From: Epithemia pelagica
Taxonomy: Eukaryota; Protista; Bacillariophyta
Direction: 5' to 3'
Length of the DNA stretch: 64,000 nt
Assembly: GCA_946965045.2 (NCBI GenBank)
Contig: OX337233.1
Coordinates: forward strand, 2,480,001 to 2,544,000
A program made the translations under genes and the position numbers. A model generated the notes under the pieces. It was given only the letters and a program-made list of their open reading frames with translations, searched no databases and was not told the origin of the DNA. This document shows positions 1 through 64,000 of the stretch, one piece after another. Numbering within the stretch: position 1 is the first letter of the stretch; the number at the start of each line of letters is the position of its first letter.

Positions 1-299
1 CATAAAGAGCTCGCTTCATGATCAATGTCGAATGTCGATGCTTTTGACACCGCGTGAGATTTTTGTGACGAGACAAGAGTCGTGTGAAAGGATTCCAAAT
101 TTGAATCGTGGTCACGGTCACAGGAAGATGCTAACCGCCAACTGTCACTTGCACGCCGGCATTTCCACCAGCACGAGGAACTACATTGGTGAAAAGGACA
201 GACAAAAAGTGAAATTTTCTGTCTGTGTCCACTTGGGAACCTATGAAGCTGGCACAGACAAAAAACAGCTAAGCAGAGGACACTGATACCGAGGGTTAA
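1..299. mobile_element. Probable right terminus of a TTAA-targeting (piggyBac-like) element extending off the window
   Basis: Ends ...GATACCGAGGG|TTAA (TTAA 296-299), the canonical piggyBac right-end pattern. Subterminal ACAGACAAAAA copies (~199 and ~254) and an inverted TCTGTCTGTGTCC. The other end is not in the window. Confidence 0.35.
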
Positions 300-344
300 A
301 ACCGGAAATCAAAAATTGAACATGGAAATTAACGCCATTCGTAA

Positions 345-397
345 TCGAGTAGTAAATACACTACTCCGGTAAAGTCGAGTAGTAAATACACTACTCC
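345..397. repeat. Left subterminal 23-bp direct repeat, each copy a hairpin (GAGTAGT-AAATAC-ACTACTC)
   Basis: TCGAGTAGTAAATACACTACTCC at 345-367 and 375-397. The same GAGTAGTAAA motif occurs at the right end. Confidence 0.85.
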
Positions 398-1482
398 CAT
401 ATCTTCCTCTCTTTGTATGATACTCATTATTGACGTCATATCATTTTGAACCCTTTATTCTTGTAGATTTTGCCATTTGGAACATTTTGATATATGATAT
501 TGTACACCGATTCCTTCGTTATCGCTCTCGTCGTCTCGTTTGAAAGTTCAACGATTGTCCTCATTTTTGTTGTCTGACTCCAAAGGTCCATGTTTGATTG
601 CTGATTTCTTTCTCCCGAAGTACAATCTAGTGCCAACCTTCTCCATTCTGCTTCGTAACATTACAACGAACTGAAATACAAAAGGCCATGTCGTCAGCTC
701 CTTCCGATTCCATTGAAGATACGCAAACGTCCACAAGCGCCTATTCGCAACCATTGCTTGACTCATCAACCCAAGACAACGAATCAAGCCAAGTGTCATC
801 AGTGCCTGCTCCAGTCCCTACCTAGTAGAGATTCATCAATACACGCTCTAGAAGAGCCACAATTGATTACCAACTGATACCAAGGTTCTCCACGGGTCAG
901 AGAACAAAGGAAACCCAAGGGTTCTATCGTAGGGATAGTCAGGACACTGAAGACGTGATGATATGGTAATGTTAATGATTGTGAGCTTTAGGACTACGGT
1001 GTGTGTGTGGGTGTGCAGGTCTGGTCAGGGTGCATGACTGATATATTCATGGCGCTGACAGGACTGGTATGGTTGGAGTAGACATGGATATTGTGTATTG
1101 GAAGTATATGCACTTGTATATCATATACCAATGCCAACAGCTCTTGCTTTGTCATGATATAGGTAGTTTCCTTGGCGCGTTGCTGTTTGCATTCTTTGAT
1201 TTGTGGGAATAGAGATATGGTCTCGCGTGATCGTGATTCGTGCTTCGGTTACTTAGGCCATTGGGCTAAGTCGTGGAGGTGCGTAGTCGGATGTTGATTG
1301 CGCGCGCTTGAGAATAATGGGCGCGCACGTGTTGGGCCATAATTAATATCCGATCGGTCGCTCATAACGCGTGCATTGCGAGCATGCCTTGGCCGAAATT
1401 AAAAGGTCTGCGAGCATGCCGTCATTCTTTTCTCACTTTTACGAAAATGTCATCGGATGCCATAAAATACTAGCATCAGTCG

Positions 1483-3935
1483 ATGAGTTGTAGATTCCAC
1501 CACAACCTAGTTGTTGGTGAGAATTCTGCCACTACCCAACGTTCACGACAACCACCACGACTCCGTTTCTCATATGCAAAGCGAAAGCTGTACGCACCGC
1601 ATACATTTTGGCTTGATCCAACGTACACCGACAGGTTTCAGCAGTCGTTCCCTTCTCGCGACATGAGAACTCCGTTGGTTCTCGAAGGGCAGATTATCGC
1701 TTGTCCCACAACCAAAAATGGCCATATGTACGTGGTTTCATGGGACCAGCGTAATTTCCCCACGCTAAATCCTCAATGGGTGCGCCGCCAGTTCACTTCG
1801 TCGCCTTATATCAAGGAGAAGCTCCAGCAATTTATTGTGGACTTCGACGAAGCAACACTTGCACGGAAAAATGAATCTCAGAGGAATAACGCAACCGCAC
1901 ATCCAGCGACAGTGACAAAGACAGCCACTGCACCTCAACAAGGAAGATAACCACAAGTCCCTCTATAAAGGACCTGATGGACTTCGACCTGGGGTCTCTG
2001 ATAACTTTTCAAATCCTTGGGAATGTTTTCAGTTTGTGGGTGGTCTATCCAGTTCAACGATTGCAAGAATGGCAACGGCCACCAATATGTATTTTGACCA
2101 AAAGATAAAACCAAATCTTTTTTCACGCCGTGGATACTACCATTCCCAACGATGGGAAAATGTCACAATAGAGGAAATGACAAGGTTCCTCGGAATAATT
2201 CTCATGATGTCTCTGCGGCCCGTCGACGGAGGAGGGTATGCCGCACATTTTCAGACATCAAACCGGGTGTACAATGTTGGTGCTGGCCATCCGTTGGTAG
2301 AAATAAAAAACAGCACTGGTTGGGCTTCTCAATACATGAAGCTGGCCAGATTTCGTCAAATAAGGGGCGCCTTCCATTTGGAGGAAGAGTCTAGCAGACG
2401 TGGTGGCGACAAGTGCCACCAGCTACGGAAGTTCATCACATCAATGAACGCGGCGTCGCGAAGAAGCTTCTATGTGCCGTAAGACTTGGCATTTGATGAG
2501 GGTGGGATTGGTTGTCGGTCTAGGTATTGTCCGGTTCGACAATACAATAAAGACAAACCACAGAAGTTCAGAGTGGATTTCTTTATCCTCTCGTCTTCTT
2601 CAACCTACGCAATCCTACACCTCGACGTATATCAAGGGGCCAACGCCACTAATTCTTATATACACCAACAAGCATTGAATCTCCCAACTACAATGAAAGC
2701 GGTAGTCAATGCATGCTACCAGCTTGAGATGCATAAGCTGACGGACGGGTATCGGCATATCTCTAAATAACCGGTACTGTTCTCCGAAGCTCGCTGTGAT
2801 TCTCCGTGACTGACTGAGAATCTTTTCCACTGGTACATGCCGTACCAATAGAGTCGGTTGGGACAAGAACAAGTTGAATCTAAAGAAAGGATCGGACAAT
2901 CGGGGTGCAGTACTTTTGTACCACGATGCTGTAAACGGTCTAGTGTTTGGTCAATGGGTGGATTCAAAAACAGTCAACTTTGTGTCTTCGTTTGAAGACT
3001 CTGGAAGCGGCACTGTATTACGTCAAGTAGGAAGTGAGAAACGTGAACTTACTTGTCCCGTACCCTTGATCCGGTACCAAAATAACATGGGTGGAGTAGA
3101 CAATGGCGACTAAATGCGGTTCCAGTTTGGTGGGTTTGCCAACGTCACCCATTTCAAGAAATGGTATAAAAAAGCAGGCTTGGCGATTCTCGATTGTATG
3201 CTATTGAACAGTTATATAGCATGGAATTTGTCTGCTGGTGACCGGCTGAGGTCACGACGGAGAAAGCTTTCTCGCTACGGGTTCTACACCATCGTCGCCC
3301 AGATGATGTGTAGTTATAGAACCCCCCAAGAAGTGGATCCATTGGCGCGCCGAACAACCAACACCGAACGTCCTGCTCCTTGTGCACATGATCATTATCC
3401 AGTTGCAATCGAGGACAAGAAGCAAGTGGCCTGTGCAGTATGTCTTTTGGAGTATCGGTGGAAAAAAGACACCATGAAAATGGCTGGGATCTACAAAAAT
3501 GTCGGAAGATGCGCCAAGTGTGGGATTTGTGCACACCTTGTTGGTTGTCAGAGTCGAGCCGGTGAAGGGTGGAAGATCCATTCTCTACCTCAATTCAAGA
3601 CTATGACATGCTTTGAGATCGTTCACTGCAGTGAAGGCCAAGAAATCTTTGTAGCTGCGGAAGAGGGAGCCAGGTACACATACACGGTACGAAAAAACCA
3701 CGAGACTGTTGCCAAACTACGAGAGGACCATGGTCTGCAACCAAGTCATAGTCGGAAAAGGTCAGCTGTTGAGTTCCGTATGCAACGACGACAAATAAGA
3801 CAACGTGCAGACGAAGTAGGAGATGATGCAGACGAAGTAGGAGACGATGATAATGCAGACAAGATGGAAGATGTTGTCGAGGACAACAGCAACTCAGAGA
3901 ACAACTCAGATGTGGAAGACACAGAAGAAGTCTAG
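1483..3935 (+). pseudogene. piggyBac (DDE_Tnp_1_7-type) transposase pseudogene with C-terminal Cys-rich domain
   Basis: Motifs DLAFDEGG, YNKDKPQKFRVDFF, (D)NRYCSP, GGVDNGD and KKWYKK...LLNSYIAWN, plus C-terminal CAHDH..CAVC..CAKC..CAH..C. Broken by stops at 2480, 2811 and 3111 and frameshifts near 1910-1950 and 2765. Confidence 0.92.
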
Positions 3936-4004
3936 CGCAAGATATGGAAGAAAAGAGTATCTTTGCATATAATACTAAATAGTGAATGAATCTGTTTATC
4001 ATAA

Positions 4005-4681
4005 CTACTCCAAAGTGTCGTCAGAGTTCTGGATAAATCCTACGTATGGTTCGTTGTTGTCTTCATTGGGAAAGTTCTGACGGATGAATTCGACCAAACA
4101 AGCAGGGAGTTCAACTCTATTTCCACGGCCAAGAGTACCATGAAGTTTGTTAGACAGGCGGCGATAAAGCTTGTACCGGATCGTACGGTTGGGCTCTCCT
4201 TGCGCCTTCAAGTGAGTAGCAATCTCGTGGAGGTAGGGGAGATGCTGAAAGATCTCACAGGGGTTCATCTGACAGGTGCCACAAACATTCTCCCAGTAGT
4301 AGCCTTCAGTCGTAGACTGCGGTGAGTTCTGGTTTAACTCGAATAGAATGCGTTCAATACTCTCTACGCAAGCATATTTGATAGGCATGTATCGCGTCTC
4401 TGTACACTCCGTAGTTTCGTGGATAACTTCTCCATCCTCGCCAGTAACCATTACTTTTGACTTCTGTAACGTAAATGGAACGAACATTCCACTACGGGTC
4501 GGATCGTCGTCGTTGGGGAGAGTAGCATTGGCGATCTCAATGGACTCGACGAGATCTGTAAAGCAAAAGAAAAATGAGGTGAGGTGTAGGGAGACAAAAG
4601 CAAACGAAACAATGAATTGATCTTGCGTCAAGACAGAATCTCACCTTCCAAGGGGTTACTTTCACTCATGTTGATGTTCAT
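4005..4681 (-). CDS. Accessory protein inside the piggyBac, KolX / P2X7 C-terminal ballast-like; join(4681..4645,4555..4005), 195 aa
   Basis: GT-AG intron 4644-4556 (GTGAGA...pyrimidine tract TACAG) joins MNINMSESNPLE to DLVES in frame. C-terminus CGTCQMNPC...NRTIRYKLYRR..HGTLGRGNRVELPACLVEFIRQNFP..YVGF. TATAAA at 4692-4687. Confidence 0.75.
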
Positions 4682-4843
4682 ATACCTTTATATTGTAAAA
4701 TAGAAACAAAGACAATGCATTGGTACCTTGCAATGAATGGGCCGACCTCTATCGTGATGATTGCAACGCAGATGATAGTGCGACCGACCGAAACCGGACC
4801 GTTTTCAAACCCTGTTAAGGCCGGAGCATTAAATTCGAGCATT

Positions 4844-4878
4844 TTTACTACTCCGATAATATTTATCCGAGTAGTAAA
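4844..4878. repeat. Right subterminal 16-bp imperfect palindrome containing GAGTAGTAAA
   Basis: TTTACTACTCCGATAA-TAT-TTATCCGAGTAGTAAA, one mismatch between arms. Confidence 0.85.
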
Positions 4879-5777
4879 TGCAATGCTCCAAATCCCTTAA
4901 AACGTGTTCCTTACGAATGGCGTTAAGAAGACCTCTTGAAACTGTTCAATACAGTACACTACTGACCACATTGAAGGCGGAAATCCGCAAGTAAAAGAAT
5001 CTACCTAAGTAGGTAGGTAGAAAAAGTGGTTTGTGGTGGCCTCATATGCGGCAAAGCCAATCTCATATTGAATATTGAATATGAAAGTTTTGGGTTCATA
5101 TTGATCAAAACCTTCATATGAAGGGTTTAAGGATTAAGGAGAGTGGGGTAGCGTGGTAAAGGTTTGCAGAATTTTTCAAGTGCCGAGAGATTAATTCCAG
5201 GGTATTGAAGTCACAAAAATTCATAATAACTTTGACTTTAAACTTGAAGTCGTCTTTTCCGCCCCCCTTTGACTTGATTTTCTCTCGAAAGTCATTTACC
5301 CAGGTACTTGTTCCTCACTTATCCAAGACATCGACTCCTCCTCGTCCTCACACATACACTCACTTAATAACACTATGATTAAAATACTTGACCAACTCTG
5401 GGGGGGGTAACGGCCCCCCCACCCATATCCTCGAGCGGGATCCGGAATCGCTCCGCAGTCGCATATCTCCAGAATATGTGATACTGCGTTTGCTGTGGGC
5501 GAGTGTGCCTCCGAGCAGAGAGCCCATCTCCTTGTACTCACAAAGTGAGCCCACATCCTCGAAATATCTTCGCAGAGATGCAGATGTCAGCTGCCATGGG
5601 TTGCCATACCCAAGCATCCAACATTGGAGAGAAACTCCCTGGCTCCAAAGACAGGCCAGCTGACGCGCAACAAGCGACCTAGACTGAACCACCGTAGTGA
5701 GTAATCCAGTCGAGTCTTCTTCCCGTTTGGTCGTTCTCTTATCCATTGTCTCATTCATCTCATCCATCCTTCTCTTG

Positions 5778-7325
5778 TTACAACGACTCCGAAAACTTGA
5801 CTAAGGCCTCGACCGAGGCCTTTGCATCGGAGTACCTCTCAACCATCGTCATCGAGGGCAACACACCTCGCCCCCTCAAATGCTTTTTCCAGCGGTTGTT
5901 CATCTCGATGACATCTCTAGGGATCGCACGGTTCTGAGCCTCTGTAGTGGCACCACGTCTCAACGATCGACGCACACTATAAACCTCCTCGATCTTTGTT
6001 GACTCAACAATCAACTGGGGAAATCGGTGCTGGACTCTTTTCCACAAGGCGTGAAACAACACATCCAGATCACCCACGGACGCTCGCTTGATTTGTCCTT
6101 TCTTCTTGACAATCCGAAACATTGGTCCTGTTGTAATCTTGGCCTCATGCAAGCAACGAATGGCACGTTCCAACCAGAGCCGAACTTCCACTCCCGAGCC
6201 TGTTTTATCGGCCAGTGGATGAATGTAAATTCTAAACGTTCCGTTCGTTTGTTTAAAACGACCAGCCAGCGCCAAAGGTACGTGCGGCTTTCGCTGATAA
6301 TTCAAACCTTCTTCCCAGTATTTCCTCATTAAGCCGACATCAATTTGTGAAATTTCTTCACCTCTCAGTGCCGCCGTGAAGCCCACCACTACCAGTGCCC
6401 CCGTCAATGCCACTTCCTGTTTCCGCAGACCCTGAACTCCACTTTGCCATTCTTCTTCCAGAATTTGGAGACCCGCTAACACTTCCTCCACAGTAACGGC
6501 TTGGTCTGGCATCCAAACATCGCCCATTCGGCGATGACAACCTGCCATAAATCGACGGAACCAATACGAGTTCGTCGAGCTCGCGCTGAAAAATAGTCCT
6601 CCTCTGTCTCCATGAGCCACTGTGGATAATCCACTTCCTCCAGGAAGGGTATGACAAAAGTTGGACACAACTGACCGAATCTTCCGGGCTGTTTCAAACT
6701 GAATCCTTTTTGAATTCTTTCCTTCTCGGAGAGTCTTCATCAAAAGCAAGCAAGCAACATTCAAACCCTGTGAATCCCCTATTGGCACTGGACCTCGATT
6801 CGGCAGTGGATGTGACAATCCAACTGAGTCTGCAATATCCAACAAACCCCGCATCTCTCTCCAATTTTTATCTACCGTTGTTCTCTCTCGAGACCAAAAG
6901 GCATCCAAGTTCGCGCGTCGAATACACAACATCAACAGTCGGTCCTGTTCGCGGTCACTTGGGTATCGTCCATTCATGTTGTAAAAGGAACACTCATCAC
7001 ACTGAAACGGACACATGAGATCGTCACCGACCCGTGCCTCTTGAAATCTCTTTTCATCATCCTCTATTTCCCCATGAAGCTCCGCATCCAACAATGCATC
7101 ATCCAAATCGCCTGCCTCAAAGACTGGAAAGCGATCATGATCCAATTTGCAGTAACACGCCGCATGCCAGATTCCCTGACATACTTTACTCGTGCCCCGT
7201 GAAGCTCCATAATTTGCGCAGCAAATCCCTGACAGGGCCTGTACCGGATGCCCACATTTCTGACAGTTCCCCGTCCACTGAGTCCAATAAGCATTTTGCT
7301 CTTTTGACCTGCCACGGACTTCTGG
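5778..7325 (-). CDS. Tyrosine recombinase (YR) of the DIRS element; frame open from 7325, first ATG at 7016
   Basis: Catalytic signature ALRGEEI (R), RFKQ (K), RSLRRGATT (xxR), NNRW (W), MVERY (Y). N-terminal CPFQCDEC, and upstream in-frame CQKC..CCANYG..CQGIWHAACYC. Confidence 0.9.
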   Translation of the reverse strand, partial: PEVRGRSKEQNAYWTQWTGNCQKCGHPVQALSGICCANYGASRGTSKVCQGIWHAACYCKLDHDRFPVFEAGDLDDALLDAELHGEIEDDEKRFQEARVGDDLMCPFQCDECSFYNMNGRYPSDREQDRLLMLCIRRANLDAFWSRERTTVDKNWREMRGLLDIADSVGLSHPLPNRGPVPIGDSQGLNVACLLLMKTLREGKNSKRIQFETARKIRSVVSNFCHTLPGGSGLSTVAHGDRGGLFFSASSTNSYWFRRFMAGCHRRMGDVWMPDQAVTVEEVLAGLQILEEEWQSGVQGLRKQEVALTGALVVVGFTAALRGEEISQIDVGLMRKYWEEGLNYQRKPHVPLALAGRFKQTNGTFRIYIHPLADKTGSGVEVRLWLERAIRCLHEAKITTGPMFRIVKKKGQIKRASVGDLDVLFHALWKRVQHRFPQLIVESTKIEEVYSVRRSLRRGATTEAQNRAIPRDVIEMNNRWKKHLRGRGVLPSMTMVERYSDAKASVEALVKFSESL

Positions 7326-10300
7326 TTAAAAAAGGACAGAGAAAAGCAACAATCAACGGTTCATGTTGAGACTTGTTCCACAATACACTCCCTACTGGTA
7401 TGGAAAACACAAAATCCGCAACCTTGCCCACTTTTTTCGCCAACGATTTGACATCAACGCTGGACAAACAAAAATATGCGCAGTGTGTGTTTGTATGTGG
7501 CGGGCTTCGCAGAGTTGATCGACTGCGACATCAGCAATGGCCGGGGGTGGAACCCAGACAAAATTTCCCTGTTCGAAAGCTTCGTCGAACCAGTCTCTTG
7601 CCTCCAACGTCTTCCAACCTGCAACATTGTGAGCACACGACATCAACCAATCAACCACGCCCTCTTGTCTTTGGACCACTGTCTTGTTCAGGGGGACATA
7701 CAGAAGCATATCACTCCCCGCCATCACACTCGTCATCAAGTCGCCCCTTGACAAGCCATCCGTCCCTTGTGCTATCATCCTAGTACCTGCAACCCAGACA
7801 ACCCGCAAGAATATGCTTCCTCGCATCTCCAAACGTTTGGTACGCAATGCCAGCTCATATAACAATGGCGATGTGGACGTCCCGCGAAAGAAGGCCGACT
7901 CTGCTGTCGAGTTGTCGGTAAACATAAAAACTTCCGTCCCGAAGGGTATCGTCCCATTCTCCACAAGAGCTTCCAGGCGCAAGACCAAGTTATACAATTC
8001 GCGGAAATTCGATGAGCGGGAACCATAATCCCTGGTCCACAGACCGTGCTCTGTTTCAACTTTATGGGATCCATAGATCCATAACGATGAACCAAAACCC
8101 TCTCCTGAGGCATCCCCAAAAACGATCGCCACCTTCGATCCTTTCCTGGGTCTCGCCAGAATTTTAGGCGGAACCGGATCCTGGGCGAGTGTCGCTAACG
8201 CTTCCACATCGCTGTCAAACCGTGGCACCTTCTTCACCTTAGCTGGAGGGGTTGAATCTCGCAAAGTCAATTCGCTGATTCTCTTCCGTCGATCTTTTTC
8301 GGGCAGTCGCCAGCCTTCATCATCTCGATCCGATCGCCAAGATTCCAATGTCAAGTGGATTCCTTTTAAGTACGGGACCATGATGTCGTATGTTAAGGAA
8401 ACATACACCAAAAATCCCCTAATTCGCTCAAGTTCCTTGCGATCGATCGATTCCTCTGACCTCGCCCATTCCACCAATCTATCAATATGCCCACGCGTCT
8501 TGTTCCACCGCTCTTGTGCCACAGTCTTAAACACCTGCCCATCCGCAGTAGTTTCTACGATCGCTCCAGCCCAAGCACCCGGTGTTTTACTTGGATCTCG
8601 ACGTTTCCTTGCTGCATCCTGCAGCCCAAAGTACGATGCGCCCTTTGCCATTTTGCTAGCGGCCTTCCACGCTTCATCTTCCGAAGGAGCTGTTTCCCTC
8701 AAGTCGTCCACATATGGATGCACATCTGCTGCAATATCCCCGTTGGCCCGAATCTTACTAATCCAGGGCAAAGACGGATCGTATTCGGCGTCTCCAGGTA
8801 AGTTTAAGCGCACATCCACCCATCCAAATATGTTGTCAGGATCGCTCTTATCTCCGAATATAATTCTCTTAACTCTTTGAGCGCATTGGGTGGTCTGATA
8901 CGGGGACGTCGTTAAGCCCATCGCACACCGCGTCCAAGCCTCCCACAAACGAGTCTTCCCGAACTTGTCTTGGAGCTCCTCCGGAAACAAGTCCGTGATA
9001 TCGATTCCCGTGTAACACCTAAGATCGGGATGCACCCAAAAATTCAAGAACATTTCCCCGAAGTCGTTGTCCGCCGACCAAGTCTTTCCCTCCATCGAGC
9101 AAAGCATGGCGTTCACGTTACCGAGACCGAACCAAGGAGCAAACAACGAAGCATTCAAGCCACTCTTGGTCCCATCATAGACCATTCGTATATCGTCTTC
9201 CCCTTTCGGGACCGAAAAGAAACTGGTCAACGACTTAATTCCATTGGTCGGAGCGATGTAAGCTTGTTGTCTCACTTTCGACAACTTCTTCTTTTCCTTT
9301 GCTCTGCTTTTTACATCAGGATTTGCCCTTTGTCTGCGCCGATACGCCGGTCGAGGACCTATCCACATTGGAGCCACTCCATCGCGCATTTCGGCTTGCC
9401 ATTCGAGGACGGGCATTCTCCAAAAGAAAGGAGATGACCCGCCATCCCAGTCCCACCAAGATGCCATGGACGCATGTGTCATTGCACTAAGCCCGGCCTG
9501 GATGGTTCTTTCTCGTAAGTCCTCCTCATCGTCCGCAAAACTCTGAGAGCTCCACCAACTCCAGAAATCCACACTCACTGATCTTTTCCAGTATCGCAAC
9601 GCGCCCTTTCTGATGGAATTCAAAGCGCTAACGATCCGATCCCGATCGTCATTTCTTCCAACACTCAAAAGCCGACAGATACGATCGTCCCAAAGGTAAG
9701 TCGGGATCTTCGCGTCGTCGGATTTCGTTGCCTTTAAGTTCCTGTCCTCACGCCGTTCTTCCGTGTTCAACGAGCCACCGCCCTCTTCACTGTCAGGAAT
9801 TGCATACAAAGGAGTATCCTCTTCCGTCATTCGTGCGTCCTGGGCGGACGTCTCATGCACCTCTCGTTCGACGTGAGTTCCCACATCCGTCTCCACCTCT
9901 TGCTTCCTTCCTCTCGACCCTTCTAACTCTTGATCTTCCTTCCATTCCCGCAACGATCTCGCCACCTGAACCCTGCTTTTAAAAGGAACCACGATGTTAT
10001 CCAACCACTCCTCCAATTCACCCTCTGCTCCTTTCTTATGCATCATGGCTGGAAAATCCATAGTCACAGCCAATTCACGCGCCGTCAACCGTCTCTTGAC
10101 CACTCCGGACGAGGCAAACACACTTGGAAGGTTGTGCTCTGCATAACGATCTCGTTTCCAGCACAATTTGCGATTCAGCACAGAGGCTGGATCCCTGGCT
10201 CCCTTCCTCCGTGTCTTGTCCAACTGTGACAGTTTAATCTCACGTCCATGCACTGTGGGATCCACTACTCCTCGCACGGTTGTTTTGCTCAGGCCCCCGT

Positions 10301-11054
10301 CTAAGAAATCGGCCCAACAATCAACGAAACTTGTGGTGGCTTCACCCTCCGTTTCTCTTTCTGCAACATGAATCCATGATATCAAGTCGGTCACTCCTCC
10401 CAACTCCGAGTGACTGATCCTCATGCATGATTTTCGCCATTTGCTGCAAGGGTATTGTCCATCAGCCGGCGGACCAGAACCCTTGCGACCACCTATCCAA
10501 AACACCAAACGAACTCCATCCATTGACCAAACTGGATGATTTGGACTTGGACACAGGCCCCCTTCGAAGAATACCACATCAACTTGCGAACGCTTCAACC
10601 AATCTCTTGGTTCGACAAACAATATGCGTTGCTTCTTGCATCCTCGGTTCTTGGTCAACTTTGAGTCCTGCGGTATTGCCAACTTCTTCCATTCTTCCGC
10701 CCCTGTTTCATCCTCTATCTCCTCAATGTTTGCCACATCAATCCACTCTATTGACTCAAGTGCCGAGACTGCCCAGAACCAAAAGGGGGTCCCCACACTT
10801 GCCAAACCAATCCGCCACTTTCCTTTTCCTACACCCAAACTTGCAATCTTTCTCTCTGCAACCCCCATTGGCGAATGTTCGCTCATGTCGAGATCTACTT
10901 TACGTTTTGCCACTCGCCGATTGTCTACAAGCCTTTCAACATTCATATTCATCTCGCCAATTCGTTGCTCACCAATCAACTTTTCCTCGCCATTTCTTTT
11001 CGCCCTTTTCCTGACATGTTCCATCTTCCCTTCCTTTTCCATCTCACAATACAC
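7186..11054 (-). CDS. Pol of the DIRS element: degenerate C5-MTase-like domain, RT, RNase H, Dam-like MT remnant; 1-nt frameshift in the A6 tract at 7437-7432
   Basis: RT: FFSVPKGEDDIRMVYDGT, DFGEMFLNF, MGLTTSPY, YVDDLR. RNase H: FGDASG, SNFREL, FTDNSTAE, GTDGLSRG. Then WVPPPA..P.LMS.RWR, continuing in the 7186-7467 frame. Confidence 0.92.
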
Positions 11055-11063
11055 CCGTGACGG

Positions 11064-13447
11064 TCAAGCCTTGTCCTTCTTTCCGTTCTTGTTTGAAGCT
11101 GCTACGGCCGAGTTCACTGACCTCTGCAACTTGTCAAGACGATCCTCCACACTGGACTTCAAGCCATCGAATTTTGACCGAGGAGTGGCGAAACGAATGA
11201 GGTGCTCATGAAGGATGAGCGCTATCTTGGGGTGGCCACTAAACTCCGCCACTCGATACTCCTGCATCACCTCATGAGCCCTCAACGTTCCCCACAACAT
11301 ACCCGCCGGGGTATTCGAAGCTCTTCCCGGTGCTCGGGCCTCCCGCAGACTTTTGAAAACTGCCCGCACGCAATGCGAGATCAGAATCCACACCTCCTGC
11401 TCGCTTGCCTCGCTCTCGGCCTGGACCTGGCGATGATACCTCACCATCCAGTGGCAGAGGTCATCCCAGAAGGCCTTGCTGAGGTGGAGCATTTCCTTCG
11501 CCACGCTTGACGGCTCTGTCCCAAACGCAAACAATTCACCTATGGCTTGATCCAGCGTTTGTCGACCATCGCGAACATAATCCAGAATGCGCTGATGAAT
11601 ACCTTCGCGGCCTGACGGAGGATGGAAATCCTCAAACTTCGGAACTCCGCCAAGAGCGCGCGAATTCGTCGTCATGCTCTGGTCTGAACCCTTGCCCAAC
11701 AACGGGGGGACCTCCAAATTGAAAGACGCGATGTAAGCCGTATGGTAGGGAGTTTTATCCCTTACCTTGGCTGTGGTGGCACGAAGATTTGCCGCACGTT
11801 CTTCATCCAAGCTTGTATCGGAAGTGGCTAACGACAACAGCGACACTGCATCCACAAAAACATGGGGATCACCCAGAGCATCATGCAAGGTAAGCCAAGA
11901 AAGACAAAACATCCGGGAAGGGAACACAATCGAGCCAACCGTGATGGCCTCGTTATCTATTTGTTCCTGTAGATCCTTGAATTCCGTTCGAAGCACCGTC
12001 ATCTCTTCCTTCATTCGTTGAAGCTCCTCTTTCAAAACCGTCGTGACAGACGACATGCCTGTGGGACTCGTCGAAACTGGAGCACCCGTCGAAGCTGCCG
12101 GTCCAACACTCCCTCCCAGCACTGCTCCCACTGAACCCCCACCAATCGTCCAACCGAACATGCCTCCACTCCCAGACGACAATCCACCGGCGCCATTTGC
12201 CTGGCTACCAGCAAACTGCTGCGAACGTTCCAAATTTTCCATCCTTCCTTTTAACTCCTGCAAAAGATCGTCCCACTTTCCTCCCGGATTAGACTTGTCC
12301 TTGGTGGATTTGGACAATAGCGCCAACGTCGGGTTCACGAATTGTTTCCGAAAATCACCCTGCTCCGAGAAGAACGTCTCCAGCTCGGCCTTTACTTCGG
12401 CCTTTACCACGGCTTTCAACAAATCGGCCTCTCTTTCGAGAGACTCCAATCGCGCAGACAACTCGGGAGCAACCGCCTGAGAACCCAAACGCTTTTCGAC
12501 TAGATCTTGAATGGAACGCATGGTTGCGGTACAATGCTGCAAAACTGAGAAAGCCGAATCAGTACCGAACTCTTCTGGACGCCGACCCAACAATGAATGG
12601 AGGACCGATAACTTGACATTGAGCTGTTCAATGGCTTCCTCTTGTTCCTCTTCTACCATCTTGCGCTTGTGGGACGAACGCTGACAATCATCACGCAAAA
12701 GATTGACGTTGTCAACCAAATTACTCCATGCACCACTCTGCAAGATCTTGACGGAGGGAGTTGGCTGCTGAGAACCAATGTCCGTTGGCACCTCTTTCCA
12801 AGGGAGGGATGAACGGCCGACTGGAGTCTTCAGTCCCACTTCACCCAACTCATCAAGTTCCACTACCTCCTCGTCACTATCACTCCCCGACACAGTTCCA
12901 ACCTTCACCCGCTTAGCAGGCTTGGGTGTCATAGCAGCAAACTTAACTTCTGCCTTCGTGTTCGCCATCACCTTAGCTGCAATTGTAGGACTCACAGTAT
13001 CGCCCGCCTCGCGGGCAACGTCTTGTAGAGATGCGAACGTGGCTTGCCAACTCTCGAGGGATCGCGGACTCAACTCGAGTTCACTCCAGTCCACATCCCG
13101 AACACACGAAGCCGGAAGAACAGGTTGACAGAAAATCGTATCTGCCGCGTCGGAATTGGAAGAGACGCTACCACCCCGAATAAATATACCAGCAGAGTCA
13201 TCCCCCACCAAAGAAGCCCAGTCTTGTTTGCGAGCCGAATGCGAAGCCACGGAACAATCGGAACGAACACACACTCGCTGCCCCGCACCAATGATGCCGC
13301 GGCATAACAACTCAAAACTAGGTTGTTCGAAACGAACAATACCGTAGAGAGAACCCGAACGAAGGGCCCCCCCCCCCCGGTCACAGACTCACCTGACGAC
13401 CCCACAGAAGGAGAAGAATCCGGAGTACTTCCCCACTCAAACTTCAT
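11064..13447 (-). CDS. ORF1 (Gag-like) of the DIRS element; probable ATG at 13447, frame broken at the G12 tract (13378-13367)
   Basis: 748-aa ORF 13310-11064 with N-terminal C-x10-C-x4-C-x4-H and coiled-coil regions. It has no ATG of its own at the 5' end; upstream MKFEWGSTPDSS... joins in frame if the G tract is 10 or 13 nt. Confidence 0.8.
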
Positions 13448-13607
13448 GATAAACGATGACACGAATGAGGTGGATGGCACGGCCGAACAGGGAGGAAAAC
13501 GAAAAAACCGAAGCGAAAGAAGCAGAATACACCTAATCAATGGGTGATCAAATCCTTGATGACTGCGCACCTTCTTCTTTCCAACAATTTATGATTGCTG
13601 AACTTTT

Positions 13608-13639
13608 GTTGGGACAGTCATTCAAATGACTGTCCCAAC
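13608..13639. other. Perfect 15-bp hairpin in the 5' UTR of the DIRS element
   Basis: GTTGGGACAGTCATT-CA-AATGACTGTCCCAAC. Confidence 0.85.
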
Positions 13640-14288
13640 GAACTCTCTCGACCTGAGTACTCGTTGGGATCGATGTCTTCTCTGCGTTCGTCCGTCGGTC
13701 CCTTCTTGACCGGAGCGGTACGATGCGTACCCCAGACTTAACTTCCCAACTTATAGTCAAATATACCAATCTCAGGCTTTTTGACTTCAATACCCTGATT
13801 GATTCCCTCTTTAACGCGACTGATCACTTTTTACATAATATCCGGGACTCATCGAGAAGTTTTCTACGATCACGACCAATCGACCGTTATAATATGTCAC
13901 CTGCAGGGAAAAACTGGCTATGCGTGCAGCCGGCGCGAAGACGATTTCTTGTTCATTTTGACCCCTTTCTTCGATTGACCATGGGGAAAAAATATTACAA
14001 TAGAATCTAAATTCATCATATACTAGCTACCAATTTATATCTCAAACAGTTATGCCGTACAAGGCACCATGGTAGCCACCTCATGCAATGCGTGCACGGC
14101 CGCCCCTTTTTGGACCATTGTTCGCATTACTCATTTAATCTTGATCACGGCCTTCAAACCCGGATGTAAAACTTCGACAATGATTCTCTCTGATGAAACG
14201 GCATGGTGAAAGTTGTTTTAACATCAATATGTTCTTTCTATTACTCTCTTTATCTACTTGATAGACTAAAAACGGATACTAGATCGGA

Positions 14289-14591
14289 CCGATCCAAAGA
14301 TCACCACCATTTTCATGCTTTTCCTAAGTACGAGATTGGTGACAAATCGATTTTTTAGCGTACATATGTCGTTGTCAAACGGTGGTTGGTCGCTCATAGG
14401 GCCCTTCTCCATTCGCACGGATTTCGACATGGGGCATTTTGCTCCGATCTAAAGATCACCACCCATGCTTTTCCTAAGTACGAGATTGGTGACAAATCGA
14501 TTTTTTAGCGTACATATGTCGTTGTCAAACGGTGGTTGGTCGCTATAGGGCCCTTCCCCATTCGCACGGATTTCGACATGGGGCATTTTGC
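14289..14591. repeat. Tandem duplication, ~150-bp unit x2
   Basis: CATGCTTTTCCTAAGTACGAGATTGG...GGGGCATTTTGC starts at 14314 and 14464, near-identical copies. Confidence 0.9.
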
Positions 14592-14612
14592 CAAGGCGCA
14601 CCCCATATACAT

Positions 14613-14939
14613 TCAGCTAGGAGTATGTCTAGAGGACCAATCCAGTCTATGTTTTGTTTCTTTCAGTGCCTGCTTCCACACACGATCCAACAAGGACTTG
14701 TGTTTCAATACCTCAAATACTTGAGCGTAAGTTTGTTTGGAACATATCAGTTGCCCGGTATCCTTGTCGTACACAATGGATTTGAGACCCTTGCCATGAT
14801 TCCAGACTTGATTCAAGATACGAGCCGCCGGTGCATAGGGAGAAGTGGAACCGGAGGATGGACGAGACGATGCAGCAGACTTTATCTTTTTGGCTTTACC
14901 AGAAGCAACTTTGGCATGACTCTTTGGCACCATGGCCAT
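14613..14939 (-). CDS. Small basic hypothetical protein (108 aa), divergent from JMJD7
   Basis: ATG-initiated ORF MAMVPKSHAKV...; no recognisable domain. Confidence 0.3.
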   Translation of the reverse strand: MAMVPKSHAKVASGKAKKIKSAASSRPSSGSTSPYAPAARILNQVWNHGKGLKSIVYDKDTGQLICSKQTYAQVFEVLKHKSLLDRVWKQALKETKHRLDWSSRHTPS

Positions 14940-15107
14940 AACGAGATGTAGAAAGACAAAAACCTGTCTCGAGATTTTCGGTGGTTGTGAGATTTGGTGG
15001 TTGTGAGAATGCGTGGTCAGTGAAAAGTGGCAATGGCACGAAGTTTCGTGGTCGCGGATACGAAGATCCACTCGCGCACAAAAACAGGTACTCCTAGATT
15101 TTTTACC

Positions 15108-16577
15108 ATGGCGACCAACGGCAATCGTACTCCTAGCAACCAGGATGGCAGCAACGACACCCATAAACAAAAAAGAGGAGGGGAAGTACTCTTTGCGTCT
15201 GCCAAAGCCCTGGATAGTTTTCAGGAGGATGTGAGCTACCTCTGGTGTTTTGGTGGTTCGTCTTCCATTCCGATCTACGACCATCCGCCCTCCACGGTGG
15301 ATTTTTTGCGACAGCACGTGGCCATGAGTCGACCGTGTATCATTCGAAATGCCATTCCATCCTTTCCTCCAGTGACAGTCGAGGACTTGTTGGATCAGGC
15401 ACCCTCCCATCTCATGATGCAGGTGGACGTGACACCCGATGGCCATGGAGATTGTTTGCGTCAAACCACCGTACAATATCCAAAAGAACAGAACACAGCA
15501 GGTGGCAACCAGAACCACAACAATGCCCCTGTGTTTGTCAAGCCCATGCCAGTGAAAATGTCACTGGCCACCTTCGCCAAGCATTTACGACGACAACGAC
15601 CATCTGCAAAGCAAGACCACAACGAACCATACGACCAGAACGAGGAACCCTCAGAGTCGTTTCGTGATCGAATCTTTCCAGTGGTCGACCAAAGAGAGCA
15701 CGTCCTTGTCGAGAAGGTTGACGAAGACGACAGTGATACGGATCGAATCGAGTCCATGTTGGAATCTTCCGTTTTGTACTATTCTCCACAAAACGATTGT
15801 TTGCGCCAGGAATTGACCCCCTTGTGGAAGATATGGACCACACAGTATGGTGTGCCCGCCTCCTTTCCTTGGGCACACGAGGCGTTTGGTGTCACGGAAC
15901 CCGAGGCTGTGAATTTGTGGATTGGTAATGAACAGGCAGTTTCGTTTTGGCACAAGGATCACTACGAAAATTTATTCCATGTACTATCGGGGGAAAAGGT
16001 CTTTACCCTTTGCCCTCCCGCCGATGCACCATACTTGCCCGAACACCCCGTCCCCAGTGGACAATTTCGCTATCGTCGTCGTCCTCCCACTACCAATGAC
16101 AACAATAACAAAGAGCAACAGCAACGACAACAACCGTCACCCTACGAGTGGGCTGTACAAATGGACTATCAAGAGGAGAAGAACAAGGACGGTAGCACTA
16201 CCAAAGAACCCGTCATGGTCCACTGGATTGCCACCGATCCCTGCGAATCGAACAACTCTCCCAATCCCTTAGACGCAGCTCCCTTGGGTGACGACGCTCC
16301 CTTTCAGAACCACCCACCACCACAGAATCAGCAGAAACAACTAGGGCGAGCTCATCCACTCCGTGTCACCGTCCAAGCGGGACAAATCTTGTATTTGCCC
16401 TCCTTGTGGTTTCATCACGTGACTCAAACCTGTGAAACGGTGGCCATGAATTATTGGTACGAAATGAACTTTGAATCTCCTCTGTGGTGTTATTTTCATT
16501 TTCTTCAACAGTTGCGACCATCCATGAACCAACCACCATCACGACGACAACAACAAGAAGAAGAAACGATCGAGTAA
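15108..16577 (+). CDS. JMJD7: JmjC-domain protein 7-like 2-oxoglutarate/Fe(II) oxygenase
   Basis: EAVNLWIG, WHKDHYENLFHVLSGEKVFTLCPP (HxD), LYLPSLWFHHV (H), NYWYEM. An alternative ATG exists at 15033. Confidence 0.88.
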   Translation: MATNGNRTPSNQDGSNDTHKQKRGGEVLFASAKALDSFQEDVSYLWCFGGSSSIPIYDHPPSTVDFLRQHVAMSRPCIIRNAIPSFPPVTVEDLLDQAPSHLMMQVDVTPDGHGDCLRQTTVQYPKEQNTAGGNQNHNNAPVFVKPMPVKMSLATFAKHLRRQRPSAKQDHNEPYDQNEEPSESFRDRIFPVVDQREHVLVEKVDEDDSDTDRIESMLESSVLYYSPQNDCLRQELTPLWKIWTTQYGVPASFPWAHEAFGVTEPEAVNLWIGNEQAVSFWHKDHYENLFHVLSGEKVFTLCPPADAPYLPEHPVPSGQFRYRRRPPTTNDNNNKEQQQRQQPSPYEWAVQMDYQEEKNKDGSTTKEPVMVHWIATDPCESNNSPNPLDAAPLGDDAPFQNHPPPQNQQKQLGRAHPLRVTVQAGQILYLPSLWFHHVTQTCETVAMNYWYEMNFESPLWCYFHFLQQLRPSMNQPPSRRQQQEEETIE

Positions 16578-16674
16578 CTCGTTCCAAAAGTCCTTTCTGG
16601 TTGCCGAGCCGGACAAAAGTGCTCTCCGCAATTCAAGACTTTTCCAGTCGCGGTTGTCATCAGAATTGATCTAC

Positions 16675-17421
16675 CTACGCCTGTTTGCTGTTGTTGTGTG
16701 CCGATTTGTTGTTGTTGTTGTTGTCATTCTTGTCCTTGTCTTCGTTGGGATTCAGAAAGTAGAGAGTGACAATAAACTTCTTATTGTCCTTATCCCAGAA
16801 GGTGACAAATCGCGATTCTCCTCGATCAATGGGTTCATTGGGAATTTTAAAGGCCACAGTATCATACGGTTCGGCGGCAAACAAGAGGTATTGGTATCGT
16901 CGATCGGGAGGCGATTCCACCCTCTGTTCAAAGGCACTCATAAATCGATGACGGGGTTGTAAGCCGTCTTCAATTTCCGGATACAATAATTCAAAAGACA
17001 GGCACCGTTGATTGGTTTCCTCCTCACGACTTTTAAAGACTTGATAGGCGGGACGACCAATTCGAATTTTTTTGCGGCGCGGTTCGTCAACGGTCGGTTT
17101 CGTGGTAGGAACCACGGTGCAGGCAGCCGTACCATCTCGTTCCGCCTTGAGTTTGTCCAAGTAGGCTCGTCGGGCCAATCCGGCTTGGTGCTTCTTGCCT
17201 TGTGTATGGGCCAAATAGTTGGCTTCATCACGATGCAAGGTCAAACACAATTTGCATTCGTAGGATCCCAAATGATTACGGACCAAATAGGGGTCCTTGG
17301 CCAAATCAATGGATTCCAAAGCCAATTGTTTCAATCGTTCCTTGCGTTCTCGTTCCGCTTGTTGCGTACTGCTAACGCCCCCTCCCCCAAATTTGGAACC
17401 TACCCGATTTTGACGATCCAT
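16675..17421 (-). CDS. SF3A2: Splicing factor 3A subunit 2 (SAP62/Prp11)
   Basis: RERLKQLALESIDLAKDPY, YECKLCLTLH..YLAHTQGKKH (U1-type Zn finger), QPRHRFMSAFEQRVE, AAEPYDTVAFKIPN. Confidence 0.96.
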   Translation of the reverse strand: MDRQNRVGSKFGGGGVSSTQQAERERKERLKQLALESIDLAKDPYLVRNHLGSYECKLCLTLHRDEANYLAHTQGKKHQAGLARRAYLDKLKAERDGTAACTVVPTTKPTVDEPRRKKIRIGRPAYQVFKSREEETNQRCLSFELLYPEIEDGLQPRHRFMSAFEQRVESPPDRRYQYLLFAAEPYDTVAFKIPNEPIDRGESRFVTFWDKDNKKFIVTLYFLNPNEDKDKNDNNNNNKSAHNNSKQA

Positions 17422-17788
17422 CGCTAGTAGGAGTATTGATTATTGCTGCTTTGTTCTTCTGGCGTTCTCTCGTCGTTTGTCTCGGCAGCAGCGAGATCCT
17501 GAAATGGAGACGCGTGGCACTGTGGTTGGGGCAGAGGTGGGACTTGTAATCTCCATCTGCAGAATGAATCATCCTCCTTTATATGCTTGAATAAAACCTT
17601 GTTCATCTCTCTGGAGAGTGAGTTTTCTTCTGAATGCTCTTGAGTCGCACATGCCACCGAACGAGTCTCTCTCTCGTTGAACGATGCGACGATGAGATGA
17701 AAACGATTCCCTAATACACCACCACAAGAGCAGAGCAAAAGAAGCATTCTTGTTTGTTTTCTGTGTCGGTGGGTGTTTGTGAGACAGC

Positions 17789-20700
17789 ATGTCAGCCTTG
17801 TCGGAAACCAAAGCGACAACCGTAACTACAATGTCGTCGTCGTCGTTTTCCTTGCGAGCCAATGCACCCGACTTTTGTCCTTCTTCTTCTTTGTCGTACC
17901 ATCAGTTCGAGATGGTCTCCTCTTCCTCCCCCACAGCTTCAACAACAGACCTTATCCACACACATGCTCCACAGGTCATGTCCTCGTCATTCCCCGTGTC
18001 GTCAAGTGTACAAAAGGATCATCACCATCAAGAGCCGCCACCAAGACAACGACATTCACAGCGACGACGACGACCACACAAACAAAGACAAGAACAACCG
18101 AAAACACACCATGCAGCTCGTCGAGAACCGAAACCCTCGGACAAGAATCAGAGCGAACCTCACCACTCCGACAACACAAAGGCCCAACATCGCAACCACC
18201 ACAACCACAAGAGAAACAAACAAAACAACCATCACCCGACCCAATCCAATCCAGACAGCAGAAGGTCGACCGAACAACGACAAGGACGTGGACGACAAAG
18301 AGAAAGAAGGCAAGGAAAACAAAAACATCAAGGGTCTCGACCATGCACGAATGCCAATTCTGAAAAGGACCAAAGAGAGGCACGAGACAGGAGGACCAAC
18401 AAGAGTCCACCTGTAGAGTGGGAGGACTCCACTGCTGTAACTACCGTCCTTTGGGAAGAATCGACCGCTTTTCCCGAGCTGGTCGCCACCACTGTCAACA
18501 ACAACCAGGAGGACACGGCCAAATTATTCGAGCATACTACCACACAACAAGGAGAAGAGATCCACACGAAAACGAACACGGCGACGACATGTTGGTCCCA
18601 GGCGGTTCCCCAATCCCTCTTTGCTCTTCCACAAGACGATCCATTGGTCCAGCCGAAAGATTTATTAGACGACGGGATCTCCACCACACAGAAGACCGAA
18701 TTGCCTGCCTCCCATCTACTTCAAGATTCGTCGTCCCTGGTTCCCTTGACACTGTTATCATCCAAAAAGAACAAGACAAGAGTCAAAAACTTGAAACGAA
18801 TAGGTCAGCTCTCCAGATCCACAGCCAGTGTCAGTGGACCACAAGTCGTGGAAACAAAGGATGACCAACAGACTCCATCGCCACCATCACCACCATCACC
18901 ACTCGACTTGGACCTTTCAACCACAGAAAGGGTGGAGTCGACCGGAAACCCAACACAAGCAACAAGCCCGCCAAATCCACTGGGACGACGACGGCGTTTC
19001 AATATGACACGTTTAAGAGATCGTTGGTGGGACATTCTCAACAATTTACCGCAAGGTGATCCAGTTCTGTCCAAGAACATGCTGCCACTCGAGGAGCACC
19101 ATGCCAACATGCAAGACGATGATGACGACACCAGTGTGGATGACAATGCGTCCCCCGTCCCTCTCAACACTCAGTACCAGTCTTCCTTTCTGAGTTCCAT
19201 GGAGCAACCACCACTTGCGTCGCACTGGATGGACTACCCATATCCTATCCATGAAGCAATCAGGCAAAATGATGAAATGGCATTACGAACCTTACTTTCC
19301 ACCTCCTCCATGCCGTTTCATGCTGACAGGGGACTGGAGTCGAAGGATGACCAGGGTATGTCGGCACTTGCACTGTCAATGCAGTTGCATCGTCCGCAGC
19401 TTTTGGCAATTTTGCTGCAATCTACTCGGGAACATGCTCTAACACCTCATGTCATCCATAAAAAGCATCACAACAAAGGAACCAAAATCACGCCCAAACA
19501 TTACATGCTCCGACATGCACTGCACATGGCCGTATCCAATGGCAATGAAGAGTGCGCGGTCGTATTTTTGGATTTCAATATTGCCAGTGTCTTGGCCAAG
19601 AATGACACGACAGACGACACACCCATTCACTTGGCCTGTCGTTCCTCTGCTCCTATTGGAATCTTGTACCAATGTCTCAAACGCATGGACAATGCCATGA
19701 CTACCAAAGTCATGTCCCAAAAAAACAAAAAGGGTCAAACCCCACTTCACGTGGCCTGTGCCAGTGGCCGTGTCGACTTGGTAGAAGCCTTTCTCACTCA
19801 TTGCTCTTATTCTCTCCTGTCCAAAGTCTTGTCGGTGCAGGATGCTGAATGGCAGACGCCACTCCTTGCTGCCGTGGCTTCTGGTTCGGTCGATGTTGTC
19901 ATGGGCTTGCTCATGTGGAAAGGCAACAATCACAAACGCATCCAAGAAGGCGGTGCCAAGGGTCATTGTGCCTTGTCGTGGGCCGTCCGAGCACGCAATG
20001 TCGAAATGACTCTGCTTTTGTTGGAGTTTAATGACAGTTCATCGTCCTTGCTGCCTTCTGTCTCGACGACGACAACAACAACAACCCACGGGAGTGTCAA
20101 CAGTGCCACTGCCAATCAGGGATACAATCTCGTTCATTCCTTGTACATGGCCGTCCGCATGATGCAACAAGAAATGGCACCCTGCGATTCGGTGCAGCTC
20201 GAGCTAATCCGAGTCTTGGTCGATGCAGGTGCCAATCCGTATTCCAAAGAGACACCGTCCGGAGAATGTGCACTTGTTTTGGCCACAGAAACCGCATTGG
20301 ACTCTGTCGTGGTCCAAATCATGGTCACATCGTACGACGCCTATTTGGACACGATACAAAAAGCTCGTCGACGAGATCCCTTTTTGCGGAAACAACCCGA
20401 ATCGTTCTTCCGCGGCTTGGAGGCACAAGAAGAAGGCACTCGTGTTGCGGCAGTACGGGAAGCACTCCTGGTCGCCTTGTATCGGGCATGGACAACCACC
20501 GAGGACGCTTCTGATGGCTTCATTGCCATTGCCTTGACATTACTTCAAAGGGGCCACGTCAAGCTGGATGCAACGTCGGTAGACCGTTTAAAACACGCTT
20601 TGCAGACTGTGGATCGATCGTGTTTGGTCTCTGAAAGCTGCTTTGCAACAAAGCAAATGACTCTCGAAGCATCGTACCAACATCCGACTAAGGAGAATCC

Positions 20701-21769
20701 CCTAGATCCGCTGATTCCATCAACAACAGATGGAGGGAAGCAATCAACGACGAAAAGAACGAGAGCATCCAAGAGTGATTTGAAGACTGGTTTGTTGTGG
20801 AGTACGGCTATGACTCGATCCTCCTGGCGACCAGACAAAGACTACGTTTCTTGCGAGTGGTTACGCTCCTCCGTTAGCGGCAAAGACACTACAAATAATT
20901 ATCCTACGACTCCCAAGTCAGATGTGGAGCTCACTAGTAAGGAAGGAGATAAATTTTTGGCCCATTCGTCCTTTGTGTGTTTGAAAAGTGGAAAACTTGA
21001 CGCCGCTTTACGATTTGAACGCATGTCTCGGGAGTGTACGGATGAATTTGACGACGAGGAACAGAACCTTGTGAAGCTACAGCTGCCAGTCAGTTCGACT
21101 GTTTGCCAATGGGTACTGCAGCATTTTTACCATGGGGCCATAGTTGGACCCTTTCCTGAGAACAACGACCAACTCTTGGACAGTTTTTTTCAACTGTTGG
21201 ATTTTGCAGAGCAATACCTGTGTCCTTCTCTCGTGCAAGAAGTGGAAATGCGGATTCTGTCGGCTCGACCGAGACAATGCCACTGTTGTCATTGCTCTTT
21301 TCGAAATGAAACGAGTCTTGTCGAAAACGGTATGATATCGTGTACCTATGTGACGACGGGACCGTCTGCGTGTATCCAACCTGAATCAGCCTTGGAAGTT
21401 CTCGCCATTGCCTTGCATTACGTTGAAGGGGATTGCATGGGTAGCAGCGGATATGAACTCTTGGCTTCAACGGAGGAGTTCACGGGGCCGTCATGGAAAG
21501 CGCCAGACAGTACTAAATTCCACGTGTTTCGAGCCATGGAGCATTTGAGAGGAGTTTTAGCAGAGTATATTCTCCAAGAATTCCGTTTGATTTCTGAAAG
21601 TGTTATCTTTGATTTGCATTTTGAATCACAGGACACGAAGTTGACCGACGACCGAGACAAGCAGCAACGATGCGAGTCCCTCCTTCGCACTTGTCTGGAC
21701 ATTCTTGCCACCAGCCCAATCTTATCATCGTCAAGCCGTTCAGAGGATGCATCCAATGGGCGCAAGTGA
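17789..21769 (+). CDS. Ankyrin-repeat + BTB/POZ protein with N-terminal PAM2-like motif
   Basis: Ankyrin motifs TPIHLAC, GQTPLHVAC, TPLLAAV, ALSWAV. BTB: SDVEL..GDKFLAHSSFVCLKSGKL...VLQHFYHG..LLDFAEQYLCPSL. N-terminal FSLRANAPDFCP. Confidence 0.85.
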   Translation: MSALSETKATTVTTMSSSSFSLRANAPDFCPSSSLSYHQFEMVSSSSPTASTTDLIHTHAPQVMSSSFPVSSSVQKDHHHQEPPPRQRHSQRRRRPHKQRQEQPKTHHAARREPKPSDKNQSEPHHSDNTKAQHRNHHNHKRNKQNNHHPTQSNPDSRRSTEQRQGRGRQRERRQGKQKHQGSRPCTNANSEKDQREARDRRTNKSPPVEWEDSTAVTTVLWEESTAFPELVATTVNNNQEDTAKLFEHTTTQQGEEIHTKTNTATTCWSQAVPQSLFALPQDDPLVQPKDLLDDGISTTQKTELPASHLLQDSSSLVPLTLLSSKKNKTRVKNLKRIGQLSRSTASVSGPQVVETKDDQQTPSPPSPPSPLDLDLSTTERVESTGNPTQATSPPNPLGRRRRFNMTRLRDRWWDILNNLPQGDPVLSKNMLPLEEHHANMQDDDDDTSVDDNASPVPLNTQYQSSFLSSMEQPPLASHWMDYPYPIHEAIRQNDEMALRTLLSTSSMPFHADRGLESKDDQGMSALALSMQLHRPQLLAILLQSTREHALTPHVIHKKHHNKGTKITPKHYMLRHALHMAVSNGNEECAVVFLDFNIASVLAKNDTTDDTPIHLACRSSAPIGILYQCLKRMDNAMTTKVMSQKNKKGQTPLHVACASGRVDLVEAFLTHCSYSLLSKVLSVQDAEWQTPLLAAVASGSVDVVMGLLMWKGNNHKRIQEGGAKGHCALSWAVRARNVEMTLLLLEFNDSSSSLLPSVSTTTTTTTHGSVNSATANQGYNLVHSLYMAVRMMQQEMAPCDSVQLELIRVLVDAGANPYSKETPSGECALVLATETALDSVVVQIMVTSYDAYLDTIQKARRRDPFLRKQPESFFRGLEAQEEGTRVAAVREALLVALYRAWTTTEDASDGFIAIALTLLQRGHVKLDATSVDRLKHALQTVDRSCLVSESCFATKQMTLEASYQHPTKENPLDPLIPSTTDGGKQSTTKRTRASKSDLKTGLLWSTAMTRSSWRPDKDYVSCEWLRSSVSGKDTTNNYPTTPKSDVELTSKEGDKFLAHSSFVCLKSGKLDAALRFERMSRECTDEFDDEEQNLVKLQLPVSSTVCQWVLQHFYHGAIVGPFPENNDQLLDSFFQLLDFAEQYLCPSLVQEVEMRILSARPRQCHCCHCSFRNETSLVENGMISCTYVTTGPSACIQPESALEVLAIALHYVEGDCMGSSGYELLASTEEFTGPSWKAPDSTKFHVFRAMEHLRGVLAEYILQEFRLISESVIFDLHFESQDTKLTDDRDKQQRCESLLRTCLDILATSPILSSSSRSEDASNGRK

Positions 21770-21790
21770 ACATCCCATCTGGCCCTTTAA

Positions 21791-24700
21791 TTATGCCATT
21801 GTGTGCAGAAATCCTCCTACGATACCAAAGAGTAACACACCAATATGTTGTGTGAGGTGATGACTGGACGATGACCTTAATGAGATTCGTTCCGTTGTAG
21901 TTGTTGAAGAACGATTTAATCCATCGCGGTTTGTTCCAAATGCGTTGTTCACACCTACGGTAGAAGGTGGACGGGACGTGTTTGGGTTAGGGACAGCTTG
22001 TATTGGTGATGGGGAAGGGGGAGTTGACGGTATCGACGGAAGTTGGGATGGGTGCCGGGTTGGCGAGACGGAAGGGTGTTTCGTTGGAGAAGGAGAAGGT
22101 GGAGGTGTGGGAAGGAACAGTCTTGGAACGGTTTTCTCACTGCATATTTCCTCTACATTGCGCTTCACGTCAATTTTCGTATTGTGTGGTCTCTTCGATT
22201 CCGTGTCATTGTACAACCCACTCATCGCCTGCAATGCACGGCTTCCTGGGCAGTTGGAAGTGGCGGCGTTCCATCCAGTTCCTGGCCCTACCTTATAGGG
22301 AGTGTTGTCGAATGAGAGATTGTCTCGAGTTTGTTCCAATGGAAGGACGACGCTGGGAAATGGGATTGCAATAGCTTCGGACGATTGGACAGCAGCACCA
22401 GTGCTACCAGGACCACGGTACCCGTTGGAAAACAGCAGAAGTCCCAGAGCATAGGAATTGTAGATGCTGTTCACATCAGTGAGTATTTTGGGAAGCTTCG
22501 CCCCTGGAGCAATGTCGAAAGATGTTGCTGTGGACGCAATCGTGGATGGAACATTGATTGTCATGTACGCTGAGCTATCGTGCGGCTGTGATATTCTTGG
22601 ATACGTTGCTGACGAAAAGCTCACACCAATCGTACCAGAAGATGTTATCCCCATATCCTTCGAACATGCTCTTATGATAACTGTTGCGCTGTTTGTTGGA
22701 TGGTCTGCGACAAAGCCAGTGCATTCCCATTCACCTCCTGCTACCTTGAGTCTGCAGTCTGATGTGCCAATATCATTCGTTCGAGGACCGCGATTTGCCA
22801 AGACGTAGTCTTCGGTCGAGTCCCCATTAACATCAATTGAAACTTGGATCTCTGTGTTAGACAAAGATTGTCGACGTTCCCACAATTGAAATGCAAATTC
22901 GAGAATGAAGCCACAGGTGTCATCAACCTCGACTGTCCTGAACCCTATGTACTTAAAATCTGCTGGTGGCGACGTAGTCTCCCCGTTTTTGGGATTTGGT
23001 TCTGCGTCGTCCTCACTAACGACCAACAACTCATATAGTTCCATTTGTGCTGTGCCAGCCCCGTTATTTTCAAGGCCGATTGCAAAATCTGCAGGGAAAA
23101 TGTTGTTGTCCACGGGTAGGCGTTTCTTATTGGCCGTGACATCGGCAGCTTTCCGCAAAATACCGGTAAACGGAATGTTAATGTCATGACCAGTGGTTGA
23201 ACTAAGTGTAATCCATCCATCAATCTCATTCTTATCCAGTGTCCAGGCGCTTGCGGAGCTTAAACCACCCGAAGTCATATAGTTGGATGGTACCTTCGAG
23301 GCTTCAATAGAGAAAACCACTTCCATGGTCATTTTTTCTGAACAGGATTGTTGAGACGACGTTGGAGATAGGGACCTGGTGGTTATAGTCATTGCTCCAG
23401 AGAGCTGGACCATCAAGCTCCGAAACTCGGCTTGGGCAGTGATTTCTTGGCACCTGTCCACCATGCGTGTTACTTCAATCGTTCTTCGAATTTCCATGTT
23501 CTTTGAAACATCTACAACTCCAAGGGATATGGATGGTTGGCCATCAAATTCTGAGTATGCCCAAAAACTGGCCTCGACAGCCTTGGCAATGTCCACTTCC
23601 CCACTACCAGCCAGGGAGATTGGTGCCTCTGAGGAGCTACCAATCCGGTATTTAATTGTTTTGCGAGCATTGTTCATGAGTATAGCTTTGATGGCAAAGG
23701 CAGAACACTCGGTGCATTTGGATACGACAATGGCGGCTGCTCCTGCAACAACGGGGCTCGAGTACGAAGTTCCTTGTGCGGTGAATCCATCAGAACCTTT
23801 TCCAGAGTTGGCCACAATCATCTTGTCCCCGGGTGCACTGATATCAGGTTTTAATATGCTGAGAGTACCCGGCCCTCTGGCAGAAAAAGATGCCATGAAT
23901 CCATGGGGCTGAGTGGTGGTTGCTCCGACGGTGATGGCGTTAAAGACATTAGCTATTCCTCCAAGAATGAAAGGCCTGTTTCCAAAGTTTCCGCTGGGCA
24001 CAACAATTGTCATACCAAGCAACGTAGCATAACGCTCAATCACTCGAGCAAGCATGTGATAGTATCCATTGGCAAATCGCTGTCCAAGAGAAACTGTGCG
24101 CACACAAGAAAGGACAGCTCAGTTTTGAGCCAGATAAATATCTTTCCAACGCGACATAATTTTTGTACGTACTGTTGACAACATCTGCTCCTTTTTTATT
24201 GGCGTAATCAAGTGCCGCAATCACAGCATAGTCTGGACATATACCTCTGTCGTTACATACTTTTGCCGCAATCAGTTCCACGTCGGGAGCCATGGCCAAA
24301 ATGGCCGTTGCCACTCCCGTTCCATGTCCCGATATTTGGTCGAGAGGATTCGTGTCCTCGTCCGTACTCGCAGCTCCACCGACAAAGTTATGGCCATCCA
24401 CGACACGCAGGGTAGGAAAGAGGCCATCGGCACGTGGACGAGTGCTAGCAGCGGCAGTTTCAAAGGCTGTTGTGGACCCTTCTCCCCCAAAGATGGAGTG
24501 GGTATAATCAATACCAGAGTCAATGACCGCCACTCGAACTCCTTGCCCTCCCAAACAGTGGTCCCTGCGCACTTTTCCTGCACCAAGGTATGTGTCGGCA
24601 ATGACACGAATATCCTGCGTCTCACCGGATAAATCTCGAATGCCGTCATGTGTATTTCCATTGTTATCCTCTCCAACAACGGATGAGTCCTCTGTCAAGT

Positions 24701-25097
24701 CGACAGAGTCTGAAACGGATACCACACCAGGAATCGTCTCAACCCATTCGTATACTTCGGTGTCTTCGGAGATCCCTGATACCGACAGAAAAATGGCATT
24801 TGCAGCATTTCGCTCCGCATGGAGAACTTGGACATTCTCTGCGTCGTAGTGGTCCATGATGGCCTGAATGATTCGAGACTGCTCTTTCTCCAGGTCTTCT
24901 GCATCTTCCGGAGCTAATAAATAGGGTGACACAGATCCTTCCACGACGATTCGACGTTGTGATGTTTCGGACGATCCAAAAACTCCAGTTTCCTCACTTT
25001 CTCTTCTTCGAGTGTAATAGGAGGGGCCATGTCCAAGGCCTTGTCTGTTCCATATCAAAAGAAACAAACATGCTCTCCACAGCCCAACATGCACCAT
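21791..25097 (-). CDS. Secreted/GPI-type subtilisin-like S8 serine peptidase; join(25097..24173,24093..21791)
   Basis: Triad VAVIDSGID, GHGTGVA, GTSYSSPVVAG. Intron 24172-24094 (GTACGT...CACAG) restores DVVNISLG. Pro/Ser/Thr stalk and hydrophobic C-terminus. Confidence 0.9.
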
Positions 25098-25633
25098 GAC
25101 TCCAACGCAGATAAGTTCGACCACGGAAAGAAGCACAGAGTCTCACAACCAAACTCACTTTTGTGTTTCCCTCAGTATGATATGTTGATCGATCGATTGT
25201 CGAAAGTCTGAACTGGGAAATTGTGCCGATCACAAATTCGTTCTGAGTTTCCGTTGGTCTCATGTCAACAGTTGGGGGTGTTACTGTAGGGCTATAGAAT
25301 ATAATAGCTTTGCCCCAAAATCATGTGCGTTAAATCAGTTTCAAATGATTCCCCGGTAGTCAACAATAGCCCTCCTACGAAGTTGGTCGGTTGGGCTCGG
25401 TATTTCTGTCGGGGAACTGTCGGGGACGGAGAGGCCATTCTGGCGACTCGTGCCAAAAAAATCCGGCGACGCACAAAATTTCCCAATCCGGATTCCATTC
25501 TCAACAGACGCAGTAAGGTCGCACATGATTCCTGATGATTCAGTCAATCTAATAATATCTTGCAACGAACATGAGTTGGAATGCCATGACGAGCAACAAG
25601 CATCCGTTTCGTGGATTCTGTTGGAGAAGGTTG

Positions 25634-26596
25634 ATGATAATATGCTTGTGCATCCTGATTGCAGTGAATGCTTCAGAGACCTCTGCGGCTGTGGACAAGC
25701 AAGGTGACAAGAGTGACAATGAGCATGGCAACGACCATGATCGCGCTCCGTCGTGGAACACATTTGCAACCAAATCGTCGGCTCAAGGAACTCGAAAACT
25801 ACGTCCCGAAACGTCAGATCGCTTGCAATTGCATCGAAGAAATACCATTGCTCCACCCAAAACGAATTGGACTCTGAGCGAAAAGTTTGAAACAATGTTA
25901 CCACCAGACCCGTGCTCATCGACGACAAGGACAAAACGACAAGACCGGGAAAGCGATTTTGCTGAAAGACTCCGACATGAAGAGGAAAGACCCTTAAATG
26001 ATCAGTCTGCTTCGTCAACGACCAAAACCAAAAGCTCCAATGGTTCGTCTTGGACCATCATTGGAGCCACGGCCAGTGTCGTGTTGGCGACAGTTGCCTT
26101 TTTTCCAAGCATGGTATGGACGGAATCAGCCAAGGCAATGAATATGATTGTATCTATTTATTCGCTCCGTCAGCTTTTCAAACCTTCTGATCTTGTGTTA
26201 CTAGCAAGCCAAACAGTCCTTCTTCATCCGGATACACGCGCCATGTTGCAAACACATGTTTGGCCCATGGTCCTCTCGACCTTGCAATCGCTGTTATTGG
26301 CCGAAGCATGGTCTTACTTTTGGAAGTTGATTTGGAAATCATTCCCTACAATTCAATTGAACAAATCTAAAGCTGGAGAGAAGACAAACACCTCGGTCTC
26401 GTACTGGTTACCGTCATGGATGAAAGTCTACTGGAAAGAAACCAATGGATTTTTGGATCGTTTACTATGTCGTGTGACAAAACGTATAGTACAAAAAGTG
26501 GTCCAAAAGAATATTCAGCAAGCCTTTGCTGTTTTTGCATCCAATGGCGCTACTGTCCTCCAACAACAATGGTTGACAAAGACGTCCGTTTCATGA
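25634..26596 (+). CDS. Hypothetical membrane protein with predicted signal peptide
   Basis: MIICLCILIAVNA-like hydrophobic N-terminus and internal hydrophobic segments (IIGATASVVLATVAFF; VLSTLQSLLLAEAW). No family recognised. Confidence 0.6.
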   Translation: MIICLCILIAVNASETSAAVDKQGDKSDNEHGNDHDRAPSWNTFATKSSAQGTRKLRPETSDRLQLHRRNTIAPPKTNWTLSEKFETMLPPDPCSSTTRTKRQDRESDFAERLRHEEERPLNDQSASSTTKTKSSNGSSWTIIGATASVVLATVAFFPSMVWTESAKAMNMIVSIYSLRQLFKPSDLVLLASQTVLLHPDTRAMLQTHVWPMVLSTLQSLLLAEAWSYFWKLIWKSFPTIQLNKSKAGEKTNTSVSYWLPSWMKVYWKETNGFLDRLLCRVTKRIVQKVVQKNIQQAFAVFASNGATVLQQQWLTKTSVS

Positions 26597-26794
26597 AATA
26601 CATGAGCGACAACAAAGTCTGACAAGCACAAACTGTCAATTGCAGCGCCCAGACCTTGTAGCTCATCGGCAACCAAGAAGGACGTCTCTGTCTCCTCTCA
26701 GAGTTGTAACAAGTGCAAAAGGTCGCAACAATTGTTCGAACACACGACACAGTTCATGACGTCGTTTGTAATTTTCCTTGTTTTCCTGGGCCTT

Positions 26795-27413
26795 TTACTT
26801 TGCGTCGTCGTCATCATCGTCATCTCCCTCCTCTTTCCCTTCTTCAATAATAAACTTTTTTAATTCACTCCACAACTGATCACGTTCCGCCCCTTCCACA
26901 GCACCCGTCAATTTGGCAGAAACTTCTTGGTGTCCCTCCGCAAACCACAATCGTACGACATGCGTGTCGCTTTCCTCGGCCAATGGCAAAGCATGGGAAT
27001 CTTCCAACCAAATCGGAGGTCCTGCAGCCAACAATCGTCTCAATTCGGCTTGACAATCCGTTTTCTTGACCCGCTCGACAAAGGTTGTAAATTGTTCCGC
27101 CAATAACTTTTCCACAATTGTCTTTTCATACAAACAGGGCTTCCATTTCAAGCTCGGATAACTTTGATATTCGACTGCAAGACAAGAATTCCAGAAAAAG
27201 AGAAGACCAAACATTGTAAGAAGAACTGAAATGAGAAAAACCATGTGCAGTGCCTTCATCTCGACTGAACAGTTCAAATACAAGATTTGTGTGCAAGCGA
27301 AACCACAACTTACAACTTACCGTAATTGCCATCTTCCACTGTAATATCCTCCATTGTACAAAGACACATCATGCCGTCGTAAGGCTCTCCATGCACTTTC
27401 TCATCGGCCATGC
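26795..27413 (-). CDS. Conserved hypothetical protein; join(27413..27321,27174..26795), 157 aa
   Basis: GT-AG intron 27320-27175 (GTAAGT...TTGCAG) joins MADEK..CLCTMEDI..GNY to VEYQSYP..W in frame. Contains C.AELRRLL..GPP and SAKL.G..EG.ER. Confidence 0.75.
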
Positions 27414-27789
27414 TGTTCAATCTTGTTGTTGTTTTCCGGTTGGTGTTATTATGAGAGCGAGTCAATTGCCGCCAACATTGTGAAAGGCGAAAGCCGTCCC
27501 AGTCCAGGCGGGGTGAGTTGTTTAATCGCTCATGAGTCGTATAACGTAGATTCAATCCCCGACTTCTTCCTCCAGCTGATGATTTAGGAAATTCGAAGAG
27601 GGTGAAAGCGAAGAATGCTTGGGAGTATAGGGAAAACATCCCCGCGGAGGACTCTCATTACGATTTAATAGCTTTACGTAGAGTGACCACTTATGACGCG
27701 GGGGAGCGTCGTACGTAGTACACGACATTGCGCCCTCCACCCCACGTACAAAATTTTTTTGTGCGTTGGCGCATTGACGATTGACGACC

Positions 27790-28971
27790 ATGATGATAGC
27801 GGCCATTGCAACCCCCATGAACAAGGATGATGATAGCCATGGTGCTTTTCTTCGTGATAACAACAACAACAACAACAACGAGGAGTCTCCTGAACCACCC
27901 GATCCGGCAGATGTTCTCATGAGCCGAGGATTTTTCTTGCGAAAGTTGCGAGAGTTGGAACGACAAGACGAAGAAGCCCGTCGTCGTGCCGTCGAACTAC
28001 AACAATCAGAAGATTCCTCACACAAGGATTCTGCTATCAGCGATGTGTCGGAGGTATCGGACTGTATCCTAGACTACACATCCTATTTATCGCATCAAAG
28101 ATTCTACGACGATATGAAACATGTGGACTACCAATTCATTGATTTTGGACCCACCCGACCGATTGGACATGCCACGGAACAGGGGAGCAACGATCACCGA
28201 TTGGTGATTGAACAAGACAAGGCGTTGGGAAAAGGAGGGTTGTGTTGGGACGCTGCCTTTTGTCTGGGAGAACATTTGATTCGGACCAAGGACGAATGGC
28301 TGTCGTCGGAGCCAATGCGTGAACGACCAGAGGGCTTGGTGTCCATGGTTGAACTTGGAGCAGGCACTGGCGTGTGTGGGATGATGGTGGCCAAGGCCAT
28401 TTCGAATGTACATGTCAGTTTGACAGACCTCCCCAGCTTGCTCCCTCTTATGAGTCGGAATGCGATGCGCAACTTTGAACGTGATCATATCAGGTCTACT
28501 TCAACGACGATGATGAGTGACACTGCAACAACTATTTCTACGGAACCATTCCGAGACAGCGCATGTGATATTCTCGCGCCCCTCCTCGAGGGAGGTGGAA
28601 TGAAATCTCATGGCTTTGTGTCATGTTTCGAATTAGATTGGGACGATGTCGTTTCTTCCAGTCAAAATGGTTCGCAAACTCCGCCAAGGCATGGTTATGA
28701 CGTTGTGGTTGGGGCCGATGTCGTGGCGACTCTCTACAATCCAACATCCTTGGCTCAGACCATTCATACCGTTGCCAAGGATGAACATTCGTTGGTGTAT
28801 ATTAGTTTCAAGGAACGTTTGAGTACCATTCATCGACAATTTGAAGCCGAAATGGCCTTACGATTTCAACAGGTTGAAATCGTTTCCGCAGGGTCGGTGC
28901 AGTCACGAAATCGCAATCCAGACATTGGAATTCTCGTGGCTCGAGGCAAGAAACTATGGCTTTCTACATGA
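27790..28971 (+). CDS. METTL21/EEF1AKMT-like protein-lysine methyltransferase (Methyltransf_16 family)
   Basis: GGLCWDAAFCL, VELGAGTGVCG, LTDLP, ELDWDD, DVVVGADVV. Confidence 0.88.
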   Translation: MMIAAIATPMNKDDDSHGAFLRDNNNNNNNEESPEPPDPADVLMSRGFFLRKLRELERQDEEARRRAVELQQSEDSSHKDSAISDVSEVSDCILDYTSYLSHQRFYDDMKHVDYQFIDFGPTRPIGHATEQGSNDHRLVIEQDKALGKGGLCWDAAFCLGEHLIRTKDEWLSSEPMRERPEGLVSMVELGAGTGVCGMMVAKAISNVHVSLTDLPSLLPLMSRNAMRNFERDHIRSTSTTMMSDTATTISTEPFRDSACDILAPLLEGGGMKSHGFVSCFELDWDDVVSSSQNGSQTPPRHGYDVVVGADVVATLYNPTSLAQTIHTVAKDEHSLVYISFKERLSTIHRQFEAEMALRFQQVEIVSAGSVQSRNRNPDIGILVARGKKLWLST

Positions 28972-30484
28972 GAATGCCATGCACATGCTCGCTGACCACC
29001 AGCATGGACCGTGACCGACCATTCACATTTGAGTTTTGCTCCCTTGGGAATGAAGGCTTTCCACTAAGGGGCTTTTCTTCTCGTTTAAGAACGGGGAGAC
29101 CAAGAAGAAACTCTCTGGAATCTTGATCCAGTTATGTTGGCTTGTGTCGAGCTTCTTGGACGCATTCGATGAAAGAGCTTCATGGCAGGTTGCTTCTTGT
29201 TAGCTGCTGATAAGCAAAGTAGAAACTCCAGTCTGGTTGTCGTTAATGACTGAATCCAATGTTGTTCCGTAACTGTGCCACTGTAACTACTGGACTACGA
29301 TAGAGCTAGCAATGGAAGAGAGAAGAGAGGTAGGTAGTTCCTCCGGAGCCTCTCATTTGTCTCGTCCGCGACCGCCATATGCCGACAATGACTCACGTGA
29401 CGAAAGCGATGATGTGTCGTGTGTCGTGTGACATTAAGGATCGACTTGAACTATAGGCCATGATACCCCGCCTTTCTTCGAGAGTCGAGAGTGAGATTTC
29501 AGATTGCGTTTGACGCATTCTGGTTGGCTTGTTGGCTGTTTTCGTCTGCTGTCGCGCTCCACAGTGTTCGCAATGGAACATCCTTCTCCTTTCTCCTCGC
29601 AGTTTGTCGTGGAGCCGTACGTTAGCTTTTAGCTTCCTCTAGTAGATACTCCTAGGTAGTCTATGGTCTTTGGATCCGTGGCTCGGTTTACCTAGTTTAC
29701 GGTGAAATAATAATGACACCATGTTGAAGCCAATTCCATGTCTTTGGAAGCAAAAAAATGAGCGGTGGCAGGCACGCGAGACTTTACTCTGATTCCAAAA
29801 GTACTCCCCATTGGTCGGAAGTGATGCAACTCTTGCCAAAAATTTGGCTCTTATAAATACGTTATTAGACTCAAACCGGGATCCCGTGACTCATTCCATT
29901 TACTCTCAAGAAGGACAAAGCATCCATGTGAAAATATACCCAAGGATAGTTTTCATGACACGCTCAGGATTATCATCGAGTTCCAAGTAAGACTTGTATC
30001 GTGAGTTATGCATGATTTGGCGCGCCGGGATTACCCCTGCCGTATTGCGGATGAGGGGATCGTTCTCTTGGAAGAAGGCCAAATATCTCGCAATCCCAAT
30101 TGTTGCAATAAGAAGCCATCAACATCCATCTCGAGATTGCGTACATCGTCATCCTCGTCGACCCTTTCGTTGATATTATTGCCGGCATCCGAAGACAAGC
30201 ACCGAGCGCACAGCGCACGCTTGCGGCATGAATTGTTCGCCTGCCGTCGTGGGAGTGAGGAGACGACGATATCTCTCTACACTTGTATATAGCACTTGTC
30301 TCTGTATCATTGTCATCGCCCGTCTGTCTCTTTGAGAGGCTTGCTCTGTTTCTCTCATCTTCTCTTATTTCGAGCGAACAACAAACTGTAGTAGCGGAAA
30401 CGAGCCCACCTCAGAGGAAGATTGACCACACATCTCCCCATTTTGTATGGTGTCCCTCTTCTTTTTCTAATCATCATCATCATC

Positions 30485-33400
30485 ATGAGTGGCAGTCGTA
30501 TAGAGGAGAAGACAACAGGGTTGGCCCGCATCCAACCCATTGACGAATCGTCGCGACGACGAATCGTGGCTGGACAAGCCGTCTTTGACTTGGCGAGTGC
30601 TGTCAAGGAATTGGTCGACAATTCGTTGGATGCCAACAGTCAATCCATCAACAGTACGTACCATCGGTGGGGGACAGCGAGCACGTGTGTGTCTGTGTTT
30701 TGGCGCACCTCCGGAGCCGCATGGTTCTTTGGATTGGAGGCTCATTTTTTGTCGTGTTGTGGTTCTCTTTCTTGTTGTTCATGTTCACTTTGGTGTGTTT
30801 GATCAGTTCGATTGTTTAATCAAGGATTGGATATTGTGGAAGTTTCGGACGACGGATGTGGTGTTCCAGTGGACTCGCGGCACTTGTTGGCCACCCCGCA
30901 TGCCACGAGCAAAATTCAATCCTTTGACGACATTTATTCTTCCACTACGAGTAACACTACGCTGGGCTTTCGTGGCGAAGCCCTCTTTTGTTTGGCCAAT
31001 TTGAGTGGCAACTTGGTCGTGGCGACTCGGACGGCCGACGAAGCCGTGGCGCAAAAACTGGAATATCGCCGCGATGGATCACTCCGGGTCGATTCCGTGA
31101 CGCGAGTGCCCAAAAAGGTGGGAACGACCGTGGCCGTGGTTCGATTGTTGGAGGCGGTTCCGGTACGACGAGCCGACTTGAAACGACGGATTGGAGAACA
31201 ACGACGCAAATTGGTCAAACTCATTTCCGGATATGCCATTTTGGCACCAGCCGTGCGATTTCAACTCATTGACATTACTACAGCAAACAACAAGGGTCGA
31301 AAATCACAATCCTCTGCAGCAGCACCGCGAGAACATGTCTTGCTCGCCACGCCTGGTCAAGGACCGCAGAAATTGCCCGAAGCCATTTCGGCTGTCTTTG
31401 GGTCGGCCTTTTGGAACAGTTTGACAGAGTTTCACCTGGATCTCACGAAGTTGATTGCCGATGCACCAAAAACTAGTACGGATTCCCAACAGAACGACAA
31501 CCACAATTCAAAAGAACCGCAACACTCCACCCCATCAGCATCCTCTCCATCAGCATCTTCTTTGGCTGCCGCAACCCCCTTGGAATCTCCCAAATGGCAG
31601 GTACGGGGATACATTTCCAAATGTCCTTCTTCTTCGTCGTTCACCAACCACCCCTCGTCGGCATTGTCGTCGAACGAACGACGGTTTCGCGACGAACAAT
31701 TGTATTCCATCAACCAACGACCGGTCGACATGCCTCGCGTGACGCGCATGTTGATGACTGTCTGGAAGAGTCTCCAGACTCCGAGCACAGCGCAGCGACG
31801 GAGTCATCCTTCGTGCATATTGGAATTTACCTTACCCAACCATGCCTACGATGTCAATGTATCACCCGACAAGCGCGAAGTCATTTTGCCGCAAGAATCC
31901 CAATTGTTGGATCTGTTACAACATCATGTGCAACAAGTCTGGTCGGCCATGGATGGACACTTTGATTCGGCGCCTCGTCTCGTGGTCGTACCACCACCAC
32001 CCGCGCAGCTGTCCTCCTTGACTCATCCCGAAGACGATCCTGACGACGAGCAAGAAGAAGAAGAAGTGGATACACCCACCAAATTCAATCGTCGTTACGC
32101 CTTTTCGCACGATGTTCGAAAAATTCGACTGCAGCACGAGTACGACGATGGTCGCATTCGATCGTCCGAAGAGAAATGGGAACCACGAACCTCCTTGTCG
32201 TCGTCCGCCGAGTCGCATGAAGAAGACGATGCGGTACAAGTTCTCGTTTCGACCGAGACCAAGACCCCGGAGCATCGCAACGGCGGTGTTCCGCAAAAGG
32301 AGAAATCAGAAAATGAACAAGAACCCTGTGAAACGGATACCATGGACACCTCTGTACCGAAGCAGTCGCAGGCCGATGCTTCGGCAACAAAACCAACAAA
32401 AACTTGCGCTCAAGTCACACCAATCAGTGCGGAGCGAGTCCCCATTTCTGTGGAAGATCAAAAACTCGCCCAGACACCCTTGTTACCCGAAAAGCGCAAA
32501 TTGCGAGCCACTACTAGCAACCCCCATGAGTTATCTCCGACCCAAGAGGATCGATTGTGGAGAGCAGCCAAACGACGCTTTCATGACTCGTCTCGAGTAG
32601 AAGCGCAATTGGCGACCCACGAGTCGTTTGCACAATTCCGAGCAACCACCGGTGGACCACGATCCAAACCCCAACGACCGACTCCTCATTCTCAAAACAA
32701 GCTTGAACAATTTGGCTTTTCTGCCACATCCAACCAGCGGAAGGAAAAGGACCGTTGCGTCAACGATGACAGACTGTCCCACCGTGAGACGAATGCGACA
32801 GACGGTGGCCCTTCCTGCAAACGAGTATCCTTTGATTCGGCACCCACCTTGGACAGCGAGGGACCCACCGATGACACCACAACAACGCGACCTGGGCCAC
32901 ATGCGGACCATATTGTAACAGTCGAAGAACGGAAGCCGATTCCTCATTTCGAGCAAGGCAACCATAACACAGTAGTTTCGAGCCAAGAAGGGGAGCCCTC
33001 AGTATCTTCGGTCCAAGATCCGAATCAGCGCTGCGAACCAAACGGAAACGAGCCAGTTGCACCGGCCCGGAGAGACAGTATCTCACGTGACTCTGTCGTG
33101 TGGGAAAGTTTCTACAACACAAGCACGGTTTTGGAAGCTGCCAGGAAAGAAAGGATCGCTATGCTGGATCGAAGAATAAGCTTGCAGAGCGACGACGAGG
33201 TAGGACGGAATAATGTTGAACCTGGAGAAGGCGAAGACGGGAGCAAGATATCATTACAGCAAGGAGACTTTGGTACCATGGTTGTGATTGGACAGTTTAA
33301 CATGGGATTCATCTTGGCCAAGAGCGCTGAAAATCATTTGTGGATCATGGACCAACACGCTTGCGATGAGGTGTACAATTTTGAGAAACTGGTCGCTGAA

Positions 33401-34105
33401 ACAGTGATTCATGAACAGCCGTTGATGGCGCCTTCGCCCTTGGAGCTTTCGGTGGAGGAGGAAAGTTGTGTTCTAGACAACATGGACATTTTTGAAAAGA
33501 ACGGATTCCGTTTTCAGTATCAAGCCGACAAACCTCCACGATTTCGCCTATCTTTAACTGCAATTCCTCACAGTGGAGCTCGAGATGGCCGAAAGGCTGT
33601 TCAGTTTGGCAGGGACGACGTAGCTGCATTATGTGCCATTCTCGGTGCTGATGATACCGGTACATCATCATTCGATACTGCAGCTGGGGGTGGGACAGGT
33701 ACCGACGGTAGTGGAATGTACGGCAACAATGCCGTACGCCGCTACGCGAGCCAACGATCGGACAAGAACATAAAGGGTGACGATGCAGACCGAGTGATTG
33801 CACGACTTCCGAAAGCCATTGCAATGTTTGCAAGCCGAGCATGTCGTGGAAGTATCATGATTGGGAAAGCACTTTCCTCTGGGGAGATGGATAGAGTGGT
33901 GAAACACTTGGGCGAAATTGAACAACCCTGGAATTGTCCACATGGAAGACCGACTATGAGGCATGCGGCAGATTTGAGACTTCTCATGTCCGAGGACGAA
34001 CGACACGTCGCCGCAAGACTTGCTGGATCTACAGTGACTATCATGTCTCAGGAAATGGAATCACAAGAGGATCAGGTGGGTTTGACACAAGATATGCCCA
34101 CATAG
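30485..34105 (+). CDS. PMS2: Mismatch-repair endonuclease PMS2 (MutL family); join(30485..30653,30807..34105)
   Basis: VKELVDNSLDA, DDGCG, ATSKI, GFRGEAL (GHKL ATPase). DQHACDEVYNFE, ACRGSIMIG and CPHGRPT (endonuclease/Zn). Intron GTACGT...ATCAG. Confidence 0.95.
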
Positions 34106-34400
34106 TCTTACTTAATCCCTTCGCCTCTATTCAAGTCCCATGGTGTGAGGTCAGTTAGATTTAAAGCGTATGCTAATAAAGTGCTCTTATGGTTCTAGAG
34201 AGAATCACATCTTGTTCAAAGAGTGGCATAGAGCTACCGTCCAGGTGATCAAAGCGTCGAAGCGACCGTGGTCGAGGAAAAACGATTCGCACCTCTTCAT
34301 CGGAGGTTAATGTTAATTGCCTGTCCCAACAAATTCCCCGTTCTTGAAAAATTACGATGTTCTTGTCGTCAGCAAATGCAAGTAATGTTTACCATCTTGA

Positions 34401-35424
34401 TTAGACAGGTCCATCTCCGAAACTACTCTGAGTCATTTCGGCTGTACTGGCTGTGGATGAAGCATCCGGAGCAGTTCCGACGGTCGCCAGAAGCTGACTG
34501 AGCCACTTTTGAACGGTAGGGTCATTCTGTAGATGAGGCTCAAATGTACTGTCTCGAAGACTTTGTGGAAGGCACGTTTTCAAGGCACCCCGAGCCAAGG
34601 AATGATCGGCCAATCGCAAGTAACATCGGACAACATGCTTCAGCAGGCGCACAGAAGGATGAACTTGCAGCAACTGTACCATATTGGCCAGTACAGTGGA
34701 AACGGCATAGAATCGCTCTGCTGTGGCACAAACATAGTTTAAACCAGTTTCCTCGAGCAAAATCTTTTGCACAATAAAGGTTGCCACAGTTTTGGACAGT
34801 TCACTGCCAGTCTCCATAATACGTAGACATAGAGGAATGATTTCGGTGGACAAGAGGAATGAGATCACTTCCGCGTCATCAACCTTGACTAAGGCACCAA
34901 TGACACCCAGTGATGTCAAACGAAGGTACTCAAAAGGTCGCGACTTCGATTGCGTATTCAGAAATGGATACAAGTAGAGGGGGATTTGGGCATTGAGGAA
35001 GGGTTGTCGAGTGTCGACATGCGATGCCACACACTGCAAGAGGGCCAGAGCATTGCACACACGGTTCGACGCATGAGCCGTCAAAGTGGGAGGTGTTAAG
35101 AGAGGATAGATTGATACTATCTCTTGAAGCAAAGCGGCAACAGTCCCCACAGAGTGCCATAAGATGGGTGCCAAATCGGGGAATGACTCACGTTTCTTGG
35201 ACAGCTCCAAAAGGACGCCCTCGCGCTATTACATGAAGAGAGAAAATGATCAAACAGAGCAATTGAGTGAGGAATGCCTGATGTTTGGCATTGGGAATTG
35301 GGAGAGACATCGATTTGAAAAATAAAACATCGCTCTGTGGAGGTTTTCTTCAACGACGGAACGGAAATCTACATACCTGCTCTGGCTTGGTAAGCTGGAG
35401 AACAAGTGGCAATAGCTCATCCAT
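34401..35424 (-). CDS. CNOT9: CCR4-NOT subunit 9 (RCD1/CAF40); join(35424..35377,35225..34401)
   Basis: [62 protein letters not shown]. Intron GTATGT...AATAG in phase 0. Confidence 0.96.
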
Positions 35425-35520
35425 GATTTATGGTTGCAATCACCCACTTGTTACGGAGTTACGGAAGAGAGGAGCGCTTTGATCCACAGGATGTTCTCCG
35501 TTGTTGGCTCCGTTATTATC

Positions 35521-36357
35521 AGGGTTGGTCTTAACACGCGTGAAATTTCACACATTTCACACTTTCTGCCTACGTGGTCTGACGTTGCTGTGAAATTTGA
35601 TGAAATTCACAAATCTGCTCTCCAGGGCTCTTTTCACATCGAACAATATTTCACACAGAGGTCTATGGGTTCTAGGAGAGAGAAAGTTTGGGATTCTCTA
35701 GACTATGCCGAACACCGACCATCGAAATCCGAAATGCTCGTACGATTCCAAACAACAAGCAAACACAATCGTCCACCATGACGGACCCTCCTCCTGCACC
35801 TTTCCAAAATGATGGGCCTCAGAGGACCAAAGGACCAAAGGACCAACAGAGTGAAAAAACAACAAAGAGGAACGAGGAAGAGACACCTTTAGGAATTCCA
35901 CACTTCAACCTTCACCTCCCACAACAACGACCACGACAGTCTTTCCGCCCTCCTATGCACAGGATGGCAACTTCACCCATGCCACAGCAGTTCCCCAGCA
36001 CTTGATCTACACTACAAATCTCTATTGACATACATTAACAATTCTATTGTAGCTTCTTTTGTGCAGAGAAAAATCCCTTGAGTAGTCATACTAGTTCGTC
36101 CTTTCCTAGAAGGAAGAAGGAGATATTAGTCCTACAATGATGGACAAAAAGGTTCCCTTGTCCCTGCATCTTGATTCATGAAAATGGTTTTGCTACGGCA
36201 GTGGCACCGTTGTACTTGTATGGGGAGTGGTGGGAGGGTCGGTGTGAAAACATTTCACATCGTTTAGACCCTAGGATTTCACGTCTAAAAACTGTGACAA
36301 ACCAAAGGTGTTTTAGTGTGAAACATGTGAAATTTCACGCTCGTTAAGACCAGCCCT
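35521..36357. mobile_element. Non-autonomous TIR element (MITE, hAT-like AGGG termini), 837 bp
   Basis: 43-bp imperfect TIRs: AGGGTTGGTCTTAACACGCGTGAAATTTCACACATTTCACACT (35521-35563) vs 36315-36357. Many subterminal GTGAAA/TTTCAC motifs. No TSD recognised. Confidence 0.8.
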
Positions 36358-36564
36358 CAGAAGAATGATTGTTGTTGGTGCATGTATGAGTATGACCCCT
36401 TCCACAATCTGGGGGTGCAAGTTTTTCCCGAATAAAGGGTGGGCTTTCATTCTTTGAGGATCTTTGTGGCACGTGTCTTTCACCTTTCACCCCCTTATTT
36501 TACGACCGTCTCAAATTATTGCTGCTTCAGGATTCAGATGCCGTTTTGATTTTTTATCTTGACC

Positions 36565-37236
36565 ATGAGCAGCCTCCACGCAACCAGCAGTGCGAAAGCA
36601 ATAACTCCTGCAAAGGCTGGGAAATCCGTAGTGTTGGATTCTCTTCCATACATTGATGACACATACGAAGAATATGACCAATATGCGGCCTCCCTCATTG
36701 AAGAGGAAATGAAATCCAGTAAACCGCCAGCGGTGGCGTTCAAGAAGAGTCCGTTCAAATATGCCACTCCTCTTTTGGAACATGAATATGAAAAGGTTTC
36801 CAACGAGAGCCAGAATACTGGAAAACCTAGCTACAATGTAAAATTGGAAGCTCCGTCCTCCACGGCGTCCGTCGAAGAATTGGAAGAAGCGGTACGCACG
36901 GCCAAAATCGAATATGAAAAGGAACGCATACGAGGCCTTATGTTGGAGATTGAAAAAGAGGGCGTGACTGCCGAACAATGGAAGAAATACAATGGAGTGC
37001 TTGATGACGCGTTGCAAAATGGAATCGATCCCTTGCTACAGACACAGCGGGAGCAGGTCGATCAAGTGAACCTCAAACGACAGGAGCATCAAGAACGTGT
37101 CGGAAATCGGCTTTCAGTACTTGGTTCACAGTATCAACAACTTGTGGAAAAAGTATATTTGCTGAAACGGGCAATTGCTGCCATACAAGGTGAAATCGAT
37201 GTCATGGACTGCAAACGTCAAAAGATTGACGAATGA
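36565..37236 (+). CDS. BCAS2: Pre-mRNA splicing factor SPF27/BCAS2
   Basis: LDSLPYIDD...AASLIEEEM, followed by a long coiled coil with WKKYN..L and VN..R...Q. Confidence 0.85.
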   Translation: MSSLHATSSAKAITPAKAGKSVVLDSLPYIDDTYEEYDQYAASLIEEEMKSSKPPAVAFKKSPFKYATPLLEHEYEKVSNESQNTGKPSYNVKLEAPSSTASVEELEEAVRTAKIEYEKERIRGLMLEIEKEGVTAEQWKKYNGVLDDALQNGIDPLLQTQREQVDQVNLKRQEHQERVGNRLSVLGSQYQQLVEKVYLLKRAIAAIQGEIDVMDCKRQKIDE

Positions 37237-37711
37237 GAGTTCCGCAAAGGACTTGCGGTTTCATGCTTGCAAGGTCGGTAATTTCATGGTTAGAATAGGT
37301 CCACAGCAAGACACTTTTGAATCCACAGGATTGGGCGGCACCGCAGCTTTTGAAAGATCAGCGATCTCGATTGAAGTTCACTGTCAGAAGCGGTTCCAAA
37401 AAATTCATGACTTCTTCCCGATTCCAAATCATCGACGGTTGATACAGCATCAATGGCGCATGTGCAGTTGTCGTGCGTGGTTCTTGGCAGAGCTTGTTGA
37501 CTAACGAACGTACGTTCCAGTTGCCATGTCAGTTCGGTCATAGTTTACATTGAGGCCAGCTAAGGCAGAGTACGGCTTCGGATTACAGTTACATTAAACA
37601 TTCTGCTGGCTACATAATTTTCTTCGTATTTCACAAACAACACATGGCATACGGACATGGACTGTCACAATTCACAATAGCTACAACGTCAAATTTCAGA
37701 GTTGTCCCGCT

Positions 37712-38827
37712 TCAAGCGAGACAACCATTCGATCGACGCAAATCGTATTGCGTTTCCATACTTCCGCTACGAACCAGGTTCTTCACGGGTTGCGTCACCC
37801 TTCCAAGCACGTACAACATTTCGCGCTTGACTGGATTGCGGCATTTCGTTCTCGTAAAGGCAGAATTTTCTTCCGTAGGTTCCAGTTTGTTCACCCTGGA
37901 ACTGGAACGAGACGACAAGAGAGGCGGTCGCAGTAATCGGGAACCACGGTGGGAACGGGTACCCCCTGCTTTTGAAGGTGTGGCTCCGTCCTGCGAAGGA
38001 GAACGAGAGGACGACGCGGTAGTTGGTTCAGTGAGGAAACTAGACTGTCCCACCAAACTTCCAATGGAAAGGGAGTGCGAAGGAACTCGGTGATGCTTGC
38101 GGCGTGGTCGGTTACCCAGCAATGCGTCCGTGACAGAGTTGTGATTGTCTTTCTGACATGAGTTGGACGATGAAGTGGAGTTGGAGGAGTCTCGAAAGAG
38201 AGAGACAGAGCCTGGACTGGTCCCAAGTCTGGCCGAGGCTGAGACTCCGCGACCTACCACAGAAGGACGAGGAATATTGTGCTTCCGGACGAGCAAGCTT
38301 CCTCGCGCACCTTGTCCTCCTTGTGCTTCCAGGGAAGGTGGAAGTACTGGAGTATGTGGTTCTGTTTCAAGCCACTCAGGCACTATGCGAGAGGCACATA
38401 TCAATGGAATGACGATCAACTTAGGGACAGGTGGGTCAACAACGGCATCATTTTTTCGGACAGGATCTTGTTTTGGTATCGGTGCGTAGCGACGTGCAGA
38501 ATCACAAGAAACAGATGATACGACAGAGACGGAGGCACCTGCTTCCTTCTTGTTTTCGGCCTGAATGTTCCTCTCGACACGAACCACGCTACTGCTCTCC
38601 CCCTTGGAATCTTCACGGAAAGGGTTTTCTTGTGTCATGGTGAGAAACTTGGGGATATCTTCTTCTTGGCTCATAGAAGCAGATGAACGGCAACGTTCTG
38701 CGACAGCTTGTGATTTTGGTGACATGATGTGTTGTGGTTGCACGGGAGGTGGTGATGGGCTGCTGCTACTGTGTGCATAGGACGTGGCTTCACCATCGGC
38801 GGTTCTTTTGTTGGAGCAAGAACACAT
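37712..38827 (-). CDS. Hypothetical Ser/Pro-rich, low-complexity protein
   Basis: Long ORF (403 codons) with no competing long ORF; no domain recognised; start uncertain. Confidence 0.55.
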   Translation of the reverse strand: MCSCSNKRTADGEATSYAHSSSSPSPPPVQPQHIMSPKSQAVAERCRSSASMSQEEDIPKFLTMTQENPFREDSKGESSSVVRVERNIQAENKKEAGASVSVVSSVSCDSARRYAPIPKQDPVRKNDAVVDPPVPKLIVIPLICASRIVPEWLETEPHTPVLPPSLEAQGGQGARGSLLVRKHNIPRPSVVGRGVSASARLGTSPGSVSLFRDSSNSTSSSNSCQKDNHNSVTDALLGNRPRRKHHRVPSHSLSIGSLVGQSSFLTEPTTASSSRSPSQDGATPSKAGGTRSHRGSRLLRPPLLSSRSSSRVNKLEPTEENSAFTRTKCRNPVKREMLYVLGRVTQPVKNLVRSGSMETQYDLRRSNGCLA

Positions 38828-39296
38828 GCCGTTGCCGTCATTCGGAGTGCGCAAGAATGAATGTGTACCTCGTTTTCGATCAGTTGAAAAGATGGGAGTA
38901 TTCGTTTTTAGCTGTCGATTCAAAACCCAAGAGTTGAGAATTTCTCGCTTGGCAACAATACATGAACCTCACAGTTTTGACACTTTTTTGCATGCGCCCG
39001 GAGAAGCCTGGAAAAATGTGTTCGGGACCAAACAAGACCAAGATGGTGCACCATGAATGTTCCCAAGACTCGGTGGGGTCGTCTCACGATATCCAATGCA
39101 AAATGTGAGATCATGAAATCGTATCCCCCCTTCATGTGACGTCATGATCTGAGTCTTGGAAAATGCCTCACACCCAGACTTGGTTGGCGACTGCTGACGG
39201 ATGCGGGAATTCCAATTACCCGACAACTGTCCGACTCTATTTGGCGAGCTCCACGCGGCGGAGTCAATTACTATGGCTTTATGTTGGTAGGGAAGG

Positions 39297-39838
39297 TACA
39301 AGCTGAGTTCAGACAGAATGTTCCTGTCGTAGCGCTCCAGTAGGAAATCTACGTAATACGCGCCAGCCATCTTTGTTAATATAGCCCTTATAATTATGCC
39401 TCTGTTGTGCAAAGTGCTTCCGAAACTCGACAATCTCGCGTTCCCCCAGAAAAACTTCGTTTTGTACGAGACTATCGTGCGTGGGGTGCGTCCGATGATC
39501 ATGTTATTGTGGATGATGCTGATGCGTTGAACTGTTGCCCCATTGGTGATGGTCCAACAACACCCTAAGGGAGCTGGATGCAGCTCGGCAACAGTTCAAC
39601 AGGTCGGGACGGCCCTCCACCATGGTCAACACACTCGACTTTTTTTCGTAATTTTTGACGAAATCCTAGCGTTCGGAAGAAATCACACATAACACTAAAG
39701 TTAATAAAATATTTATTTCAGCCACTAGGAAGTCGCTAGTCAGACACTAATAACGCAGAACGCTTTCCAGGATTACTCCTCTGGTACAAATTCTACAGGA
39801 GTCTACGACAGGAACACACTCCCTGAACTCAGCTTGTA
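39297..39838. mobile_element. Tc1/mariner-type MITE (39299-39836) with TA TSD
   Basis: TA|CAAGCTGAGTTCAG...TGTTCCTGTCGTAG mirrored by CTACGACAGGAACA...CTGAACTCAGCTTG|TA; two perfect 14-bp blocks within a ~45-bp TIR. Confidence 0.78.
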
Positions 39839-40114
39839 TACAAATGTCTGAAGGGCAGTATTACTGGTCGTGGACAATACATGGGCGAGAAGATTATATA
39901 GGGATATCAAAGAGTGAGTCGGCCCAATATTGGCATTTATGACCGTAATTATCCCAATGGTCTTTCCGTCATCTGCCCCGTAGAAAGCCCCGAGGCGTTC
40001 TGCTTCGGCGAGGGGACAGCAAGACGATCGTCACCCACAACCCACAACAACCACCACCGATTACACAGTGGAACAAAAAATAATCGAAACTAGGTAGCTG
40101 TGGGAAGAAACAGA

Positions 40115-40969
40115 ATGGCGGAGGACTTGAAAAAGAAATATGGCCACCTTCCGTTGGTTCCCGAGGTGACTCTGAAGAAGCGCCACGATCTGGATGCGCT
40201 TGTACGGAAACGAGCCGCTACGAACGAAGCAAATGGGGGCCGTCCGCGTCGTCTTCCGAAAGGAAAGAAAGCTGTGTACGTGATCAAGCCGGAAACACTC
40301 ATCAGCCGTGCACGATCTCGAAGGAACCACGAGATTCGATTCAATAGAGTGATGAAGAAAGGGATGCAGAAACGCGCTTCGAATAAGCCTGTCATGGCCA
40401 CGAGAGAAATTGTCGATCCAAACGATGCGTCAAACACCATTACCTTCCAATACCAATCCAATTCGGTCGGTACAAAACACGGTGTCTTTGTTATACGTGT
40501 GCGAGATAACCACGGGATGCCTCAATCAACTCGTAATGTTCTTAAAGAGTTAAGACTCAACAGAAAACATGACGCTGTGTTTGTCAAATACGATGAATCT
40601 ATGCGAAAGAAGCTTCATGTTGTTGAACCTTGGATAATCTATGGGATACCGTCAAAAGCCGTCGTGACAGATTTGATTTCACGCAGGGGTTTTGGAACTT
40701 CTGATGAGAAGGAGCGAATTCCCTTGGCGGATAATGTGACTGTGGAGAAGGCCTTGGGAGAGAAACATGGATTGATTTGTGTGGAAGATTTGATCCACGA
40801 AATTTACGAAGTTGGAGACGCCTTTGACGCTTCATCCCAGTTCCTGTGGCCATTTCGTCTTGCGGATTCCAAATCAGAATTTCAACGCAAAACATTGAGG
40901 CTCAAAGATGGAAAGGAATATGGCGATCAAGGAGAAGGCATTGACGAGTTCATCCAACAGGTTCTGTAG
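40115..40969 (+). CDS. uL30/RPL7-family protein (RPL7 or ribosome-biogenesis RLP7/RPL7L1-like)
   Basis: LVPEVTLKKR, VFVIRVR, VLKELRL, VEPWIIYG, PLADNVTVEKALG, ICVEDLIHEI, FLWPFRL. Confidence 0.88.
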   Translation: MAEDLKKKYGHLPLVPEVTLKKRHDLDALVRKRAATNEANGGRPRRLPKGKKAVYVIKPETLISRARSRRNHEIRFNRVMKKGMQKRASNKPVMATREIVDPNDASNTITFQYQSNSVGTKHGVFVIRVRDNHGMPQSTRNVLKELRLNRKHDAVFVKYDESMRKKLHVVEPWIIYGIPSKAVVTDLISRRGFGTSDEKERIPLADNVTVEKALGEKHGLICVEDLIHEIYEVGDAFDASSQFLWPFRLADSKSEFQRKTLRLKDGKEYGDQGEGIDEFIQQVL

Positions 40970-41340
40970 ACAGCTTTCATGTAACAGATGTAAACTAAAT
41001 AGTTTTCTTGACTCATAAGAAGTCTAAGCAGCGTTGATGCTTGATACTTCCAATCCCGTATGACTATTGAAAATTTTTGTGCTTACCATACGTGGCCGAG
41101 AATAGGCACTTTAAGCGAAGTCATTGACGAATCAAGGCGTCTTAATGCCGCGCTCATACTACATCTTGTTAGTGATCGAGTTTAAGTTTACGATTGACTT
41201 TAACGCATTTATTCCGCTTATGACAATATGTACGGAAATGATCCGACGTGTGACGATTTATATGAAATTCAACCTGTATTTGTATCAGCCTGTTCATCCC
41301 GTGTCTGATGACGCCCCAAGTTTTGTCGAAACTCGACATT

Positions 41341-42900
41341 CTACATTGATCCAGAAAGCTTGATACTGTCCAGATTTGGAGTTCGTCGGGATGACGGAGA
41401 TGGTTTCTTTCGATGTGACAATGTGAGTCCGCTGTGGGAACTCATCCGGAAGTTGGTGACTTTCAGACTCAAGTTTGAAGGTACAATTCTTTGATTTTGA
41501 CTCTTGTCGCTCGACGTTGCACTCAAGAGTTCATGTGGATGAGCACGGCTGCTTGCAAGCGCCATGTGACCAGACAATCCGGATCGGAAATTAATCGATT
41601 TTTGAACTTCTCGAGCTTGCCTTTCTCGCCAGGCAAGGGCACCCGCTCTGATCACATTGGGGACAGGCGAAGGAAGTCGACACGAGTTTGGAACCGGTAC
41701 GTTGGGTTCAATTGGAGTCAACGTTGAAGCAAACGTAGCTACAGCCGAGGGTTCCCTGGAAAATGTCCAGCTGGGTTTGTCTCCTTCTTTCTTCTCTGTG
41801 GGGCTCTCTTCTCCGTTTGAAAACTCAGCAGACTCTTCGTTTTCATCCGTGTGAAAGGCGGAGCGGCAGACTACTGTGAAGTCCTCATCGTTTTTCAGAG
41901 AATCTTGCAACTGATTCATGAGTTTGACGAATTGTGTATCATGCTCAGTTTGCTTTGTGCGAAGTCGTCTTCTCTCAGCAGACATTGTTTTCAGCATTGC
42001 CTCTAGAATGCATGCTCGGTCCAAGGCGTTCATCACTTTGACAATTTGATTCTTGTCCGCACGGACGAATCCGTATCCTCGAGCTAACTTAGCCCAACCC
42101 TGTTCAACGGAAACGACCTGAATTCGGTCTCCACATACCAAATGAGCCATTTCCGTATCATCACTCGCGCTGCTGGATCTTTCGATAGAATCTGGAGCGC
42201 CTTTTAGGCTATTTTGGTCTTGCTTCACCTTGTGAACCAATGAGTCCACGTCTTCATCCGTCATGACACTTGAAGATCGTGTCAAGGTAGGAGGACGTTT
42301 GGGGAAAATTTGCAGGCCTTCCTGTACCGCAACTGCATAGGTTCCAGCAATCCCAGCGGAAACAGAGGTAGCGAATTGCGCACGTTGATTCTCCTCTTCC
42401 TCGTCTGCTTCCAGCTTGGACATGACACCACCAGACGTGGCGTCAGTGGACGGCATGGTTTCAATTCCTGGGCATATTGGTTCTTCCAAAATTGATCGTC
42501 GATCACCAGAAGCTAACTGTGTTGCATCAATAAGAGATAGCAGTACTACATTCTTTGGCAAGGGTAAACGCTTCTTCATCGGTTTTTGGTCTCTCGGGCC
42601 TTTAGGTTGCGTTCGTGAATTGTACGAAGAAGCGGTTGTTGAACTGGATCTTGCGCTAGACCAGTACGGTCGAGCTGATATAGATGATGGAGGGGTAGGA
42701 GCAGCGTTGTTTGTTTCGGGAACAAAGGTCATGTAAAGAGGTTCACGGCATTCCATGCATTTGTCCAGGCGATCGCCGCAACGCTTGCACACATAGGTAT
42801 GTCCACAAGGAAGGACCACTGGATATCGAGTCCCCTCATTCTCAAACTCATCATAACATATCATACAATGAAACTGGAAGGCATGATCAGCTTTATTCAT
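41341..42900 (-). CDS. RING-finger protein with SH3-like domain (putative E3 ligase)
   Basis: CMIC...LPCGHTYVCKRC...CMEC. SH3-like GDRIQVVSVEQGWAKLARGYGFV followed by a coiled coil. Confidence 0.8.
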   Translation of the reverse strand: MNKADHAFQFHCMICYDEFENEGTRYPVVLPCGHTYVCKRCGDRLDKCMECREPLYMTFVPETNNAAPTPPSSISARPYWSSARSSSTTASSYNSRTQPKGPRDQKPMKKRLPLPKNVVLLSLIDATQLASGDRRSILEEPICPGIETMPSTDATSGGVMSKLEADEEEENQRAQFATSVSAGIAGTYAVAVQEGLQIFPKRPPTLTRSSSVMTDEDVDSLVHKVKQDQNSLKGAPDSIERSSSASDDTEMAHLVCGDRIQVVSVEQGWAKLARGYGFVRADKNQIVKVMNALDRACILEAMLKTMSAERRRLRTKQTEHDTQFVKLMNQLQDSLKNDEDFTVVCRSAFHTDENEESAEFSNGEESPTEKKEGDKPSWTFSREPSAVATFASTLTPIEPNVPVPNSCRLPSPVPNVIRAGALAWRERQAREVQKSINFRSGLSGHMALASSRAHPHELLSATSSDKSQNQRIVPSNLSLKVTNFRMSSHSGLTLSHRKKPSPSSRRTPNLDSIKLSGSM

Positions 42901-43350
42901 TATGGTGATCAGCGGAAAAAGACGTTCATGGGCTCGCCGATCAATCTGTCGACGGCTTTGTCGTGTCAATCATAAACCACCACAATCTCAATAAAGTCCT
43001 CATTATTGTACCACACGACTCTCCGCGTTCTGGATGTTCCGCCGCGCGCGTAGCAGCGCGGGCGCGTGTTTCCAGATGTCGTATCCTATTTATTACTTAA
43101 GGAATGATCACATGTCTGCAATATGTGCTAGAATTCACATGCACATGATGTTGCTATGCAGGCGTTTCTTGGTCCCGCCTCATGTTCCAGCTCCTTTTGT
43201 AGTAGTATAGAGGTTACTGTACAGATACAGACTAGCGATTCTGTCAGTTTGGAGTGGGGCCCATTCCGCACGCCATCCCTTCCTCATTATTGAGCGCGTG
43301 AATCAACGTGGGAAAATCTCCTGCTTCCGAGTCCGAGCCACCATCACAAG

Positions 43351-43537
43351 TTTTTTGAGTTGACAAGAGAGACAGGGCATCAAAATCAAACCCATTTCTC
43401 GCATCGGCTTCTCGCGGTAGTCAAATCTCACAGAGTCCACAGCCAAGAAAATTGCTTGACAATCAGCGCATTTGGCCCGTTCGATCAATCGAACTGTTAT
43501 GCCGCGCTGCTTGAGTAGGTAGGCTTGGTACCAAAGC
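43351..43537 (-). pseudogene. Isolated internal fragment of the glycolate-oxidase-family gene at 61987-63439
   Basis: WYQAYLLKQRGITVRLIERAK..IFLAVDSVRFDYRE matches ~62597-62776 at DNA level, with a 2-bp insertion and a small deletion. Flanks are unrelated. Confidence 0.8.
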
Positions 43538-44484
43538 CTGATTCTTTTGCGGCATAATGAAGTTACGTGGGATACGGGATGGCTGATGGATGGTGAGATG
43601 AAGCTGAGGTGACAGGCACACAACTCGATCCAAAAAAACTGACGTTTTGGTACCATGTTCGATTCCGAGATGAGGTCATTTCAGGGATCTCTCGGAACAA
43701 GCACATTATTGTTCTTTTCGGGTAGTCTTAGTGGCACGAACACGGAATCCAATGTCTCATTACTCTCATTGCGCAGCACCCGAGAGTTCCACAGATCCCT
43801 TGTTCCATAGGGGTGGTTGCCATGGATTGCTCCATACCTAATGGTTTGGCTCATTCCCGTTGTTCTTCGCGCCATCACGACTGTTGCTTGGGTCCCCGAT
43901 GATTCTCACCAGCATCCAAGAATTTTCGTACACAAACATCTCCTTCCATGTGGCTACCTAGACTGTTTCATTCCAACCAACCTCCAGCTTCTGACAGAAA
44001 AACGAAGGACCAGGATCAGATCGGTAATTGGAAATAGCAGGTGGGCCACCCGTCAGTCTTTGAGGTTGCTACATTCATTCTTGGAATCCTGCCCCATTCG
44101 CCCAGGATTCAATATTCGACTTGGCTTCATTTCTGTTGTTTGTAGGTCAAGGAGCCACCGGTCTGAAATCCATTGGACGTCAATCTTTACTGTTGATAAC
44201 ACAACATGTTTTTGTGACGATCCAGTGAACGTGTAGAGCATCCACGTATCTATCTTTCTCTTGTTCAATTGTATTCAGTCCTAACCATGCCAACAGAAGA
44301 TATATTTTTAGGTTGCTAATTCATTCTTGCAATCCTGACCCATTCGCCCAAGATTCATCAATCTTCTACTTTGCTTTCTTTCTATCTTTGCGGATTTGAG
44401 CTCTCTCCACGACGAGGAAAAGATACAATTTCTTAGTTTCGCGCACCAGCCAACTGCTTCGCCTGTGGGTGGGGGCGGGGAGAC

Positions 44485-45185
44485 TTAGAGCATACGAGAC
44501 AAGCCACGGCCCTTGAATATTCCAAGCGTACGCTTGTCTCCTCCATGGAGATCCGACGCGAGGAACATTACCGTTCCACTGTTTCCCCTTTCACAGGAGG
44601 ACGGAATAAATGTGAAATAGTAATGAGGTTTCTTTGTTTTGTCATCAATGACAACGGACAGGAACGTCCCGTGGACCATGCCACTTGGACATTGTGAAGG
44701 AAGTTGTGAAGGAAGAGATCGAACCGTGGCGGAAGGAGATGGACAAGGAAGATTGCGGAAGGAGACGGGACAAACGTAAGGAAGATTGGACCTTCCTTAT
44801 ATTTGTCCCATCTCCTCCCGCAATCTTCCTTGTCCCATCCCTCCTTCCACAACGGTTCGATCTCTTCCTTCACAACTTCGTTCACAGTATCTTTGAGACC
44901 GTCCAGAATAACACGCAACCAAACCTGATTGGATTCACTTGAAACATTGCCAGGTGCTGCTAGTTGGAGGCTGTCAGCAATATCATTGCTGTTCCTGTTT
45001 CCGACATGGGTGTGGGAAGAGGTGTCCTGTGTAGAAGTGTTGTGGCCAACCTCAGAACAATGCGATCCCGCATTGTCCTCCATAGCATCCTCTTCATTTG
45101 AGTTCTGTTTAATTGACAGTGAACTCGCCATCGTAATAGAATCAACAACGTGAAGTCGATTCACAGATATTTCTTCCAATCCCAT
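44485..45185 (-). pseudogene. Copy B of the coiled-coil/trypsin-like protease gene, internally deleted and rearranged
   Basis: N-terminus MGLEEISVNRLHVVDS..GNVSSESNQ paralogous to 52802-53048. 44485-44685 (SVVIDDKTKKPHYY..ERGNSGTVMF) paralogous to 45575-45750. The His/Asp part of the protease is missing. Confidence 0.85.
44691..44889. repeat. Long fold-back inverted repeat (~95-bp arms, ~7-nt loop)
   Basis: GAAGTTGTGAAGGAAGAGATCGAACCGT...GGACAAGGAAGATTGCGG (44700-44784) is the reverse complement of 44792-44880, apart from a few substitutions and indels. Confidence 0.9.
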
Positions 45186-45230
45186 GTTGTTCCAGGAAAA
45201 GTGGATAGGACCGGTTCTTTGTTTTTCAAT

Positions 45231-46371
45231 TTACAGCAGACAGACCCAGTCGTCGCTACTTTCCTCGTCCGAAGAAGAATCTTGCGAGCTCCCTGAGGAA
45301 TTTGAGAGAGAGGCATGAAAAGGGAATCGCTCGTGCGAAGGGTAGTTGTCGGGGGTTTCAATCAATAAGTAATTTTTCGGTTCTTTTAGTTTTGGAGGCA
45401 TATCTGTCCAGATTACTTCATTAGAGTCGCCTTGGACTGAAATCAAAACTCCTTCGTTGGATGGTATTGTCCCTACTATAAGCTTCACCACCTTGGCTCG
45501 TGTCACCTCTTCGGGAAAGGGGACAATTATTCCACGGGCTTTTATTCCTTCTTCTTTTTTGCTCATGCCCTTGAAGATTCCAAGAGCACGCTTGTCCCCT
45601 CCATGGAGATCCGATGCAAGGAACATTACCGTTCCGCTGTTTCCCCTTTCACCAAAGGAAGGAATGAAAGTGGAATAGTAATGAGGTTTCTTTGTTTTGT
45701 CATCAATGACAACGGAAAGGGACGTCCCCTGGACCGTGCCACTTTGACATTTGCCAGCCGTAGATTCTCCTGCGACAGCATTGCATAATTCATCGTATGG
45801 TATAAAATCTGCCTTGGGTATAAATTTTCCTTGTGACGAGGGACATTTATCAAGCTGTAACAAGACGATGTCTTTGCTGACATCCTTGTGGCCTTGGAAA
45901 TCATCATCTGCCAAGTGCTTTGCGAAGAGGACATGAGTTACATTGCAACCGCACACCTTCAAGTACATGGCCACATCATCGGGAATTTCAAGTAATGTCT
46001 GTTTGCAATTACCACTTTCACAACGAGTTGCTATTGACTGCTTGATACAGTGTAGCGCTGACACCATGCAGAAGTTCTGCTCAAATTCGACCAAAGTCCA
46101 TGTAGCTGATCCCCCACTCGTGCGAGCTTTTTGCAGATGCTCTTTGTCACCGGCAATGACAAGATCCAAAGCTCCTACCGCTGCCGATGGAAGAGCTCGG
46201 GCAATCAATTTGTCCGTTTTATCTAAACGATTCATCAATCTTCCTTCCATGTTTCCCATCTCCTTCCGCAATCTTCCTTCCATGTTTCCCATCTCCTTCC
46301 GCAATCTTCCTTCCATGTTTCCCATCTCCTCCAGAATATCACGCAAAAATGCCTGATTGGATTCACTTGAA
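45231..46371 (-). pseudogene. 3' part of copy A: coiled-coil repeat + trypsin-like serine protease, split by Copia from its 5' part (53048-52802)
   Basis: SALHC (His), KDIVLLQL (Asp), GERGNSGTV (Ser). Removing the Copia and one TTGAA TSD gives one continuous ~460-codon frame from ATG 53048. Confidence 0.8.
46236..46332. repeat. 33-bp coding tandem repeat x3 (EMGNMEGRLRK)
   Basis: CAATCTTCCTTCCATGTTTCCCATCTCCTTCCG at 46236, 46269 and 46302 (last copy partial). Confidence 0.92.
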
Positions 46372-46609
46372 TGTCACAAAGTGGGGCGTACTGTCCATCA
46401 GTGGGGTTGACGGGCAGTCTTGTAGCGCGCGTGTCGGCATGGGAAAGTAGATAGATTCAAATTCCCACTGTCACCATAATTTCCAAATCTGTTGTTTTGA
46501 TCTTCCTTTTTCGTCGTTAGCCGCATCATCGAACCAAGGTGACCATAGTGGAGCATCAACTCTCCGCTGCGTACGACTTTGAGCAACAGCAACATCGTCT
46601 GTTGCGACA
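46372..46609 (+). repeat. 5' LTR
   Basis: TGTCACAAAGTGG...GTTGCGACA; identical to the 3' LTR except at 2 positions. Confidence 0.97.
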
Positions 46610-46622
46610 GGTTATGAGCCCA
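46610..46622 (+). promoter_or_regulatory. Primer-binding site complementary to the initiator tRNA-Met anticodon arm (half-tRNA priming)
   Basis: GGTTATGAGCCCA directly after the LTR; reverse complement UGGGCUCAUAACC contains the CAU anticodon loop. Confidence 0.85.
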
Positions 46623-46727
46623 AGTAAAGGGTTGTAAGCTTGCTTTTGTTATCGAACAAGAGCTGGAGAAGAAGAAGACTTCGCGTACCATCGACGAAAC
46701 GAAACGGACTCGACGCTGAGAAGAACC

Positions 46728-48218
46728 ATGTCTACTGGAGGGGAATTGCCACCGCCACCGGGACCACCTAGCACGCCTCGAGCGCCGCGTCCCCCTACAC
46801 CGCCACGGCTTGGAGGATTGACCGGAATCCATCCATGGACTGGAGGCCGACCGACTGATGTGACGTTCACCGCAACGACACGAACCGTTCCGCGGAGCCC
46901 ATATTGCTACCAGTTGCAAGATCCGACGGAAGCCCACAAGGCGCTCAAACAGAAGACGACCATTGTGGATGGTAATGAAAGCGAGCCGCGCAAGTTCACA
47001 CGAGATGAAAAGAGCCTCACAATTGAGCAATTGGCAGAGATGGTCGCCGACCACATGGAGTTTCATGGGATGGACAGTGAATTCTACCTTCCTGATCCAC
47101 AAGATCCCACCAGACTTGTTGACATCCTGCAAGAAGACTCCGAGTTCACCCCAGCCTTTGTTGTCAATCACTTCAGAACTGGAATGGGAGCAACAACACC
47201 CTTGTACGATGACTACTCCACCAACAACATGGACCTTGCGTATAAGGCCATTATGTCACTGTTGGATGACTCAGTGAAGAACAGTATTTGCCCACTGCTA
47301 CCACGCGATTTGAAGTATGGGCCGATCCTCTGGATTTACGTCGTGCGTGAGGTTAGAACCGCCTCCTTCCAGCGAATCAAAGCGTTGAAACAACAACTGG
47401 AAGCCCACAAACTTCGCCAAACAGCTGGAGAAGACGTGAAAGTGTTCACCACCAAGTTTCTACAGACTTGTGTGGAGCTTGGAAAGAATGTGCCAAGTGA
47501 CGCCCCATTTCTGCTGAATGAACAGCTCTGCACATCTTCGGTAGAACAGTTCCGTGTAAAATTCATGGCTCAGAGCACAGCTGTCAATCAATGGGTCACC
47601 AAAGTCCATGGCCTCTCAAGAGCCACCATCGAAGGACGAGCAACCGAACCCGACTATATCTCAGTGCAACAGCTTGTCGAAGAAGCGAATGCAGAATATA
47701 CCTTGTTGTTGACAGCCAAGCGTTGGGGTCCGTCTGGAAAGAGCGACTCTGGAAATCCGCCAGAAGCAATGATGTCGTTCACGAAAACCAAGATTAACAA
47801 TCTCGTTCAGAAGAGTGTCTCTGCTGCCTTGAAAGGCGGTACCAACAACGGAAAGGGCACGTCCAACAATGGCGGTCGAAAGTGTCATATCTGTGGATCA
47901 CCGGATCATTTAAAGAAAGACTGCCCCAAAGCCAACAACAACGACGGCAAAGGAGGCGAACGAAAGTCGAAAGCTCCGAAGGCTCCTTGGAAATCCAAAC
48001 CACCAGGTGATGGAGAGCCTGAAACGAAAAATGTGAACGGAACAACGTGGCATTGGTGTGCCATTTGTGGATTCTGGCGACTATCGCACGGAACGGCGAC
48101 GCATGATAACGATTATGCGAAGAAAGCGAATCAAACTGGCGGTACGAAACCGGCCGCATCGCTTGCATCTCTAAAATATTGTGGAGCTGCAACTATCTTA
48201 GACGAAGACGACGAATGA
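46728..48218 (+). CDS. Copia Gag
   Basis: Zn knuckle CHICGSPDHLKKDC and a second WHWCAIC..W..SHGTATH motif. Confidence 0.9.
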   Translation: MSTGGELPPPPGPPSTPRAPRPPTPPRLGGLTGIHPWTGGRPTDVTFTATTRTVPRSPYCYQLQDPTEAHKALKQKTTIVDGNESEPRKFTRDEKSLTIEQLAEMVADHMEFHGMDSEFYLPDPQDPTRLVDILQEDSEFTPAFVVNHFRTGMGATTPLYDDYSTNNMDLAYKAIMSLLDDSVKNSICPLLPRDLKYGPILWIYVVREVRTASFQRIKALKQQLEAHKLRQTAGEDVKVFTTKFLQTCVELGKNVPSDAPFLLNEQLCTSSVEQFRVKFMAQSTAVNQWVTKVHGLSRATIEGRATEPDYISVQQLVEEANAEYTLLLTAKRWGPSGKSDSGNPPEAMMSFTKTKINNLVQKSVSAALKGGTNNGKGTSNNGGRKCHICGSPDHLKKDCPKANNNDGKGGERKSKAPKAPWKSKPPGDGEPETKNVNGTTWHWCAICGFWRLSHGTATHDNDYAKKANQTGGTKPAASLASLKYCGAATILDEDDE

Positions 48219-48230
48219 CTCATCGGGCGG

Positions 48231-51200
48231 ATGCTCATTGCTATGTATTCTTATTTGGTGATGATGAATCCGTTGCCCATCCTCTTCGCTTTCATTCGCT
48301 TGTTCCTCTCTCTTTGGCGCACCGTCTTGCCACAACAAAAACCTCGCCGCTCAACCACTCGCAAAACTCGTCGCTGCTTTCGCTTCTCGCCGATCTTGGT
48401 ATTGCCTGGTCTGTTCTGTTGCTATTCGGGTATGATGATGAGCACACATTCCTTCGTTTTGGGAATTGATGCACCGCTCACCAAGTTTCCATCGCTTGCC
48501 TTTGCAAGTCGCGTCTACCATCGACGCTTGTTTGGGCAACCCAATAGCAAAATCACCCTTGCTTTCAAGTATCATCGACGAACCTTCTACCTTCCACCAC
48601 GATGGCGTAGACGACGGAGACGCAAGCGTCGTGACCTTGACGATGCAAGCCCAGCAGACGACGATCCTCCACCTACTCCGTTTCCAAAACCTCCTGACCC
48701 TGACCCGTTTGAAGAACTGTCTTTCTCCATTCTGTTTCCCACGGCTGTCCCTCATCAAGCACAAGCAAACACTGCCGAGCCGTCAACAGAAGGAGCACCG
48801 TTGGCTTGGAACTTTCTTTCGGAATCCTCCGCCTCAACCTTTTCGGTCACGATCGATTCTGGTGCAACGATCACCATCACCCCATTTCGAGACGATTTTG
48901 TTGAATACTCTGCCCAAACTGGTTCAGTGCTGCAAGGATTGGCTAAAGGCCTCCCAAAAGATGGAACCGGAATCGTCCGCTGGAGAATGCAACTTGACGA
49001 CGGGAGCTACACCGAAATGGAAGCACCGGCTTACCATGTCTCCACCGCTCGTTGCCGCTTATTTTCTCCGCAAAGCTACTTGCAACACAAAGAAGCCACG
49101 TCCGCCGAGAACGTGCTTGAAAGTTTCGTGATCCGTGGTTCGACTCTCCGGTTCGAAATCGCAGACGGCAAAGTTGCAAGCATCTCATACCATCCAGAAA
49201 ACAACCTTCCTACGTGCACTATGGCGAATGTTCAACCTTCTCCGTCGGTGAATCAAGCATGTGTCACCCACACACAAAATCCAAACCTGACGACCGCACA
49301 AAAAGAACTTATGAAATGGCACTATCGGTTGTGCCATCATGGTTTGGCGGCTATTCAACGTCTCATGCAATCTGGAGCCCTTGGTCCGTCCTCTCTCATC
49401 AAGGCTGCATCCAAGTGTGAATTGCCCAAGTGCGCCAGTTGTCAATTTGGCAAAGCAAAACGGCGTCCGACTGATACCTCCACGAAAACGATTGTCCGCG
49501 AGAGGGAGTATGGCTTGAAGAAAGACCAGTTGTTCCCCGGCCAACGCGTTTCCATGGATCATTTTGTCGTCAAGCAAAAGGGCCGCCTCTATTCGTCTCG
49601 AGGCCAGTCTCACGAGGACAGCATGTACTCTGGTGGGTGTATCTTTGTCGACCACGCCACCGGGGACATCCATATTGAACACTTGGTCAATTTCACCGCC
49701 ACCGAAACCATCGCCGCTAAAGAGCGTTACGAAAAGCGCATGTTTGATTTCGGCATTACCGTGCAAGCGTACCAGTCGGATAACGGAATCTTCGCGTCGA
49801 AAGCCTTTGTCAACGAAATTGAATCCGGCTTGCAAAACATAAAGTTCAGTGGTGTCGGTGCCCATCATCAAAATGGGATTGCCGAACGTGGAATCGGAAC
49901 CATCCTTTCAAAGGCACGCACTATTTTGCTTCATGCAGCCATTCGATGGCCAGACGCTGCCGATATCAGTCTGCGGCCGATGGCGGTCGATTACGTGGTA
50001 TTCCAGCATAACCACATGCCGCGAACCAGCACCGGCATGATGTCTCCCATGGAAATGATTATGAAATCAAAAGTTGGCAGACAAGCTCTTGAAGACATGC
50101 ATGTATGGGGATGCCCCTGTTACGTCTTGGATCCAACTCTCCAAGATGGGCATAAGCTACCAAAATGGAAGCCAAGGTCACGTCGTGGAATCTTCCTTGG
50201 TTTTTCCAAACGACACTCGTCCAGGGTCCCACTAGTCCTCAACACGAAAACGGGACACATTTCACCGCAATTCCACGTCGTCTTTGACGACTGGTTTACA
50301 AGCGTAATTGGAGCCAGTCCTGATCGTCCGTTTGATCAAAACGAGTGGACACAACTGTTTGCGGATTCCCGTTACCACTACGCCTTCGATGAGGACGATC
50401 CGATTACCTTGGCAGATGAATGGGTAGACCAGCATGAAGACCAAGTAGATCGGTCAGCTCAAATCCGCATCACTCAACAACGAGTTCGCTTTGCCGATCA
50501 AAACGATCCTCCTGAACCAGATACAACGGCTCAACAGAGGGAGCAGGACCAGCCTGCAACAAACGATCCACCGTCCGAACCAAATCCGCCTCAACAACAA
50601 GAAGAACCACCATTACAACCTGTCGAAGAAGAAGAACCTCCAGCCATTGAAGAGCCACCTTCTTCACCACAGCAACAACCACAACCAGAACCGTCCCCAT
50701 CTCTCCGTCGTTCCGGACGAACAAGAAAAGCGCCATTACGATGGGGGTATGACGGTACACAGGGTGCAGGGTACCAGGCCCTAGCGAGTTTTGCAGCATT
50801 TGTCACCAACGCGACGACAAGCGCAGCATACCAAGCGTTCCTTGACTTGGATACCGACTCCGACACTTTTGGATTCCGCGATCCAATCGTGTACCAAGCT
50901 TCAAGCAAAAAGAATAATCCAGATCTACCGTCTTACTATGAGGCAATGACTGGTGATGACCGTGAGGGCTACGTAGCTGCCATGGGAAATGAAGTGAAAG
51001 AGCTGGAAGACAAGGGAACCTGGGTCATGACACTCCAATCCGAGATGGAAAAGCGGGGCGGCAAAGCCTTGCCTTCAACTAGGGCATTTCGGAGAAAGCG
51101 CTACCCCGACGGTTCGGTACGAAACCTAAAAGCACGGCTGTGTGTTAGAGGTGACAAGCAAACCTACGGCTTGGATTACTTCGAAACCTACGCACCTGTT

Positions 51201-52517
51201 GTCCAATGGATAACGATTCGGCTTGTGTTGTTGATGGTCCTTGTGTACAACTGGGAAACGGTGCAAACCGACTACACCAATGCATTTGCCCAAGCCTTCC
51301 TCACAGAGGATGTCTATATGGAGCTACCAAAGGATTTTGCACCAGACACTGAGGACGGAGAGGAGTATGTCTTGCATCTCAAGAAGAGTCTCTACGGCTT
51401 GAAGCAAGCACCCCTTTTGTGGTATGACCACCTTAAGGGTCATTTAAAACAACGTGGATTCAAGCAGAGCGCATTTGATCCTTGTCTCTTCTACGAACCA
51501 ACCAAACGAATCCTATGCCTCGTTTACATTGATGATGTAATTTGGGCTGGACCAGACAAAGCACGCATTATGAAAGTGTTGGAATCATTGAAAGACGATT
51601 TGGAGATGACAGTTGAAGGTGACGTATCGGCGTACCTTGGAATTGACTTCGAACGTCTCAACAACGGGCAAATCAAGTTGAAGCAATACGGGCTTATCGA
51701 CAAAGTATTGAACGCGACCGGGCTACAAGATTGCAACCCAGACAAGACTCCAGCGAGCCAAAAGCCGCTTGGTAAAGATCAAGACGGAGAGGACTACGCA
51801 GAACAGTGGAGCTACGCGTCAGTGGTCGGTATGTTGCTGTATTTGGCGTCCAACTCACGCCCAGAGATTGCCTACGCCGTGCACCAGTGTGCAAGATTCA
51901 CACACAACCCCAAGGCATCACATGCCAAAGCAGTCAAACGCATCTGCCGATATTTGAAGGGAACAAGAGATCAAGGGATGATCCTGACTCCCTCAAAGGA
52001 TTGCCTGTCCGTTGATTGTTACGTGGATGCTGATTTCGCGGGGCAGTGGGATAGTGAGGATCCACAGGATCGGCTTTGTGTGAAGTCAAGGACCGGCTAT
52101 GTTTTGATGGTTGGTAATTGCCCAGTCCATTGGGTATCTAAGTTGCAGACAGAAATTGCCGTATCAACCATGGAGGCCGAGTACATCGCCCTCAGCCTTG
52201 CCATGAGAGACCTCATTCCACTACGGGGTTTAGTGGATGAAATCAAAACCATGTTCAACATTAATGAGCTCCCTTGCAGAGCATACTCAAAAGTATTTGA
52301 GGACAACAACGGAACCATCTTGTTGGCCACATCACCACGAATGACTCCTTGCTCCAAACATATCGCAGTCAAGTACCATTTCTTCAAAGAGCATGTGTAC
52401 AATGGCAACATCCGCTTGGTCAAAGTCGCATCGGACGAACAAGTGGCGGATTGTTTGACAAAAGGACTGGATAAGACTCTATTTCAACGAGCGAGAAAGA
52501 TGTTGGCTGGATGGTAA
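48231..52517 (+). CDS. Copia Pol (protease, GAG-pre-integrase, integrase, RT, RNase H); uninterrupted
   Basis: IDSGAT, WHYRLCH, SMDHF/SDNG/QNGIAER, KARLCVRG, YIDDVI, YVDADFAG, TMEAEY, EDN, VADCLTK. Confidence 0.96.
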   Translation: MLIAMYSYLVMMNPLPILFAFIRLFLSLWRTVLPQQKPRRSTTRKTRRCFRFSPILVLPGLFCCYSGMMMSTHSFVLGIDAPLTKFPSLAFASRVYHRRLFGQPNSKITLAFKYHRRTFYLPPRWRRRRRRKRRDLDDASPADDDPPPTPFPKPPDPDPFEELSFSILFPTAVPHQAQANTAEPSTEGAPLAWNFLSESSASTFSVTIDSGATITITPFRDDFVEYSAQTGSVLQGLAKGLPKDGTGIVRWRMQLDDGSYTEMEAPAYHVSTARCRLFSPQSYLQHKEATSAENVLESFVIRGSTLRFEIADGKVASISYHPENNLPTCTMANVQPSPSVNQACVTHTQNPNLTTAQKELMKWHYRLCHHGLAAIQRLMQSGALGPSSLIKAASKCELPKCASCQFGKAKRRPTDTSTKTIVREREYGLKKDQLFPGQRVSMDHFVVKQKGRLYSSRGQSHEDSMYSGGCIFVDHATGDIHIEHLVNFTATETIAAKERYEKRMFDFGITVQAYQSDNGIFASKAFVNEIESGLQNIKFSGVGAHHQNGIAERGIGTILSKARTILLHAAIRWPDAADISLRPMAVDYVVFQHNHMPRTSTGMMSPMEMIMKSKVGRQALEDMHVWGCPCYVLDPTLQDGHKLPKWKPRSRRGIFLGFSKRHSSRVPLVLNTKTGHISPQFHVVFDDWFTSVIGASPDRPFDQNEWTQLFADSRYHYAFDEDDPITLADEWVDQHEDQVDRSAQIRITQQRVRFADQNDPPEPDTTAQQREQDQPATNDPPSEPNPPQQQEEPPLQPVEEEEPPAIEEPPSSPQQQPQPEPSPSLRRSGRTRKAPLRWGYDGTQGAGYQALASFAAFVTNATTSAAYQAFLDLDTDSDTFGFRDPIVYQASSKKNNPDLPSYYEAMTGDDREGYVAAMGNEVKELEDKGTWVMTLQSEMEKRGGKALPSTRAFRRKRYPDGSVRNLKARLCVRGDKQTYGLDYFETYAPVVQWITIRLVLLMVLVYNWETVQTDYTNAFAQAFLTEDVYMELPKDFAPDTEDGEEYVLHLKKSLYGLKQAPLLWYDHLKGHLKQRGFKQSAFDPCLFYEPTKRILCLVYIDDVIWAGPDKARIMKVLESLKDDLEMTVEGDVSAYLGIDFERLNNGQIKLKQYGLIDKVLNATGLQDCNPDKTPASQKPLGKDQDGEDYAEQWSYASVVGMLLYLASNSRPEIAYAVHQCARFTHNPKASHAKAVKRICRYLKGTRDQGMILTPSKDCLSVDCYVDADFAGQWDSEDPQDRLCVKSRTGYVLMVGNCPVHWVSKLQTEIAVSTMEAEYIALSLAMRDLIPLRGLVDEIKTMFNINELPCRAYSKVFEDNNGTILLATSPRMTPCSKHIAVKYHFFKEHVYNGNIRLVKVASDEQVADCLTKGLDKTLFQRARKMLAGW

Positions 52518-52554
52518 TCATGCAAAACTATAATCTTACGCGGCTACTACGTCT

Positions 52555-52563
52555 GAGAGGGAG
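52555..52563 (+). promoter_or_regulatory. Polypurine tract
   Basis: GAGAGGGAG abutting the 3' LTR. Confidence 0.85.
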
Positions 52564-52801
52564 TGTCACAAAGTGGGGCGTACTGTCCATCAGTGGGGTT
52601 GACGGGCAGTCTTGTAGCGCGCGTGTCGGCATGGGAAAGTAGATAGATTCAAATTCCCACTGTCACCATAATTTCCAAATCTGTTGTTTTGATCTTCCTT
52701 TTTCGTCGTTAGCCGCATCATCCAACCAAGTTGACCATAGTGGAGCATCAACTCTCCGCTGCGTACGACTTTGAGCAACAGCAACATCGTCTGTTGCGAC
52801 A
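52564..52801 (+). repeat. 3' LTR
   Basis: See 5' LTR. Confidence 0.97.
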
Positions 52802-53048
52802 TTGAAACATTGCCAGATGCTGCTAGTTGGAGGCTGTCAGAAGTATCATTGCTGTTCCTGTTTCCGACGCGGGTGTTGGAAGAGGTGTCCTGTGTAGAAG
52901 TGTTGTGGCCAACCTCAGAACAATGCGATCCCCAATTGTCCTCCATGGCATCCTCTTCATTTGAGTTCTGTTTAATTGACGGTGAACTCGCCATCGTAAA
53001 AGAATCAACAATGTGAAGTCGATTCACAGATATTTCTTCCAATCCCAT
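52802..53048 (-). pseudogene. 5' part of protease gene copy A
   Basis: MGLEEISVNRLHIVDS...ASGNVS. The sequence across the empty site matches copy B at 44920-44960 (GGATTCACTTGAAACATTGCC). Confidence 0.85.
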
Positions 53049-53358
53049 GCTCTTCCAGGAAAAGTGGAAGAACGTCTGTTTCGCACAAAAAAAAATAATG
53101 GGAAGGCGGCGGGTTTCCATTTCATCTTTCAATCCAAACCCATCATCTTCGGCTGTAATGTGTTAGGAGAACGTAATCGCACCTATGTCGCGAGAATGGT
53201 TTCTCCGTTAGCAGGAGTAGCTTTGTTCTTTTTACAATTTTGTGGACAGACAAAATTGAAAGGCTCTATCCTCTCCCTGTCCAATCGGCATCTAGTTATA
53301 GGTAACGTTAGTACTGGATTCTACGTGGATCTTCCTTCAACCTGACGACGAATCCACC

Positions 53359-55320
53359 ATGGCGGATCAGCCACCTGCGGACGCGCCTATGGCAGAGACC
53401 GAAGAAGCAGGAAATCCTACGAACACTGCAGAAGACGATAATAGTAGTGAAGCAACGGCGAGAACAGTCCATCAACCCATTCCCTACGAGGGTGATGAGA
53501 TTGAATACACAGTCAAGTTTGTTTTCCGACCAGAAGATGATAAATCCGATGAAGTCGCTCTTCATCACTTTGATATTCTTTATACTATAGCTCAAGTGCA
53601 CCCACAAATCAAGATTTTCAATAACAGAGGTGCGAAACTGAATCGCAAGAAACTGGAAGCCATGCGAGCGTACACAGAATATCTTCAAAACTACGACCTC
53701 CACTACCATAAGGGAAACAAGAACAAAGAACGCTCCCCCATTTATGTAGTGATTCACCGCCTACAATCGAAGATATCCCTAAGTGAAATCCGACGCCATA
53801 CATCAGTCGATGCAAAACTCAAGGCCGAAAAGCTCAAGACCAAAATGACTCGCCACATGTGGAACGAGAACGAGACGCGGATCTCGAATCTAGGATTTTT
53901 CGTAGGATATGACCCAAGCAATATCCCACCCGAACAAATGGTTGAGATTGTTACTGACGGGATGGTAAAGAAAACAGGCATCCCCAAGAAGCAGATTCCT
54001 TGGTTCAAGTGTAACTACTCTTATCCCTTCCTATACATTAACAAGCACGACAAGATAACCTCCAAGTCCTTCGACTTACAGTGTAGGCAAGACGATGCCA
54101 AGAAGATAATCGAACTATTACAGCGTACTTACCAGGAAAATCCGGAATTCATTTTCCACCGATTGCGTCACAGGAACAAAGATGAGTACATTAAAACTAT
54201 GAAGCGACAGAACTCCTACCTCAAGAAAAGCAGGATCGTCGTCCTGACTGGCATACACCCTACCATCATGTGGACACTCGCGGATAAAATCTGCCACGAG
54301 TTCGAAGGAGTAAAGCAAATTACGAAACACAAGGATACGATGCGAATTGGTAGATTCAACGTTCATACAACGAAGAAATACTTTGAAGACGTTAAAGGAG
54401 CACTCAAGGTCCGGATTACAGCCATGGTATAATTGGAAAGAAGTATCCACAATCTTAACCCGAGGGAACCGTATGAAGGGCGGTACCCTCAAGTATTCTT
54501 AAAACACGAACTCTACGGCTCTCGAGGAACAGGAGAAGACGACGCAGTCTCCACAGACCACGGCGGCTCGTTTGCGACATACATATCTTCTATGAAGTCA
54601 ACCTACTCCAAGAACGAAGATGATGACAATAGCAGTGATGGAGCAAACGAAGGAGAAAGCTACTTTGAACCACCGAGAAACAATGGACCAACCACTCAAG
54701 CATGGACCTCCGTAGTCCCAGTCCAAACAGTTGTAGCCTCAACGACCGTCGGAACAACAAGCCAGTTCACAAGCGAGGACTTTGAACGTATGAAGAAAGA
54801 AAATGAAGAGCTGACTTCTGAAGTAAAAGAGCTCAAGGATACATTGAACCAATTTATTCAGAGTCAAAAAGATACACAAGCAAACGAACAATCACAGATG
54901 ATTAGTTCCATCATGGGAGCGATGCAACAACAATTTCAGGTGATGCTTCAACAAACCATGCCACACAGTCAAGGTTATGGCTACCCTCAGAGCAATCAAG
55001 GACCATTCACACCGGCGTACCACCAACAGCAATACTCTCAACAACCAATCCCCAACAATTTGTTCCCCATCGCTGCAAGCCCCGTAAGCCAGCAATATCT
55101 TGGACCTCAAGACCACCCATCACCCCAAACGCCCATTGCTCAAGGAAAAGATCCTTACTCCGGCTCGCACGCACCGAGTCACCATGAACAGAACCATGGC
55201 GCTATAGGACAGCAGCCAAATGATGGTTCAGAACAGCAGGCAGCATCTCTTGATGCGAGCATGGCGCAGAACAGCTCATCTATAGTAGCGGATGAGTCCT
55301 TCGCCAAAACCGGCAATTAA
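53359..55320 (+). pseudogene. LINE ORF1, one in-frame TAA at 54430
   Basis: ORFs 53359-54432 and 54433-55320 are the same frame; Gln/Pro-rich C-terminus. Confidence 0.75.
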
Positions 55321-55322
55321 CC

Positions 55323-58300
55323 ATGAGTGAGTCAGCTAGTAGACTGATTAACTCGTACGTAGCAATTCCAGAAACAGCAGCACAAACAACTCTATTTCAA
55401 TCTGTCCAAGCAGAACTTACAAGCCGAATAGGCACCAATACAAACAACATCACAACACATACAACCGACCAGGAATTCAATACAAACGACGCGAACAGCG
55501 TTGCTCATCAAGACATAACAAGCCATTCATCAGGCATACCTACCGTTCCAGGAAATCCAAACAACGACGCATTAGGCGACCAACACGACATCACCACACA
55601 CCGCTTAGGCAACACAAGACAACAACGCAACTCTAACAATGCCGATACTCCAAGTGCCGATGACCATAATGAAGAACAAACAACAATTGAACAAGAAAAT
55701 TACATCAACAACAAGCATGTGGGTCCGAAAATAGACAGCGCAAAAGAAGACCACATTTTCAGAGTATACTTCTGCAACATAAACGGTTTGAAGCTTGGGA
55801 ATGACGGTGGCGACTATGCCGAGTTCTGTTTAGAAATGGAGAAACTCCAAACCGACACATGGGGAATTGCAGAAACCAACCTGGATTCCTGCCAACACTG
55901 TGTACGAGATATTGTTCACAAGACTACGAGGAAGCACTTTGAGTATGGAAAATTGTCGATCGGTAGCTCCATGGTACCGGCTAGAAAGAGTCACTATAAA
56001 CCAGGTGGCACCCTGATGTGCTCCCAAGGTAAAGCCACTTCACGGATCATCGATCAAGGGAACGACCGATATGGACGGTGGTCCTATCAAACACTCATCT
56101 GCAAAAACTACAAGAAACTGGTCATAATCATGGCTTATCAAGTATGTCATCAAAACTTGACGACCACTGATGAGGATGGAAATCTCAAAGTTAAGTCGTA
56201 CACATGCTCCGCACAACAGACGAGTATGCTTCGACAACGTGGACGAAGAGAGACACCGCGAGAAGCTTTTGTGATGGACCTACGGGCTTTTATTTTGGAA
56301 CAACAAGAACAAAAAGCATCAATCTTATTACTTGGCGACTTTAATGAGGTCCTTGGTAATACAGGTGAACAAGTATCCAGCATCGCGACGGATTGCGGAC
56401 TCGTAGATCTGATGGAACAAGCCACCGATACAACCGACACAGCGACATACGTGAGAGGCAAGGATCGAATTGATTATGCTTTGGCTTCTGAATCAGTCTC
56501 CGAAGCATTGAAACAAGGGTGCTACGAACCATTCAAGTACCGTACTCGTGGTGATCATCACTCCATTATTTGGACTTTGACGAACACCTCCTTTTCGGTA
56601 ATGCGACGCATTCTCTCGCAACTCTAGCGGCTCGCAAATTTTCCACCAAAGATAACAAAGCCGTGCAACAATACATACGGGCAAAACACAAGTATCTGGA
56701 AGATCACAACTACGCCTCTCGGCTTGAATCAGCCCAAACACATTGGACACCACGCATTCAGGAACGGCTAGACGCTGATTTCCAGAGAGCTGGAATATAT
56801 GCCGCAAAATGCTGCACGAAGAAACCGCGCAAAGTCCCATAATCAGCTGAACTCTCAAAATTGAGAAGGCACAAGAACATCCTGCTCAAAACCATCTCAT
56901 CAATCCGACTGAACCGTTCATTTGACGCTGGTATCGCTCGTCATCAAGTTGAAAATGAGGATGTTGATGTCCCTCCAACTTTACGTGAGTGTCAAGATCT
57001 TTGCAACAATATACAACGACAGATAAAGGAGCTTACCAAAACTGCAGTTGAGAAAAGACAAACTGAACAACAATCGGCTTTGCGAGAGGCAACATTAGCT
57101 GGGAACAAAATCAAAGCACGGCGCTTTAAGAATTTGATGGCAGCTGAGCGAACCAAAGCTTTGTATGCGAAAATAAGACAGTGCAGAGGGACTACCAAGT
57201 CTGGCATTACTCGGTTAGACGTTCCCCGCGACCCAGATGACACCGATTACAACCATTGCACGGATTGGGTGAGCATTGAGACTCCCAAAGAGATCGAAGA
57301 ACGTCTTTTACAACGAAATCAGAAACATTTTGGACAGGCAACGGGCACGTTTCCTACTATCCCTCCATTCTCCGAGAAAATCGACTGGGGTGCGTCAACA
57401 CACACGGCTGATCTTATCCTAGAAGGACAATGGACACATGAGGATATGGATGAGGTGTCGCAAGACGTCATTAATCATTTGAAATCACGTACCAAACTTG
57501 ATTCAATCCAAGATACCTTAACAATCAACGAATGGGTGGGGAAAATTTGGTCGTGGCCGGAGTCCACATTGACCTCTCCATCAGGGTTTCATCTTTCTCA
57601 CAGCAAGGCACTGGTTGTACCTTTTGATCTTGAAGAGGACGATGTCAAACGAGAGCTCTTAGAAGCACAACGACATGATCTTATCGAATGGCAAGTGAAG
57701 ATGCTCAACTTGGCCATCACCAACAAATATTCAATGAACCGATGGCAGCATATTGTCAATGTGATGATCTTAAAGGAACCAAATAACCTTAAGATCCACA
57801 GATTGCGCGTGATTCACCTCTACGAACAGGATTACAACTTGATCCTGGCGGTCAAGTGGAGACAGCTGATCAAGAATTCTACAATTGACTGCTTACTCCA
57901 CGCTCAGCAGTATGGAGCAGTTCCAGGCAGAGATGCTATCCTTCCTACGATGCTAGAGGAGTTCCAGTACGAGATCTGTCGCGCTAGCAAGCGGCCTCTA
58001 GTACATCTAGACTACGACGCAACAGCATGCTACGACCGAATTGTCATGTCATTCGGAAGTCTAGCTTCAAGATCATTCGGGCAACACAAGTCTATTGTCT
58101 TCATTAATGCCAAAACACTGGAGGAGGCAAAATATTACCTCAAGACGCAACTTGGAGTATCAGAAAAGTCATACCGGCATTGTCAATTGTTTCCAATCTA
58201 CGGTTCTGGTCAAGGAGCTGGTAACTCACCTGCAATATGGTGTGTTATCAGCTCTATCCTCTTCGATGCTAATGAGAGCAAGGCACATGGAGCTACCTTT

Positions 58301-61300
58301 CAATCACCAGATGGCACAATTCATGCACGAGTGTACATGATCGGCTTTGTCGATGATACGAGCGGCAGTGTGAATGCGTTCGATCTCCCAACACCACAAC
58401 CACCCGAGTTTTATATTCAGCGTGCGAGCGACGATGCCCAAAGATAGAACAACATTCTTCGGGTCTCTGGCGGAGCTCTCCAGGACCAGAAATGTACGTA
58501 TCATTTCCTATACTTTACATTCACTGTCGATGGCTTAGCAGCACTTCAAAATGGCGAATTTGGCCCGCGTATCACCATTCAATTTAGTCCACACACTGAT
58601 GCTCGACCACTGACTCAACTTTCTGCATACAAGAGCCACAAAACACTTGGAGTGCAAAAATCTCCTGCATCCACGGATTGGAGTCTGTTCATGGCACTAC
58701 TGAAACGCAACACCGAACACACAACAACCATGGCCAGAAGCCCCTTCAACCGAACGGATGCGTGGTCCTATTACCACGCGGTTTATCTTCCCAGCATTAC
58801 CTACCCAATGCCATCCTCTTGTTTGTCCACTAAGCACTGCAATACCCTCCAACGTCAATTTAAGAAAGTGCTTCTCCCCAAGTGTGGGTACAACCGTACC
58901 ACTCCGAACTCAGTAGTCTACGGCTCCCAAGACTATGGTGGTATTGGACTGAGACAACTTTATATCGAACGTGGAATCGCTCAAGTTTACACACTCATGG
59001 CATGTTTGAGATCTGACGGTTTGCTCTCCGACTTAGCGTTGATTATGATTTCATGGGGCCAATGCCTCGCTGGCACTAGCTTTCCCTTGCTTTCTGACGT
59101 GAAGACTCCTCTACCACACCTTCATCCAATGACATGGCTGCCATCGGTCCGAGACTTCTTAGCGGAAATTGACTGCACATTGGAATTGTCCAACTCCTTC
59201 ATTACAGATCTACAACGGGAGAATGATACTTTCATCATGGACCACGCCCTTCGCTTCACGTCCAAAGGCAAAGATCTACAAATTTTGAATGCATGCCGAC
59301 TGTACCTAGGCGTCCTTCTGATCAGCGATATCGCTACCTGCGAAGGCACTCATCTCGCACTCTTTGCCTATCAAGGAAACCTTCCCAGCGACTCTTCTGT
59401 TCGCGGTCTCACTCCGTATCAAGACCGACCCCATGATGCAGCATGGGAACTATGGCGAAACATATTGACTACGACAATACTTTCGGATACTGATCCAAAT
59501 CCGCTTGCGCTCCGAACAACACTGGGACGCTGGCTCGTTACTGGTAGCAAAACCCATCGCAAGTGGTCAGCTTACCACTGTGTTCGAAGCAAATGACTGT
59601 TTGTACGTACCACAACGTCATATCAGATCTACCGACCAACAGCTGGACACTTTGCTGCTACCAACAATCACACCATTCTTGTCCCGGTATTGTCTGTTCC
59701 AGTATCTGTCCAAATACTTATGAACGGTCACACAGCCATTTGCCCATGTCAACCCTCCGTTCCTACCATACCAGTTCCATTTCCTACCAACTTCACCACT
59801 TTTATTCGACAACTATCCAATTGGGAGGCACATCTCCTTCGTCATTTCAAGCTGCAATGTTCTCTTCCCATTCTGTCAACGACACTCTCCAACAATACAC
59901 CTCTCTTTCTGTGTAGTGATGGGTCAGCCCCTCTCTTTCGTGGATCGTTTGGTGGCACTTGCGCTACTGATGACGGCACCATTCTCTTTACTCTCTCAGG
60001 GCCAGCACCAGGTTTTCGGACATCTTCCTTCCGAGCAGAAAGCTACGGCCTTCTCGCTGTATTACGCTTCATTGTACAAGTCTGTAATTTCCATAGTCTT
60101 GCATTACCGTCCACGCTTCGAATGTATACTGACTCTAAAAGTCTCGTTGATACGTGCTATCAAAGACTCGAATGGACGATTGACTACCCCTACTCGACTA
60201 TGTCAGCAGACTGGGATATCCAACAATGCATTACTGCTACTCTCCGCCAATTCGCAACACCGCCGATTATTCTTCATATCAAAGGCCACCAAGACTTGAC
60301 TCAACCACTTGATTCATTATCCCTCCCTGCTCGATTGAATGTGCATGCTGATGAATTGGCCGGTCAATATCAATATCCTCCTGAAACCTCATCGACTCTA
60401 TGCCCTTTGATCCTCGGTACTACGATCCACCTTCAGAGTCCAGATGGTACGATTACAAGCAATTATCGCAATAATCTCAGACGTCGTGCCAATACCCCCG
60501 TCATTTGCCAGTTCATCCGTTCCAAACTCAATTGGTCACAAGAAACCTTCGATTCTGTGTGCTGGGAGACGCATGGCGCTGTCCTTCGTGCCAACTTTTC
60601 GTTTCGACATTTCTTGACTAAATTTATCCACAACTGGCTCCCACTTGGATGTCTCAAACAGCACTACGCTCAACATTACGTCTCGGATTGCCCAAATTGT
60701 CCTACCACACTCGAAGACCGTCACCATTTTCTCCGTTGCTCCCACCGTGTGAACTGGACTGGTCCTCTGTTCGATTCACTCTATTCATTCTGGACGGAAC
60801 ATCATTTTGATCCAAATTTACAAACTATATTTCAAGAAGCTACTCTCAGTTGGCTCGGCGACACTTCCCCTACGTTTCCGTCTTTTTCGGATTCCTACTC
60901 CAACCTTCTCTCTCGTCAAGCGAACGTTGGATGGTTTCAATTGTTCCTAGGCCGTTTCACATGGGACTGGGTTTATCTTCAAGATTCCTTCGTCCGTCAT
61001 CACTCTCTTCATCCTACCAAGTTTTCTGGCCGTCGACTAGTTTCCGGTTCTATCAAGATCCTCTGGCAACACGTGCATGATCTCTGGCTCCGTCGAAATC
61101 TGGACTGCCATGGACGCGATTCTGCTTCCCGCGAATCTGCTGCACTAGCTCAAGCCCAACGAGAAGTTGCCCACCTTTACACCCTTCGTTCCTTCATTCC
61201 ACTCTCAGACCGTTTCATGTTTTATCCTTCCCTCACCGATCACTTCCGCCAAGAACCCCGATCCTATCAACTTTGCACTTGGCTTAACACCTGGAGACCG

Positions 61301-61330
61301 TTGATCCTGTCGTCCGCACCTTCGGGTTGA
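55323..61330 (+). pseudogene. LINE ORF2: AP endonuclease, RT, RNase H, C-terminal CCHC
   Basis: APE: NINGL, IAETN, LGDFNE, RIDY, GDH. RT: KEPNNLKIHRLRVIHLYE, DATACYDRI, GQGAGNSP, FVDDT. RH: SDGS, SFRAESYG, TDSKS, HIKGHQD, NVHADELA. CPNC...DRHHFLRC. One frameshift (~56566) and stops at 56840, 58445 and 59594. Confidence 0.92.
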
Positions 61331-61380
61331 TTGTTGTCAGTTCCTTCCTTTCCGATTTTTAGTCCTCGCGTTAGTATTAA

Positions 61381-61556
61381 TACTTCCCGGTGTCGAGTCC
61401 TTTAAAGGAGGGATCGCCCGGCGCGGAGGGTAGAATGACGAGGAGGGCAATGGTCGAGGAGGGCGCACGCCCGACAAGACAATTGCCCGTCGAGTCATTC
61501 TCTTCCGACAAGCCGGGCGCGCCCGACGCGAGAGGACGGCCAGACACAGGGAAGTA
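61381..61556 (+). other. Highly structured 3' UTR RNA element of the LINE
   Basis: Nested stems 61381-94/61543-56 (13/14), 61415-22/61512-19, 61432-39/61494-501, 61445-51/61482-88 and 61461-65/61468-72. Confidence 0.75.
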
Positions 61557-61609
61557 GTAAACTTATTCCCTATCAAGCTGTGTAGGTAGTGAGAAATTCC
61601 TGGAAGCCA

Positions 61610-61652
61610 TGTCACAAAGTGTCACACAAGTGTCACACAAGTGTCACACACG
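61610..61652. repeat. Short tandem repeat TGTCACA(C)AAG x4
   Basis: tgtcacaaag-tgtcacacaag-tgtcacacaag-tgtcacacacg. Confidence 0.9.
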
Positions 61653-61986
61653 AGAGGGAAACCGCGCGACTCGCACGAAACTACTTCCCGGTCGTACAAA
61701 AAATTCCTACTGTAGTATAAAAATGTGCGACGAACTACCTAAACAGTCTGGTATGGAGTTAGGTAGCTACCTAATGCCCGGCGCGTCGGTCGGCGTCACT
61801 CTGTGGGGTGCGTGCGGCAGCGTTATAATAGATCTCCCTTTTTTTAGTAGCTTTGTTCTTTTGATGCCCTCTTTTGCCCGGTTAGAGGTTTCATAATGTC
61901 AAACTAGGATCATTGGAGAATACTCCTATGATTTTCTTTCGATTCAAACCGAGAGATGTAATACAAGATTACTTATACTTTTAAGG

Positions 61987-63439
61987 TCAGAGCGCAGATC
62001 GCATGTATTTGGCTGGTGGCCCACTTCCACTCGGATGTCTCGTAATGAGAGTCGAGCTGATGTCTGAAATGCACTCACATCCCGAGAGTGCCATGGCTGC
62101 CTCCAATTCTCGTTGAAATAGGCACAACATATGACGGACCGCCTCCTGTCCTCCTGTTGCCAGGGCAAAAAACACGGGTTTCCCGATTCCTACGGCCGAT
62201 GCTCCCAAAGCCAAGGCTTTCAAAATGTCGGTACCCCTTCGAACACCACCATCCAAAAAGAAAGGGACACCACGGCCCCGAACGGCATTAACAACTTCTG
62301 GTAAGGCATCGATGGCTAACATACAGCCGTCTAGCTGTCGACCACCATGATTCGAGACCATGACGGCATCAGCTCCGGCATCCACTGCTAAAATGGCATC
62401 TTCGGCGGTCATAATGCCCTTGATAACAAGCGGAAGGTCCCTACAAGCCGTTTGTTGTTTCATCCACCGAACGTCGTCCCAGCACAGATTTTGCTCAAAG
62501 AGCAGTTCTGAATTTTGATCCCATGATTTGTGTTTCCTGGCATTGTACGTTTTGTCCATTTCGTGTGACTCTCCTTCGTCTTTGTACTTATCATAGTTGA
62601 CAAGACGATGAGGTGGAGGCAGGGCATCAAACCCATTTCTCGCGTCGGCTTCTCGGTAGCCAAATCTCACAGAGTCCACAGTCAAGAAAATCGCTCGACA
62701 ACCAGCGCGTTTGGCCCGTTCGATCAATCGAACTGTTGTATCACGCTGTTTGAGTATGTAGGCTTGGTACCAAAGCATAGTATTGGGCGATGTCGAGACT
62801 GATGCAATCTGTTCAATCGATCTCGTAGAGTGTTGACTTATGCAAAATGGGACACCAGCCTCTCCTGCAGCCGCTGACGCGCCAGAACGAACAGTGAGCA
62901 AACAGGAAGAATGTGGAGAAGGGTGCTTTGCATGTGGAGGTCCCACTGAGACTACCACAGCGACTGGGTTGTTGCTACTCACATGCCGATGCACATTCCC
63001 CTCGCCCCGATGGATCACAGAGCGCATGAAGGCCTGCCGGGCTGATGAATAGCGGCATGCTCATTTCCATTACGGTGGTGGACCGACCTCGTCCAAAGGC
63101 GATTCTGGTAGCCGTGGAAAGTTTTCCAACCGGTCGCATCATACGTGGACGAAGATACCATCCCTCCCAGGCCGAACGATTCTCGGCCAACGTTTGTTCC
63201 TCATCGGTACCGGATGCCACATACTCGTAGACAGCCGTGGACAAGGTCAGTTTGGCACATTTCTGATAATCGTTCACCGAACATATTGAGTTGGAGGTTG
63301 ATGGAGTGATACTCTTGGTTGCGGTTGAACTATCCAAAAGATTTGCTTTCGGGACAACCGCCGACATTAGTTCAACTCTACTAACAAGACCTTCGATGGA
63401 TGTGTCCGTCTTTTCGCTGGTCTCGCTCTTTCTCGACAT
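61987..63439 (-). CDS. FMN-dependent alpha-hydroxy acid oxidase (glycolate oxidase/HAO family); join(63439..62983,62873..61987)
   Basis: YVASGTDEEQTL, LRPRMM, PLFISPAG, FLTVDS, LVIKGIMTAEDA, VSNHGGRQLD, LDGGVRRGTDILKALALGA. Intron GTGAGT...GTCAG restores ECASASAAGEAG. Confidence 0.93.
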
Positions 63440-63693
63440 ACGTTCGTCCTTCTCTTAGTTCAACTACTCGTATCTCGTATGTGCATTATGCCTTTTGATA
63501 GGCCTCATAACTCATAACTACCTACTCCTTCTACCGTGCATCATGCAACGGTCGCAGGACAGGCCTTCCTGCGAACACACGCATACGCGGCGAACGCGAA
63601 AAATGCGCTCCACACTCCACACACTTTTCTCTCCCTTCATTTTTTTCGTTGTCCATCGTTTTTGGTTATCGACCGACCCTTACGTATTCCTTT

Positions 63694-64000
63694 TTAACTG
63701 AACGTGTTGCTGCTGAAAGCAACGCAGCAAACGACGAACACAAGGCATACAACGATCCATTCCATCTCTCCGAAGTCAGACTTGTTTTCTTGGAGAAACT
63801 GGCCTTCGCTTCTCACACACAAGCACAGAAGGAGAAGCCCCGAGCCTTGATTCTCGTTCGTCACGCCAAGCTTCAGACGTGACTTTGCCTCCATACCCAT
63901 CCGTTTTTTTCTCCATCTTGCAATATTTCCTTCTATGATATAAGGACGCGCCGACACCTCATCTTTTCCAATTTCCTCACAACTGCTTCCCTTGACGGAG
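63694..64000 (-). CDS. Possible 3' end of a gene running off the window (C-terminal hydrophobic segment)
   Basis: Frame open from the window edge to a stop at 63694; ends WIVVCLVFVVCCVAFS. Confidence 0.35.
   Translation of the reverse strand, partial: SVKGSSCEEIGKDEVSARPYIIEGNIARWRKKRMGMEAKSRLKLGVTNENQGSGLLLLCLCVRSEGQFLQENKSDFGEMEWIVVCLVFVVCCVAFSSNTFS

Follow-up and report, generated by a model that had tools for sequence, protein, structure and literature searches.

The element at positions 329-4926 of the window, the 64,000-nt stretch of Epithemia pelagica contig OX337233.1 analysed here, is very probably a decayed copy of an autonomous two-gene piggyBac family, in which the accessory gene encodes a reduced protein of the P2X7 ballast/KolX type that probably serves transposition. 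The family combines a transposase of ~1055 aa with a convergent, probably spliced accessory gene of ~191 aa, the product of which may be a zinc-binding cofactor or regulator of transposition needed for the persistence of the element; its probable site of action is the transposase, in trans, or the subterminal repeats.

Boundaries and classification

The element is flanked by TTAA and bounded by perfect 12-bp terminal repeats (Table 1), with TTAA plus CGCCATTCGTAA at 329-344 recurring as its exact reverse complement at 4911-4926. These boundaries, placed by the original prediction, also delimit sibling copies at other loci, with the left repeat identical at L005, L006, L007, L011, and other loci, and TTAA adjoining both termini of the window copy and of those in L001, L002, L004, L005, L006, and L011. 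The subterminal layout is asymmetric: the left end has two direct 23-nt repeats, the right end a palindrome and a single repeat. The two left-hand repeats are probably transposase-binding sites. In other subfamilies the palindrome appears to be present at the same place with a different sequence, as read from the alignment by eye.

Table 1. Features of the piggyBac element in window coordinates.
Feature	Position	Strand	Remarks
Left TTAA target-site duplication	329..332		Sibling copies likewise have TTAA at either end
Left 12-bp terminal inverted repeat, transposase side	333..344	+	100% complementary to right repeat
Two direct 23-nt subterminal repeats	345-367, 375-397	+	Internal 7-nt palindrome in each
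Transposase pseudogene, first segment	688..821	+	L005 CDS 1-134, 98.5% match
710-bp insertion interrupting transposase	822..1531		Not in L005, L010, L012
Transposase pseudogene, second segment	1532..1941	+	L005 CDS 131-540
Transposase pseudogene, DDE_Tnp_1_7 core and C-terminal cysteine-rich region	1942..3935	+	
Accessory gene exon 2 with stop codon	4005..4555	-	182 codons in frame from 4553
Accessory gene intron, predicted, 89-nt, phase-1	4556..4644	-	GTGAGA...TTTACAG
Accessory gene exon 1	4645..4669	-	ATG 4669-4667, then 7 codons and 1 nt
Subterminal palindrome	4844-4859 / 4863-4878		
Third copy of 23-nt repeat	4867-4889		Palindrome and repeat together span 4844..4889
Right 12-bp terminal inverted repeat, accessory-gene side	4911..4922	-	
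Right TTAA target-site duplication	4923..4926		

The TTAA duplication, a DDE_Tnp_1_7 transposase with a DDD triad, and short terminal repeats with asymmetric subterminal repeats place the element in the piggyBac superfamily. The transposase pieces of the window copy match Pfam DDE_Tnp_1_7 with E-values of 1.6e-14, 7e-4, and 0.01, and the intact transposase of the sibling L005 does so with an E-value of 7.6e-44, aligning to piggyBat (PDB 9C0F) with an E-value of 1.7e-15 and carrying the motifs FDEG, MDN, and GGVDxxDQ. Like the canonical single-gene elements (Trichoplusia ni; piggyBat, PDB 9C0F/6X67), the family combines a TTAA target and short terminal and asymmetric subterminal repeats with a transposase that has a DDD core and ends in a cysteine-rich domain; unlike them, it has a second gene, and at 1055-1150 aa its transposase is roughly double the length, with an N-terminal region that is long, acidic, and variable. 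Classical piggyBac termini are 5'-CCC...GGG-3', a feature absent from the window element, the termini of which read CGCC...GGCG; this is a trait of the subgroup and leaves superfamily membership unaffected. The Kolobok superfamily, characterised by a DDE transposase with a C/DxxH motif and 5'-RR...YY-3' termini (PMC9587614), was rejected for this element, given a transposase of piggyBac type and CG...CG termini.

Inactivation of the transposase

The transposase of the window copy is dead. Relative to the 97%-identical sibling L005, which has an intact 1055-aa transposase ORF starting at the equivalent of the ATG at 688, it carries an inserted solo LTR, two deletions, and three nonsense codons. 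The 710-bp insertion is the solo LTR of a Copia-type retrotransposon and belongs to a repeat family of very high copy number; a 5-bp duplication (CTACC) flanks it at 818-822 and 1532-1536. It is ~69% identical to DNA adjoining RVT_2 genes (L003, L006, and likewise L012), and its contig depth is ~20-400 times the depth over the remaining element; contigs also show the empty-site joint 817>1532. A frameshifting deletion of ~632 bp lies at the junction 1941/1942, where L005 CDS 1171 onward resumes at window 1940, and a 2-bp deletion after 2763 falls within the second catalytic-Asp motif. With the nonsense codons at 2480-2482 (AAA>TAA), 2811-2813 (CGA>TGA), and 3111-3113 (CAA>TAA), the window transposase has a frameshifted second DDD motif and a stop codon after the third. 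Contigs of public runs carry unbroken letters at all three nonsense sites and at the 2-bp deletion site. The original prediction of at least three stops and two frameshifts was right but understated, the 710-bp insertion having been overlooked.

Structure of the accessory gene

The accessory gene is convergent with the transposase and has an open exon 2 and a GT..AG intron, with the donor, acceptor, position, and phase of the intron kept in five subfamilies, whereas the intron sequence is largely unconserved and poorly alignable. A search of public runs returned no RNA run containing the element, and it is from this conservation that we infer that the intron is spliced and the gene expressed. 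The gene had been predicted at 4681-4005, free of disabling mutations and with a GT..AG intron, all of which stands except for the start codon: the ATG at 4681-4679 is a mutation private to the window copy, with ACG or ACA in six siblings, and the family start is the ATG at 4669-4667, giving a protein of ~191 aa instead of 195 aa. The upstream TATAAA is poor evidence of the promoter it had been taken for, as it lies ~16-23 nt from the family ATG and is not conserved between subfamilies. The N-terminal half of the protein is beta-rich, the C-terminal half is P2X7-ballast/KolX-like, and the only conserved cysteines are C91, C94, C99, and C152.

Relationship to the P2X7 ballast and KolX

KolX is the accessory protein of Kolobok transposons, as the original prediction had correctly stated, with a ballast fold and homology over the 476-595 region of human P2X7 (PMC9587614). 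The accessory protein described here is a true, divergent relative of this domain and, with the direct Pfam match falling below threshold, the homology rests on profile and predicted-fold evidence. Against Pfam PF20478 (P2RX7_C) the window protein scores 13.6 bits (E 0.065; gathering cut-off 23.5 bits), with sub-threshold matches in five of six family members, and a best E-value of 0.0036 among close family members. The remote homologue P0036 scores 23.0 bits, and 31 of 60 significant homologues match P2RX7_C at E ≤0.01 (best E 1.3e-6). In the PDB, the A3 profile (60 sequences) matched P2X7 chains and no others, at residues 538-593 and E-values of 5.6e-7 to 7.7e-4, the best match covering residues 538-592. 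A profile restricted to the close family failed to reach P2X7.

The AlphaFold model of the accessory protein has a pLDDT above 90 across residues 90-170, and the ten best VIA-align matches to this model are all P2X7 (Z 5.8-8.3), followed by an unrelated chain at Z 4.2. Residues 87/91-177 of the predicted model superpose on 475/479-595 of the P2X7 chain, with the best match having a Z of 8.3 and an rmsd of 3.6 Å over 79 residues at 24% identity. The top ESM-Atlas shape match is a P2RX7_C cluster (TM 0.45), and a Foldseek search of the PDB with the model gave no significant match. The predicted relationship to P2X7 ballast/KolX is thus upheld by the A3 profile, the fold, and ESM-Atlas, all of which lead to P2X7 or P2RX7_C, although the direct Pfam score expected to reveal it does not.

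It is very unlikely that this likeness is convergent or spurious, and the protein an unrelated, small, cysteine-containing helical one, even with the sub-threshold Pfam score, the non-significant Foldseek E-values, an Atlas TM-score of only 0.45, and a short aligned part (about 55 residues in the sequence alignment, about 80-88 in the structural one). Four independent routes all arrive at one C-terminal segment of a single family and at no other target, the structural alignment has 23-25% identity, and the same finding has been published for other piggyBac families (PMC9587614). The matching positions begin with CGxC (C479/C482 of P2X7), followed by equivalents of R546, Y550, LPxC572 (L569-P570 and C572), IR578 (I577-R578), FP582 (F581-P582), and YxGF591 (Y588/G590/F591).

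Whilst its C-terminal 90 residues share the fold of the P2X7 ballast (PF20478; PDB 6U9V, 9E3P, and others), the accessory protein is stand-alone and soluble where the P2X7 domain is the tail of a channel, and it appears by eye to lack the segment at roughly 483-505 together with its cysteines, and also lacks C573. In place of the seven-cysteine dinuclear zinc site there are four conserved cysteines, a set that suggests one zinc site rather than a dinuclear one. Guanosine-nucleotide contacts in rat P2X7 are made by R546, H547, R574, R578, and K583 (PMC7016195), of which two are kept in the profile alignment (R126 and R158, equivalent to R546 and R578), and three are replaced (H547 by Y, R574 by V, and K583 by N). 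With two of five GDP contacts and about four of the zinc-site cysteines retained, neither nucleotide binding nor a dinuclear zinc site should be assumed.

Linkage and selection in the family

The family is multi-copy in the Epithemia pelagica genome and comprises five subfamilies, across which the accessory gene and piggyBac transposase are paired in all 14 elements fetched, the gene always having the same placement and orientation. It is carried by the close siblings L005 (1055-aa transposase ORF), L012 (968 aa), and L010, is retained in deletion derivatives, and has a sixth example in L013, with some family copies keeping intact transposase ORFs with DDD motifs. Four diverged homologues (63-68% identity), all enclosed by TTAA and terminal repeats, each have the 3' end of a DDE_Tnp_1_7 gene ~65 nt away. 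As the original prediction proposed, the accessory gene is therefore a component of the family and not a one-off capture, with none of the 14 fetched elements lacking it. A related MITE of 817 bp that shares these termini is without the accessory gene, indicating that the gene is not needed in cis.

A profile search gave 793 homologues at E ≤0.001. Five remote homologues were inspected, of which three lie on contigs extending past the 3' end of the gene, and all three of these environmental contigs (L015, L016, and L017) pair the homologue, at roughly 25-30% identity, with the C-terminus of a related, convergent piggyBac transposase (tblastn E 1e-12 to 3e-34).

Between subfamilies, the accessory gene has a pN of 0.12-0.29 against a pS of 0.64-0.94, with omega at 0.09-0.13 where calculable, and the transposase shows more amino-acid change (pN 0.29-0.34). 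The dN/dS comparison suggested by the original prediction thus shows strong purifying selection on the accessory gene between subfamilies, with an estimated omega of about 0.1.

Fate of the accessory gene in the window copy

That selection of this kind extends to the window copy, as had been implied by the intact accessory gene beside a dead transposase, is not supported. The private changes in the accessory gene comprise four nonsynonymous and one synonymous in exon 2, and one nonsynonymous in exon 1, a ratio of 5:1 that looks neutral (expectation 3.7:1), and the private substitution rate (0.9%) is not below that of the transposase (0.6-0.7%). Escape by chance, offered by the original prediction as a fallback, is consequently the better reading, and the ORF is probably intact by luck, being a small target with amino-acid changes at the neutral rate; from the counts of private changes, the chance that an ORF of roughly 580 nt survives at the lesion density of this copy is estimated at about 0.45.

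Host-level selection may alternatively have kept the gene, co-opted (domesticated) after the death of the transposase, given an ORF intact beside a transposase with six disabling lesions, an excess of nonsense changes among the private transposase substitutions (3/16 against 4.3% expected; binomial P about 0.03), and the precedent of KolX as the source of the P2X7 tail and Nanor (PMC9587614). The near-neutral ratio, a rate at least that of the dead transposase, and the expected chance survival make domestication very unlikely, as do the intact terminal repeats around the window copy and its 97% identity to active-looking siblings, and an orthologous, fixed, transposon-free copy was not found. 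The window copy is dead, and its intact small ORF should not be taken as a case of domestication.

Comparison with known systems

That the element is a two-gene piggyBac, as originally predicted, holds, but the suggestion that such a group was possibly undescribed is not supported. Kojima and Bao (2022, Mob DNA 13:24, PMC9587614) had already reported that Kolobok and piggyBac share the module, with KolX-like proteins, without most of the seven cysteines, encoded in a few families of piggyBac. These include piggyBac-2_GrCh of the red alga Gracilariopsis chorda and piggyBac-14_PI of Phytophthora infestans (Data S6; PMC9587614). Phytophthora, the host of the latter, is also a stramenopile. The cysteine loss of the published proteins agrees with the four kept here, and by eye the piggyBac-2_GrCh protein has the same C-x2-C-x3-PC ... 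HG-LG-G-R ... P-C ... IR ... Y-GF layout. In contrast to these two, the present family occurs in a diatom, has CGCC...GGCG termini, and forms a radiation of five subfamilies; its phase-1 intron is conserved, and the N-terminal half of its protein is beta-rich.

The KolX of Kolobok Kol0 (e.g. Kolobok-1_XT) similarly has the ballast fold and is accessory to a DDE transposon that targets TTAA, with its region of P2X7 homology (476-595) corresponding to the structural match found here, but the partner in the window family is a piggyBac (DDE_Tnp_1_7) transposase, and only four conserved cysteines are kept.

Role of the accessory protein

Purifying selection and strict linkage show that the gene benefits the element without specifying the step at which it acts, and the functional facts known for the ballast fold are confined to zinc and GDP/GTP binding in the receptor tail (PMC7016195), both of which leave room for a selfish passenger or a host-directed factor (e.g. 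in anti-silencing or signalling) acting outside the transposition reaction. We consider this rather unlikely. The ballast domain accompanies two unrelated TTAA-targeting transposases, those of Kolobok Kol0 and piggyBac, for which a role in shared transposition chemistry or target handling is an easier explanation, and a domain search of the accessory protein found no recognisable chromatin or enzyme domain.

A service to transposition thus remains our preferred reading. A bolder form of it, which we put forward only tentatively and hold to be doubtful, makes the ballast/KolX-type protein an obligate cofactor of a deep, widespread marine-protist piggyBac lineage, and a portable module that is the ultimate source of the vertebrate P2X7 tail. 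As a cofactor that also serves Kolobok Kol0, the protein would act on something common to both TTAA-targeting reactions; the common step might be target capture or end handling, and the module would have been exchanged between transposon superfamilies.

The published account of KolX in piggyBac consists of one sentence and two sequences, without analysis of selection, structure, or distribution (PMC9587614), to which the present work adds strong purifying selection, a conserved intron, a predicted fold with a reduced four-cysteine site, and a pairing with piggyBac that reaches distant environmental relatives. An apparently intact copy of the L005 type with both genes, together with natural deletion derivatives and MITEs, offers a practical system for studying the role of a ballast-type protein in a transposon. 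Such a system could be applied to the biochemical role of the P2X7 ballast domain and to KolX, which to our knowledge has not yet been the subject of functional work.

Structure and distribution of the element

The predicted TTAA- and TIR-bounded element at 333-4922 proved to be real, with exactly matching ends; several further loci of this assembly contain related copies that are delimited by the identical TTAA-flanked termini. The asymmetric subterminal layout, with direct repeats at the left end and a palindrome at the right, is typical for piggyBac ends. In two related copies, L002 and L004, the 12-bp terminal repeats read CGCCATACGTAA (7737-7752 / 12611-12626) and CGCCAATCGTAA (7594-7609 / 12489-12504) respectively, each with subfamily-specific changes mirrored at both ends; within a subfamily, then, left and right termini evolve together.

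Features of the piggyBac copy in the window
Feature	Position	Strand	Remark
Left TTAA + CGCCATTCGTAA	329-344		exact reverse complement at 4911-4926
Direct 23-nt repeats (n=2)	345-367, 375-397		adjoining left end
Transposase start ATG	688	+	
710-bp insertion in transposase	822-1531		5-bp duplication CTACC
Frameshifting deletion, ~632 bp	junction 1941/1942		
Nonsense mutation AAA>TAA	2480		
2-bp deletion	after 2763		inside second catalytic motif
Nonsense mutation CGA>TGA	2811		
Nonsense mutation CAA>TAA	3111		
Accessory gene exon 2	4555-4005	-	open
Accessory gene predicted intron	4644-4556	-	GT..AG
Accessory gene exon 1, 25 nt	ATG 4669-4667	-	family start
Palindrome and third copy of the 23-nt repeat	4844-4859 / 4863-4878 (palindrome)		adjoining right end

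Close homologues of the accessory gene all come from the window's own assembly and fall into five clusters (5, 9, 1, 3 and 9 protein entries). The gene is part of the transposon and is strictly linked to the transposase: the two are convergent in 14/14 fetched family elements (L001-L013 and the window copy), which shows a family-wide gene and not a one-off captured host gene, with a gap of roughly 60-70 nt and the same termini enclosing both wherever both ends are present. Intact transposase ORFs are found in L001 (1150 aa), L002 (1111 aa) and L005 (1055 aa), and L012 carries an ORF of 968 aa. In the window copy the two stop codons lie 69 nt apart (3936-4004), with roughly 60-70 nt in the sibling loci examined; from this layout, the 3' ends of the convergent genes probably overlap, and antisense RNA could arise from them.

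Three remote homologues on environmental contigs from other samples (L015, L016 and L017), with roughly 25-30% identity to the window protein, likewise lie in convergent orientation to a related piggyBac transposase, at its C-terminal end (tblastn E 1e-12 to 3e-34), and the pairing is therefore old, extending beyond the E. pelagica genome. A related-locus search of metagenome contigs with A2 gave no confirmed locus.

Decay of the window copy and selection on the accessory gene

Between 2036 and 3110, ORF fragments on the plus strand match Pfam DDE_Tnp_1_7. So does the unbroken 1055-aa ORF of L005 (E 7.6e-44), a sibling 97% identical to the window copy; this ORF also aligns to the transposase of piggyBat (structure 9C0F), with all three Asp motifs present. 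Comparison with L005 reveals three nonsense mutations, a 2-bp deletion, a large frameshifting deletion, and an insertion in the window copy, confirming that its transposase, predicted to carry stops and frameshifts, is dead; as a whole, the window copy is a dead transposon of the ordinary sort. Public-run contigs with the element, three in number and from DNA-like runs of one study that are uninformative on splicing, show unbroken letters at 4/4 small lesions and the empty-site joint 817>1532, and the lesions are therefore private to the window copy. In L003 and L006, DNA next to RVT_2 genes of Copia type is ~69% identical to the insertion. The insertion also matches L012, and its contig depth in the public runs is 20-400x that of the remainder of the element; it is read as a solo Copia-type LTR from a very abundant repeat family.

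Elsewhere in the window, a 1428-aa ORF (48231-52517, +) encodes gag_pre-integrase, SH3_retrovirus, and RVT_2 domains, and so belongs to a Copia-type retrotransposon. Other long, apparently intron-poor ORFs in the window include those for an ankyrin-repeat protein (17789-21769), a subtilase (21791-24103), and a MutL-like protein (30812-34105).

When polarised with three siblings, the changes private to the window copy comprise 16 substitutions over 2538 nt of the transposase (0.63%) and 5 over 551 nt of accessory exon 2 (0.91%; 4 nonsynonymous and 1 synonymous), with one more nonsynonymous change in exon 1. For the accessory gene as a whole, 5 nonsynonymous changes and 1 synonymous change come close to the neutral site ratio of 3.7:1. 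With ~4.6% of possible substitutions giving a stop, the probability of none in six is ~0.75, and an estimate that includes the small and large indel density of the window copy places the overall chance of ORF survival at ~0.45. Exon 2 is also open in 7/7 distinct subfamily-1 copies, as expected of young copies. The intact accessory ORF of the window copy is thus probably not meaningful, and the chance escape of a short gene from mutation, which the original prediction had allowed for, agrees with these values. Among the private transposase substitutions, 3/16 are nonsense, where 4.3% would be expected (binomial P about 0.03); of the three, two are C>T, and the excess could be chance.

Purifying selection is evident between subfamilies, where the accessory gene has pS of 0.64-0.94 (saturated), pN of 0.12-0.29, and omega of 0.09-0.13 where calculable, its amino-acid divergence being lower than that of the transposase (pN 0.29-0.34).

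Structure of the accessory gene

All five subfamilies, when aligned from terminal repeat to stop codon, keep the phase-1 position together with donor G|GT(A/G)AG and acceptor (C/T)AG, with intron sequence and length unconserved and exon 2 well conserved. The intron of subfamily 1 contains no in-frame ATG, and translation of the first 35 exon 2 residues, which are conserved, is therefore possible only after splicing. The proposed canonical intron accordingly retains its GT..AG boundaries, with position and phase conserved, as a prediction from sequence. Among public sequencing runs, the sequence was found in no RNA run. The joint 4505>4637 in one low-depth contig mismatches the predicted intron and was taken as another copy or repeat.

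The proposed start at 4681 is a G>A change private to the window copy, with ACG or ACA in six siblings; the family ATG gives the shorter exon 1 listed in the table and a protein of about 191 aa. The upstream TATAAA was rejected as a promoter, being too near the family ATG and unconserved among subfamilies.

Homology to the P2X7 ballast domain

Protein searches used exon 2 alone as the query; exon 1, with 8 codons, is too short for a search of its own. The window protein scores 13.6 bits against P2RX7_C (PF20478; cut-off 23.5) over profile positions 138-191 of 192, and 5/6 family members give the same weak match and nothing else. A profile of six close family members found only chance bacteriohemerythrin matches in the PDB, failing to reach P2X7, so that a wider 60-sequence profile was needed. 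An exhaustive profile search yielded 793 homologues at E <=0.001; PF20478 is matched by 31/60 homologues in the resulting wider alignment (A3; best E 1.3e-6), and in the PDB the A3 profile matches P2X7 chains and no others (E 5.6e-7, residues 538-592).

The AlphaFold model built on six sequences was poor (pLDDT 60), and that built on the A3 alignment has pLDDT above 90 for residues 90-170. Foldseek against the PDB returned nothing at E <=0.001, with P2X7 among the weak rows only; this was resolved by VIA-align re-scoring, in which P2X7 accounts for each of the top ten chains (Z 5.8-8.3, rmsd 3.6-4.6 Å, 78-88 residues, 23-25% identity), with model residues 87/91-177 placed on P2X7 chain 475/479-595 and the next, unrelated chain at Z 4.2. 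The predicted model thereby displays the ballast fold. By shape, the ESM-Atlas entry that fits best is a cluster whose members are stand-alone P2RX7_C proteins (TM 0.45, 112 residues); searching the Atlas by feature yielded nothing usable. With the direct PF20478 score below threshold, it is the A3 profile and the fold matches that point to P2X7, and the accessory protein, predicted to be P2X7-ballast/KolX-like, is accepted as homologous to the C-terminal part of the ballast domain.

Conservation is limited to four cysteines, with C91 equivalent to C479 of P2X7, C94 to C482, C99 probably to C506, and C152 to C572 (the C94 and C99 equivalences by eye). Of the five GDP contacts of P2X7 listed by Rump et al. 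(PMC7016195), the profile alignment retains two (equivalents of R546 and R578). The ballast domain of the accessory protein is reduced in both respects. One remote homologue, P0068 (341 aa), appears by eye to have two tandem ballast-like domains and shows two matched stretches in the profile search; many other homologues lie on ~1-kb contigs and may be environmental protist transcripts.

Non-autonomous relatives and proposed role

An 1863-bp derivative comprising element positions 1-1302 and 3955-4517, with the accessory gene intact, is present at two unrelated loci (L006:6526-8388 and L011:6706-8569), TTAA-flanked at each, and was therefore mobilised after deletion. Furthermore, a tandem array of at least 5 units with a period of 2354 bp (L007-L009, ENA ERZ21939226 ctg1256l; e.g. 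L008:1617-13700) is built from an internally deleted element (a derivative of about 2466 bp); each unit comprises element positions 105-1876 and 3928-4517 and retains a 282-aa transposase tail together with an accessory gene that is intact. Three stacked left-end copies, 94 and 108 bp apart, precede the array, which may have arisen by unequal recombination or aberrant transposition. Additionally, an 817-bp MITE-like element (L005:13472-14288) has TTAA and 12-bp termini identical to those of the family and subterminal regions 71-77% similar, and carries neither gene.

Retention of the accessory gene in deletion derivatives might suggest a requirement in cis. This was rejected, as the whole gene sits inside the terminal 921 nt of one side and internal deletions mostly fall in the 3.2-kb transposase by chance, making the derivatives uninformative. 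The related MITE shares the family termini but lacks the gene, so a requirement in cis does not hold. The accessory protein would instead be a small zinc-binding factor needed by the element and acting in trans, most likely as a transposition cofactor or regulator. Alternatively, it may have a host-directed role, such as anti-silencing or signalling.

Relation to known elements

Kojima and Bao (2022, Mob DNA 13:24, PMC9587614) described the ballast fold in KolX, the accessory protein of Kolobok Kol0 elements, and list piggyBac-2_GrCh and piggyBac-14_PI as piggyBac families with a KolX-like protein; a module common to two superfamilies, a stramenopile included, is therefore already published. 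The accessory module proposed here as common to Kolobok and piggyBac agrees with that work, and the suggestion of a possibly undescribed subgroup is not supported, as the sharing is already in print. The original prediction thus holds as an observation, after corrections, and its interpretation is borne out in part. While the kind of element is known and briefly described, its host lineage and radiation into subfamilies are new, as are the selection and intron evidence, the model-based structural support with its putative four-cysteine site, and the environmental spread of the pairing between the accessory gene and piggyBac.

Follow-up and report, generated by a model that had tools for sequence, protein, structure and literature searches.

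Does the Pol protein of a diatom retrotransposon begin with a C5 cytosine methyltransferase fold, and what could such a domain do there with its catalytic motifs gone? The question is raised by a locus in the window, by which we mean the whole 64,000-nt stretch of the Epithemia pelagica genome analysed here (contig OX337233.1), where a preliminary description had named five segments resembling C5 methyltransferase motifs upstream of the reverse transcriptase (RT). All five are present, in order, in the single open frame of Pol (Table 1). De Mendoza et al. (2018, PMC5890265) described DNA methyltransferases (DNMTs) with conserved residues in DIRS and LINE elements of Symbiodinium and in Gypsy elements of Klebsormidium, and observed CG methylation in yeast by isolated DNMT domains of retrotransposons; the main text of that paper does not contain the word "diatom".

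Architecture of the retrotransposon

The element is flanked on the genome by eukaryotic genes. Contigs from three of four runs join position 5302 to position 13727, and an end-to-end junction is present in contigs of run X1. No long terminal repeats were found in the window copy, and the sole match near its ends in the search for long inverted terminal repeats was a stretch of 26 nt at 73%, in inverted orientation. The window copy is also without split direct repeats; a 792-nt tandem repeat, which fits the split direct repeats of PAT-like elements, is present in the relative L035, one of the 11 loci tested.

We infer from its position that the long ORF preceding Pol is Gag; Pfam gave no significant match for it. 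Within Pol, the order is a pseudo-C5-methyltransferase domain, an acidic linker, a helical region, RT, RNase H and a Dam-like domain. The RT and RNase H folds were taken from a close relative, P0102 (75% identical to the sister copy P0008), in which RT matched MLV RT with Z 16.9 and RNase H matched an archaeal RNase H1 with Z 13.0. The Dam-like domain is an alpha/beta domain, and NPP occurs in 0 of 74 members of the clade. In the window copy it is split by a one-base deletion near 7430, its tail lying in the frame 7530-7186. ESM Atlas gave a lead to Dam clusters for this domain at 0.88, with the family found in 11% of cluster members, and the domain is absent from the matches listed in the whole-model fold search of P0102. 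The separate recombinase-like ORF carries, in 5 of 5 aligned ORFs, the conserved sequences given in Table 1, which we take to be recombinase active-site motifs; searches of this ORF against Pfam and PDB sequences gave no match.

By the definitions of PMC4157794, the element looks like a DIRS-order retrotransposon, nearer to PAT-like than to Dirs1-like elements. The DIRS label that it had first been given is sound at the level of the order and does not extend beyond it, as the window copy has no long inverted repeats and the layout is more PAT-like.

Table 1. Features of the retrotransposon, in positions of the window
Feature	Position	Strand	Remarks
Whole tyrosine-recombinase retrotransposon	5304..13730	minus	about 8.4 kb; GTAC at both ends (5304-5307, 13727-13730)
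Gag-like ORF	11064..13388	minus	774 codons stop to stop; terminal TGA in frame with Pol
Pol open frame	7392..11063	minus	1223 aa; first ATG 11042; frame shifts near 7430
Domain with predicted C5 cytosine methyltransferase fold, catalytic motifs absent	9927..10877	minus	317 aa modelled
Motif I-like strand and loop	10779..10817	minus	family P-x-W replaces FxGxG
Motif IV-like strand and shortened loop	10527..10583	minus	no conserved Pro-Cys
Motif VI-like strand VRLVFWIGG	10488..10514	minus	no ENV; between IV and VIII
Motif VIII-like segment	10356..10418	minus	H-x3-G-G-V-T replaces G-x-P-Q-x-R-x-R
Motif IX-like segment R-x-L-x3-E-x5-D-x-P	10050..10103	minus	best-kept C5 motif
Motif X-like helix	9948..10001	minus	P-x-K replaces GN[AS]V
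Reverse transcriptase (YVDD)	8420..9390, approximate limits	minus	fold of relative P0102
RNase H	7730..8140, approximate limits	minus	fold of relative P0102
Dam-like (DIRS MT) domain	7186..7590	minus	W-x-PPPA replaces NPP
Tyrosine-recombinase-like ORF	5778..7325	minus	Cys-rich N-terminus; conserved LRGxE, SxRRxATT, NRW, C-terminal Tyr

Fold of the Pol front domain

AlphaFold2 modelling of the front domain from 79 sequences yielded a pLDDT of 91.0 and a pTM of 0.89. When the model was compared with the PDB by Foldseek, all matches shown were C5 methyltransferases (best E 1.9e-6). VIA, a structure search independent of Foldseek, was run over 48,161 chains and returned C5 enzymes in all of its top 19 rows (Z 9.2-17.1), the next row standing at Z 6.6. 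Its best match was M.HhaI (Z 17.1), with 261 of 327 residues aligned at rmsd 4.0 and 8% identity, spanning residues 12-317 of the model and 3-326 of the chain; DNMT3 chains were found at ranks 14-16 (Z 11-12). The viral structure library agrees on a C5 fold for the model, and 28 of 30 matches by ESM Atlas features led to DNA_methylase clusters (score 0.91), with the family itself found in just 14-46% of cluster members. The domain is thus predicted to have a complete C5 cytosine methyltransferase fold, with a Rossmann-type large lobe and a small lobe, and the proposal that such a fold is fused upstream of RT is supported.

PF00145 (DNA_methylase) was not among the Pfam families shown for the 6, 81 and 14 proteins scanned, and a PDB sequence search with the domain gave no match. 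A profile-profile comparison with eight reference enzymes returned a weak colinear match over motifs VIII-X (E 0.0013, probability 19%), with the N-terminal half mis-registered. Residues were mapped to motifs from strand order and motif patterns, without residue pairs or coordinates from the fold tools. M.HhaI, M.MpeI, M.HaeIII, Dcm and Dnmt2 share with the window domain the whole-length fold, the strand order and motif IX; in contrast to these bacterial and phage C5 enzymes and Dnmt2, to which its identity is 8-14%, the domain has lost motifs I, IV, VI, VIII and X and is fused into a retroelement polyprotein. A homodimer prediction of the domain, made without an alignment, scored 0.00, the fold of the domain being itself uncertain in that run.

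Loss of catalytic motifs across the family

In total, 168 domain sequences were aligned and 150 were kept at <70% identity, 73 of these having been found via RT alone; P0073 (a low-complexity repeat) and P0024 (short and poorly aligned) were dropped before motifs were counted. Patterns were sought across whole loops, allowing for register error, and in a control they matched 8 of 8 real C5 enzymes, with GxG in 7 of 8 (one is N-truncated). Among the homologues, motif I has GxG in 4 of 90 and P-x-W in 63 of 90, PC occurs in the motif IV loop of 2 of 117, and EN in motif VI of 3 of 124. Motif VIII contains QxRxR in 0 of 133 and RxR in 6, the sequence H-x3-G-G being present in 127 of the 133, and GN[AS] of motif X is found in 0 of 137, with P-x-K in its place. 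The absence of canonical PC, ENV and QxRxR, first remarked in the single copy, is thus a property of the whole family, and no homologue with intact C5 motifs was found. The conservation of the two C-terminal segments had been put forward as a point on which the C5 interpretation would turn: the motif IX-like segment is conserved (R-x-L-x3-E in 134/140), and the motif X-like segment has the family's own P-x-K and not the canonical form.

The preliminary description had left open two readings, a catalytically dead, repurposed domain and a highly divergent enzyme, and had looked to an invariant Cys in the sequence GLCP. The five closest relatives that cover this site read GMSP, GLSP or GIIP. An enzyme using the GLCP Cys is unsupported because any Cys in that loop occurs in only 15 of 117 homologues, at scattered places, and the dead, repurposed domain is the reading favoured. 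Two further candidates were ruled out: a conserved Asn in DNIVVP, as the Asn is not kept among homologues, and an RNA m5C-type Cys after strand 5, for which there is no such column.

Four positions are nearly invariant, namely His156 (133/134), Glu268 (140/142), Asp274 (139/142) and Thr/Ser163 (128/136). At a mean domain identity of 25% this is enzyme-like, and it could reflect a rebuilt active site, with a methyltransferase of unusual chemistry or a new activity operating on these residues. We regard this as very unlikely, however, since Glu268 is simply the Glu expected in motif IX, at least 7 of 136 sequences have Leu, Met or Tyr at position 163, GxG is missing, and the acidic residue ending strand 2 is not conserved (Asp in 12/97). 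Nor is any Cys conserved near the active-site loops; the only common one, at position 214 (69/139), belongs to the small lobe, and the window copy has Ile there.

Invariance reaches 90% or more in 14 columns, nine of which fall in motifs VIII-X or are the Gly at 211; Trp, Gly and Pro, together with the motif IX pair, make up most of the invariant positions. Such a composition is typical of a folding core, and the domain directly follows the gag stop; both observations would suit a module with a purely structural role, as a spacer or in oligomerisation, that lies between Gag and RT at the site of the retroviral protease, with the fold kept for assembly only. The retention of both lobes and about 300 residues at 25% identity exceeds what a spacer would need, though, and conserved basic residues (Arg174 in 97/138, Lys300 in 126/144) accompany His156, so we consider this explanation rather improbable. 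Canonical methyltransferase activity is, in our judgement, very probably absent, and on the sequence evidence the domain is most likely a pseudo-enzyme.

Retention, descent and selection

A search of 1.84 billion representatives identified 73 relatives, and the RT/RNase H query returned 1,303 clusters, of which the 120 listed were used for counts of retention. Among these 120, found by RT/RNase H alone, the domain is present in 76 of the 77 Pols of at least 1150 aa; at all lengths it was detected in 98 of the 120 listed, and in 0 of 120 in the control with shuffled N-termini. For Pols of at least 1150 aa with ids outside the profile-building set, some of which may be close to loci used for the profile, the count is 67 of 68. 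No domain match was obtained for P0157 (1155 aa) and for the shorter P0163, P0180 and P0207, which may represent real losses or late start calls. The sole named relative among the 120 listed is a fragment without the N-terminus from the diatom Mayamaea pseudoterrestris, and the hosts of the family are likely to be diatoms and other aquatic microbes. The locus search of viral contigs found none; that of metagenome contigs found 0 loci with the domain query and 49 with the Pol query.

Trees were compared for 55 proteins with both parts, and all 28 well-supported splits of the domain tree recur in the tree of RT plus RNase H (RT+RH); overall, 39 of 52 splits are common and there are 0 strong conflicts. 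On average, domain sequences are 25% identical and RT sequences 52%, and the domain is 52-64% identical where its flanks are 12-29% identical. In 16 of 31 locus pairs, those with dS >0.7, the dN/dS of the domain is 0.12-0.26, the pairs not being independent of one another. For RT/RH, dN/dS is 0.03-0.05 in the three pairs measurable for both, which puts the domain under far weaker selection than these parts of Pol. In the other 15 locus pairs, which are closer, the domain values are 0.20-1.2, with some frames broken. Near-identical copies of the window family differ in the domain by 6 synonymous and 12 non-synonymous changes, one of them a stop (pN/pS 0.57, p 0.19), as expected of decaying insertions, and give no evidence of selection.

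The lack of a significant synonymous excess among these near-identical copies, and the few proteins without the domain, are what a decaying, functionless relic carried in frame would leave behind. The 76/77 retention among the 120 listed, the congruent trees, the invariant columns and the low dN/dS between diverged subfamilies largely refute this possibility, to which we assign next to no probability. The domain is integral to the clade and is under purifying selection between diverged subfamilies.

Expression and possible function

Of 22 locus ORFs that start with the domain, 16 directly follow an in-frame ORF of at least 90 aa across a single stop, four run off the contig and two do not fit; in the control, an upstream in-frame ORF was found for 28 of 261 antisense ORFs. 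The gag stop is TGA in 16 of the 22 loci, the stop is displaced in L006 and L012 (2/16), and the first Met lies at least 25 residues inside the domain in 10 of 22. The simplest reading of these sequences is that read-through of the gag stop would produce a Gag-Pol fusion, with splicing as the alternative. Read-through is not forced in the window copy, because an ATG lies seven codons after the gag stop.

We hypothesize, at slightly better than even chances, that the domain is a pseudo-enzyme which binds the element's own RNA or cDNA, is made via gag-stop read-through and is thereby placed beside RT. The ancestor of the clade would have captured a C5 methyltransferase once. Methyl transfer and SAM binding would then have been lost, as motif I changed to P-x-W and the catalytic loop was shortened, and the interface of motifs VIII, IX and X that holds the two lobes together would have been retained; with this interface and both lobes kept, the nucleic-acid cleft likely persists. 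Gag-Pol fusion by read-through would carry the domain into the particle together with RT, at whose side it may hold or shield the template RNA or new cDNA until the recombinase integrates the cDNA. The basic character of the domain could be a weak pointer to nucleic-acid binding, the median pI of 97 full domains being 9.4 within the span of 5.5-9.5 seen for real C5 enzymes.

DNMT3L offers a different model: it has a C5 fold without catalysis and is under selection, as a host single-copy cofactor of an active DNMT, and inactive DNMT3L-like proteins act via partners. Unlike DNMT3L, the window domain is encoded by the element and has kept the small lobe. By analogy, the domain might serve as a host-facing anti-silencing decoy or targeting module that binds CG sites, host methyltransferases or chromatin, and blocks the methylation of new copies or steers integration. 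The C5 fold, the motif loss and the retention data also fit this model, the faster divergence of the domain than of RT fits a host-facing surface, and diatoms methylate transposons via DNMT5 (PMC9998398, the accessible text of which does not mention DIRS). The CpG observed/expected ratio is 0.97 across the element, without depletion, and 0.73 in the coding stretch of the domain itself; the ratio is non-discriminating because depletion is likewise absent from host DNA and from a Copia element in the window (0.93-0.96). Stop read-through, moreover, would supply the domain in small amounts and linked to Gag and RT, and a role in the particle suits this better than one as a nuclear decoy. We therefore consider a host-facing function unlikely, and the binding of the element's own RNA or cDNA remains the preferred reading.

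Comparison with known elements

Published surveys detect retrotransposon methyltransferases by domain search and interpret them as self-methylating enzymes, and the present clade is invisible to such searches. Retrotransposon-captured DNMTs with intact motifs are already known; what sets the present clade apart is a probable family-wide pseudo-C5-methyltransferase heading Pol. In the literature within reach, which left out subscription journals, Repbase entries and supplements, no description of a dead N-terminal C5 domain was found. A large clade that keeps the fold and drops the chemistry suggests that mobile elements put the methyltransferase scaffold to a non-catalytic use. Tentatively, and with more doubt than confidence, we suggest that recombinase retrotransposons of an abundant and so far unannotated clade (>1,300 Pol clusters) have made a captured C5 methyltransferase an essential non-catalytic module, that their RT-RNase H is flanked on each side by a dead methyltransferase, the two being of different classes, and that the front one, via cDNA or the host methylation machinery, keeps new copies unsilenced. 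The domain is compact, predicted to be well folded and marked by few invariant residues, and the group in which it occurs silences its transposons by CG methylation.

One of the closest parallels is SymbioDIRS-Dnmt3, which, like the window element, is a tyrosine-recombinase retrotransposon with a C5 domain in the Pol ORF together with RT; its recombinase, like the recombinase-like sequence of the window element, has a separate ORF (PMC5890265). SymbioDIRS-Dnmt3 has split repeats, which are absent from the window copy and which the tandem repeat of the relative L035 would fit. The C5 domains of SymbioDIRS-Dnmt3 have retained the key residues, fall with Dnmt3 and were found by domain search (PMC5890265); the window domain, in contrast, has lost the catalytic motifs, is silent in Pfam and matches M.HhaI better than DNMT3. 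The EpiLTRs of Cymbomonas and Euglena resemble the window element in combining cytosine-type and Dam-type methyltransferase domains in one retrotransposon (Fernandez-Moreno et al. 2026, bioRxiv 10.64898/2026.05.21.726589). These are LTR elements with a chromodomain, a recognisable DNMT4-related domain and a recognisable, NPP-bearing Dam domain. The window clade differs from them in being a recombinase element, and in that both of its methyltransferase domains are without catalytic motifs and flank RT-RNase H.

The adenine methyltransferase of DIRS elements has been called likely inactive (PMC4738411), while the EpiLTR preprint describes an NPP pocket as conserved. An inactive methylase within Pol thus has a forerunner, and the present domain is relevant to the question of why DIRS elements retain theirs. 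PAT-like elements carry gag, RT, RNase H, a putative methyltransferase domain and a recombinase, a layout that the window element resembles with its Gag-like, Dam-like and recombinase-like parts around RT and RNase H; the accessible text of PMC4157794 describes no N-terminal C5-fold domain for them. Unlike in PAT-like elements, gag and pol of the window element lie in frame across one stop.

Coding frames of the element

The recombinase reading frame of the tyrosine-recombinase retrotransposon opens at a pyrimidine-rich tract with a final AG in three of five elements, namely the window copy (7350-7322) and the related loci L010 (near 8523) and L027 (near 6823). In the window copy, the conserved Cys-rich N-terminus of the recombinase has no ATG before position 7016. 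The recombinase may be produced from a spliced RNA.

At the Gag–Pol junction, the related locus L012 (1410-2342) carries a Trp codon at the position of the gag stop, so that Gag is fused directly to the pseudo-methyltransferase, the C5 cytosine methyltransferase-fold domain without catalytic motifs that heads Pol; this copy is broken downstream of the fusion. Toward the other end of Pol, a 1-base deletion relative to sister copies at window ~7430 shifts the frame within the Dam-like domain, whereas the frame at this point is intact in the sister-copy protein P0008 and in contigs from three runs. The deletion represents either real damage to the window copy or an assembly error.

Ends, derivatives and insertion site

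In contigs of run X1, the 5′ end of the element is joined via GTAC to sequence matching its 3′ end, with 23 of 30 positions identical (window 5304-5333 and 13700-13730); this joint is either a circle junction or comes from a related subfamily with split repeats, where it would be the B1–A2 junction. Three relatives (L016, L027 and L035) were assembled into circular contigs of 8–10.6 kb with end overlaps of 115–127 nt, and contigs of 8–10 kb also carry many of the protein matches. Such contigs may represent either circular DNA or repeats collapsed during assembly. A joint in contigs of runs X2 and X3, linking window 5720 to 13513 by a short GC-rich linker, marks a non-autonomous derivative with an internal deletion.

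A 20-nt inverted repeat lies on either side of the element (window 5198-5217 and 13778-13797), so the element appears to have inserted into an imperfect palindrome, close to its centre. Immediately beyond the element is a tandem duplication of ~150 nt with 95% identity (14289-14591).

Other features of the window

The left repeat of a Copia-type element appears to be split by ~1.1 kb of sequence with inverted ends. A subtilase gene consists of two adjacent ORFs, and the break between them is either an intron or a frameshift.

Further annotated features of the window
Feature	Position	Strand
Copia-type LTR retrotransposon	44939-53068	
Copia-type element, repeat pair	44939-45205 / 52802-53068	
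Copia-type element, repeat pair	46369-46609 / 52561-52801	
Copia-type element, zinc knuckle ORF	46728-48218	
Copia-type element, Pol	48231-52517	
Subtilase gene, two adjacent ORFs	24036-25097 and 21791-24055 (span 21791-25097)	minus
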